From positions 17,112,001 to 17,176,000 of the forward strand of contig CM097888.1 in assembly GCA_044892525.1 (NCBI GenBank): a DNA stretch of 64,000 nt, given 5' to 3'. How positions within the stretch are numbered: position 1 is the first letter of the stretch; each line of letters starts with the position of its first letter. The DNA comes from Schmidtea polychroa. Taxonomy: Eukaryota. Shown piece after piece: positions 1-64,000 of this stretch. Below the pieces are notes generated by a model. It saw only the letters and a list, made by a program, of their open reading frames with translations. It was not told where the DNA came from and made no database searches. Position numbers and translations under genes: made by a program.

Positions 1-839
1 GATACCTGAAAATCAAATAAATAGAAAAAACTTAAATTGTTTTAATTAGGTCATTAATAAAATATAAGTGCTTAGATTATTTTAACTAATACATTATATT
101 CAATTTTCAACCATGAATTTAACGTAATCTTTTAACCTGTACAAAGTCCTTTAATATTATTATAAGCGAAATAAATATTCATGATGTAATTAATTTAAAA
201 TAACATACGTGATCGGGATTGAAAACTTTCAAAATTTATTCAAAAATTTATTCACGGAAAAATTCAAAAATGTTCTAAAACCAAGATGTACGCNNNNNNN
301 NNNNNNNNNNNNNNNNNNNNNNNNNNNNNNNNNNNNNNNNNNNNNNNNNNNNNNNNNNNNNNNNNNNNNNNNNNNNNNNNNNNNNNNNNNNNNNNNNNNN
401 NNNNNNNNNNNNNNNNNNNNNNNNNNNNNNNNNNNNNNNNNNNNNNNNNNNNNNNNNNNNNNNNNNNNNNNNAATTAAAAACTCAAAAAATGTAACAAGA
501 TTATTATTTAATAAGTAGGGCCTCAAAAATTAACCAATTTAAACTTTATTGGTAAACGGTAATATAAAATTATTAAAAAAAAATCTTATGTTTGTGTATC
601 CGAAATGCTTATTGAATAAGAAAGCTTTCCAGAGGGTGAACCACTTTAAAATATTTTGAAAATATCTTTTTTGAAATAAATAATGCTGTAAAGGATGAAA
701 TATTTGAAACAATAATATAAATATCTCTATCCAAAATAAGAAAAATAATAAAAACAAATAAATCTGCAGCAGTTAAATATAATTGTAAAAGAGTATATAT
801 TAGTAAAAAGAAAATATCAGAAATCAACCATTAATATTC

Positions 840-3000
840 GGTGATTTAACAGCAGCTGTAGGTGCAACAGCTGGAATAACAAATGCTGTTAAAAATGTAA
901 AAAGAAGCACAATTAGTTGAAGCTTCAAAGACAACAATATTTGGTGAAAAGGGTTCGGGTTCCACCAGAGGCTCTGCGAGTGTCTGCTTTACGGGTTCAG
1001 GAGTATATTTAGATCCATATCAAGGTCATGGAATCTGTAATTTTTAAAAATCTATAGATATAAATAAAGAGTTAAAAGAAACTTTAAAGAAATTTAAAAA
1101 GTGAAATATTCATGTGAATGTTGAAGGTGATGGAATTTATCTTACTCCATACAAGAAATGACCAGGCTTTGCTAAAGTAACCTTTATTGTTTTATTAATA
1201 AAATGTCCTTCATGTCAACTTGGAATAAAAACATTGTGAAATTCAAACATGATCCTATTTTATCAAATTCATTTAGAATGTTGATTAGTGGAAGTTCTGG
1301 TTCTGGAAAAACTGTGTTATTATTAAAAATGGTTTTAACCCCCAATTTTATAGACTATTATAATTTAATAATTTTTAGTAAAACTATTGATCAACCTGAA
1401 ATGCAAATAATTTTTATTAGTTCAATTGTGGTCTATTAAAACAAGATAATGTGAGTTTATTTCAAGATAGAATTCCAGATAATACATCTACTATAGATTT
1501 ATGTGAGAACTTCCGTGAGAATGTATATTCTATGAAACAATACAACTCTAAATTTACAGTATCAATGAGTAATAAATACCGTGAAATCATTCCTCGAGAA
1601 AAACCAGATCGGACACGTAAGAATTTAATAATTTTCGATGATTGCGTCAATATGAAAAATCAACAAATTATGAAAACTTATTAAGTAAGAAGAAATGAAG
1701 ATTGTTATTTCATAGTATTTTGCTAACATACATACAAATACCCCGATTGTCCCGACACTTTTTATATGTAACTCTATCGGGTTCACATATTAAACCAACA
1801 ACATTTAAAAATGTGGTTTTTAAATATTGTGGTTTTTTTAGGTTAAGGTCTGTACATTCTACTCTTTTCTACTTCTACCAGTGATGTTAAAGATAAACCT
1901 AACCAAAAAAGCGATCCAAAAAGGTATTCAAAAAGGATTCCAAGGGGGATATGAAAACTTTTAAGATGGGTTCAATAAAAGATTTAAAGAACTTAAACAA
2001 ATTGTCAAAAAGAAGAAAAACTCAGTGAAAATTATCAAAAAAAAGTATGGACAGATCCAAAAAACCTGGCTAGTTTTGATGGGGTGAGAAAACTGCCAAA
2101 AGTAGTAGTTTATTCAAATGAAGCTAAGAAATGGTTATCTGATCAAATAGTTTAAATAAATCATACAGTTTAAATAAACCGAAAATTCCCCACCCGTAGT
2201 TATAAAACAATGGAAGTTTATGTTTTATGGCAAATGGATTTGATGAAAATTATACCATTTTCTAAAATTAATAAGGGATACATGTATTGATAGATTTAGT
2301 CGATTTGCACGTACTATTCCAAAACAAAATATGGTATTGAAATGTTTAATGTAATAAAAGAATTATTTGCTGTTGGAAAGCCTCATAATTTACAAACAGA
2401 TTTGAGTAATTAAAATAAATTAATGTTTTAAGTAGATATTTAAGGAATTTTATAACAGCAAAGTAAAATAAGTTATCAAGGCAATAATTTATTACTCTGT
2501 AATTTCTCAATATTAGGCACTCTACGTGGAAAGATGTATTCGAACTTTAAGAGATCGTTTGTAAAGGTTTTTCGTATATCAAAGAAATAAAACTTGAATA
2601 AATGTTTTAACAAAAGTGATTATTAGTTACAATTATTCTCCGCATCGAGGGTTAAATGGAATGAGCCAATTGATATTTATTTAACAAATAATGTTGATAA
2701 TTGGATATTGCAACAGGAAAATTCAACCATGAAAAAGCTTAATTATAAGGTGAGTGATTATGTAAGAATTAGTAAAATCAGTGATTCTCCATTCATCAAG
2801 AATTTTGATAATAATTGGAGTGATGAAGTATTTCAAATCTCAGAAATCGATACTAACCAGAACCCTGTAATGTAAGTACAGATTATTATAAAGTATTACA
2901 GATCATAAAAACAAACAAGTCAGTGGAAAATTCTATGAACAAAATCTAACTGCAAGTCCTTCCTACCCCTGCTGTATTCAGAATTCAAAAATAATAATAA
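840..3000 (+). mobile_element. Degraded Polinton/Maverick remnant (packaging ATPase and integrase fragments)
   Basis: ORF 1203-1439 has Walker A GSSGSGKT and ORF 1451-1684 has Walker B LIIFDDC. Broken frames at about 2040-2950 read WTDPKNLASFDGVRKL, WQMDLMK and KVSDYVRISK...NWSDEVFQI, the typical Polinton integrase N-terminal, core and C-terminal motifs. Multiple stops and frameshifts. Confidence 0.8.
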
Positions 3001-3339
3001 TAAAATTAATAAACAAAATTTAGTGAAATACCACAAACCTTTATTTATATTCCCAAAACATTTGATGGTGAAAATTGTATTTAAAATGAAGGATAAGTAA
3101 ATATCTAAAAAATTATAATAAAATAAATTCATAGATAAAATCCATAAGTTACATGTGAATCGGTCAATTTTCATTTGAAAATATTAATAAAATAAATATT
3201 TCACTTAAATTCAGTCAAACAAATTTATTTATAATTTTATGAAATTGCAATTATAAATCCAAACAATAAAAGTATTATTATAAATTTTAAAGTAATAATT
3301 TGTGAAATATATAGTTTTTGAAGTAAAGATTAAATTTCA

Positions 3340-4620
3340 AAACTCACCAGTTCGTCGTTACTAAATTAAATTCTCACACTTTTTTGAAAAAAGAATCCAA
3401 TTTCATTTGCTTTGATTATTTCTTTCTTGCAGAATCATTGCATAAGGTCGAACGGCAGCTGTGGCGCTTCTTTTAACATTTGCGCCTCGATTGAAATCAC
3501 CATCGATTTCACAGCGTTCATCTGTTAATCTTTCTATAGAAGAAAGGATACGAGTTAGATCGGCCGCTTTTAGGGTTTCTCATCCTCATTTTCTTCTTCT
3601 TCGGGATTTTCTGACTGATAGCAATCTAATACTTCCATCAACTCTTCTAATTCTTAATTTGAGAGTAGTTGGTTATGCCCTTCTAACAGCTCAATCACAT
3701 CTTCGGTTGTTACGTCTTCAAATTCACATTCGCGTGTAAATATGATAATTTCTTCGTTTATGCTAATGATATCTACCTCTTCTACACTTACACCTTGTAT
3801 AAATCGACACAGAAGCTTACTTCAAACGCCGTTTAAACAATTGGTTGTCACTTCGTCCCAAACAGACTTCAGTTTTTTGATTCCTTTTAAAATGTCATTT
3901 ACGGTCTGATTGGAATTAATATTTATCGCCTAAATCATTGCTTTTAATGTAATGCGCAAATAATATGCGTTAAAGGTAGAAATTACTTTGTGATCCATGG
4001 GTTGTAATACGGAGGTTGCGTTAGTGGCATGTAAATTACCTTGACGTCCAATCCCATGTCTAAGGTGTCAAGATTTTGCGGATGTACTGGAGCATTGTAT
4101 AATATGAGTAATGCTTTCTTTAGAATGTTATTTTAGTCACAAAGTTTAAGCATGGTAAAGCGAAAATAATTTCTATACCAGTTTGTGACACCTTCATGTG
4201 TGATCAAGGTCTTTTTATTCCACGTCAAAAATACTGACAAGAAGCTTTTGTCAAGACCTTTAAAAGCCCGTGTATTTTAGGAATGGTATACTACCATTGG
4301 TTTTAATTTTAAGGAACCAGAAAAATTTTATCCCAAGAAAACAGTCAGTCTTTCCTTGGCCGCTTTAAATCCAGGAACGCTACCTTCGACTCGCAAAATA
4401 AACGTTCTCGATGGCAACTTCTTCTAATAGAGGCTTGTTTCATCAAAATTGAAGATGAGATGTGAAAGATAGTTGCCTTGTTCCACAATTTCTTGAAATT
4501 TTTGAGAGTAAGCTGCCGCTGCTGCTACACCAGAACTCGTTGCTTCGCATCTTAGTTTAGTACTGCGGATATTGGTTCGAGCCCAATTTTATTTTCTAAG
4601 ATAAAAACTGGATCCCAGGA
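3340..4620 (-). pseudogene. Tigger/pogo (CENP-B-like DDE) transposase remnant
   Basis: Minus-strand fragments read FNFDETSL, PSRTFILRVEGSVPGFKAAKERL, TNATSVLQPMD and EDVTTEDVIELLEGH, all Tigger-type motifs. Reading frame is disrupted. Confidence 0.85.
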
Positions 4621-5941
4621 GTCATGCGACTAAAAGGTGTGTGACTTAATTCAGTAAAACAAATTTGAATTATTTAATTTTGAATCCTAATTTTTATCAA
4701 TTTTGATGGCGCCTTTTCGTAATTTATTATTTACTTTGTTTTTTAATTTTTATATTTTATTTAATTTTAAAATTATTTTACCACCATGATGGATATTGGA
4801 ATTTTCTAGAATATTCTTTGTTGTTTCAGATATTTTATTAAAATATACCTTTTTATTTTAATTTTTATATTATTTCAGACTAGTTTTTGTTAATTTAATT
4901 CTCAAATTTTATATTTTAGTAAATTTCCACTAGCTACTTTTGCGGCCATGATGAATTTCGCCATTTTTATAGAATATTCTAGTTTTCTGTACATTTCTAT
5001 TGTAAATATTTTAATCATACTTCATTTCCTGATGTTATTTTGTGGAAATCTTTCTAATTTCTATTCCTATTTCTCTTTTTCGCCAATAATTTAAATTTGA
5101 GTGGATTTCATGTAATATTTCTTGCTTTTGTTTCATATTAGTTTATTTCTGTGTTTATTATTTTTGTGTTGATTGTATTATATTTATTTATTTAATTGAT
5201 GTTTGGACGTGTTTGAGTTTGACTCGGCTTGAAGTTATGTTTGCGTGCTATGTCCCGACGTTTTTCAGCCACGATTCAACCACTTGGGCTCAAAATTAGT
5301 TCTAGCCCAACATTTCTATGATGTAATTAGAATGTCTTATGTAGCCTATTAAGATAAGATTATAATGCGTTAAATTTAATTCAGGTGATACAACCAGGCT
5401 TACAATTTGGCGGTAATATCCTAATATGGAAAAGATATTCCGGCTCCGATATTTAGACCATGACTCCTAATTTCGAACAGATTTCATTAAATTTTCATAA
5501 AATCAAACTAAATAATGTTTTGAAAATAGAATTAGAATAAACGAAGCACTTTCATTTATTTAATCATTATTTTTCCATCTAATTGGTAGAATTCTTTAAA
5601 CTTTATGAAAATATATGGAATCTATATAAAATTATACTTTTAATTATTTTAATTCAATTTAAAAATGCAACATCAAAATGATATTTGGGATAATGACCGT
5701 AGTGTTGAGAAAAGAAAGAAATGTATTATTACAGCAAAATCTGAAAGCAGAATTATTGATCGAATAAAAATTTAAAATGACGTACAATAAGATACATACA
5801 TTTTTAAAACAGAGGATGTATAACTAATTATTATAAAAGCTGAGAAATATTTATAAATATATTTATTTTGGTTATTTTATCCTATTTTTTACATTATAAT
5901 ACACAAGAAATGAAAATTTAATTTTTTGTTATATTTTAAAT

Positions 5942-6190
5942 CAACCATGACCAACCGGTGGCCCGCGAAGCGTTTTGATGTGGCCCGGACACAATTTTAA
6001 ACATCAAATCAATAATTGTCTTTTGAAGAATTCATATTCGAATTAAGCATGTTTTTAATTTAAAAAATTGATTCTAAGTTTACTTGAATCGTAAAAACGA
6101 GTTATATTTATTTAAATGAATTTATTGTGGCCCCTGATAGTATTTTTCCGAAAATTTGGCCCTTCGATTGATTTGGGTTGGCCACCACTG
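5942..6190. mobile_element. hAT-type MITE, copy 1
   Basis: Imperfect TIRs CAACCATGACCAACC / GGGTTGGCCACCACTG and a perfect 8-bp TSD TTTTAAAT. A near-identical inverted copy lies at 57136-57384. Confidence 0.9.
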
Positions 6191-6701
6191 TTTTAAATGA
6201 TATATCATTTTATAATATTTTCTTTTATTCCGATATGATGTTTTAAAATTCTTTCAAGCTTGGAAACAATCTGATTTGAATGTTCGAGTATCCAAAGGGA
6301 TTTGCGAATACAGACTTCATCCGCATCTATGTTATTTTTAGATTCTTCTCAATCTGACAGACAGTGTCAAAAATACTGATTTTGCGACATGTATTTATAG
6401 TTTTATATTTTCATTGTTTTATCACTTTATTTTAATAACCTTGATATCAATTTCTAAAATGAAATCTAGCAATATTGATATATTTGAGATAAATTAAAAT
6501 TACAATATTGAAATTAAGACTTTTACTTAAATTCACCGTAAATAATGTTAAAATTTATTTTGCCAGTAAAGAGAAAACGAATATAAATTCTATTGATACG
6601 ATGTTTAAGCTAACATCAATATTAATTAATTTTAAATATATTTTAATTGTTTTTTTGTAATGCGATGAGAAATAGAACCAATTTCATATGGAGATTGTTT
6701 T

Positions 6702-7811
6702 TTAATCATAAGTGTCAGTAGTATTATTAACTCGAATCATAATATTATACAATAGTTCACTGCATTTCGAGGTCAAGGCTTCATTTTCTATGTCATTTTG
6801 AATTCGAAAAATGATGGGCGCTAATCTTTTGCATATATTTCGTCGAATTTGTGGCAAAATCTTTTTTGGTGAGCTCATTATGATTAGGTAATACTTTGAC
6901 AATCGTTCCATATGGTTGAGGAGGCTAGTTAACATTGATCTATTTATCGCTTGTAAATTTGTCAAAATCTGTTTGGAAATTGGTTCTGGAACTGCTTCAT
7001 TTCTGTCAAGTTTACGCAAACTCTTTTGATTGGCAAACGGAATTAGCGGTTGTGGGAGTTCGTTTAATAATAATTGAATTAATCTTTCCAAATTGCCCAC
7101 AGTCCAGTTGGTTTGATTGTTTAAATCGATTGGTAGTTTTTTGATCAACGAATTGAAAATTTCCTCCAACATGTCAACTTCAACTTTTATTTTACTCTTT
7201 TCCTCCGATCTCTTTTTGACGCCCAATTGAAATCGTCTTCGTTCTACTTCGTTTATACAAATATTTAACAAGTCTGACGCAATATTCATATCCAATCCGT
7301 AACGAATGAGCCAGACGTTTTTATCATCTTCTTTCAATGACTGAAATGTCATACTTTTCAATTTTTTATTATTATCTGTCACCTTTAGCACAAACGCATT
7401 ACTGTCTTTGAAGGTGTATGGACAGACATCTTTGGTAAACAATATATTATATGTATCGGTTTGATGTTGTTTATTATCAACTGTAATCATAAGCATTTTC
7501 GATTTTTCATTTTTAATAAAATGAATATCTCTTAATATAACTTCATTACCTTTTATACAATATTGTTTCAAGCTTCCATGTTGGGTCGTATTTACGTTAT
7601 TATCGTAATGGTCTCCAATATTGGATTTGCTCAGTAAAGCTTTATTTGACTTTTTCACATTTTTAAATTTAGAATTGGAATTTGAGTCAACATTGTTTTG
7701 ATTTATGTCGGAACTTTCTAAATTTGTATTTCCTTTATCCGGTTTGAATGATTTAAACAATGTTTTGCCAGTTTTTCTTTGTGATTCGATTTTAACATCT
7801 TTATGTCGCAT
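6702..7811 (-). CDS. 369-aa uninterrupted ORF with a C-terminal divergent RhoGAP-like domain
   Basis: LIQLLLNELPQPLIPF, LQAINRSMLTSLLNHMERL and RLAPIIFR follow the RhoGAP helical signature. The arginine-finger position reads EEIFN. It may be a terminal exon, since an N-block lies just upstream. Confidence 0.65.
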   Translation of the reverse strand: MRHKDVKIESQRKTGKTLFKSFKPDKGNTNLESSDINQNNVDSNSNSKFKNVKKSNKALLSKSNIGDHYDNNVNTTQHGSLKQYCIKGNEVILRDIHFIKNEKSKMLMITVDNKQHQTDTYNILFTKDVCPYTFKDSNAFVLKVTDNNKKLKSMTFQSLKEDDKNVWLIRYGLDMNIASDLLNICINEVERRRFQLGVKKRSEEKSKIKVEVDMLEEIFNSLIKKLPIDLNNQTNWTVGNLERLIQLLLNELPQPLIPFANQKSLRKLDRNEAVPEPISKQILTNLQAINRSMLTSLLNHMERLSKYYLIIMSSPKKILPQIRRNICKRLAPIIFRIQNDIENEALTSKCSELLYNIMIRVNNTTDTYD

Positions 7812-8275
7812 TAGGTCAAATTAATTAATTTATTAATTGATAATATATGTAAAAATGATTAGNNNNNNNNNNNNNNNNNNNNNNNNNNNNNNNNNNNNNN
7901 NNNNNNNNNNNNNNNNNNNNNNNNNNNNNNNNNNNNNNNNNNNNNNNNNNNNNNNNNNNNNNNNNNNNNNNNNNNNNNNNNNNNNNNNNNNNNNNNNNNN
8001 NNNNNNNNNNNNNNNNNNNNNNNNNNNNNNNNNNNNNNNNNNNNNNNNNNNNNNNNNNNNNNNNNNNNNNNNNNNNNNNNNNNNNNNNNNNNNNNNNNNN
8101 NNNNNNNNNNNNNNNNNNNNNCTAAATACATAATTTTCTATGTAACAATTCATGGATATAGAAAAATGGCTTTGTTGGGTTTTGGATTATTTCAAGTCGG
8201 TTCTCTCTGACTCCTGGTGTTCTTTAAATTAAAACAATGAACGACCCAACGTATATTGAAACAACAGGTTCACAA

Positions 8276-8281
8276 TTTATT
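8276..8281 (-). terminator. LTR polyadenylation signal AATAAA
   Basis: AATAAA on the minus strand, about 100 nt before the LTR end. Confidence 0.5.
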
Positions 8282-8553
8282 ATCACGCTACAATTACCAA
8301 TCAAAGTTTTATACGATTCTCCGCTCGGCGTTAATGCTTTGCAAACAAACAGTATTCACCTTTTGATCCTTTAGTTCTGTTGACTCTCGTTTTCCTCGGT
8401 TTCGGTTTGGTTTGATCTCTTTTCGCCTTTCCGTATTCTTAATTCTATTTCTTCTTTTCCCTACTTCCCTAATTCGTTTACCACTTTTCCTACAGTCTAA
8501 TTCTTCGAACCCTAGCTGAGGCAGAATGCCGATTTTCTCTGATTTTCCCTTTG

Positions 8554-8562
8554 CTTATATAC
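8554..8562 (-). promoter_or_regulatory. LTR TATA box (GTATATAAG); 5' LTR equivalent at 36301-36309
   Basis: TATATAA on the minus strand, about 275 nt upstream of an AATAAA at 8281-8276, consistent with a U3-R-U5 layout. Confidence 0.55.
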
Positions 8563-9230
8563 TCCTCGAAATCAGGATGACAAATGGTTATTGCCGAGCC
8601 AATCTTTCGTTTGACATTTTCTCCTACGTGTTTGCTTCGGCTGTCACCCATAATGGTCCAACGAATCCAGATAATTAATGGCCCTACCGGTCTTCCTACG
8701 CGCGCTATCTTCTCCTTACTCTTTTCCCATTAATCATTGTGTCAAACTAATGGGCCCAAATCTTCCTTTTGTTTGCCTTTCTTCTTGTTTACCCAGCTCG
8801 GGTTTCCTTTATCTCTCGGGTTCTCCATTGGCTCGGGTTTCCCATTAGCTCGGGTTTCCCATTAGCCAATTAATTAATTAATTAACGTTTTCTGTTTTCA
8901 TACGTTTGAATATTTTTCGACCCTTCCTAACCCTTTTCTGATAAATCCCTAACCATCATCTTGTTGACCATTAGCTAATCTATACCTGTCCCGTTTTTCC
9001 CATTCGATTTCGATGATTTTTTCATTTATTGATTTTTCTCGGATTTCCGCATTCTCGCCTTTCGTAATTGCTTTTTGCATTTTCTATTACTGTTTCCGTC
9101 ACACTTTCCTTTACTATTGATTCTGTGCACGATCCCGCTTTTATTTGCCTTTTTTCCTCGCTTACTTTCCATTTGAATTATTATCCTAAATTTTATTTAA
9201 ATTTTTAATTTTAATTTACAGACCTCAACA

Positions 9231-9267
9231 TATCTCCCCCCTTAAAAAAATTTTTTCGTCCTCGAAA
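9231..9267 (-). promoter_or_regulatory. Polypurine tract and upstream TTTCGAGGACGAAA motif
   Basis: The minus strand reads TTTCGAGGACGAAAAAATTTTTTTAAGGGGGGAGATA immediately before the TGTTGAG start of the 3' LTR. Confidence 0.9.
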
Positions 9268-11017
9268 TCTATGTTTTGCTGTGACTATGTCCTTGGACGT
9301 AATTTTACATACATTTAATTATTAGATTATACTTTATACTTTTCTAGTTTTCAAATTTTCTGAAATTTCATAGAAATACAAGGCCCAATGGGATGAATTG
9401 GGCAAAAACCTTTGTGAAAAACATTTAAAAACTTGTCCACCATATATAAATATGACAATAATATCTAATTTGAAATAGAATGCGCATTACTGTTGACGAT
9501 TTTATTCCATAACGCAATAGGCTATTGAGAAAAGAAATTATCACTACTCTTTGAACTTTCACTAATGTCAATTTTAATAATCCTACTAAATTACTAATCA
9601 CCTAATATATTAGATACTTCGATAAATAAAAATTTCACATAAATAATTTAGAAATTTATTTTTTTATAAATCAGTATTATGCAGTTAACAACTTAAATAT
9701 TCAAAAATTTATAAATTCATTTCTGTTTTAAACCAATTTAAATGATTTGAATTAGTTTTGTTTAATAAAATAAATTAGCACTTAGATATTTGTTTACGTT
9801 ACTTTTTTGAGAAATTGTTTATCAAATAATATGGATTTTGGTTATTCACTTTCAACAGTCAATGTGGAAACTATTTAAAAATAATTTATATGAACCTGGG
9901 AAATATTTTTGCTGTTATCAGCTAACACAGATAATATCTGCAGTCTCTAATTTAATTTATAAATGAATTAGCTAAAACGATTTCAGATAAAAAAAAATCA
10001 ATTTCATTATTATCTCTAATATTCATTAAGTCCATAAAGACCTTTGTTAGCGATTAACAATTTAATCTTGGCTGATAGTATGAAATGAAAATCATTTCAT
10101 TAAAGACGCTAAGATTTGATTTTGTGTGCCTTCATTTAATTGGCTTATAAGAGATGCTTATAAAATCTGTCTCAGAAATTATTGTCGTGTCTCACACACT
10201 CTCTTCAATTTGATTGGCCATTTGTCAACGGCTGAAAAAGAGAAAATATAGCTTTTTAAAAGCAGGAAATTTCTAGGAAAATTCAATCACTTGATTTTCG
10301 CAAACGAATTTAACGAAAATATATTTATATTTCTTTTTTTTTTTTTTTATATTAGAGTTTGGCTTAAATTTCATTCACACTTATTTATGGTCAACGATTG
10401 GGTTATAAAAACCATGTATGCTACAAAACGTCGAAGAGGAAGCACAAAATGGTTAGATTAATTTTTTTTTTGTATTAATTGTATAAAAATTCGAATTATT
10501 CTCAGTTATTGATTCTCTATCAAAACCGATGATTGATAAGTTGGGGAAAAATCGATATGCATTGACAACATTAAATTATGAGAATTATAGCACAGGTTTG
10601 AAATATATATTTATCTAATCTGTCGATCAAATCTCAGAATTCCGGCTGGTTCAATAAAATAATGAAATTTTTTTCCTTATATTCTGAAATATTTTTAGCA
10701 AATGATTTTTTTTTTTTGGGTTTATTAATTTATATTTTTTAGATTGAAGTAGGTTTATTATTTATTCATTTTATGTAACCATTATATGTGATGTTATGAA
10801 ATATCGGCAATTATAAAGCAATTCAATGATTTGTATAAAATTGTTATTAATCCTGTTATTTATTAGCATGAGGATTTGAGTGGATATAATAATATTTAGG
10901 CATTTGTGTAATGCTTGCAAATTATAATTGGAAATTATTTGAAAATTACCAAAGAATAATAATATTTGCAGTTCCCTGAAATGCTAGATATTTAAATGAG
11001 AAATAAACTTGAAAATT

Positions 11018-11046
11018 GACTACTACTATTATTATTACTCTATCAA

Positions 11047-11095
<49 letters not shown>

Positions 11096-11230
11096 TATTG
11101 TTATAATTATTACTGTTATTACCACTATCATTACCATTATTATTATCAATATTATTATTTTATCAATATTATTATTATTATTATTATTATTATTATCAAT
11201 ATTATTATTATTATTATTATTATTATTTAT
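11018..11230. repeat. (ATT)n microsatellite inside the element's 3' region
   Basis: Long imperfect ATT run; it explains the poly-N/I/L ORFs in the track. Confidence 0.95.
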
Positions 11231-11257
11231 CACAATCCTACTCCAATTATCGCAATT

Positions 11258-11412
11258 ATCGGGACGTCTATTAATTGAGGGAAATAATTTTTATCGGGAC
11301 GTCTATTAATTGAGGGAAATAATTTTTTATCTGGACGTCTATTAGTTGGGGTAAATAATTTTTATCGGGACGTTTATTAAGGGAAATACTTATTATCTGG
11401 ACGTCTATTAAA
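11258..11412. repeat. About 35-bp tandem repeat, 4-5 copies
   Basis: Unit approximately ATCGGGACGTCTATTAATTGAGGGAAATAATTTTT, with no unique spacers. Confidence 0.9.
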
Positions 11413-11667
11413 AATTAATAAATCAAGTAGACTAACGACAGTCTGGTAAGGTTATGGTTATGTGGTGTCATTATTACCATTATTATTAATATTATAATTT
11501 AAAAATAATTTTTGTTATTAATAACTTATTGGTTTATTTCGCTCGCAGCATGGTAAAAAGTTAATCTCCCCCGCACCGACCGACTCATGATATCACTTGT
11601 TTACTCAACCTGATAAGGTATCTGCGATGAACATTAATATTCCGAATGATTTTTTTTTTTGGTTTTT

Positions 11668-11797
11668 GACGTAGCCGATACTGATAGGCTCTATAATTAA
11701 TTACCCTGTGGTTTCTTAACGTAGCCCGTGCTGATAAGCTTTCTAATTAATTACCCTGTGGTTTGTTAACGTAGCCTGTACTGATAAGCGTTCTATA
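11668..11797. repeat. 50-bp tandem repeat, about 2.6 copies
   Basis: CGTAGCC anchors at 11670, 11720 and 11770; shared CTGATA(A/G)GC and TAATTAATTACCCTGTGGTTT. Confidence 0.9.
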
Positions 11798-12355
11798 TAA
11801 GTGTCTGCTTTACCACTTTTCGTTAGTTTTGTCTTGCCAATCTTGAAGTAAGCATTTTATATTTTATTTTTCTTTTTCATATTTTTTTTTTGAATTTTAG
11901 TAACGCCATCCCTCAATTACTATGGACGTAAGTGATTACTTGTCTTTTATTATTTTTTTTTGTTTTTGTGATTCTTTTTACCATGCTGTCCTCAACTATT
12001 AGTAATGCGTTCCCTCATAGCAACCGAACATTTGCAATCGCTGTCCAGGGTAGCCAAACCCCGGTGATTGCAAGTGCTCGTGTTGCTTATTAAATTAACT
12101 TATTGATGCTTATTAAATTAACTTATTTACTTTTTAATTTTAATTCGTTAATTTGTTTATGCAACTACCTATACCACACTCATGTTTTGGGTCATATATT
12201 TTTGATTTTTGATTTTGTATTTATACTAAAAGCAAACCTCTAATTACAGCTACTCGTATTTTTCTGACAATTTTAGCCGTATTTATACTTATTGATTTAT
12301 TACGTAATTCTTAAAATCAATTACTTCCCTGCACTAATTATTTGTCGAGGGCGCC

Positions 12356-12657
12356 ATGGTACGGAGTTTTACATAGTATTTATTTCATTTTCTTTTCAAC
12401 CCTTACTATTTTAGGCTGTCCCAGAACCTAAGTTTGAGCATCTCGATGTTATGCAATGGTTATTTGACTGCCATCCTAACAGGTTTTTTAATTTCTTTTT
12501 CAGGGTCCCTTTGCCACCGGGTCGAAAGGGATTGAAACGTACCTTTGCCTGTGTGGATACAGGCAGTAGGTTTGAAAGACGCCCGCCTTGCAACGTACGC
12601 AGGGAATGGGACTGTGGCATCCAAAGTCCCGTTCTGATGGACTCTGATGACGAATAA
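12356..12657 (+). CDS. Probable spliced antisense gene, join(12356..12358,12415..12657), 81 aa
   Basis: GCCATG followed by a GT donor at 12359, a 56-nt intron with a polypyrimidine tract ending TTTTAG at 12414, then an in-frame, relatively GC-rich exon giving MAVPEPKFEHLDVMQWLFDCHP...MDSDDE*. Confidence 0.55.
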
Positions 12658-13202
12658 AACTTTGAATAAATGTTCAGCATACCTTTGTTTTTAATTTATG
12701 CTAGAAAGGGTGGGGTAGTTGTGTCCCTCTTCGTGAATAGTCTTTGTTACTACTAATGTGAAATTATTCCCTACTTATTTATAATTTTGTTCTCTCGCCC
12801 CAGTGGGTTACCCATTGCTATATAGTTATGCTAATTCATTAATTACTAATCAGCCATTTAATATTATTTATTTCTAATGCTCATTTAAGGTAGTCATTTC
12901 ATTATTTGCAACATTTATTTGAGTTATTCTATTTGCTCGTTTTTCTTTATTATTCATTTATTTAATTTATCACTTTTTTAATTATTTGTTTATATCAATT
13001 TGTTTATTCATTTGATTATTTACTTGGTAATCTACTTATTTTTTATTTAACTATTATCTATCACTGCCAATTATTTCTTTATATCAATTTGTTTATTTAT
13101 TTGATTATTTGTTAATTTACTTATATTTATTTAACTATTATTTTTTTTTTTTTTTCGAGGACGAAAAAACACCAACAGGGTCCGTTTAAATAATTTATTT
13201 TT

Positions 13203-13448
13203 TTAGTCTAATTGATTTATCTCACCATCATCTTGCGATTCCTCTATTTCTTCTACTCTCATTCGAAACATCGCGAAATCGGCTTCGTGTTGAAACAATA
13301 AGATTTCCAAACGGTCCAACCGCCTTTTCAGACGGAAGTTTTCTTCCTCCAAATCTGTTATTCTGCCCTGCATGCTACGAAACTTTTGCTTTAGTTCTTG
13401 CGTACTTGTTTTACACTCTTTGCATGACATCTCCGAGGCTTCTTGCAT
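13203..13448 (-). CDS. 81-aa accessory ORF (CxxC plus coiled coil) downstream of the polyprotein
   Basis: ATG start, SCKEC motif, then a heptad pattern (ITDLEEENFRLKRRLDRLE) and an acidic tail; same strand as gag-pol. Confidence 0.6.
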   Translation of the reverse strand: MQEASEMSCKECKTSTQELKQKFRSMQGRITDLEEENFRLKRRLDRLEILLFQHEADFAMFRMRVEEIEESQDDGEINQLD

Positions 13449-13622
13449 TCTCTGAAATTAAATGATAGTCATTTTTTTGTATCACTCTTTATTCGCAAAG
13501 CATCAACACCTCGCTTCGAATCTCAAACAAATTACACAGTTCATCCTATGGTACTTATAAAACATGCACATTGTTAATATAAATGTAATATATTTTTATA
13601 CACTATTCATGCAGATCACAAT

Positions 13623-16600
13623 TTATAGTCTTGTCTCATAATATGAATATGATGGTGGTTGAAGGATAGTTAGTTGTCTCTCTTTTACACATATCAAGAT
13701 AGTGATGATTATGAAGGTTATTGATAAGATGAGAAAACCTGTTATTAAAATGTAAATGAGATATTCACAATAGTTGACTGTCAAGTCCGAATTTATCATC
13801 ATTAGTTTATTTGAGTTAGGTTTTGTCGTCTCTTGGGTCGGTAATTGAAAAGGCGATGTGGTTGTATCTGATTTTCGTTTCGATTCATTGATTGTCTTGA
13901 CTTCCACGAAAACTGTTTGCCATCTGCCTGGTTCGGTTATCCATCGCTGATATTTAACTGTTAATTCCCATGCTGTCTCTAAATCAGAAGTGTAAAGTGT
14001 AAAAAAATGATTACCGGCATCTAATATAGTCAGGGTTTTTTGTTTGTAGATAATAACAACTCTTTCATCATTTCCTGATTTTCTATATATCGTTACCGGT
14101 CCATTTCCAACACTCAGGGTTATACGATTTGACTCGTCTCTGAGATAGATAGACTGGGTCTCACTCTTAAATCGTGACCATTGGTTTCTTACTACCGTTC
14201 CATTTTCGAGGCATATGTTCTCGTAGTAGTTTGCATTAACTGAATAATTTTGATTCATTTTCAATTTCTCGTAGCGGATAAATGATTTTCGCGAGTTAAG
14301 GGTGTCGACATTTAACCCTTGAAATGTGATTCGCACTTTCACTAAGTCCACTGGCTTCCAATATATATTGATTCTGTTTATCTCTGGCTCTATTTCGATC
14401 AAGTTTCGCATCTCTTTTGTGTGCACTTCTATTGGAATTTGCGTGTACCACTTTGACATGTTCTGTCTCAACAGCCATTGGTATTTGAAATTTGGCTTTA
14501 ACTTTCGTACTGCAAATATATCTTTATCATAGTTCAGTTCTACCACTGTTGCCGTATTGTCTAGTAAATTAATAATTTCTATTTGGTCTGCGATCTCGCA
14601 TTTACAGCTCCATACTATATTTGTTAGAGTGGAATATATATGTATTTTCTCCATTTCTCGGATTTTGTTTACCGCATATGGTAAGTCGATCTTTTTGCCG
14701 CTCGCGACTGTTACTAACATCAGCATTATTGCTACATATAATATCTTATTGATGTAGCTGACTGGTGTTGGATTTTTCGTGAATTTCTGTTTCCATTTTG
14801 TTTGACCTGTTACTTTATTCTGCTTGGATCTTAAGGGGTATCTAGATTCATCTTCCTCTGGCACTAGTTTACATCGATTTGCATGCACAATCATCGGGTT
14901 AGCTTTTTTGCTCCTGAATGGTAATAACTTCAAATTGGTTTCGGTGGCGTCGCACACTTTGTAGGGTCCTTTAAATGGTCTTTGCAATTTAGGCGATAAA
15001 CCTTTGAGAGGTTCCGGTCTGTTCAGATATACTAGATCTCCAATCTTTATGCCATGCGCATGTGCTTTTTTATCGTATGCTTCTTTATATTTCTCTTGGT
15101 TATGCTTTATTGTCAAACCGGCTTTAGTCCATACTGACTGCATTCTTTCTTGCATCAATGCTTTATAATCCGGTATCTCCATATATTGTGAAATTGGTGG
15201 TTGGAATTTGAGATCAATCGGCATATTATTTTTCCTTAAATACATCAAGTAAAAAGGGGTCTCACCTGTACTTTGATTTGCTGCATTTCTGTAGGCAAAT
15301 AGACACGGCTTTATGAAGTCGTCCCAATCTTTCTGTTTTCGGTTCACATATGACGAGATCATATTTATCAGTGTCCCATTAAATCGTTCCACTAATCCAT
15401 CAGTTTGTGGATGATATGGTGACGTATTCAATTTCCAAATTCCAAATAAGTCTGTGATTGATTTAAACATCTCGCTTTGAAAGTTCTTTCCTTGATCAGT
15501 TAACAATTTCTTTGGAGTACCATAGCGAAATATTATGTTTTCCACAAATATTCTAGCAATCGTGTCTGCTTTTTGGTTTGGAATAGCGTATGCTTCTGGC
15601 CATTTGGTAAAATAGTCACAAAAAACAACAATGTATTTGTTTCCTTTTGTTGTTTCCGGTAATGGTCCCAGAATATCCATTGCCGTCATCTCCATTGGTG
15701 CTGCGGGTACTGGCATCGGTTTTAATGGTACTTTAATCTTTTTACCAGTATTTCTGCGGGTGATGCATACTTTGCAACTGTTACACCAATTTTTCACGTC
15801 TTGCTCCATTGTTGGCCAAAAGTATTTCAATTTTAATCTTGATAGCGTCTTGCGCGTTGACAAATGACCTCCCAACGCTCCATCATGATACTGCATCAGT
15901 AATGCGTCTCTGTGCTTGGCTGGTATAATAATTAATGCTTCCCCATTTTTCCAACATTTAAGTATTCCATTATGAATTACATATTTGCTGTTTGCATCTG
16001 TAAGTCGTTTCCAGTCTTGTTCTTTTCTTATTTTGACCGCTTGTTCCATAAATTGTTTTAATTCACTATCGTTTTCCTGATCATTTTGAAGTTCAAACAT
16101 ATCATTAACGATATGAGAGAAATCTTTTATAAATTTTCTGTAATAGCTCGCCAAACCTAAAAATTGTCTAACCTCATCGGCATCTTTTGGTACTGGGTAC
16201 TCTTCCACTTTTTTGATGTTATCTGGATTAGTTTGTAACCCTCGCCGTGATATTATATGTCCTACATAAATCACTTCTGCTTTGCCCCATTCACATTTCG
16301 ATGGTTTGATTTTTAATTTTGCACTTTTGAGCCGTTTAAATACAGTTTCTACATCTTTCAGGTGTTCTTCGAAATCATTTGAAAATATTATTATATCTTC
16401 GATATATACCAATGCATGTCGAATTCCTCGTAACACATAATTCATTCCTCGTTGGAATGTAGCTGGGGCTCCTGTTAATCCAAATGGTAACACATTAAAC
16501 TCATACAGTCCTTTGCCATCCGAGAACGCCGTCTTTCCTCTATCTTCCTCTTTTACTCTAAATTGATTGTACCCTTTGTTTAAATCAATAACTGTGAAAT

Positions 16601-19600
16601 ATCGTGCCTCTCCCATTTGATCGAACATTTCTTGGGGTACCGGAATTGGATAAGTGTCTTTCCTCGTAACTTGATTTAGCTTCCTATAATCTACGCAAAA
16701 TCGTAAGTCTCCATCCTTTTTCTTAACTATCACTATTGATGAGGAGAATGGTGACGCACTATCTCGAATTATTCCAAATTCCTTCATTGCTGTAATCTGT
16801 CTATCACTTTCATCTTGATGAACGTAGGGGATTCTGTATGGCTTTATTTTTATTGGAGTTTCGTCTAATAACGGTATTTCATGCTCAATTACATTGGTTA
16901 GACCTAAATCATATTCGTGTTTGGCAAAGATATCTCGGTATTTTCTCAACAGTTTTGTGAATTCCTTTTTCTGCATCTCATTTAAATCATTGCTTACCAC
17001 TTCAGGCTCCTTGTACACCTTGACGTTTCTTGGTATTTTACAATTTGTTTCAATAGACATTTTTGATAATTTTCCCAATTTTGTTTTTGGGTGTAACTGA
17101 ACCGGTTTCTTACTGCTATTCGTTATATGGACTGGTACTATCTGATTTTCCACTTTGACAATTTCGTCACATATCGGTAAATCATATTTTTCGACTAGCG
17201 TTTGATTTGGTTCGAATATAAAATCACCATTATCCACACTCATAGTATTTGCACAATACACCATCTCCGATTGTGGTGGTATTGTCAATGTCTGATTCAC
17301 AAACACTTCACCTGCCCCGTGAATTATTTCTCCTGTTTCTCCTGCTATCAAATTACCTGTCTTTAAATCAAGTGAGACTCCGTCCAGCTGCTCTAATATA
17401 TCCATGCCGATCAAACATCGTACTGGACTTCCCTTCATTATGAGCGCATCGTGCGCTATTATTCGATCTCCAATATGGAATATGACATTAAGTTGTCCGA
17501 TTATGTTTAATTCATTTTTTGATAATGACCTCACTATTTCGTCGGTAGGCTTTATTCGCATTTTTTCCTTCGCGTTTAATACATTTTCCGATATTATTGT
17601 GTGACTAGATCCCGAATCGACTAAAGCTTTCACTTTATGTTTGTTCATTTGTATAAATATTCGGGGTTGCTTTCCTCTTTTTGTTAATGTCATCATTGAG
17701 TAGTTGCATGGTAAGCCTAACATATTTTTTCTCTCGATCTCTGCGCTAGAAGGCTCGATTCTCTCTCCCACCATTCCTTCACATTGTAATGCGATATTTT
17801 CTACTGGTTTCATCTCTCGTAATCGATCAACTGGATACACTGGTGCTGGTTGCATAAATGATTTTGGTATACACAATTTTGTAAACGTGTCTACGCTACT
17901 CGCATTCAACAGTGGCTCTTTTAAGATTTGATAGGTTCTTAACGCTTCTTTATTCATTCCACTTAGTTCTTGATTGTCAACATATAACGGTGCACTATCA
18001 CCCTCGTTGTCATTGTCATTGTTCTCGTCCCTTGAAGGGGTAGTACTAGCGTAGCTCACCTTTTTCTTCTTTAATATTCGCGCCTTGAGTATCTCCAACT
18101 CCTGATATTGATGATGAGTAATGAAGAATCTAGCCAATAATGGTATGCACCCAATTACTAGTTTCCACGACCAACCTGTGATCGCGTATAATCTGTGTGT
18201 TGATAGGACCTGCGATATTATTACTTTAATTACAACACATATTACATAAATTCCAATCAATCCGGCACACGCTTGTCCAATGAACATAAACTTTCCCCAG
18301 ATCTTTTTCATTGTATTATACGTCGCTTTCTTGTAATGATCTGGAGTTAACAAATACTCGTAATTTACCTTCCCACTTCCGCTTGGGAGAATTGTATCTA
18401 CCATTTCCATTATTACTCTCTCTTTCTTTGATGGAAATAACAAGTTTCTGCGAGCTTCCTCAATGTCTTCGCTCGAGTAAATTCCACTTTGCGACAATTT
18501 TTCCAACGACGTAAAATTTACCAGATATTGTAATTCTGTCAATTCTAAGTTTTCCGGTGTCTTTACTTCTCGATGATCTGGTAATGCAATCCAAGATTCT
18601 GGTGTTAGTCTGTATAGTGGTGCCAACAATCTATTGCATTGTAATACTTTCGGTTTCACGTCCTCTTCTAGTAAGATTCGTGTTACAGGCTCCATAAATC
18701 GCAACTTTCCATTTAAATTCACTGGTAACTCGTTGGTGCATTGGTCATACTTTGTCAGTTTAACTGGTACCGCTTTACATTTATAGCTATATAGTGCTTC
18801 ACCGAAAATTCTGGCAAACACCCCATTTTCTGTAATTAACATTGGTGCTACCAAATTAGGATTGGTTATAGCCATTGCCATCCGATTTCGGAGTATTTCT
18901 TTGTTGAGATTGCAATCATTTATAATAACTTCTCGGTACACATTTTCAACAGTATTTTGACCAAAGTGAAATAAATAATCTATTTTGTTAGTAAAGTAAT
19001 TTGTCAACTTGATATCTCCGGCATGTATGTTTGTTTGGGCCTCTGAAATCATTTTCTGAGATACGTATATACCTTTATAATTTGTCTCATAGACACTTTG
19101 TCCACACTTTGTTTTAGTTTCTTTTCTCAGGAATCGCATCCCATCTTCCTCCGAGGTTGACATTAACACTGTTGGAGTATCTTTCATCCGTAGAGGTGTG
19201 ATTCTTGTTGTTGTACTCGTTGCTGGATCCATTCTTATTTTCTCAGGCTTTTCCCTGATCTGTTCTCCCGTTATTTCTTTAAAACTCATTGACTTCAATT
19301 GCACTATATTGCACTTTTTGGTATCGACATCGTACACCAAGATTGATTCTCCTGTCTGACAGCTAGATTGTTTCATGTTGCAGAATGGATGTGTTTGTAG
19401 TTTACCAGTATCATCATCAAATGATCCATCAAATTCTCTTAATTCTGACATGTACTCTTCTACAACCACGGCTTTATCAATTATAGCATCGTCTACTTTG
19501 TATGGCTCTCCTTGGCAATCACCATTCGACTTTATTATCCCTCGCACGGTTACAGTCTCACGGATTTTGTGGTTAAGCTTTGCCTGTAGTTTGATATCTG

Positions 19601-20621
19601 CATTGATTTTCAACTGTCCTGTTTGAAAGGCTGCCAAACAATTCTCTGGAATTATTTCTATCGGTCTAGGTATCGATTGCATTTTCACCATCGATGAGTG
19701 GCTCCATTTTCCACAATAAAATACAAAAGTAGTTCGTTTCACTGTACACTCTCTCACCTTTGCTCGTCGAAACCCCGATTCTTGGTATACATAATATTTT
19801 ACTGGATTTGTCACTTTAAATTTTACTGGATATGCATCCGAACACTCTGCTACGTTTACCAACGAATATACTCTTCCCATTTCGGTTTGGGAGCAGTCGT
19901 ATGCCACCAATGAATTTGTCGTGTTTATTATTCCTAATAACATAATAATAGAAATCATCAACCATGGAAATGCGAGTTTTCCCTTTTTCCTCACTGTCTC
20001 TGTTTTTGGGCTCTCAGCCTTTTGTATCAACTTTTCCCATCCGCCATTGTTTGCGATCCACTTCATCAAATATTTATTCGTCATTTCAGTAGCTTTCTTT
20101 ATCAATGATTTTGAATTGTCACTTTCCAGACAACCATAAATACCAATCTCCAATATTATATAGGCTAGCACTGTCAATATTACATCTCGATCCAACTCGG
20201 TTCGTGTTAGGTCCTCAATTACTGCTTCCTCACAAAATTCCTTTTCTTCATAATTTCTTTTAATTATCGACGGTAATCTCCTCTTTAATTCCATTGCCAA
20301 TCTTTTTACAACTCTTTTCTCCCCCTCCGAAGTATCATCTTCGGTTTCAGTTTCATCTAACAAGTACAATTCCGTTACTAAACTTTTTAATATTCGCTCT
20401 GTTTCGCTTGATTCATCTAAACTCAAAGATCCAATTTCCACATCACTCTGTTTTATCCCACATATCGCAATGTCATTTTTCGTCTCAACAAAGTTCTCTT
20501 CACTTTTCATCTCATCTATGCTCGGTAGTATCCTATTATCGGTGCTCATTTCCTCAACGTCCCTTGTAACTTCATTTTCCGATGTCATTTCCTCATTTTC
20601 CATTGTTTCTAATCTCGGCAA
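13623..20621 (-). CDS. pol: Polyprotein: Bcl-2-like / chuvirus-like glycoprotein / protease / RT / integrase / FN3-like membrane protein (2332 aa from an alternative start; frame open from 20684)
   Basis: WIANNGGW (BH2-like); AYDC...FYCG...CTNELPV (chuvirus G-like); LVDSGS (protease); PYRIP, LRFCVDYRKLN, PFGL, YIEDII (RT); H-H-CxxC, D-D-E and GPY (integrase); C-terminal transmembrane helix. Confidence 0.95.
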   Translation of the reverse strand: MPRLETMENEEMTSENEVTRDVEEMSTDNRILPSIDEMKSEENFVETKNDIAICGIKQSDVEIGSLSLDESSETERILKSLVTELYLLDETETEDDTSEGEKRVVKRLAMELKRRLPSIIKRNYEEKEFCEEAVIEDLTRTELDRDVILTVLAYIILEIGIYGCLESDNSKSLIKKATEMTNKYLMKWIANNGGWEKLIQKAESPKTETVRKKGKLAFPWLMISIIMLLGIINTTNSLVAYDCSQTEMGRVYSLVNVAECSDAYPVKFKVTNPVKYYVYQESGFRRAKVRECTVKRTTFVFYCGKWSHSSMVKMQSIPRPIEIIPENCLAAFQTGQLKINADIKLQAKLNHKIRETVTVRGIIKSNGDCQGEPYKVDDAIIDKAVVVEEYMSELREFDGSFDDDTGKLQTHPFCNMKQSSCQTGESILVYDVDTKKCNIVQLKSMSFKEITGEQIREKPEKIRMDPATSTTTRITPLRMKDTPTVLMSTSEEDGMRFLRKETKTKCGQSVYETNYKGIYVSQKMISEAQTNIHAGDIKLTNYFTNKIDYLFHFGQNTVENVYREVIINDCNLNKEILRNRMAMAITNPNLVAPMLITENGVFARIFGEALYSYKCKAVPVKLTKYDQCTNELPVNLNGKLRFMEPVTRILLEEDVKPKVLQCNRLLAPLYRLTPESWIALPDHREVKTPENLELTELQYLVNFTSLEKLSQSGIYSSEDIEEARRNLLFPSKKERVIMEMVDTILPSGSGKVNYEYLLTPDHYKKATYNTMKKIWGKFMFIGQACAGLIGIYVICVVIKVIISQVLSTHRLYAITGWSWKLVIGCIPLLARFFITHHQYQELEILKARILKKKKVSYASTTPSRDENNDNDNEGDSAPLYVDNQELSGMNKEALRTYQILKEPLLNASSVDTFTKLCIPKSFMQPAPVYPVDRLREMKPVENIALQCEGMVGERIEPSSAEIERKNMLGLPCNYSMMTLTKRGKQPRIFIQMNKHKVKALVDSGSSHTIISENVLNAKEKMRIKPTDEIVRSLSKNELNIIGQLNVIFHIGDRIIAHDALIMKGSPVRCLIGMDILEQLDGVSLDLKTGNLIAGETGEIIHGAGEVFVNQTLTIPPQSEMVYCANTMSVDNGDFIFEPNQTLVEKYDLPICDEIVKVENQIVPVHITNSSKKPVQLHPKTKLGKLSKMSIETNCKIPRNVKVYKEPEVVSNDLNEMQKKEFTKLLRKYRDIFAKHEYDLGLTNVIEHEIPLLDETPIKIKPYRIPYVHQDESDRQITAMKEFGIIRDSASPFSSSIVIVKKKDGDLRFCVDYRKLNQVTRKDTYPIPVPQEMFDQMGEARYFTVIDLNKGYNQFRVKEEDRGKTAFSDGKGLYEFNVLPFGLTGAPATFQRGMNYVLRGIRHALVYIEDIIIFSNDFEEHLKDVETVFKRLKSAKLKIKPSKCEWGKAEVIYVGHIISRRGLQTNPDNIKKVEEYPVPKDADEVRQFLGLASYYRKFIKDFSHIVNDMFELQNDQENDSELKQFMEQAVKIRKEQDWKRLTDANSKYVIHNGILKCWKNGEALIIIPAKHRDALLMQYHDGALGGHLSTRKTLSRLKLKYFWPTMEQDVKNWCNSCKVCITRRNTGKKIKVPLKPMPVPAAPMEMTAMDILGPLPETTKGNKYIVVFCDYFTKWPEAYAIPNQKADTIARIFVENIIFRYGTPKKLLTDQGKNFQSEMFKSITDLFGIWKLNTSPYHPQTDGLVERFNGTLINMISSYVNRKQKDWDDFIKPCLFAYRNAANQSTGETPFYLMYLRKNNMPIDLKFQPPISQYMEIPDYKALMQERMQSVWTKAGLTIKHNQEKYKEAYDKKAHAHGIKIGDLVYLNRPEPLKGLSPKLQRPFKGPYKVCDATETNLKLLPFRSKKANPMIVHANRCKLVPEEDESRYPLRSKQNKVTGQTKWKQKFTKNPTPVSYINKILYVAIMLMLVTVASGKKIDLPYAVNKIREMEKIHIYSTLTNIVWSCKCEIADQIEIINLLDNTATVVELNYDKDIFAVRKLKPNFKYQWLLRQNMSKWYTQIPIEVHTKEMRNLIEIEPEINRINIYWKPVDLVKVRITFQGLNVDTLNSRKSFIRYEKLKMNQNYSVNANYYENICLENGTVVRNQWSRFKSETQSIYLRDESNRITLSVGNGPVTIYRKSGNDERVVIIYKQKTLTILDAGNHFFTLYTSDLETAWELTVKYQRWITEPGRWQTVFVEVKTINESKRKSDTTTSPFQLPTQETTKPNSNKLMMINSDLTVNYCEYLIYILITGFLILSITFIIITILICVKERQLTILQPPSYSYYETRL

Positions 20622-20656
20622 TTCATTAATTTCTCGATCAATTTCTACTGGGTCAT

Positions 20657-29909: not shown

Positions 29910-31190
29910 CTACAACTTCAGTTTTGTTGCGTACACATTATTAATACAATTTGGGTTACATCCGTAGTTTAACAAATATTCATCATCATCTAATTCTCGT
30001 CCTTCGAACGTCAACACGATAATTCCTTCATTACCTAATATTTCCGCTGCTTTTTGTCGTATTTTCTTTGCTTTTACACTCCAATGTTCCTGACAATATT
30101 CAATCCTTTGATCCGAAATATTTAACGCTATTATCAAAGATTTCGCACTATTGTCTGCCGCCTCATAATCATGTCCTAGTTTTCGGATTACCTCTTTTAA
30201 CTTTGCCTGATAACTCGTCGGTTTATTCGTATACGGTACGATGCATTCAAACAACCTTTCTTTCATGTCTCGATCCATTTCGATGCTCATTATGAAGTCG
30301 ATACTCGCATTAATTTTATCACTATTCCCTACATACAGGGTATCTTGTAAATCTGCTAGAATCTTTTCCCAATTTTGTCTGTCTGAATTCAAAGTATTAA
30401 CAGCATTAACAACATTTACTTTATTTTTCCAGCCTGGTATCAGACCGCAATCTACCAAGTACTCCTCGTCTTCCAGACATCGATTCTCAAATTTTAATTG
30501 CACTTGCCATCCACTGTATTGACGCAGTATTCGCTCCTTTAGCTCTCTGATTTGTCCGTAGGCATTTACACGGAATTGGCACTTCACATTATCAAGTCCC
30601 GTCGTTTCCACTATGATATCAGCTAAATCCCTTGTTGACCGTAAAGCCTTGCCAAACTTTTGCATTTGTTTAAGTATCTCATCGTCTCTGTTTCCTTTGA
30701 ATAACTTTGCACATAAATTTATGGCTCTCTTTAGCTCGCTTTGGGTTAGTGACATCACACTGAGTTCTGCGATCCATCGTTTCAACTGGGAGTTGTCAGT
30801 TTCCATTTTCTCAAGCCATTTTTCAACTCGGGCTAACAGTGCAGTCGGATTCTCATCTGATGCGATCTTTCGCACTTTCGTGGCAGGTTTTCCCTCACCT
30901 TCTGACACGGTTCCAATTATCATATGAGATTCAGTTTCCTCATCTGATTCAAATTTAGCCACTAATTTGTTCAGCTTCTGTCGCATTTCTCGAAATTCCT
31001 TTTCCATTTTGTCTTGAAATTCCTCTCTCCGAGCATATGTCATATTGCTGGTGTTTGGCATATCTTCTTGGAATCTGATTGATTTCTTTAAAATAGGTCT
31101 GCTGAATCTTTCTGAGTTCCTTGGGCATGATCGCGCCATGTGGCCGTATCCCTTGCACGAATGACATTGGATCTGTCCATTTGTATTCAC
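29910..31190 (-). CDS. Duplicate of the zinc-knuckle/Ubl-Ubl ORF
   Basis: Same translation as 20657-21937. Confidence 0.85.
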   Translation of the reverse strand: MNTNGQIQCHSCKGYGHMARSCPRNSERFSRPILKKSIRFQEDMPNTSNMTYARREEFQDKMEKEFREMRQKLNKLVAKFESDEETESHMIIGTVSEGEGKPATKVRKIASDENPTALLARVEKWLEKMETDNSQLKRWIAELSVMSLTQSELKRAINLCAKLFKGNRDDEILKQMQKFGKALRSTRDLADIIVETTGLDNVKCQFRVNAYGQIRELKERILRQYSGWQVQLKFENRCLEDEEYLVDCGLIPGWKNKVNVVNAVNTLNSDRQNWEKILADLQDTLYVGNSDKINASIDFIMSIEMDRDMKERLFECIVPYTNKPTSYQAKLKEVIRKLGHDYEAADNSAKSLIIALNISDQRIEYCQEHWSVKAKKIRQKAAEILGNEGIIVLTFEGRELDDDEYLLNYGCNPNCINNVYATKLKL

Positions 31191-31247
31191 TTTGTCCCTT
31201 TGTGGTGAAGGTGACGTTGACGATGATCTTGATTATTTGGTTATTGA

Positions 31248-31985
31248 TTATTTTGGTCTCAAAATTGGACTACTGATTTGATTTATTTTCTTTTCATCCC
31301 ATGGTGCTCTCACAGGCGTAATTGATCGCTCACGTCTCTCCACATTAACTCCAAAAGCATCTGATCTTTTTGCACTTTTTAAATTCAGCTCTATCTTCAT
31401 GGCTTTCTTCACGAGCTCATCGAAATTGGAAAAATCCACATAACATAGGGCCTTTTTGATTTCGGAGTGGACTCCGGTTATAAACTGATCTTCTAACAGC
31501 TCTTTAACCTGCTTGGCCATATCTGCTTGATCTGGTTTAACTTCAAAGGCTTTATCTGCTAAAGTGGTCAGATGATAAGCAAACTCACTGACCGATTCAT
31601 CTGGACCTTGAACTCGATTATAAAATTTCTGTCGCATGATTCTTTTGATATCTCCACCAACCAGTTTCAGTGCCATTGCATCCTTCAATTTTGTCCAATC
31701 ATTGCCAACATTTCGTTTGTCGACTTGCTGCCAGGCTTCTCTTGCCGCACCCTTCAGATAGAGTGGGAATCTCTGAACCATAATGGCTTGCGTCCATCCG
31801 TATGCTGAGGCGTACATATAATAATCTCCCATGAAATCTGCAAATTCAACAGGGTCTCCTCCATATTGATTGACGGGTAATTTCTGGCAACTTGCAAAAT
31901 CAATCATCTCTCTATTGAGAGGCATAACAGCATTATCATTTGCCATTTGGACTTGTTTCTGACTTCTGAGGTTGTATCGGTTCAC
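31248..31985 (-). CDS. gag: Duplicate gag capsid ORF
   Basis: Same translation as 21995-22732. Confidence 0.9.
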   Translation of the reverse strand: MNRYNLRSQKQVQMANDNAVMPLNREMIDFASCQKLPVNQYGGDPVEFADFMGDYYMYASAYGWTQAIMVQRFPLYLKGAAREAWQQVDKRNVGNDWTKLKDAMALKLVGGDIKRIMRQKFYNRVQGPDESVSEFAYHLTTLADKAFEVKPDQADMAKQVKELLEDQFITGVHSEIKKALCYVDFSNFDELVKKAMKIELNLKSAKRSDAFGVNVERRERSITPVRAPWDEKKINQISSPILRPK

Positions 31986-32291
31986 TTTGAGCTAAACTTC
32001 AAACGTTAAACAATAATTTAAAATTACTTTTCAACTTCTTTTAAATCTCCCAATAATAGCCTTTTATATCTCGTTAGCACTAGTTTCACAAATTTTCACT
32101 ACTTTCAATGATTCTCAGCCGACTCTCTATCGCGTCGGTACTAATTCTTTTTATAATTCCTTTTTCACTAGCTTCCAATAATTTTCCTCCGACTTCCTAT
32201 CACGTCGGTACTAATTCTTCAATAAAATTTTTCCACTGACTTTCAATAATTTTCCGCCGACTTCGAATCACGTCGGGCTCACCAGAATATA

Positions 32292-32616
32292 TGTTGGGTT
32301 TTGGATTATTTCAAGTCGGTTCTCTCTGACTCCTGGTGTTCTTTAAATTAAAACAATGAACGACCCACCGTATATTGAAACAACAGGTTCACAATTTATT
32401 ATCATGCTACAATTACCAATCAAAGTTTTATACGATTCTCCGCTCGGCGTTAATGCTTTGCAAACAAACAATATTCACCTTTTGATCCTTTAGTTCTGTT
32501 GACTCTCGTTTTCCTCGGTTTCGGTTTGGTTTGATCTCTTTTCGCCTTTCCGTATTCTTAATTCTATTTCTTCTTTTCCCTACTTCCCTAATTCGTTTAC
32601 CACTTTTCCTACAGTC
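32292..32616 (-). repeat. 5' LTR, R/U5 part (split from U3 by the nested insertion)
   Basis: Matches 8173-8497 and abuts the PBS. Confidence 0.95.
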
Positions 32617-35600
32617 TGTTGGTGTATGTGGGGGAGAGAGAAAAATACTTTACGCATTTCCATCACACCCCTCAAGCATCATTATTCCGTTAGATATTTC
32701 CCACACATACTCCAGATGATCGCTTGCATATTCCCACATATGAGCCCGTGATGATGTTCCACGTTGGTGCTGCTCATACGGGTCGGGAAGAGTTAGCAGG
32801 TGAGCCCCTGCCTTAGGACTACTCCTAACCCTTTCTCGGTTCGGGTTCTACGGTGCCTTAGAAGGACTTACCCACATTCATGCATATCACTCGGTCTGAT
32901 CCCGGTCCAAGGGAACGACCTGCAATCCTGATTACTTTCATTTCACATCCTCCTGCTAGTCACTCCAATTACACAATCATTCGTTTTGAAAATTTACCAC
33001 AACGAAATTAAACAAAATATATTGAAGCCATAAACAAAATTACACCCAACAGTTACTAAATTAACAGAATCTAAACCAGTTGCAAATGCACACGGCTGTC
33101 AGTTTTTTCGAAAATACAAAAAAAATCTTGCTACGCTCTTCCTTCATCTGTGGCGGGGAGAACCACGTCCCTTCATAGAGGTCTATTCGTTTTTTGAGAG
33201 CCCCGATATACAAGTGGAGTTGAGCAATATCCGCGTTCTTGTCAGCACAAGAAAAACACGGGCGAAGTTCTTTGGCATTGTTGGACGGTGTAGTCATCTA
33301 GAAATCCAATCACCTGTTAAGTCTATCCGAAGTATTTATTAATATGATATAGTCAATTTTGGACATGGGTCTGGAGTTTTATCAAACATCCCGCACACCG
33401 GTAACCCACAGACCTCCTCATCCATCTCTATTCACAGTCATTCAGTTGCAAGCATTCCAATCTCTTCACCTAATTCATGTAAATTAAGAAAAGGAAACGG
33501 GGGATTTACGCACACAATCCTCCCTATCTAAACCTCACCCTTTGGAGTTACTTCCGGATGGGACACTCCCCATACAAAACTCGTCCTTCCCTTTATTCCC
33601 TTCAACCTTGTTCCCCTTAGTATATCTTTATTCAAAAAATCTTTCCGGTATCCTTATGGCAATCCGTCGATGTAGGCGTACATAAAATTACAGAAAAATA
33701 ATTCACGGCGACTGAATAGATTATTTATGTTTTTTATCTCGCTCAAAATTACAAAATTAATCAATAATCAGTCAACAATTTAGTTCTAAATTTAAATCTA
33801 ATTAATTCAAATAACGCGTCGTACTCGTCGTCATGGAGACGTTTACTTGTAGTTATGAAATATGATTGAATATTTAGGTGTGTCGATACTCCTGGTTGCA
33901 TCTGCAACTGTGTGTTGGCTATCACCGCGAATGATTATTTATGTTGTTAGGAGAGATTATTAGATGTCGAGTTGCGTGGAGGAAATCGATTCCTTTACTC
34001 CAGCCTACTATCTCGCTGCTCTGGAAAATTCATATTATCATGTCATTATTACATCATCAAAAGTCGTAGATTTATTTTTTACACTGCCTTATGTAGACTT
34101 GACTGGGGTGTGCGTGTGTACGTGCATTTCCAAGTCGGAATAATATGGATTGTACAAGATATTCCTCAACCAAGCAGCAGCCGTAGACAGATGGGGAAAA
34201 TCAGACTAATCAATCTGAGTAGGTGGCAACTCAGTAGATTACTGAGTAAGCTTGATTTTATTATCTAACTCCTTTTCACGATATTGATTCAGGTCAACGA
34301 CTATCAACTTATTCGTTTGGCGATTTCACCAGAAAAACCGATACGTTATCTCTCCCTCCAAAACATTATCAGCTAATTCTCGTCGGCTAACTCTAAGCTG
34401 GCTAATATAAATCGACGAATTCTGTTATCGTTGGCAACTATTTCCATTGAGCTCAAAGTGAGTGTTTTGATAATGTCATTGCAAGATGTTTACTTCCCTG
34501 TCAGCGAGAGATGGTTTATCACTGGCATCGGCGATTCAAGGACGACAGTTCAATTTTAAGAGTACATCGATGATGGATGTAGTCGCTAGCGTCCTGGCGG
34601 CACAAATCAAATAGAACCTCGAAAAATGCAGTATGTTACAGAAAAATCGTTGGAGTTGCTCGCAATCTATGGTCAACAACGTTCTTTCCTAACTACGTCG
34701 ACCGACAGGCTGGATATCATGAAAAATTTCTTCTATCCATGTGGATTCTTATCAAATCAGTATGAACGTCAATGCCAATCTCGATCTGAATTGTCCTCAT
34801 TTGGAATTTAAATCATCTTTACAACTATTGGAAAGCTCGGTGTGGCTAAATGAAACGATGGCGTGCTCTCTAAACGATCGCGCTCGATGAAGGAAATTTT
34901 ACTTCCAAACTGGATTTTCACCCTACTGAGTTTCTTCACCCCTCATGACACACCCAAGAAGGCATTCATTTCTGCCACCGTCTTGCACCGTCATGAGGGA
35001 CCAATCAACTCATCTCCATTCAATTAAATCAACCATTTGTACAAAATTTATATAATGATCAAAATGAATGATAGGTAAATGAATAAATAAAATTTACCCG
35101 GCGACCATATCATTTGGACTCCAAGTATGATGTTACTCATTCTACACAATCGAGACCTCATCGTCTCCTTGGTGGATCTCTAATATGACAAATATCATTC
35201 TCTGCAAGGATTACATTCTCATTTTCAGCATGTTCATGATTTCTTATGCATACCAACCTTTCCACTGTGGTGTCCTCTACTGCAGTACAATTCCAACTCG
35301 CCCACATCATACTGGGAGCTCTCAGATGGTACAGTCGCCGGCACCATGAAGAAAAGGCCATTTGTATTTAAATAAATTTATTGCATGAAATTGTTTTTAT
35401 TATATTTATAACAATTAACTAAATTAAACTAACAACCATAAATAAAGCAACTGTCGAGACATACCTCAAGTTTCGAAAACTGGAGTAAATCGGTTGAATT
35501 TAGAATTTGTCCTTAATGGATTTCTAGTTTGGTCTCTATATATTCCTTCCTAGATTCGGTTTCGTAGTCTCTGAACTAGTTCGCTGTAGGATAATTTAGT

Positions 35601-36240
35601 TAAAGGTTCCGAAATCTGTAAAGTCTGTAGAATATTTTTTAAAAGTGGTCATAACGAACCAAAGTTTACCTGTAGAATATTTTTTAAAAGTGGTACTCTA
35701 CAGATATTTCCGGTTCCTTATATATTATTTTTCGTCCAATCAGGACACGACTTGTTTGTATTTTTACTATTTATTATTATTTTTATGTTTTTTATTATAA
35801 TATATTAGATTTTAATGACTTAACTTATTTCTTATTATTATTTTATTTATTTTCTTATTTTTATTATTTTTCTCCTATTTTTCCTGTGGATTTATTGCTA
35901 CTTTATTGTAATATAATTTTTTGTTTTAATTAGACTTAAAGATGGTTTTATTTTTATTTATTTCTTAAATTTCTCGTTTATTTGTTGTCACTTTTTTACT
36001 TATTCTATTCTATTTTATCTGCTGGGTCCTAAATCGCTTTATTTCTAAATCTTAAGGGGTTTATTGGGTTTTATTTAGTTTGTTTTACTTATTCTTATTC
36101 TCTTATTGATATTTTATTGTTCCTTTTGATTTATTAGTGAGAATTTGATGGTACTTTATATTTTTATTTTATTTCGTTTATTTTTCGAGGATTATTTTCT
36201 ATTCACTCCAGTTTTCTCCACTCCGCATTTTAGCCCAACA
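32617..36240. mobile_element. 3624-bp nested insertion with TGTTGG...CCAACA ends, probably a giant solo LTR or deleted LTR element
   Basis: 4-bp TSD AGTC (32613-32616 and 36241-36244) at a site that is single-copy in the 3' LTR (8494-8497). No internal terminal direct repeat or pol motif was recognised. Confidence 0.85.
33061..33297 (-). CDS. 78-aa ORF with PCFSCxDKN...TWFxPxQMK motif
   Basis: ATG start; clearly homologous to the ORF at 47216-47386. Confidence 0.55.
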   Translation of the reverse strand: MTTPSNNAKELRPCFSCADKNADIAQLHLYIGALKKRIDLYEGTWFSPPQMKEERSKIFFVFSKKLTAVCICNWFRFC

Positions 36241-36977
36241 AGTCTAATTCTTCGAACCCTAGCTGAGGCAGAATGCCGATTTTCTCTGATTTTCCCTTTG
36301 CTTATATACTCCTCGAAATCAGGATGACAAATGGTTATTGCCGAGCCAATCTTTCGTTTGACATTTTCTCCTACGTGTTTGCTTCGGCTGTCACCCATAA
36401 TGGTCCAACGAATCCAGATAATTAATGGCCCTACCGGTCTTCCTACGCGCGCTATCTTCTCCTTACTCTTTTCCCATTAATCATTGTGTCAAACTAATGG
36501 GCCCAAATCTTCCTTTTGTTTGCCTTTCTTCTTGTTTACCCAGCTCGGGTTTCCTTTATCTCTCGGGTTCTCCATTGGCTCGGGTTTCCCATTAGCTCGG
36601 GTTTCCCATTAGCCAATTAATTAATTAATTAACGTTTTCTGTTTTCATACGTTTGAATATTTTTCGACCCTTCCTAACCCTTTTCTGATAAATCCCTAAC
36701 CATCATCTTGTTGACCATTAGCTAATCTATACCTGTCCCGTTTTTCCCATTCGATTTCGATGATTTTTTCATTTATTGATTTTTCTCGGATTTCCGCATT
36801 CTCGCCTTTCGTAATTGCTTTTTGCATTTTCTATTACTGTTTCCGTCACACTTTCCTTTACTATTGATTCTGTGCACGATCCCGCTTTTATTTGCCTTTT
36901 TTCCTCGCTTACTTTCCATTTGAATTATTATCCTAAATTTTATTTAAATTTTTAATTTTAATTTACAGACCTCAACA
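36241..36977 (-). repeat. 5' LTR, U3 and start of R
   Basis: Matches 8494-9230 with no difference seen; followed by the GCTT TSD. Confidence 0.97.
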
Positions 36978-37401
36978 GCTTTTTAGAAGAGAATAATTTG
37001 TTTTGTTCTATACACTGCTAGGGTTTTTCGATATTTAACATAATTTTATCTAAACCTTGGATGACTTCGAAATAATGTAATGTTGAAGTTTGTCTAGAGT
37101 GGCAGCTCAAAAGAAACTTAAATGCTTAAAGAATTAAATATAAATAGATAAAAAGGGAAAAATTTACAAAAATTCCAAAATTAATCAAGTACAAAAATTA
37201 ATTAAAAATTTAAAAACATTAAAATATGACGTATTATGGAAGAAGTAGGTAGGTGCGGATGGTAAATAATAAGACAAAATACAAATACAATAATATAAAA
37301 ATCTTTATTTTCAAAAAATTTCCTAAAAATCTCCAAAACTTCCAGAAAAAATAAAGTAGTGAATTCGACAATTTCCAATTCACAAAAATCATCGCCTAGA
37401 G

Positions 37402-37649
37402 CAGTTGTTCTTAAACTGGGGTCCATGGACCCCCAGGGGTCCGCGAACGGGTTCCAAATGGTCCGCTGGACTATTTACAAAAAACCTTTATTATTTTTGT
37501 TTGAAGCTGAATAAACAAATTTATAAACAATTATTAAAAAATGTATGTGTTTTACTATCAATTTATTAATTTTTTAACATTTCAGGGGTCCGTCGGTACC
37601 AATTATATATTTATGGGGTCCATAAGTTTGAAAAGGTTAAGAACCCCTG
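37402..37649. mobile_element. hAT-type MITE
   Basis: TIRs CAGTTGTTCTTAA / TTAAGAACCCCTG and a perfect 8-bp TSD GCCTAGAG. Confidence 0.9.
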
Positions 37650-38449
37650 GCCTAGAGGCATTACGATATATTTCAGCTAGTTATTCTTTTCTACGATAAA
37701 TATTCTGTGTGTATGTATGTAATATTCGAAAATAAAGGAGCTTTGTTGATGTATACAACCGTATTTGTTCGTAATTTAGTGACAAAACAGTCATTTAATT
37801 CATTTTTATATCCGAGTGCGTAATTATTTAATATATCATTTGGGCTTTTGCAAAACCTTTTCAAGACTATTTATTTTACAAATAATTTTACAATTTCAAA
37901 AATGTTGCTATTCATTTCAATATTCTCTCGATGCAAGTGCTATTGTAACATTGAATAAAATTTCAATTGCTTTTTCCTAGATTCTTTTTTCTTGTGTAAT
38001 TAGAGTCAATTTCAAAATATTACTATTATACTAGAGTTTGTAAATAAACTACAAGTTAATTAATTTTTTTATCTACAGATTCGTTGATTCCATAGTGTCC
38101 AAGACGGAATTACCCTAGATACGAGTCTCTGCTTGCAAGACTCCAGGAGCCTTCTGTTTGCCCGGTTTGCACTTTTTCTCTGTCTGTGTTGTTGGCAATT
38201 TGGGTTCCGCCACCCGAGAGCTTAGGATTTGAGGTGTGTGTTGAAAATTGGTATCGTTGAATTCGTTGTAATCTATTGTTATAATCAATAAATTTTATGT
38301 CACTGAAATTTTTCATTGCAGTTATTACATAACACGCTCAGAGTCAGATAAATAATTGCAGTTACCAATCACCGACCAATTACAATATACCCAACAAGTG
38401 CAAGGAATCCAACAGCCACAACGGAACTCGTCAAGTAGTTATAGAGTAT

Positions 38450-38597
38450 ACTGTTTCTTGCTGTAACAATTTGAGTGTGTAATTTGTGATATATAACTGA
38501 AAATACAAATATACGTTGTTATTGTTCTGTCTAATTTTATAGAACATGCGGAGTCAGAATTACCGACAAGTATTAATTACTCAATTAAAACCCAACA
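38450..38597 (+). repeat. Diverged LTR U5 end related to the main element's LTR
   Basis: AATATACGTTG..GTTC, AGAACA..GGAGTCAGA..ACCGAC and AAAACCCAACA occur in the same order as in the reverse complement of 8173-8260. No PBS follows; the left boundary is not defined. Confidence 0.6.
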
Positions 38598-38726
38598 TAT
38601 TATTTGTCTTATTAATTTACTGGGACGTGGTTTATACATTCATATTATCGAATTGAAGGAAAAGGAAAAAATTAGAAATTACATAAAATCTTCATGGACG
38701 ATAAATCAATGTATAGTTAATATTCA

Positions 38727-39398
38727 ATGTTTAAATTAAGAGACAATGACGTGCGTAGAAATTTGAAGGTTAGAATAAGAAACACCGGAAGATTAGTTCG
38801 TGAATTTAAGGAAGAAAATAATTTTCAAGCATTGTTCAATGAAGAAAAAGTTCATAAATTAATTTTTGCTTACAATACTTTTGTTCAAGAATTGCGCTAT
38901 GTTCTTTTTCAATATCAGAAAGAGCATTTAACTTTAGATTTAGACATGGAAAGCAAGAACACCTATTTGAATCTATTCATAGACACAGTAGAGGACTTTG
39001 AAAATTATTTTAACAACTGTGTAATTAATAATGACCAAAATAATGATATTAAGTCCAAAGCAAAAGCTTTTAGATTTCTTGCAGATTTTTATCGCTATTT
39101 AGCCGAATATCCGACAACTGTCAAAGAGAAATTCTCTGATAAAGCGGGAGATTTGTACAGTGATGCATGGAAATATGTGAAAGCTCATTCTGCAATCAGT
39201 GATGTTGATAAAGTTAAGTTACGTTTGAATTTTAGTAAATACCAGCACGACATATTGGGAAATACTTCAGCAGCTCTTTATATATGTAAAGAACTGTCAA
39301 GATATACTTACCAAAAGAATTTTGATAATGAAGTCAAAAGAAGAATAAACGAAAATATTATTTTGTATAAAAAATCGTTGAATAATCTAAAACTTTAA
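38727..39398 (+). CDS. Divergent intronless 14-3-3-like protein (223 aa)
   Basis: RRNL..., LADFYRYLAEY, AGDLYSDAW and KLRLNFSKYQHDILG align to the 14-3-3 motifs ERNLL, KGDYYRYLAE and LALNFSVFYYEIL. Confidence 0.8.
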   Translation: MFKLRDNDVRRNLKVRIRNTGRLVREFKEENNFQALFNEEKVHKLIFAYNTFVQELRYVLFQYQKEHLTLDLDMESKNTYLNLFIDTVEDFENYFNNCVINNDQNNDIKSKAKAFRFLADFYRYLAEYPTTVKEKFSDKAGDLYSDAWKYVKAHSAISDVDKVKLRLNFSKYQHDILGNTSAALYICKELSRYTYQKNFDNEVKRRINENIILYKKSLNNLKL

Positions 39399-39509
39399 AA
39401 GGTATCTTATAATTATTGTAATTGAAATAAAGATGTAAGAATAATTGGCTATTTCATTATTAACACATTGACGGACAGTAGAAAATTGACTATTGAAAAT
39501 TGACACTAT

Positions 39510-40140
39510 ATGACGGCTATAGACGCAAATGTCCGTCAACGTGTTAAACAAGGAGAAAAAATTAAAGACGCATTTGAAAACTTGATTGAGTTATCAAATA
39601 GATTTCCTAATAAATTATATGTGGATAATGGTACCGAGTTTTATAGCAAAACATTTAAAGATTTTTTACAAGAAAACGATATTGAAATTTATTCAACTTA
39701 CAACCAACCAGATGAAAGATCACAAGGCCCATCACGCAATCCAATTATGGAAAGATTTAACAGTTTAATGTACAAAAAATTTACAGAACGAGGAAATAGA
39801 ATTTGGATTGATAGTTTGCCAGATTTGAGGAATTTTTATTATAATGAAGTTCATAGAATGATAAAAACAACTCCAATCGCAATAAGTAATAATCCTGATT
39901 TAATCCAAGAAATTACAAAAATAATATTGCTTATAATGATTTGATTGAAGAACAAAAATTTGATATAGGAAACAGAGCTAGAATATTTAAATGGAAAAAT
40001 TAATTTGAAAAAGGAATTACTCATCCATGGTCAAAGGAAATATATATCATCAAGAAAATATACAACACACAACTATTTACTTATAAACTACATGATTTCA
40101 ACAGGTAGATTTTATCAACGAGAATTTCAAAAAAACTATT
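39510..40140 (+). pseudogene. Polinton-type integrase remnant
   Basis: KLYVDNGTEFY (second D), IMERFN (E) and HRMIKTTP; downstream broken frames read KFDIGNRARI...WSKEIY. Confidence 0.8.
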
Positions 40141-40329
40141 CTTTTATTTCTCGAAATCCTTCCACTACAAAACTTACATGCTTTTCAGATTTTGTATTTA
40201 ATTCTCTAAAAAATCAATTCTTGGATCCTGAGAAATTTCTTTAATCAACAAATCTTCAGTTAAACTAGAACCCTTAAACTTTCCTTTCTTCTTATTTTTA
40301 AATTCTAATTCGATTACCATTTTTCATAA

Positions 40330-41261
40330 CTAAAAAGGACAAAAGTGATTAGACAAAATGTCTGATGTTTCCCATTCGATTGATTCCAAATTTAAAATCT
40401 TAATTTGAATACCGTTCTTAATATCGAAATACCTTACTAAAATTGGATAAAATTTTATTTCAGTGTGATTCGATACGTCTGATAGAATAGATATATACAG
40501 AATACAGTATTTCTGATAGCATTTTTTTGCAGTATTCATTAAATACGCTGGTTCCGATAGACTCACATTTTGTTCGCGTACAAGAAAATTTTCCGTCACA
40601 AAATATTTTTAATAATTTTGTAGTACAGTCCATGCTTCGAAAACTTTGATTATGGATTATTGTGTGAAAAGCGAAAGTACCGTCCAAAACTGCCAATTTT
40701 TTTCATTAGTTCCAAAAGTATTCCCTTTAAAAAATGTTGTCAGTTTGGACGTTGACACTGCTGTGTCATGAGACGTTTTATGTACTTTAGTTTCAATGTT
40801 TGCCGCTATTGCACTACATCCATGAATTGCAATTAAAAATTCCCTATTGCAGATTGTGCATTTAACCAAGGAGTCATCATTTCCATTTTTAACTACAATG
40901 AACGGAAACTCTTTTTTTAAATTTTCGTTTAAACGATTTTTTCTTCTTTTGTTATCGCTCATATTTGAATTAATAATCTAAAAATTATGTTATAAAATAA
41001 TTAGTAAAATATTTTATTTATTTTGATTTTAAATAAATATTATAATCTGATATTATTTAAGTAAAATGAAAATTAAACTATAATAAATCAAATCACTGTC
41101 AAAATAATTTTAAATATTTAATTAATAAAATTGAAATAAAATAATCTATAAAAATGTTTGAGAAATACAAATGAGTACTTTCAGAGTACAGGATTTGAAA
41201 AGAGTACGGTTTGCGAAAAAAGAGTACAAAACTCAGTAAATGAGTATAGTTGGTCACCTTA
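40330..41261 (-). mobile_element. hAT-like DNA transposon 5' end with broken transposase
   Basis: BED-like CTIC...H motif, FAFHTIIHNQSFRSMDCTTKL and DVSNH..YPILVRYF. Terminal TAAGGTGACCA at 41251-41261 with subterminal GAGTA(C/T) repeats. Confidence 0.7.
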
Positions 41262-41854
41262 TTGGTATCCATTTGTAATACATAGTTGGTAACAGGTTGT
41301 TGGTATCTAGTTGTAGGTATCCGGTTGTTGATGTTGTTGATATCTTGTACTCTGTAAACGGTATCTAGTTGTTAGTGAATTAATGAATTGATATAAATTA
41401 AAATTAAGATTAATTTAATTAATGTTATTTACTTATGCTTAAATATTTTTATAAGGATATTATATTTTTGGTATTAATTTATGTACAAAAACTAAATTTC
41501 CAATAAAAAATAAAATTATTTTCAAGTAATAATACTTATTTTATAGTTCATCATCTTTAAATAATCATTTTTACGAAAAATAATTTGATTATAACTTGTC
41601 TAAAACTTTGTTTAAATATAAAAGCAAATTTTATAATTAGTTTTTTAAATTCAAAGTAACGTTATTTTGTATATAAAATAATTTTATAACTCTATTTTAT
41701 AACAGAATTTCAAAATTATTTATTCAATATTATTTGTGATAAAATTTTAGTGGTTTTTTTGAAATTTCTTTCGTTTCTATCCAGAAAACTATAGTTTATT
41801 GTTTGCGAAACTTTATCTCAGTCATTAATGGATAGTTTAACTTTAAATAATAAA

Positions 41855-42568
41855 TGTCGAACCCATATCTTACGCACGCCCATATCTTACGCAAAAATTT
41901 TTTTATTCTACACAAAGAAACAAAAAGCAATAAAAACACCAAAATATTATATAAAAAGCAATTAAATAATGAAATTTAATTATTGTTTTTCTAAATTATC
42001 TTTTTCAGCCTATTTTTACAAACCACCATGTGATTTTCTTCATTCAAATCCGATTTTAATCTAAAAGACTCGTTTCCAACTCTTTCTACTATTATCCAAC
42101 TTCCTTCTTCATAAAAATCTTCCAATTTTCTTTTTCTTGTTTCTGTGTTTGCATCAAAAGATTTCTTAACCAAGACACGCTCTCCAGGATTAAAAGTAAT
42201 AGAATGATAGTGAACATCTGCATCACTCACCATTCTTCTGGTATATCTGTTTCGATAATTTTGGTCAACCAGGCTTTCTCGAATAATTTCACTATTTGAT
42301 TCAGATTTTTATGAAGAAGGAAGTTGGATAATAGTAGAAAGAGTTGGAAACGAGTCTTTTAGATTAAAATCGGATTTGAATGAAGAAAATCACATGGTGG
42401 TTTGTAAAAATAGGCTGAAAAAGATAATTTAGAAAAACAATAATTAAATTTCATTATTTAATTGCTTTTTATATAATATTTTGGTGTTTTTATTGCTTTT
42501 TGTTTCTTTGTGTAGAATAAAAAAATTTTTGCGTAAGATATGGGCGTGCGTAAGATATGGGTTCGACA
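41855..42568. mobile_element. 714-bp fold-back element, Ginger-like: 266-bp inverted arms carrying the 3' end of an integrase ORF
   Basis: 41855-42120 is the reverse complement of 42303-42568. Ends are TGT...ACA with a 5-bp TSD ATAAA. ORF 41991-42233 (FNPGERVLVKK...YEEGSWIIVERVG) resembles an integrase C-terminal domain. Confidence 0.8.
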
Positions 42569-43644
42569 ATAAATAATATGATATAAATTTATAGATGAAT
42601 CCAACTTACTGTGGATATAAATGAAATTCTGAAAGAACTAGGTTTATTTCCTTATCCTAATAAAAATATTTTATCAATTAATTTAAAGAATGCTCATATT
42701 CTGTTTTATTAGTTGGTTCAATATTGAATAAATTTCTTTGTTTAGAACTTCGCCAACTAAGTAATTGATAATGATAATTAAAATGAAAAAATTAATACAA
42801 ATTTGTTGATATTAATAGAATTTGTCCTCAGAATAAAATCTTAAAATTAANNNNNNNNNNNNNNNNNNNNNNNNNNNNNNNNNNNNNNNNNNNNNNNNNN
42901 NNNNNNNNNNNNNNNNNNNNNNNNNNNNNNNNNNNNNNNNNNNNNNNNNNNNNNNNNNNNNNNNNNNNNNNNNNNNNNNNNNNNNNNNNNNNNNNNNNNN
43001 NNNNNNNNNNNNNNNNNNNNNNTCAGTGAGAAAACTAACGGATATTAAAAACATTATTTTGTAAATTAAATATAATAGGGTTGGGGGTCCTCTTTATCCC
43101 TTAATTAATATGTATTTACAAGCTAATCGTCATTGTGGGCGGTTTTAATCCAACTAGTGGGAGGCCTCTGTAAATATATATTGTTGTTAGTGAATACATT
43201 AATTAATTTGGTTATAGTGCCAATAACACATTGTCATGCTCGCACATTTCTAATGTATTTTTAATACGTTTCGAATGTGCTGGTAGTTGACTATCCTGAC
43301 ATGCTAGGCGTAATGTTCTGTACGAAGAACTATGATGCCCAGGTTCTTCTGATCCCACTTGGGGAGGCACAGACGACCCTTGTGGATGCGAAAAAATATC
43401 CAGGCACAGATATTTGGTCACTGCTCCTTAGGCCTGGTAATACTAAATGAATAAACTTTGCCTTGGCCTCTCTTGTCTTGATTTTTTTAATCGTTTAAAT
43501 AATTATTAATAATTATATAAATAGTATGAGGGTTTAAAGTTTTACATGTTTTAAGCTCAAAATACATTTTTTATTTACTCAAAATTGACATAAAATTCCT
43601 TAAAATTTTACCCTTAATTGTTGACGAATTTCTATAGGTTAAGG

Positions 43645-44103
43645 CATGGTTGGGGAACCTTTTTATTTCCATGGGCCACATTGAAATTTGTCGCCTCCAA
43701 ATGGGGCCGCAGCCAAATAGTATCTTAACATTAATTAATTTCATTTTAAATCTTTTGGTTATATACAGTTAGCAATTAAAACAATGTTTATAATCAGTCT
43801 CCAGATTTGAAAAATGCAGCTGTACGAAATATTCTGGAAAATGTTTATTATTTCTGAATCGAAAAATTGATGCAAATAAAATGCAAAAAAATGACGTTTT
43901 GTATTTATGGGTATGAATGATTGACTTTTATATTTCGTTCTTTGTACTCGGTGGGATGCTTGTACAGTACGGTATATATATATATATATACAGTTCAGTA
44001 GTTAAAAGTATTTTTATTTGTAAATTCTCAAAATTCATGGTGTTTTATATAAATTAAGATTTATTTCGATAAGGCTCCGGAGGCCGCAGGTTCCCCACTC
44101 CTG
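43645..44103. mobile_element. hAT-type MITE
   Basis: TIRs CATGGTTGGGGAACCT / AGGTTCCCCACTCCTG and a degenerate 8-bp TSD GGTTAAGG/AGTTAGGG. Confidence 0.75.
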
Positions 44104-46167
44104 AGTTAGGGAATATCACCAATAGATAGAGATAACGATTGAATTTCTCAGGATTTTAATCCTTGTTTAGTTTTAATATGAGAATAGGTTTTCTTAAGTA
44201 TTGATTAATAATTTATATTTTTTAAATGTGTATGTAAAAGTTGGCTGAAAAAGACATTGGTTTAGGTGTTTTGAGTGTGAATAAATAATGATGTCATTTT
44301 ATAGAGTTTTAAATTCTATTTATATATTGTTTGAGTTGACAATTATTCTCATTTACCACTCATTATTTTCAAAAAATTATAAAAACTTCATTTATTATAA
44401 CTATAAATCTTAATTTTTTAAAATAGATTAAAATTAAACTTACAAAGTTTTTAAATTATGTTTTTTAAATAATATTTAAGATATAAAAATCATAAGTTTT
44501 ATTAAATTTTAGAATTTTAAATTAACAGGTTATTCAAATTAATTATGAATTAGTTTCAGAAATTAGTAGGTTTTAGTAGTGCATTAACAGATTATCAATT
44601 TATAGAATATTGAGAAACACAGTTGAGAAATGAAAAAAACCTTTAAAAAAAATAATATATTTATCAATAAAATTTATTATTTTCAATAATAATTTATTTT
44701 TAAGTTTATAAAACCGAGAGAAATTTTATTTAATGATATTTACTGTGACAAACAGAATTGATATAAATATTTAATACCCTAATATAAAATTGTTACATGC
44801 CCCAAATAAAAAACACTATAATAAAAATATGAACAGTTTTGCGTACAGTGCTAACACATATAGTTAACTAGTCATCGGTATGTTATTACTTTGCTGCAAT
44901 ACTTTTATAATCTTGTTACAATTTGCTTAAATATTTTACAATTGTTGAAATTTTTCCAAAATTTGTTATTACTTTGTTGGAAATTGATGAAAAATGTTAA
45001 TACTTTGTTGTAATTTAATGAAAGGTTTCATAATTTTGTATTAATTTAGTGTAAAATATTTATTAAATTGCTGCCATTCACAGAAATAATTTCCCACTTT
45101 ATTGCAACTTAATGAATACTTTATAACATTATTGTAATTTATTGAAATATTTCGTTATTGTAATATTTTTATTAATTTTGTAACCATTAATTGAAATAAT
45201 TTATTATTTTGCAATAATTAGTGATTGAATATAGTTTAAAATACTGTAATAGAAGTTATAATTTTATGATGTACTCAATTTTACAGTTTTGATATTACTC
45301 ATACGCAATAAAAATGCAATATCAATGTATGATTTTTATTGGTTGGTATGTGCTTAACCTCAATGACTTGTATGTATTGAATAATATTAATTTGGAAAGT
45401 ACATGGATCTGGATTTTACAATACTATCTACTCATCTGCAATCAAATGTTGCAATACGGTGTTCCTAAGCAGCCGGTAAAAACCTGAGTAAAACCCTTCG
45501 AAATGAGCAATTGTTCACAGAAATACAGTGTCATGAACTTTCAATAATCAACTTTGATCCACCGGTGGCCTGCTTTTAAAGTCAATTTAATATATTAAAA
45601 AATTTGAAAGATTTTGTGAAAAATTATTAAGAATCGTTAAAATTAAATAATTTTGATTTGACCTACATTGATCCATCTGTGGCCTGTTTATAAAAGTCGA
45701 TTTAATTAAACTATATAGTGTGTGTTTGACCTACTTATTTATTAATAAAACTATGTAGATTTTGTGTATGTGTTTATTAAAACCAGTGGTGGCCAATCCA
45801 TCTACTCTAANNNNNNNNNNNNNNNNNNNNNNNNNNNNNNNNNNNNNNNNNNNNNNNNNNNNNNNNNNNNNNNNNNNNNNNNNNNNNNNNNNNNNNNNNN
45901 NNNNNNNNNNNNNNNNNNNNNNNNNNNNNNNNNNNNNNNNNNNNNNNNNNNNNNNNNNNNNNNNNNNNNNNNNNNNNNNNNNNNNNNNNNNNNNNNNNNN
46001 NNNNNNNNNNNNNNNNNNNNNNNNNNNNCATGTTTCTAACAGTCACAAATTGACAATGATGTATAGTGGCAGTTAATATTAATTAGCATGATAATTGAAT
46101 TGTAAACATTTAAAATTGGTTGATTTGATATAAACAAATTAATTTATTTAATATTACGAACAAAACT

Positions 46168-49100
46168 ATGGCACACTGGAGATACAAATTGTCAGACTGT
46201 TTCAATGATAAAAGCACTTGCATTTTGTCATTTTTTGCTCCTTGTTATGTTTTTGGGAAGATAGCAGAACAGATTCCTAAAAGTCCAATCTTGTATGGAA
46301 TGAGTTTGTGCAGTCCATTCATTTGTTGTACTTATCCCTATGTACGAAAAATGATACGAGAAAGACAAGTAAGTCATTGTTTCATTCTAAACAAAACAAA
46401 TTTTTGACTTAATTAGAATCGAATTTTAATTTCTTTATATTCTTGAAATTTAAATGTTACTTTTTTGGTAAGTATAAAAATGCAAATTCTGAGTTTATTT
46501 ATTCTTGTAAGGCTATAAATAGTCCTAACTTATCTTTTAATATTTTTATAATATAAATGTGTATTATCTTAAAATTTATGTAAATATTGATGACAATGTG
46601 TCATATATTAAACAATTACAGATGATGTTTCCTGAATTTACAGTAAATTTGAGTGTCTTCATTATCGGTACTATAATATCGCGCATCCCAGAATCATTGA
46701 AAATTGTAAATGGTTATCCATTAACTGTAACTAATTTAACGCAGGCATCAATGAAACATTTTGATGGCATATTAATTTTGATTAAATTACAATAATATTC
46801 AATGGAAACTAAGTTTTCATCTTCCATTTTCAGTTTTTTAATGGTTTCAGATGTAGATGGTTGACTATTCATCCTTTTAGTAATAGTTCGTTGTTCATCA
46901 GGATGTTTTTGTTTGATATGGTGACCTAGATCTTTGACAAGGATTATAGATTTAAAATAAAGCGACTAATAAGATGGCTGATTGATCATCTCAAAACCTT
47001 CCGAATTTTATGTAAATGAGAAACTCTCACAGTAGCCGAAATGGTAGTAATAGTAGGATCATTTTGCGAATGCAGTGTCATCGTTACTGGAAGAAGTGAT
47101 TCCTTCTCCTTCTAATTTTAGTTCCCTTTTTTTCAAGATAGAACATTTATTGGTGATTGACCAGCACTATTATTTTATTCCGTATTTTACATATATACCT
47201 TTTCCTTTAAATAAGATGGCACAAAAGAACAATCAATTAAAACCGTGCTTCTCTTGTTTGGATAAAAATGAGTTTATCCGAACATTGCAGGAGACAATTC
47301 GACTGGAAGAAACATGGTTCACTCCCGTACAGATGAAAAAAGCACGCAGAAGATGCATCGACTCGATGACTGGTGCGACAACCTAATCAAAGAAAGTAGT
47401 GCCCAGCGCACTTTAATACAAGAGCAGCCACATGTCCTGTACTATGTTTACACCAAGAGTGAGCTGCAACATGAAGTTTAAAATCTGCCGTTTGCTGAAA
47501 TGGTCAATATGATCCCAGCCCATTATCTGGCTAGTAGATAGATCAGTGTTGTTCAAATTTTTTTGAGCCACGGCACACTTGGCTGAATTAAAAATTTTCG
47601 CGGCACACCTAAATTTTTTTTTGCACTTTTACTAATCTTTTAATAAGAAATGAAAAACTTATAAACTAAAAAATATTATTATTTAATATTTAAGATTCTA
47701 AATAACCATAATTAAGCTTCTTACGTATTTTAGATAGTCAATATTTCTAGTAAGAAATATAAATATGATTGTAAACAAATATTTAAGGTATTTAAGGTCT
47801 CTGTATTTTTCCTACACGATATCCGAAATTAAAGTAAATTAAGGCAATATTTGAACAACAAATAATAGATATTTAATGTATAGTATGATATATTGTGAAG
47901 AATCAAGGTATTATAAGAAAATATGGTAAAAATTTAAAAATAAGTGAATTAAAGTAAATTAGTTAAAATATTTTAAAAAAATAAATAAATTTTAAAATAT
48001 TTTAAAGTAAATAAATAAATTATAGTAATAATTTCAAATTATGTAAATTAAAGTAATAATTTAAAATTTATGGTCAAATACCGATAACCACTGAGAAATT
48101 TAAAGAAATTTTAAATGCAAATTTTTTATGAATTAATTTTTAAAGGATATTTTTAAAGCATAGTTTTATGAAATAAATTTTTATGAATAATTATAATAAT
48201 AATAATTCAACTAACTATCAAGTATTTACAACAACGTACAAATAAACACATAAAAATAATAACAATTAAAGACAAAATTATAAGACCGTTTATCACATAT
48301 CACCACTGATTTCGTTTCAATTAACATTGTATTTATTAGGAAGCTTGACTATGAATTAGTAAATATTGTCTATGTTTTTGATATTCACGATTTTTCGGCA
48401 CTGCCTTTTTTAAGTGAATTTGACAAAATAAAGATACAAAGTTTATTCTTCATCACATATTTGCTTATAATAAGCTTTTCATATTTCAGCTAGTAGAATG
48501 TGTACTATTTCTTTTTTCTTATATTCTTGACGGCATTTACATCTAAAAAAACAAGTTAACTTTGAAGGATTTGTACAAACCACACAATCCTCTAGACATT
48601 TCAACCAACTGCCGAGCGCCAACTAAGTATTTACAAGCGAGTACCAACAACCAGCTACCAAGTAATAATAACTAGCTTCCAATTACTAAGTATTTAAAAC
48701 CACGTACCCACCACTAAGTACTTACAACCAAATACCAACAACTAGGTACTAACGACCACGTAAACACAACTACGTATTTACAACCAATTACTAACAACCA
48801 GGTACCAACTACTACACACAAAGTACTAACACCCACTACCCACAACAAGTTACCAATAACCAACAACCAGTTACTAACCACTAAATTTTTACAACCAAGT
48901 ATTAATAACTAGCTACCAACTACTAAGTACGCAACCCTTTCTATTCACTAATCATTATATATACATTAAATCCTGTGCACAATAACAAATTAACCAACTA
49001 AACATGTTATTTCTTCAGTGTAATTTTCAAATGTTTTTTAAATAAATAAATAATTTTTTTTATTTGTGTTAGAATTCAAAAATATTTTTAACTAAATTAC

Positions 49101-51012
49101 AATTAGTAGTTATGAAAACTTTTTCTGATTAAGTAAAATGTATAGTCTAAATTTAACAAAAATGATGATGGAAATTAATAGTAAAAATTAAGTAAAATAA
49201 TTTAATATTTCAGAATTACAACAAAAGACATAAAATTCAAATATAGAATTCAAATTTTTATTCACAAAAGATCTGCTTAACTTTCTTCCTTGAAATGACT
49301 ACTAACACTAAATAAAATAATGTTAATCAAGGACAAATTATTTTAAAATTTTCTATTACAAAATATGAATTAAAATCAATGAGTCTTTGAATAAACTTTT
49401 TAACTGGTTAATTAATTTGTCAAGACTTAAAATAAATAAATTTATTAAATTTAGAATACATTAGATAATACTTTAAATAAATTCACGGGATGACCTTTTC
49501 CTTAAACATGACCGAAAATCATTTTTTGACGAGCTTTTGGCTGAAGCTGTAGTTGACACTTTGTAATTGCATATTTTATGTATTTTGTGTTAGGATTTTT
49601 TTATAGAAGTATTCGTTGAATTTCCCTATTTTATTTGAATTATTATCTCTTAATTTTCAGTAATCATTAGTTTCGAACCTGTTAGGAAATCGTTAATAAT
49701 TACCCATAAATGAATTGGTAATTTTTGCTATGATTCAACAAACCGAACTCTGATTTATTATCGTATCATCGCTATTCAATTTTTTCTTGTTGATTTAAGC
49801 TCTTTTTCGGCAGTCCAGAACCCGTATAGAAGGCACAATGAGCAGTTTTAGTAATAACGCTCACCTACTCATTAGCTTTCGATTATTATGTACACTACCA
49901 ACATAGTTATTACCGTGGGTAGATAGATAGAATTGGAAATAATCATGAAAGCGTTTGAAGAGATGTTTCCCCAAGTAAACAGTTGACCACATGTATTTAA
50001 CTTCATCTTTAACCTTCCAAAAACACCAACAAATACAATAATTGATAAATGGATAAATTTATGGCACCCAGTAGTGTACCCAACTAGTTTTAAATGAATT
50101 TATCATATTTAAAATATACACCCATTCCCACATTTACACTGTAAATTTATTCTGCAAAAAAACCGTGTAAATCGAAATTGTGAAAAAAAAATAAAAAATC
50201 ATGTAAAACGAAACAGTTTAAATAAAATTCTTAATTTAACGGTTTTTTAATACTTTATTTATTTCAACGTAAAATATAATCAATAATTGAGTAATATCAA
50301 ATAAAACTTTAAAAAATTAATTTCATTGATCACAAAACTTAAAAGAAAAAGAAAAGGTTAATAATTCATGTTTAAAGTTAAAAAAATCATTTCAAAGATT
50401 AAATCACTATTATCAGTGAGTTTCTTTTGGCATTTAAGGCCTATAAAAGATTTTCCCTTAATTGAAAAACTACTGCAAAAATATAATTTACTACGTACTT
50501 AGAGTTATAAGATAACGCCAATCAAAAATTCTTTTCACGATATATTTCGACAGTTTTCCTGTCATCATCAGGTGGGATATAATAACTATGTAATTTATGG
50601 ATTTTAAACAAATTTATTAATTTTATAAAAGCTTTTTTATTTAATAAAAATATTTAATTATTTTTAAAATTAAATTAATATATTATTTTTTAAAAAATTT
50701 TAAACATTCAAACTTACAGTTGTTAAAGAAATTATAAAAATTTAATTTACAAAATAAACGAAAAAAGTCAGCTATTATCGATATTTAAATAACTTACACG
50801 AAACAGTTTTTAAGAAGTTAAAAAAATTACTTGACAAAAAATTTAAAAAACTTTTTTTTCAGAATATTGATGGCTCTTTTTGTGAAGACTGTGAAGTTTT
50901 CGTCTGTTTTTGTTGTTGTGGGATAGTTCAAATGAAGAGACAAGTTGACTATGCTAAACGCTGTAAATGTCGATCGATCGTGGGTAAATCTACCAATGTA
51001 GAGAGAGAATGA
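46168..51012 (+). CDS. PLAC8/cornifelin-family cysteine-rich protein, join(46168..46368,50863..51012), 116 aa
   Basis: Exon 1 WRYKLSDCFND..C..SFFAPC..FG..AE...R..IRERQ ends at a GTAAGT donor. Exon 2 follows TTTTTTTCAG and reads NIDGSFCEDC...CFCCCGIVQMKRQ. Both junctions are phase 0. Confidence 0.9.
46560..47000 (-). pseudogene. hAT transposase remnant in the PLAC8 intron
   Basis: The minus strand reads LGHHIKQKHP...ACVKLVTVNG*PFTIFNDSGMRDI (end of a BED finger and a hAT N-terminal motif). Confidence 0.65.
47216..47386 (+). CDS. 56-aa ORF with PCFSCxDKN...TWFxPxQMK motif
   Basis: Homologous to 33061-33297; ATG at 47216, within track ORF 47075-47386. Confidence 0.45.
   Translation: MAQKNNQLKPCFSCLDKNEFIRTLQETIRLEETWFTPVQMKKARRRCIDSMTGATT
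48600..48935. repeat. Degenerate ACCAACAACC/TACTAA minisatellite (similar sequence inverted at about 41262-41375)
   Basis: Recurring ACCAACAACC, CAACTA and AAGTA units. Confidence 0.7.
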
Positions 51013-51985
51013 AACTGATTTTAATAATAATGTACAAAAAAAATTGTTAGTAACTATTATTAAAATAATAAAATGATAATTTAAGCCTTTTGCTGCAAAT
51101 AATGTATTTAATGAAAGAATACATAACAATTTATCCATTAGTAGTCATGACTAATATGTCTCATTTGTGTCAGTCGAAAGTGTACAAGAATTTATAACAT
51201 TTATTAAAAAATAGGATACCAACGTTAATTTTTGTTAAATTTTGATAACCTTATCTTTAATATAGGAAGTGTGATTGGGGATGTCTTTTATAGGGTATCA
51301 AATGATGAACAATACTAGTCTGCTTTTTAGGTTTATTTCAAATATTTGTTGGTGAGGATCTTGTATTGATAAAAGGTAATATTTCCTTTGACAATTATTT
51401 CACATAAATAAAGGTTTCCTAAACATAGGTGTGAAAGTAATTAAATTGAAGAAGTATTTCATTTCCAGATTTAAATAGATTTAAATAATATAATTAAAGT
51501 AAATAATAAAATTATAAATTAAAATAATAAATTAAATATATTTAAGAATGATTGAAGATTAAAATATAGTTTTGTTTTGTTTTTAAAATATGGATGTGAT
51601 TAATTTAAGAAACCAAACTTCTAATAATAGGGATTACTCACATTACTTTAATTAAAAAATGAAAATATCTTTATTGTGGAAAATTTTATTAATTTTAGAT
51701 AATATCCCAGTTATCCACATAATTTGGAATTTACATATAAAAAAAATTCTTTTTTGTACTATCGACCAATATTTTATTTTATATTTACCATGAATTTTTA
51801 AGTATTTGAAAATTATTAAAATTAATAATAAAAAAAATTAATTCATAATAAAACTACAATATTATTATTAAAAAACATATTGAACTTAACACAATTGAAT
51901 GGATTTTGACAACTAACATCTTTCCATGATTAACAAAGACATAAAAATTAACCAAAACAAAATTTGAATATAAATACGTCGGTTT

Positions 51986-54900
51986 TTATTTCAGAGCCTC
52001 TTTACTCATTGATTCAACAATTTGTTGAGAAACCATAAATGAATCCAAACTTTCTGGTACTCTGAGAATTCTTACAATTTTTGATGTAATTTTTCCAACT
52101 TGCCGTCCAGTTATACAAACATAGAGATCATGCGCCTTAAGTAGTTCAATATCTTTAGCCCATTGAAGAACAGATGACAGCTGTCTATCATTTTCTTTAG
52201 CCGGTTCTGATTCCATGGGCTCTGAAAGAGTAATATTTTAGAGAATTCCAAAAATATGTAAACAATAGGAAAGGTTTATAAAATGTAAAATTTCCATTTT
52301 AATTTCAAATGAAATACACAAACCATTGTACCACAAAGCTAATATTCCTTTGTACAATAAACAGTTCCTTATCACCTGTAGCCTCCTAGAAACCGCTAGG
52401 ATCATACAATCAGGACGAAGCGCTGCAGTATTAAAAGCTGATCTAGAAAATAATCCGATAAAACATTTATAAAACTATATATTTCTAACACTCCCGTTTC
52501 TGTTAAAATAATAATCGCCTTCGTTTTGCTGTTATACGAAGCCTGTACTGCTGAGACACATGCGGACTCAGTATAGTCAATTATATCCCCGCTTGTTAGA
52601 ATATTTATATTGTTATAAATTGAATGATATAAAGTAAAGTTAGATGTAGTTGCTTCAGCTTCCAAACATATCTAGAATAATAATTAAAATATGATTAAAA
52701 TGTGATTCAAATTTCTATATGTTAAATATTAATTCGAACCAGTAAACAGAAACTTTACATTGAATTTTTCAAATCTATGTCATTTCTTAGCTTACCAGAC
52801 CAAATATTTACAAAATCCATTTAATTTTAAATACGAAATTTACTATAACTAATTATAATGACAAAATGATGTTGTTATTTTTATAATGCAATATTTCAAA
52901 ATTCAATCTGATATAAGCAGAAAAATATGGACATTATTATTTATTTATGGTATATTTAGTAAAGGCATGTAGATAGAACCAAATGATAACTGAAATGTAC
53001 ATTCAGATCGATCGATATTTATCAAAATTGCAAATGATAACAATTTTGTGATAATTGCGTTAGTAGATTTTCTACCATACTGCAAAACCTGTTACATGAA
53101 TGTGACCTACAAATTGTCGCTTATATTATATTCAAATTTGTAAATAGTTTGTTATATTGTATTTATTTATATAACTTCTAGTGAAATTCCAATTTTATGT
53201 TTATGAAAGGACTGATAAAAAAGTAATTAAAGGGAAAACGTAGATTCGGGATTAAGGAAAAATTTCAAATTATTTTTTATTTAGATAATCACGCAAATCG
53301 ATTTGATACATATTTTTTGCTGGTTTACAACTCTTGATTTTTATAAATTGATAAGAAAGTTTCTTCGTGTACGCTTTCAATGATAGTAAGGTAGCTTTTA
53401 AGGCTCTCAACATGCCTCATAGAATATCTTTTGTTGTTGGAACTGGATGAATTAAGTTGACCTCTTCTTCAACAGATAATTATTCACCGGATAAGTTGTA
53501 GTGGATTTGACTTAACTATATGATCGATATCCATTACTTAGGATGTCATCACGTTAATCAAAATAACTGTGAGCCTGTTTTTTACTTAATTTACATCCAC
53601 AAGTTAATTTCCATCCTTAAAAGCTAAAGTCTTCGGGGAAAGAAAATTGAAAAACAGTCCGGTTTCATCAGCATTGAAAATAACTCTTGGATCATTGTTT
53701 GAAATTAGAGTAGAAACATCCACCCACTTCCAATATTCAGCGATCTCCAAATCAACATAATTCCCAACGAACTGATCTATACACCACAGAGTGACTCTTC
53801 TTAAAACGATCTATCCAGCCATTTGATTGAGCCATTTAATCGAGGCGGAATATATAGGGCCTTACCCCTAATTAATGTACTGTAGACTGGTATATGAGCT
53901 GACAAATCATTCTTTCGGAATTTCTTTCATTTCATCATATTTTAAAGGTCGTATTTACATGCAATTTTTTTTGCCATGGGACCACATTGCATCGCACCTT
54001 TTTAAATTGGTTCCGGTATTTTTAATCTAAGTCAAAATAGTAATGTATATCCCCAAATCACGAGTGAGTGAAATGTGAACCAAATGGTTTTTCGCTTTAA
54101 TAAGAATGTTCCTTTTCTCTTGAATCAATAATATTTTTTGCTGGAACATTATTTGAAAGAATTTAACGAAAAATTAAAACTAAAAAAATGTAAATTAAAA
54201 CACGAAATACATCACAACTGAAAATTGAAATTGTACACCAAATTCCACTGAAATACAATTTCTATAACATAAGAAAAAAAGCAATAACATTATAATATAA
54301 AAATATGGTATGCGGACAGTCATAAAAAAACCAAATAAAAAAACCAATTTAACCAGGAATATGAATTTACTGCGAGTGCATGTAGCAATTCAAAAGCTAA
54401 ATAAAATATAAACATAAGCACAAAGTGTTATTGAATTCTAGTGAATCTAGTAACTTTTTAAATAGTAATATAAACACATAACAAGAAAATATCCTCAATA
54501 AAATTTTGGTCATGTTATCCCAAAAAGTGCTATCTACAGATGCGATAGATGAGCCATGGCACGCAAGTACCGCAGGATGTTGGCAGCCAAATATAGATTA
54601 ACTGCAGTAGGGTAACATGTGGACCCAGGAACAAATACATATGACGTCATCGATGGCGTAATAAATGCATATTACGTCACACCCCATAGGGAGGGGTATT
54701 CTTTAATTAAAAAAATTTTTAAGGTCAAATTACGGTCACAGAGAATTATGGGGTCAATATAAGGTCAAATAAGATCAGAAAGGTTTTGAAGAGCTCTATC
54801 TAATGGTCATACCCTCCAATACCTTCGAATATTTTCAAACATTNNNNNNNNNNNNNNNNNNNNNNNNNNNNNNNNNNNNNNNNNNNNNNNNNNNNNNNNN

Positions 54901-57900
54901 NNNNNNNNNNNNNNNNNNNNNNNNNNNNNNNNNNNNNNNNNNNNNNNNNNNNNNNNNNNNNNNNNNNNNNNNNNNNNNNNNNNNNNNNNNNNNNNNNNNC
55001 GAAGGTATTCGAGGGTATGACCATTAGATAGAGCTCTTCAATACCTTTCAAATGATACCCTTGTTAGAATCTTTGACCTTATTTGACCTTATTTTGACCC
55101 CAAAATTGTTAGAATCTTTGACCTTATTTGACCTTATTTTGACCCCAAAATTTTCTGTAACCTTAAGTGTACCTTAAAAAATTTTAAAAAAATTAAAAAC
55201 CCCTCCCTTTGGGGTATGGCGTAATATACATTTGTTACACCATTGATGACGTCACATGTCTTTGTTCCCGGGTCCACATGTTACCCTACTAACTGCGCGT
55301 GCGATTCCAGATACTTCTTCCTTTGAACTTCCCGAACTCCAGGAGACCACGTAGAAAGGTTGTTGTTTGAGTGTGCAGATCCTTGAAGATGCCATCTAAG
55401 AAGGTCCATAAAGCCGATGACATTGAAACAAGGCTTGAAGGCTGCTGGCGTTGATGACGTTTCTCCCATCTTGCTTTTCATCTTGGCAACTGCTTTACAA
55501 GCAAGCGATTTTGATATGTTGCCTTCATGCGTGTGGCCTTGTTCTTCGTTGCTGGTAACGATACGATCTCCGTCTGTCGTCAGATGAGTTTTGCACTTGA
55601 ATCGTTGANNNNNNNNNNNNNNNNNNNNNNNNNNNNNNNNNNNNNNNNNNNNNNNNNNNNNNNNNNNNNNNNNNNNNNNNNNNNNNNNNNNNNNNNNNNN
55701 NNNNNNNNNNNNNNNNNNNNNNNNNNNNNNNNNNNNNNNNNNNNNNNNNNNNNNNNNNNNNNNNNNNNNNNNNNNNNNNNNNNNNNNNNNNNNNNNNNNN
55801 NNNNNNNNNNNNNNNNNNNAGTTGTTGTTCCAAAAGTAAAACTTTCCATTTTTACACACGCCTTTTAAAAAACCAAATTAGATCTGATTTAAACAATAAA
55901 TTAATATTGAGGAGCAGACATCAAACGCTTACTAAATACCATTCATTTAATTAATAAATCGATAATCACATATGTCATTTTTTGAAAATTTAGAACTTCA
56001 GAAAAGAGAAACAATTTCATAATTTAATAATTTTTGACTTTAACTTTTAAAACCATCTAATGCTTTTTAGATCGTTAATATAGATATTTATTTGTGATTA
56101 TCTGGCGAGTGATTATTTGTTGCTGTGATTAAGTGTCGTTGTTTAAATGTCGCATGATTAACAATTTCGCCCCTATTGGGACAATACGTCCCAGAAACTT
56201 TCATCATGATCCTACTGGGATATTTTCAAAGCAAATTGCGGTGTTAACGTTTATTATTATCCCAGGACTTTCTAGGATATCCAGAAGCGCCACGATTACA
56301 AAAATGAGAATATTTCATATTTAGGTCAATATTAACAAGTTCCAATATATAAATTTAGCATAGTGTCATTAGCGGAAAGTCGGTGCGAAAGGGTTAACTT
56401 TCATGGAACCGAAATATATTTACTGACTCCTATGTTATCCTTGCAATGAGGTACATTCTAAACCATGGGTCGGAGACAATCACATGTTGCCCAAATATAC
56501 AGTCTGTTTGCCTCTGATTCGCTAAATTCCTCGCCAATTACATCATATTACACAACTGATGTAACCTTGACCACGAGTGCTGCAGATGCACACGTGTTTA
56601 TAAATAAAATAACATGTCTGCTTCTTAATATTCATTGCAAATAATGTAAATTGTCGAGCATTTACTTAAATGTTTATAAATTAATTTGAATTTTAAATAT
56701 TTGAAAAGTAAATTGAGGGATATATAAAAATTTAAAAAAGTGCTAAAATAAAATGGAATTGTTAAATTAAATGCAAATAGCAGGAAAACGTTAGTTCGAG
56801 GTACGTGAAAACGGAGTTACTCTATATATTGATGTTAATTGTTTTTATTTATAATTCCCAATACGTTACATTATTTTATAAATTTGACGCGACTTTTCGA
56901 CGGTAAACGGATATAATTCAACAATTAAAAATAAGAGAAATTTAATACTATAAAAATATGAATGATGAAGCTGTCGAAAATTACAAGAGCTGTGATTATA
57001 CCTAAAAGGAAGTTCATTCTATAAATCGCCGTCGAAGAATGGACGAACACATTTATAAGTAGGTTTAATTTATAATATCTAATTCTTGGCTATTTAGAAT
57101 TTTATATAAAATTTAGATATTACTATTAACTAATCCAGTGGTGGCCAACCCAAATCAATCGAAGGGCCAAATTTTCGGAAAAATACTATCACGGGCCACA
57201 ATAAATTCATTTAAATAAATATAACTCGTTTTTACGATTCAAGTAAACTTAGAATCAATTTTTTAAATTAAAAACATGCTTAATTCGAATATGAATTCCT
57301 AAAAAGACAATTATTGATTTGATGTTTAAAATTGTGTCCGGGCCACATCAAAACGCTTCGCGGGCCACCGGTTGGCCATGGCTGAACTAAACCATAACTT
57401 AAAAATTACAAATCACTAATATAAAAAATGAAAATAATACTTTCAAACTACCTTTTTCATCACATCGATTGATTGTACAACATATTGACCCTTCGCAGTT
57501 TCAAATCCAAGAACAAGTGCGTCTACACTGGTTAAAACAGCGTTAGCTACATCTGCGGCTTCAGCCCTTGTTGGTCTAGGCTTTGAGATCATGGATTCCA
57601 GCATTTGAAAGCCAACAAAAACTGGCTTAACAGTTTGCAGACATTTGGAAATAATTTGGTTTTGCAATACGAAAACCTTTTCAATTGGTAAATCTATTCC
57701 TATCCTTCCTCTGGCAATCAAAACTCCATCAGAAACCTCAATTATACTGTCCAATCTTTGAAAAATTATTTTATTTTAAAATATATTCCAATAAATATTG
57801 AAGGAAAAGCAAATATACATGCATGGATAGTAAATGAATAGTAAGCACAAAATAAAATCGTCCATATAGCGTTGATGCTGTCATTTATGATATTCAAATA

Positions 57901-60900
57901 ATCATATATTATCACAGAACTTAAAGAAAATTATAGAATATAATGTATTTGGCTCGAAAATCCCTAGCGAACCTAAATATCAAATTTGCAAGCTCCAGTG
58001 GTTTTGCCCTCCCCCTCCTGAATTTCCGAAAAACAATTTTATTTTTCGATTAATTTAAACACATTTTAATGCGCTTAAACAATTTTAGAAAAACCAAAGA
58101 CAAAAAAAAATTTAAATTCGTTCGTCCTTAAAGAGACTTCCTGTTTTTTTTAATGTTATTAATTATATCTGGGAATCAATGAATTAATACAAAACATCTT
58201 ATTTGTATAAAGAAAATTCAATATTAAAAGACGTTTTGGTTTTAAAAAGTGTTTTATTTTGTAAATAAACGAAAAAAAGTCCTATTTTGTATAATGCCCC
58301 AAATATTTATTTATTTTTTCAACTCTCTTCCCCCTAGAAAAATTGTCTACTTGGTAAAAAAAATATCTTTGCCCCCCCTCTTGGAAAATTTCCGGTGGAC
58401 GCCTATGGTTTTGGCTAGTAAATTTATATCCAGTTAATAAAAATATTTTAAGAACAAAGACTCTAATATCCATTCTTTAGATAAACGCTAAAACCAAGTC
58501 TTAAAATTTTAACTTTATGAAGTTTTATTAGATAATTATTGTTTTTTCTATGAATGCATTTATATTGAAATTATTGAAATCATTACTTTTTCATTAATTA
58601 ATACTAAAAAAAACATCAAACAAATTAATAAAGTTTTTTTAATATTGTACTTCAATAAAAAGTTTTTTGAATTAAGCCGGTTATATAGATTCAATTAATA
58701 TTAGAAGCTCCATGACTTATAATTTCATAATTTACCAAAATTAATTAAAAATACAGGAAAAAAGATATTAATTTCTAATAATATTAGGTGATAATTTCTT
58801 GGTAGCAGCATTTATTCAATGTTAAACAATTAAATGATAATACAAGGCTTTTGCTGCAAAGTATATATTCTATAAAATGAAAGAATTAACTCTAAAAATA
58901 TTTCTTTCAATCTGACTTTATAAAAATTAAATTGTTTAAAATTGTCGTGATTTAGTAAAACAAATTTGAAATTAAATCATATTTTTACATTTTAATGTTA
59001 TCAATTTTGAAATACTTACATGCTTGGATTTATATAATTTTCAATTTTCATTATAACAGCCAAGTCTTTCTTCAATAAACTTCTAATGTGGTTAAGACTT
59101 TTTGCATCTCTAATGAAACTGACCATTATCATATCTACCTTAAAATACAATTGTTATACGATTTATTTTTAATTTTCATGTTCTAGAAATTCTGAAAAAA
59201 ATGAATCACACTTTAGACTACATAAAACGATGAAAACTTGAAGTCTTTCTATTCAAACTCTATCTATGAACAACGTATATTTACGTAGCCGTTTCCAATT
59301 TTTAAAATTTAAATGCGGATCTTAATATCTTAACTATTCTATTGTAGTACCACTAGTAGTACCATCACTGATTAATAATTTATTATGAACAAATTACATA
59401 ACAATGTCGCTATGACCTCGATGTTTGATAACTGATACTGGAATGTTAAGGTGTGTATGAAGTGAAGTTAGTATTTATGTGAACTGTAATTTTAGATTAT
59501 AAAAAAAAATTAAATTTAAATTTAATAAACATACATGCCGGTTAAGGCCGAAGGGGAGAGATTCTCACCCTTAAAATTCTAAAATTTTTATTTCTTCAAT
59601 CAATGAACGATAAGCCGAATCTCAATCGTTAGAACGTGGGTCTATCTTAGTGGTGACTTCCTTTAGGTAGTTAACGAATAAACATGGAAAACCATGGCCA
59701 GTGGGATTCATTTAGTCTTTCAGGACTAAGACATTGGTCAACGTTTTTGGACTTTGATGTTTGGATTAGCTTGTTAGGTAGGCTTTTATCAATTAGGTTA
59801 CGGACATCCATAGTTGATTGATTAAAAGAGCTAAATAGCATCTGTCTGATAATTGAGTAGGAAGATCAATACTTCATAAGTAGTATTTGTTTGGTTATGG
59901 TATTATATAGTATAAAGATATATAAGACATAATAATAAAGGACTATCAAGACGGGCAGAACCCATACGTAAATTCTTACATAAACCCGAAAGATAGATGA
60001 CAAATTATGATTGTACAAATAACCATTAATAGATTGTGAGATTGCATTAATAGATTAGGGTAGTGATAGATAATAGTACTAATATATAGATAATAGTAAT
60101 AGTCGTGATAGATAATAGTAGTGATAGGTAGTTATGGAAGGACAGATAGTTATGGAGGGGCATATAGTAAAGAGTGATAGTAACAGGAGGGGACATAGTA
60201 ACAGGTAATAGAAGGTAATAGAAGGAGAGATAATAGAAGGAGAGATAGTAATAGAAGGAGATATAGTAATAGAAGGAGAAATAGTAATAGAAGGAGAGAT
60301 AGCAATAGAAGGAGAGATGTTAGAGATGGTAGGCATATTTATAGAGGACAGTTTGTTAAAGATGAGAGAAAGATAGTTATTGAAGGACAGATAGTAAGGA
60401 GAGATAGCAATAGAATAGAAGTAGAGATAGTAATAGAGGTAGAGAAAGTAAAGAAAAGGAGACTATCAAGGACTATCAATACAGGCAGAATCCATACAAC
60501 GTAGTATATAATAGTAATAAATGTATATATAGTACATAAATAATGGTATAATAATTATAAGTATTTCTCCTAATTTTAAGCGAATCGGCCGTTAGACCGA
60601 AGGAGGACAAGAAAAATTTTTTTGAGACCATTTAAAACTCTACAATTGCGTGTTCTTAAATAAATATTGTGAGATTATGTCGTCTTCTAACAATCACCGT
60701 GACGTCAATTAAGTTATTTAAAGGCTTGCGTCCCTCTAGAAAAAAAATTTTAACTTTGACAATTAACTTTAAATTGTTTCAATTATCTACAAAAAATATT
60801 TATCTTTTTTTGGTAATGTAGGAGTGACATGTTATATTACTTAAATCGATCTAGAAGTATTTCTAAAATATGAAATTAGCAAAAACTGTAGATGGAACAG

Positions 60901-61493
60901 AAGGTGACTGAGGCGGTCACAATTCGTACGGAAATACCAATAAACTTCTTTGCTAAATTCCTAAACTCTTTACTATTGATCAATTATCCAGAATTTAAAA
61001 TGTTTTATTAAAATGCATTTTACAACTATAGGAGTCTTGATCCGTGCTATAATAAAATAGAATAAATAATATATATAAAACATTATATAATTTAAATTTA
61101 AAGTAACATCAGACTCATTGATAAATTTCATTGTTTTTGGAATTAAGTCTGAACAGTGCTGGAGGAAGTTCTGGCTCCATAAGAAATTGACGATAGAGCC
61201 AAGTTGAATAATTCCTAAATTCAAATTTTCAATTTAATATTGTCAAGTATTTGATTTCCTAAATATCATTTACCCCCTTGTTCAACCAAACAACGGACGG
61301 ATTCGCCATAATTTTCCCTCACAATTACTGTCAACGCTCCATCGTCAATGTATAATCGACTTCGAGGAATAAAATATCGAATCATCATGGGAAATTCTCT
61401 AACATCAAGGACAATCACATTATATTTTGTCGTATCAATTAATTCATCACGACTGGTTATCCAAACTGATTGGCCTTCAATAATTTCAACGCC
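51986..61493 (-). CDS. Divergent pyruvate-kinase-like gene (5' exons not resolved): exons 61493-61274, 61214-61108, 59138-59020, 57755-57452, 52671-52490, 52442-52324, 52221-51986
   Basis: All junctions are GT-AG and phase-consistent. The product reads LYIDDG...VEQGG, VDMIMVSFIRDA, MKIEN, SDGVLIARG, QMLESMISKPRPTRAEAADVANAV, ETAKG, RP..ILAVSR and LYKGI, which are PK B, A and C domain motifs. Confidence 0.9.
53290..53520 (-). pseudogene. piggyBac-like transposase fragment
   Basis: LSGE*LSVEEE and a degenerate QFIKIKSCKPAK, resembling the PGE.LSVDE and RQYIPSKPAKYG motifs. Confidence 0.4.
53580..53860 (-). pseudogene. Tigger/pogo transposase fragment
   Basis: SNGWIDRFKKSH and VIFNADETGLFF. 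Confidence 0.8.
54606..55290. mobile_element. Non-autonomous element with about 230-bp imperfect TIRs spanning an N-block
   Basis: AGTAGGGTAACATGTGGACCC / GGGTCCACATGTTACCCTACT ends, and a flanking direct repeat (T)AACTGC. Confidence 0.8.
55291..55860 (-). pseudogene. FLYWCH/MULE-like transposase remnant, interrupted by the TIR element
   Basis: FYFW...RFKCKTHLTTDGDRIV...GHTH (FLYWCH-like) and WTFLDGIFK (MULE DGTFK-like) in shifted frames. Confidence 0.6.
56381..56399 (-). mobile_element. Isolated piggyBac-type terminus
   Basis: The minus strand reads TTAACCCTTTCGCACCGAC; the partner end was not found. Confidence 0.4.
57136..57384. mobile_element. hAT-type MITE, copy 2 (inverted relative to 5942-6190)
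   Basis: TIRs CAGTGGTGGCCAACC / GGTTGGCCATGGCTG and TSD AACTAATC/AACTAAAC. Confidence 0.9.
60040..60450. repeat. Purine-rich tandem repeat with an 18-bp core (AATAGAAGGAGAGATAGT) in a PK intron
   Basis: Clear 18-bp periodicity at about 60200-60320; flanked by short GACTATCAA..GGCAGAA.CCATAC direct repeats. Confidence 0.85.
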
Positions 61494-61996
61494 CTAGGAT
61501 AAATATATATATATAAGAACTTTTTTCTTCCAATTTCACCACTGATTATTTCTATTGAATTTATTACAAAGAGAGTTTGTAGACAATAAATCAGTAATAT
61601 ATCGATGTTTGTCAGTATCAACAAACATCGATATATCACTGATTTATGGACTTCAAACTCTCTTTTTAATATATAGTCTACCTAACTAATTCTTCATTAT
61701 AAAATAGCTCTCCATAAACTATGGAATATTTTAGTCTGTATATTTTACTAAATATAAATCACACGAATGACTTTAGTTGAAATTATATCACCTTTATTTC
61801 AACATAGCACTTTCACGAAGTTAATAGGAATCAAATCCATCTCATTTTGTACAATTTAGAGTTATACATCTTTTAATAATACTACAGCAGTAAGTTATGT
61901 GCTTGGCTCCATGTAACGCTCAAAACATAATGGGAGATATAATACAAACAAAACAATTCTCGATGTAGATATTTACGCTTGATTTCTGAATTCAAT

Positions 61997-64000
61997 TAGA
62001 GTTTGCACGGTTCTGTTAACCGTAACTGAAACCGCGGTTATCCGTGACAGAAAACCGTAACTGAAAAACGGGCCCGGTAATCGCGGTGTTACGGTTTTAC
62101 CAAATTTTCCTTTTAGGTATTTTTTGCTAAAGGAAAAAGAAGTCTTTTAGATTTAAATAATGTTTAAAGAGAAACAAAATAAAAAAAGAATTACAAAATG
62201 AAACTACAAAACTAAAAATACGTATTTGCAACAACATTTTATTTTTAAATCAGCGTAGCCTTTGCATTTCGCGATTACTTGTTTTTTGCGTTGTAGATTA
62301 CAGTTACAACTCAATTACAGTTTACAAATATTGCAGTCCGCAAAATTATTAAGTTCTCAGGTTAAAAATTTATTACAAGTTGTAGTTTTCAAAATTATNN
62401 NNNNNNNNNNNNNNNNNNNNNNNNNNNNNNNNNNNNNNNNNNNNNNNNNNNNNNNNNNNNNNNNNNNNNNNNNNNNNNNNNNNNNNNNNNNNNNNNNNNN
62501 NNNNNNNNNNNNNNNNNNNNNNNNNNNNNNNNNNNNNNNNATGTCATCTTCTCAAGGGGAATATTTTATGAAAATTCATACTTCTAATAGTGCTAACAAT
62601 AAAGCCAAATGTTAAAAATGCGGAACAGAAGTTAACAATTCTATGGGATCTACATCTGCATTGATCAATCATATTCGGTGTGTTCATAAGATTACTTCTA
62701 AGAGAACGCACGATTCAGATTCAAATGCTTCAACAAGTCCTAGCTCACAGCATAAAACAATACTTGATTTTATGAAAAAAATAATTCTTGGGGAAATTGT
62801 TGATGAGTTAGCCACAAAAGACGGATTTTCTATTAGAGGAATTACAAGATATAGTTTCATTCGGTAGGCAATTCATGCTCAGGGCTACAAATTGCCAAAA
62901 AGCGAAAATGGTACAATGGCACTTATTCATGCTGAATTTGAAATAAAGAAAAGCATATATATCAACTACTTTGATGAAGCTATAAAGAAAGGTCAGAAAT
63001 TTAGCATCACTTTGGATGAATGGGTAAGTTCACGACAACATCGATACATGAATATCAATGTACATGATAAAACGGGAAAAGTATTTAATCTTGGATTGAT
63101 AAGAATTATTGGATCGTGCAATGCAAGAAAAATTTTGTCAATTGTCACCGATCATCTTAAAATTTTTCATCTTTCTTTTGAAAAGACGTTGTGGCTACTA
63201 CCCACGACGGAGCCAGTGTAATGGTGAAATACGGAAGAGAATCTCCAGCAGAAGTACAATTGTGTTTAAACCATGGTCTTCATTTGGCCGCTTGTAATAC
63301 ATTTTATTTAAGAAAACGCATAAATGATGACCAAAATACCAGTTCTGAAGATGAAGCCATTGATAATAATGAGGAAGACGAGTTTCAAGAAGATTTTTCT
63401 TTGTCTCCTACTACTGATGAATATGAGGAAAGAGAAGCCAAAATGGTTACCGAGATATTTCAAATAGCTGAGATATTAAATAAAGTACGGGTTATAGTAA
63501 AATATTTCAAATCATCGACAGTTCGCAACGATATCTTGCAAGCAAAGGTTCGTATTGAGCTTGAGTATGAACTCCATCTGGTATTGGACGTTAAACATAG
63601 ATGGAATTTGATCTATCCTCTGCTGGAAAAGTTTTTGAAGCTTCAGAAACCAATTGTGAAAGCATTGGCAGAATTAAACGCCACAAATTTAATCATTGAT
63701 CTCAATTTAGAAGTAATTAAAGGGTTGTGACCAATTTTGAAACCATTAGAACTCACTGTGTTTGCATTAAGTAGGAAAGACGCCAATTTAATAACTGCCA
63801 AAGGTGCAATTAATTTTTTGTTGAAAAAACTTGATGGAATCGGAACTCAAGAAAAAACTATTGTCGAAGCGATATCTGAAATTAACGAACTGAAAGAAAA
63901 TATCAAGACGCGATTATGTTCTCGAGAGAATTCAGATCTTAACTCATTGTTATCCTGTCTTCTGCAGCAAAAAGTACCAACAAAAGAAAATTTAAATTTC
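61997..64000 (+). mobile_element. hAT DNA transposon with frameshifted transposase, running off the window
   Basis: TAGAGTTTGCACGG terminus with AACCGT/ACGGTT subterminal repeats; BED finger C*KC...STSALINHIRCVH; SITLDEW; THDGASVM; CLNHGLHL; LDVKHRWN. Several stops and frameshifts. Confidence 0.9.

Follow-up and report, generated by a model that had tools for sequence, protein, structure and literature searches.

The 64,000-nt stretch of Schmidtea polychroa DNA analyzed here (hereafter the window) contains a long terminal repeat (LTR) retroelement whose largest open reading frame (ORF) encodes, close to its N-terminus, a helical region that we consider likely to be a diverged domain of Bcl-2 ancestry (20013..20408, minus strand). 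In the reading that we favor and regard as probable, this Bcl-2-family-like domain precedes the envelope (Env) part of a Burro-like (gypsy/Ty3-type) retrovirus-like element as its N-terminal leader on the cytosolic side. The sequence support for the domain identity is weak but consistent, at a level that we would call weak to moderate. A BCL2-like domain at this position is already published for the planarian Burro elements; the feature is therefore not new, and the present analysis contributes weak homology to what the literature already holds.

Bcl-2 homologues are well known from large DNA viruses. To our knowledge, those borne by retroelements are known only from brief published notes on planarian Burro, and the literature that we searched yielded no description of a Bcl-2 homologue made as a retroelement Env leader peptide. 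Were the domain a regulator of cell death, this would be a reverse-transcribing element that protects its own producer cell, which would be of special relevance in planarians, whose biology hinges on stem-cell survival and DNA-damage responses. Its fixed fusion to an envelope signal sequence would, if true, extend the functional Env leader peptides by a new type.

Organization and rearrangements of the element

The element spans 28,805 nt on the minus strand (8173..36977), as delimited by self-BLAST and inspection of its ends, and is bordered on both sides by the 4-bp sequence AAGC, a target-site duplication (8169-8172 and 36978-36981). Its 3' LTR (8173..9230, minus strand) is 1,058 nt long, has TG...CA ends and is preceded by a polypurine tract (9231-9243). 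The 5' LTR is found in two pieces, both on the minus strand: the first 737 nt (36241..36977) are 100% identical to the 3' LTR, the last 326 nt (32292..32617) differ from it by 3 mismatches, and the overall LTR-to-LTR identity amounts to 99.7%. Between these pieces lies a nested TG...CA insertion of 3.6 kb (32618..36240, minus strand) bordered by a 4-5-bp duplication (GACT), in which an ORF search found none longer than 100 aa. The termini of this insertion resemble those of the main LTR and it may represent a solo LTR of a related family. The 737-nt repeats were also considered as complete LTRs, a possibility ruled out by end inspection, which identified a single 1,058-nt LTR split by the nested insertion. 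A putative PBS follows the 5' LTR (32263-32284). The hallmarks of a retroelement are thus assembled: TG...CA LTRs, target-site duplication, polypurine tract, putative PBS and Pfam matches to PR, RVT_1 and integrase.

Internally, a unit of 9,253 nt is present twice in tandem on the minus strand (14478-23730 and 23731-32983), with 3 mismatches between the copies, each of which carries gag, ORF2 and most of ORF3; the 326-nt LTR piece recurs within the duplicated unit at 23039-23364. It is only because of this duplication and of the nested insert that the element reaches 28.8 kb. The near identity of the LTRs and an ORF open for 2,332 codons point to a recent insertion. The GC content is elevated over 12-37 kb of the window, and the flanks of the element are 70-78% A/T. 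A 14-3-3-like ORF was also observed within the window; exact look-ups of this ORF and of the polyprotein matched nothing.

Open reading frames and domain order

Three ORFs are read on the minus strand. ORF1 (21995..22732; second copy 31248-31985) encodes a gag capsid-like protein of 245 aa matching Pfam Retrotrans_gag (E 8e-10). ORF2 (20657..21937; second copy 29910-31190) encodes 426 aa with a CCHC zinc knuckle (zf-CCHC, E 0.002) and a ubiquitin-like domain (E 3.7e-5; 23.8 bits for a cut-off of 25.4), both matches falling slightly below their cut-offs. ORF1 and ORF2 share one frame and are separated by a single stop. ORF3 (13623..20621) overlaps ORF2 by ~25 nt and is shifted to the -1 frame with respect to it; inspection of the overlap did not establish a canonical frameshift signal. 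Its 2,332-aa product consists of a leader, the Bcl-2-like domain, a transmembrane (TM) segment, a class III glycoprotein, protease (PR), reverse transcriptase (RT), integrase (IN) and a C-terminal extension, while the second copy of this ORF (23716-29874) ends early, after 2,052 aa, at the duplication junction.

The ORF3 protein, with all features on the minus strand, begins with an acidic leader (aa 1-71, 20 D+E for 6 K+R; 20409..20621), followed by the Bcl-2-like helical domain (aa 72-203; 20013..20408, second copy 29266-29661), which includes a central hydrophobic helix (aa 145-167; 20121-20189) and a BH2-like motif (aa 188-198; 20028..20060, second copy 29281-29313). A hydrophobic segment preceded by RKKGK (aa 214-235; 19917..19982) and a conserved Ala preceding [YF]DC (aa 240/241) connect the domain to a class III viral fusion glycoprotein (17697..19916; Pfam PF24664, Monjiviricetes_fusion, E about 2e-92 to 4e-92). 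The glycoprotein ectodomain starts at ~aa 241, its TM segment covers aa 778-808 (18198-18290) and its cytoplasmic tail extends to ~aa 975. Downstream are found an aspartic protease (17379..17672; Pfam RVP and gag-asp_proteas), a reverse transcriptase (16251..16727; RVT_1, E 4e-31) and an integrase with zinc-binding region and catalytic core (15408..15926; Integrase_H2C2, E 8e-20; rve, E 2e-11). A dUTPase was looked for between PR and RT and an RNase H between RT and IN; neither was detected. The C-terminal extension after the integrase (13626..15050) is composed of a hydrophobic signal-like stretch, ~400 aa with 4 N-x-S/T sites and a TM segment (aa 2285-2315), and a search for its homologues found none.

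The first-pass annotation had placed a Bcl-2-like stretch at 20022-20408, inside the retroelement polyprotein. These coordinates hold for the minus strand, where they read as 129 aa free of stops (residues 72-200 of ORF3) that contain all three peptides it had quoted, namely the BH2-like motif, the helix at the 'BH3 position' and the hydrophobic central helix; stop codons abound on the plus strand. The location within the polyprotein is likewise correct as to the ORF, and can be refined to the predicted cytosolic N-terminal leader of the Env portion of an Env-Pol fusion. What had been reported as a second copy at 29275-29661 is indeed identical in sequence but belongs to the internal tandem duplication rather than to a separate element.

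Evidence for Bcl-2 ancestry

The loose pattern W-x5-G-W occurs only in these two copies in a six-frame scan of the 64-kb window, and block shuffles predict 0.23 chance occurrences per window of that size, so that the BH2-like motif taken alone carries no genome-wide significance; the strict pattern W-x3-[ND]-G-G-W was recovered in 0 of 100 shuffles. Beyond the motif, profile searches add support. PF00452 is the sole Pfam family matched in the region (15.1-15.7 bits, E 0.023-0.035), at scores that remain under its gathering threshold of 31.4 bits, and it is matched independently by three of the four relatives. When the window protein was compared to the PDB with phmmer, all 38 matches belonged to the Bcl-2 family (best E 0.033). 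The relative P0001 retrieved Bcl-xL (E 0.056) in an alignment spanning the BH1 position, BH2 and part of the TM tail, and the L001 protein ranked a BCL-2 chain first (E 0.25). Whether the query is the window protein or either of two relatives 22-29% identical to it, Bcl-2 family chains top the PDB search, with single-sequence E-values of 0.03-0.25.

A profile built from the four sequences and trimmed to the domain, shallow because the family numbers only four members found, improved the E-value against the PDB from 0.03 to 0.0029 and produced 102 matches; the 60 listed are all Bcl-2 family chains, among them BCL-2 protein, SJCHGC06286 protein, Bcl-2 homolog and 5-HL chains. A first profile (A1) that included a whole 1,582-aa relative brought no improvement of the E-value. 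Three residues of the BH2-like motif, W188, G194 and W195, do not vary among the four relatives and line up with BH2 in Bcl-2 and Bcl-xL, which bears out the BH2 match originally noticed. More generally, the positions of the domain conserved within this four-member family are those conserved in Bcl-2 proteins. The similarity is mostly confined to ~50-80 residues corresponding to helices 5-8. The hydrophobic tail (aa 214-235) starts 19 residues after W195 with basic residues ahead of it, at the distance from BH2 expected for a C-terminal tail anchor.

The NWGR sequence of BH1, correctly noted at the outset as not conserved, is absent: the window protein reads L-D-R-D at this place and the relatives N-R-D-K or D-S-K, a partial echo. 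A helix occupies the BH3 position (aa 104-116) and no search aligned BH3; neither a BH3 nor a BH4 signature was seen.

Structure prediction with a fold search had been proposed as a check of the Bcl-2 fold, and it returned no significant match. The alignment-based AlphaFold model is of low confidence (pLDDT 49.8); the best 50 PDB matches found for it by Foldseek are nearly all BAK, Bcl-2, Bcl-xL, Mcl-1 and BAX, over 130-147 columns (best E 0.11, TM 0.33-0.47), with a score that also uses amino-acid identity and is not independent of the sequence match. In BFVD, an adintovirus Bcl2 ranks first. AlphaFold run on the single sequence gave a helical bundle (pLDDT 67) whose matches were designed helical repeat proteins and not Bcl-2; this model was set aside as likely idealized. 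The Bcl-2-like identity originally proposed stands on the sole Pfam family, the top PDB matches, a profile E-value of 0.003, the invariant BH2-like residues and the tail anchor, and falls short in that no curated threshold is reached.

Relatives and a conserved module

An exhaustive phmmer search of 1.84 billion representatives found three relatives only, which limits the alignment to four sequences. Using the N-terminus and glycoprotein as query, the sole match was one chimeric UniParc protein, and a profile word search matched only P0003 and a chuvirus-like G. No match was obtained by a word search of a large database in which the query was the whole polyprotein and residues 1-240 were scored, by pattern scans of metagenome and viral contigs, or by tblastn of the glycoprotein against phage records. 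The window protein and P0003 are collinear with 36% identity over 832 aa. The module formed by the Bcl-2-like domain, the TM segment and the glycoprotein is collinear and conserved among the relatives at 22-36% identity, the domain being always fused immediately before the glycoprotein signal-anchor. The exogenous chuvirus-like G (P0004, contig L002) carries its signal peptide at the extreme N-terminus, and its mature part begins in the FDCS/YDCS register shared with the element glycoprotein; this arrangement indicates that the Bcl-2-like domain is an add-on placed before the signal sequence. The relative L001 additionally carries an ankyrin ORF.

Proposed mechanism and alternative explanations

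We propose that the hydrophobic segment at aa 214-235 could have two roles, anchoring the domain by its tail in the manner of Bcl-2 proteins and serving the glycoprotein as signal-anchor. The segment would insert with its N-terminus in the cytosol, and a signal-peptidase cut behind the conserved Ala preceding [YF]DC would yield two products: a Bcl-2-like protein anchored by its tail in the ER membrane, and a glycoprotein of normal type I topology whose Pol portion faces the cytosol. The freed domain would then damp the mitochondrial and ER cell-death response of the host in the cell expressing the element. The dual-use anchor with its cleavage is possible, if somewhat doubtful, and an anti-death function is a candidate role of which we can say about as much. 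More tentative is the corollary that a single shared membrane segment, through one translation and one signal-peptidase cut, would supply the fusion glycoprotein together with a death regulator anchored in the ER, at a fixed 1:1 ratio. The earlier suggestion of a captured apoptosis regulator protecting the cell is a plausible candidate explanation.

Long functional Env leaders are known from foamy viruses, from the MMTV signal peptide and from the arenavirus stable signal peptide. By analogy, a domain derived from Bcl-2 might have taken up a different job as envelope leader peptide. For instance, it might make contact with Gag or capsid at the membrane, keep the glycoprotein in the ER or regulate it there, or disturb membranes. 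The constant position of the domain directly before the glycoprotein signal-anchor would suit such a role, as would the loss of the BH1 arginine position in the window copy, the lack of a recognizable BH3 signature and the small number of conserved residues, two of them tryptophans. We nevertheless find it unlikely, since a full-length helical domain has been kept together with a tail anchor, in agreement with the usual way in which Bcl-2 proteins act, and since published Burro elements carry BIR, MATH/TRAF and Ubi-like domains suggestive of host death-pathway manipulation (PMC6431247). The resemblance might also be fortuitous, a lineage-specific amphipathic helical leader in which W-x5-G-W and a hydrophobic segment mimic BH2 and a tail anchor. 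Every match does lie below curated and conventional thresholds, chance alone predicts 0.23 loose motifs per 64 kb, and the single-sequence model shows no Bcl-2 fold. It is difficult, however, to reconcile coincidence with three sequences that share just 22-29% pairwise identity and each return the Bcl-2 family first, with a tenfold gain upon profile construction that brings Bcl-2 family members only among the 60 matches listed of 102, or with family-conserved positions that coincide with Bcl-2-conserved ones; BCL2-like motifs were moreover noted independently in Burro-2, -3 and -4 (PMC6431247). We hold this explanation to be improbable.

The window copy looks defective, and its Bcl-2-like domain may for that reason not be expressed. 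That the domain is real but inert here, a passenger coding sequence in a rearranged element, would agree with the undetectable RNase H between RT and IN, the in-frame stop splitting the gag capsid-like and zinc-knuckle parts, the internal 9.25-kb duplication and the nested 5' LTR insertion. This appears very improbable given the recent insertion attested by the LTRs and by the long ORF3, the integrity of the domain in both copies, and the fact that pol defects do not block expression of an N-terminal domain. We retain the diverged Bcl-2-like Env leader as the probable reading.

Comparison with known systems

With the cellular Bcl-2 family (Bcl-2, Bcl-xL and invertebrate members; PF00452), the window domain shares W-x5-G-W, a hydrophobic helix in central position, a predicted set of ~7-8 helices and, ~20 residues past BH2, a hydrophobic C-terminal tail; the alignments keep their register over the span between the BH1 position and the tail. 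It differs by its score below the Pfam cut-off, by the lack of NWGR and of any BH3 or BH4 signature seen, and by its fusion to a viral glycoprotein, where cellular members stand alone. The Bcl-2 proteins of herpes-, irido-, asfar- and adintoviruses offer another parallel, that of a virus-borne and highly diverged Bcl-2-like domain, and viral homologues occur among the weak fold and profile matches. They are, however, stand-alone genes of DNA viruses, whereas the domain described here is part of a retroelement polyprotein and, as proposed, would use one membrane segment both as its own anchor and as signal sequence of the envelope.

GAG-ENV-POL errantivirus-like elements have been reported in Nematoda, Bryozoa and Platyhelminthes (Chary & Hayashi, PMC13524379). 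Like the window element, they place a class III (gB/G-type) env between gag and pol, and their ectodomain is sometimes located between two TM segments instead of following a signal peptide and preceding a TM segment (PMC13524379). A Bcl-2-like domain does not figure in that account, in which 'Bcl-2' and 'apopto' have 0 occurrences (PMC13524379).

The closest system is provided by the giant gypsy-like LTR retroelements of planarians called Burro, for which a BCL2-like motif was described (Grohme et al. 2018, cited in Arkhipova & Yushenova 2019, PMC6431247); the comparison rests on this published description. Published Burro exceeds 30 kb with a single ORF of 4,873 aa that includes MATH, BIR, ankyrin and dUTPase (PMC6431247), whereas the window element has ~3,000 codons in three ORFs. 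MATH/TRAF, BIR, ankyrin, dUTPase and RNase H were undetected in the window copy, which has in turn an extra membrane-protein-like extension after IN. The likeness is nonetheless extensive. The order given for Burro is Ubi/SUMO-like, BCL2, env in frame and PR (PMC6431247), and the window element presents Retrotrans_gag, a CCHC knuckle, a ubiquitin/SUMO-like domain, a BCL2-like domain, a mononegavirus-type env in frame, PR, RT and IN, in keeping with the same account. Both are large, the window element measuring 28.8 kb as it stands; the ankyrin ORF of the relative L001 has its counterpart in Burro; and both reside in AT-rich hosts, S. mediterranea being >70% A/T (PMC11410931) and the window flanks 70-78%.

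Retroelement anatomy and genomic setting

Self-comparison and inspection of the ends place the Bcl-2-like domain inside a single LTR retroelement on the minus strand (8173-36977, 28,805 nt), which is bordered on both sides by the 4-bp target-site duplication AAGC. Its LTRs, also on the minus strand, measure 1,058 nt and have TG...CA termini. A polypurine tract precedes the intact 3' LTR (8173-9230), and the 5' LTR (36241-36977 and 32292-32617) is split by a nested non-coding insertion of 3.6 kb (32618-36240), which has TG...CA ends and a short duplication of its own. Since both the nested insertion and the main LTR start with TGTTG and end with CAACA, the former may represent a solo LTR from a related giant family. 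The two LTR copies differ at 3 of 1,058 positions, so that the element was inserted recently. A putative primer-binding site starting with TGG lies 7 nt past the LTR and is called solely from this position and start. Just downstream of it is a 68-nt tandem repeat in 2.7 copies (22840-23023 and 32093-32276), every unit of which holds a core resembling the primer-binding site. At the other end, between ORF3 and the polypurine tract, 4.4 kb of AT-rich sequence devoid of long ORFs (9244-13622) contain a (TAT)n run as well as 35/71-nt and 50-nt tandem repeats (11027-11795).

Within the element, a unit of 9,253 nt forms two tandem copies (14478-23730 and 23731-32983), with 3 mismatches between them. 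The first-pass annotation had reported a second copy of the domain at 29275-29661; this copy exists, is identical to that at 20022-20408, and originates from the tandem duplication within one element. The upstream copy of ORF3 is shortened by the duplication junction, where the region encoding the ORF3 C-terminal extension is joined to the interior of the nested insertion with a microhomology of at most 3 nt. Either a real rearrangement or an artefact of the assembly could account for the duplication.

The flanks of the element are 70-78% A/T. Two host-like ORFs lie on either side of it, one with a RhoGAP domain (6702-7811, minus strand) and one diverged and 14-3-3-like (38727-39398, plus strand); for neither was an exact product found on record in the public gene index. 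Composition and ORFs together indicate an AT-rich eukaryotic host, presumably an animal. Probably belonging to other mobile elements are a perfect 266-nt inverted repeat (41855-42120 and 42303-42568, arms 182 nt apart) and a 273-nt inverted pair, 96% identical and 51 kb apart (5919-6190 and 57136-57408).

Coding content

Pfam assigns a Retrotrans_gag domain to ORF1 and a CCHC knuckle together with a ubiquitin-like domain to ORF2. In ORF3 it recognises a class III viral fusion glycoprotein (PF24664 Monjiviricetes_fusion, E about 1e-92) followed by an aspartic protease, a reverse transcriptase and an integrase. Within gag, one in-frame stop lies between the capsid-like part and the zinc-knuckle part. 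ORF2 (20657-21937, minus strand) apparently carries two ubiquitin-like domains, the Pfam match at aa 193-252 and a C-terminal stretch similar by eye, which runs to the ORF2 stop, immediately before the Bcl-2-like ORF. ORF2 and ORF3 overlap and are separated by one frame change of -1, which may be natural, since the corresponding junction of a distant relative also involves a change of frame.

No RNase H domain was detectable with Pfam in the pol region, apparently an in-frame loss; only about 108 residues separate the reverse transcriptase from the integrase zinc domain (15927-16250, minus strand). On the contig encoding the related protein P0001, pol has RT_RNaseH domains. Past the integrase, ORF3 continues into an extension of 470 aa (13626-15050, minus strand) comprising a signal-like hydrophobic stretch, some 400 aa with four N-glycosylation sequons and six cysteines, and a strong terminal transmembrane segment. 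The extension resembles a second membrane glycoprotein; neither Pfam nor PDB yielded a homologue.

A probable Bcl-2-like domain

Translation of 20022-20408 yields 129 aa without stops on the minus strand, corresponding to residues 72-200 of ORF3 (13623-20621, minus strand, 2,332 aa); the plus strand has many stops there. The BH2-like motif, the helix at the BH3 position and the central hydrophobic helix cited in the first-pass annotation are all encoded in this minus-strand interval. In all six frames of the window, the loose pattern W-x5-G-W occurs only in the two domain copies. Composition-preserving shuffles give a chance expectation of 0.23 per window (the strict form W-x3-[ND]-GGW appeared in 0 of 100 shuffles), so that the motif alone would turn up by chance many times genome-wide; the case is therefore built on context and profile searches.

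In this region Pfam matches PF00452 Bcl-2 and no other family; the score of 15-16 bits (E 0.023-0.035) is well below the cut-off of 31.4 bits. A phmmer search of all PDB sequences with the window protein returned 38 matches, all of them Bcl-2 family members (best E 0.033), in alignments that start in the central hydrophobic helix and extend across BH2. When 1.84 billion representative proteins were searched exhaustively, three proteins related to the N-terminal region were recovered, with identities of 29-32% and each with the same layout of a helical domain, a hydrophobic segment and the start of the same glycoprotein. Searched alone, P0001 found Bcl-xL at the top (E 0.056), in an alignment that begins at the BH1 position and continues past BH2 into the tail anchor, and the N-terminus of P0003 a BCL-2 chain (E 0.25). 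Of the four sequences, three match PF00452 individually. With all four trimmed domains combined in a profile, the best PDB E-value improved to 0.0029, among 102 matches; all 60 matches listed are Bcl-2 family chains, including some labelled BCL-2 protein, SJCHGC06286 protein, Bcl-2 homolog and 5-HL. Invariant in the four-member family are a tyrosine in the central helix, one lysine and the W/G/W of the BH2-like motif, these last columns including BH2-defining positions.

In structure prediction, the Foldseek matches of the single-sequence AlphaFold model (pLDDT 67, pTM 0.63) were designed helical repeat proteins, none of them significant. The alignment-based model is of low confidence (pLDDT 49.8, pTM 0.39), and nearly all of its best 50 PDB matches are BAK, Bcl-2, Bcl-xL, Mcl-1 or BAX over 130-147 columns, at a best E of 0.11, a probability of 0.87 and TM-scores of 0.33-0.47. 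Against a viral library, the same model found an adintovirus Bcl2 first, then several Bcl-2-like proteins of herpes- and iridoviruses, again none significant. The fold comparison proposed in the first-pass annotation leads mostly to the Bcl-2 family with the alignment-based model, at non-significant scores, and to designed repeats with the other; nor are these matches independent of the sequence signal, because Foldseek scores amino acids too.

Counted against membership in the Bcl-2 family are the missing NWGR, which is absent from the window domain, as first annotated, and merely echoed in the relatives, and the lack of any BH3 or BH4 signature found in the domain. On the other side, the gain from single sequence to profile, with one family only among the matches, is the pattern expected of real remote homology, albeit from a shallow profile (n=4) and below conventional thresholds. 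On balance, we consider a Bcl-2 ancestry of the domain probable. An anti-death role would be consistent with this family resemblance and with the death- and ubiquitin-related domains of published relatives.

Fusion to the envelope glycoprotein

ORF3 opens with an acidic leader (aa 1-71), followed by the Bcl-2-like domain (aa 72-203) and then, 19 residues past the BH2-like motif's W195 and after a basic cluster, by a hydrophobic segment (aa 214-235). The glycoprotein starts at [YF]DC, 5 residues past this segment; in 4 of 4 relatives, Ala occupies position -1 and Ile/Leu position -3. The exogenous chuvirus-like glycoprotein P0004 carries a conventional signal peptide at its N-terminus and begins its mature part in the same register; the Bcl-2-like domain was therefore added by the retroelement lineage before the envelope signal sequence. 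P0004, a distant relative of the element's glycoprotein, is encoded on an 11.6-kb Logan contig (SRR17030301) organised like the genome of a chuvirus-like RNA virus, with a 2,160-aa ORF cut at the contig start, G (692 aa, with PF24664) and two more ORFs. From the domain to the glycoprotein end, P0003 is collinear with the window protein and 36% identical to it over 832 aa; the fusion is old and maintained.

The hydrophobic segment would act as a signal-anchor inserted with its N-terminus cytosolic. Signal peptidase would then cleave ahead of [YF]DC, so that a Bcl-2-like protein with a tail anchor would stay in the ER membrane, and the glycoprotein transmembrane segment (aa 778-808) would bring the chain back to the cytosol, the proper side for protease, reverse transcriptase and integrase. 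This topology is self-consistent, cleavage and localisation being predicted. That one segment serves both as tail anchor and as envelope signal sequence is a tentative and possibly new reading.

Comparison with Burro and other elements

Burro elements are giant gypsy-like elements of Schmidtea mediterranea, with a Dugesia relative (Arkhipova and Yushenova 2019, PMC6431247). A BCL2-like motif in Burro-2, -3 and -4 is credited in that paper to Grohme et al. 2018, and the Burro env, with matches to mononegavirus fusion glycoproteins, is described as lying in frame "between BCL2 and PR" (PMC6431247). The BCL2-env-PR order is the same in the window element. Compared with Burro-1, the latter is smaller, has three ORFs and an extra membrane-protein-like tail, and MATH, BIR, ankyrin, dUTPase and RNase H were not detected in it. 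The S. mediterranea genome is >70% A/T and contains many Burro elements (PMC11410931). The window element is assigned to the Burro kind by architecture and composition.

The element encoding P0003 (ENA ERZ25039515, a 14.8-kb contig) has a gag-CCHC ORF (949 aa) before the protease region and an ankyrin-repeat ORF after it; the intervening ORF of 1,582 aa carries the Bcl-2-like domain, the glycoprotein and protease-family Pfam matches, and again overlaps the gag ORF in a different frame. GAG-ENV-POL elements with a class III env are reported from Platyhelminthes, Nematoda and Bryozoa in a paper that leaves Bcl-2 unmentioned (PMC13524379), and literature searches brought up no further Bcl-2 homologues in retroelements. 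A Bcl-2-like domain at such a position in such retroelements has already been published as a motif annotation, and the window element is at most a further member of this group.
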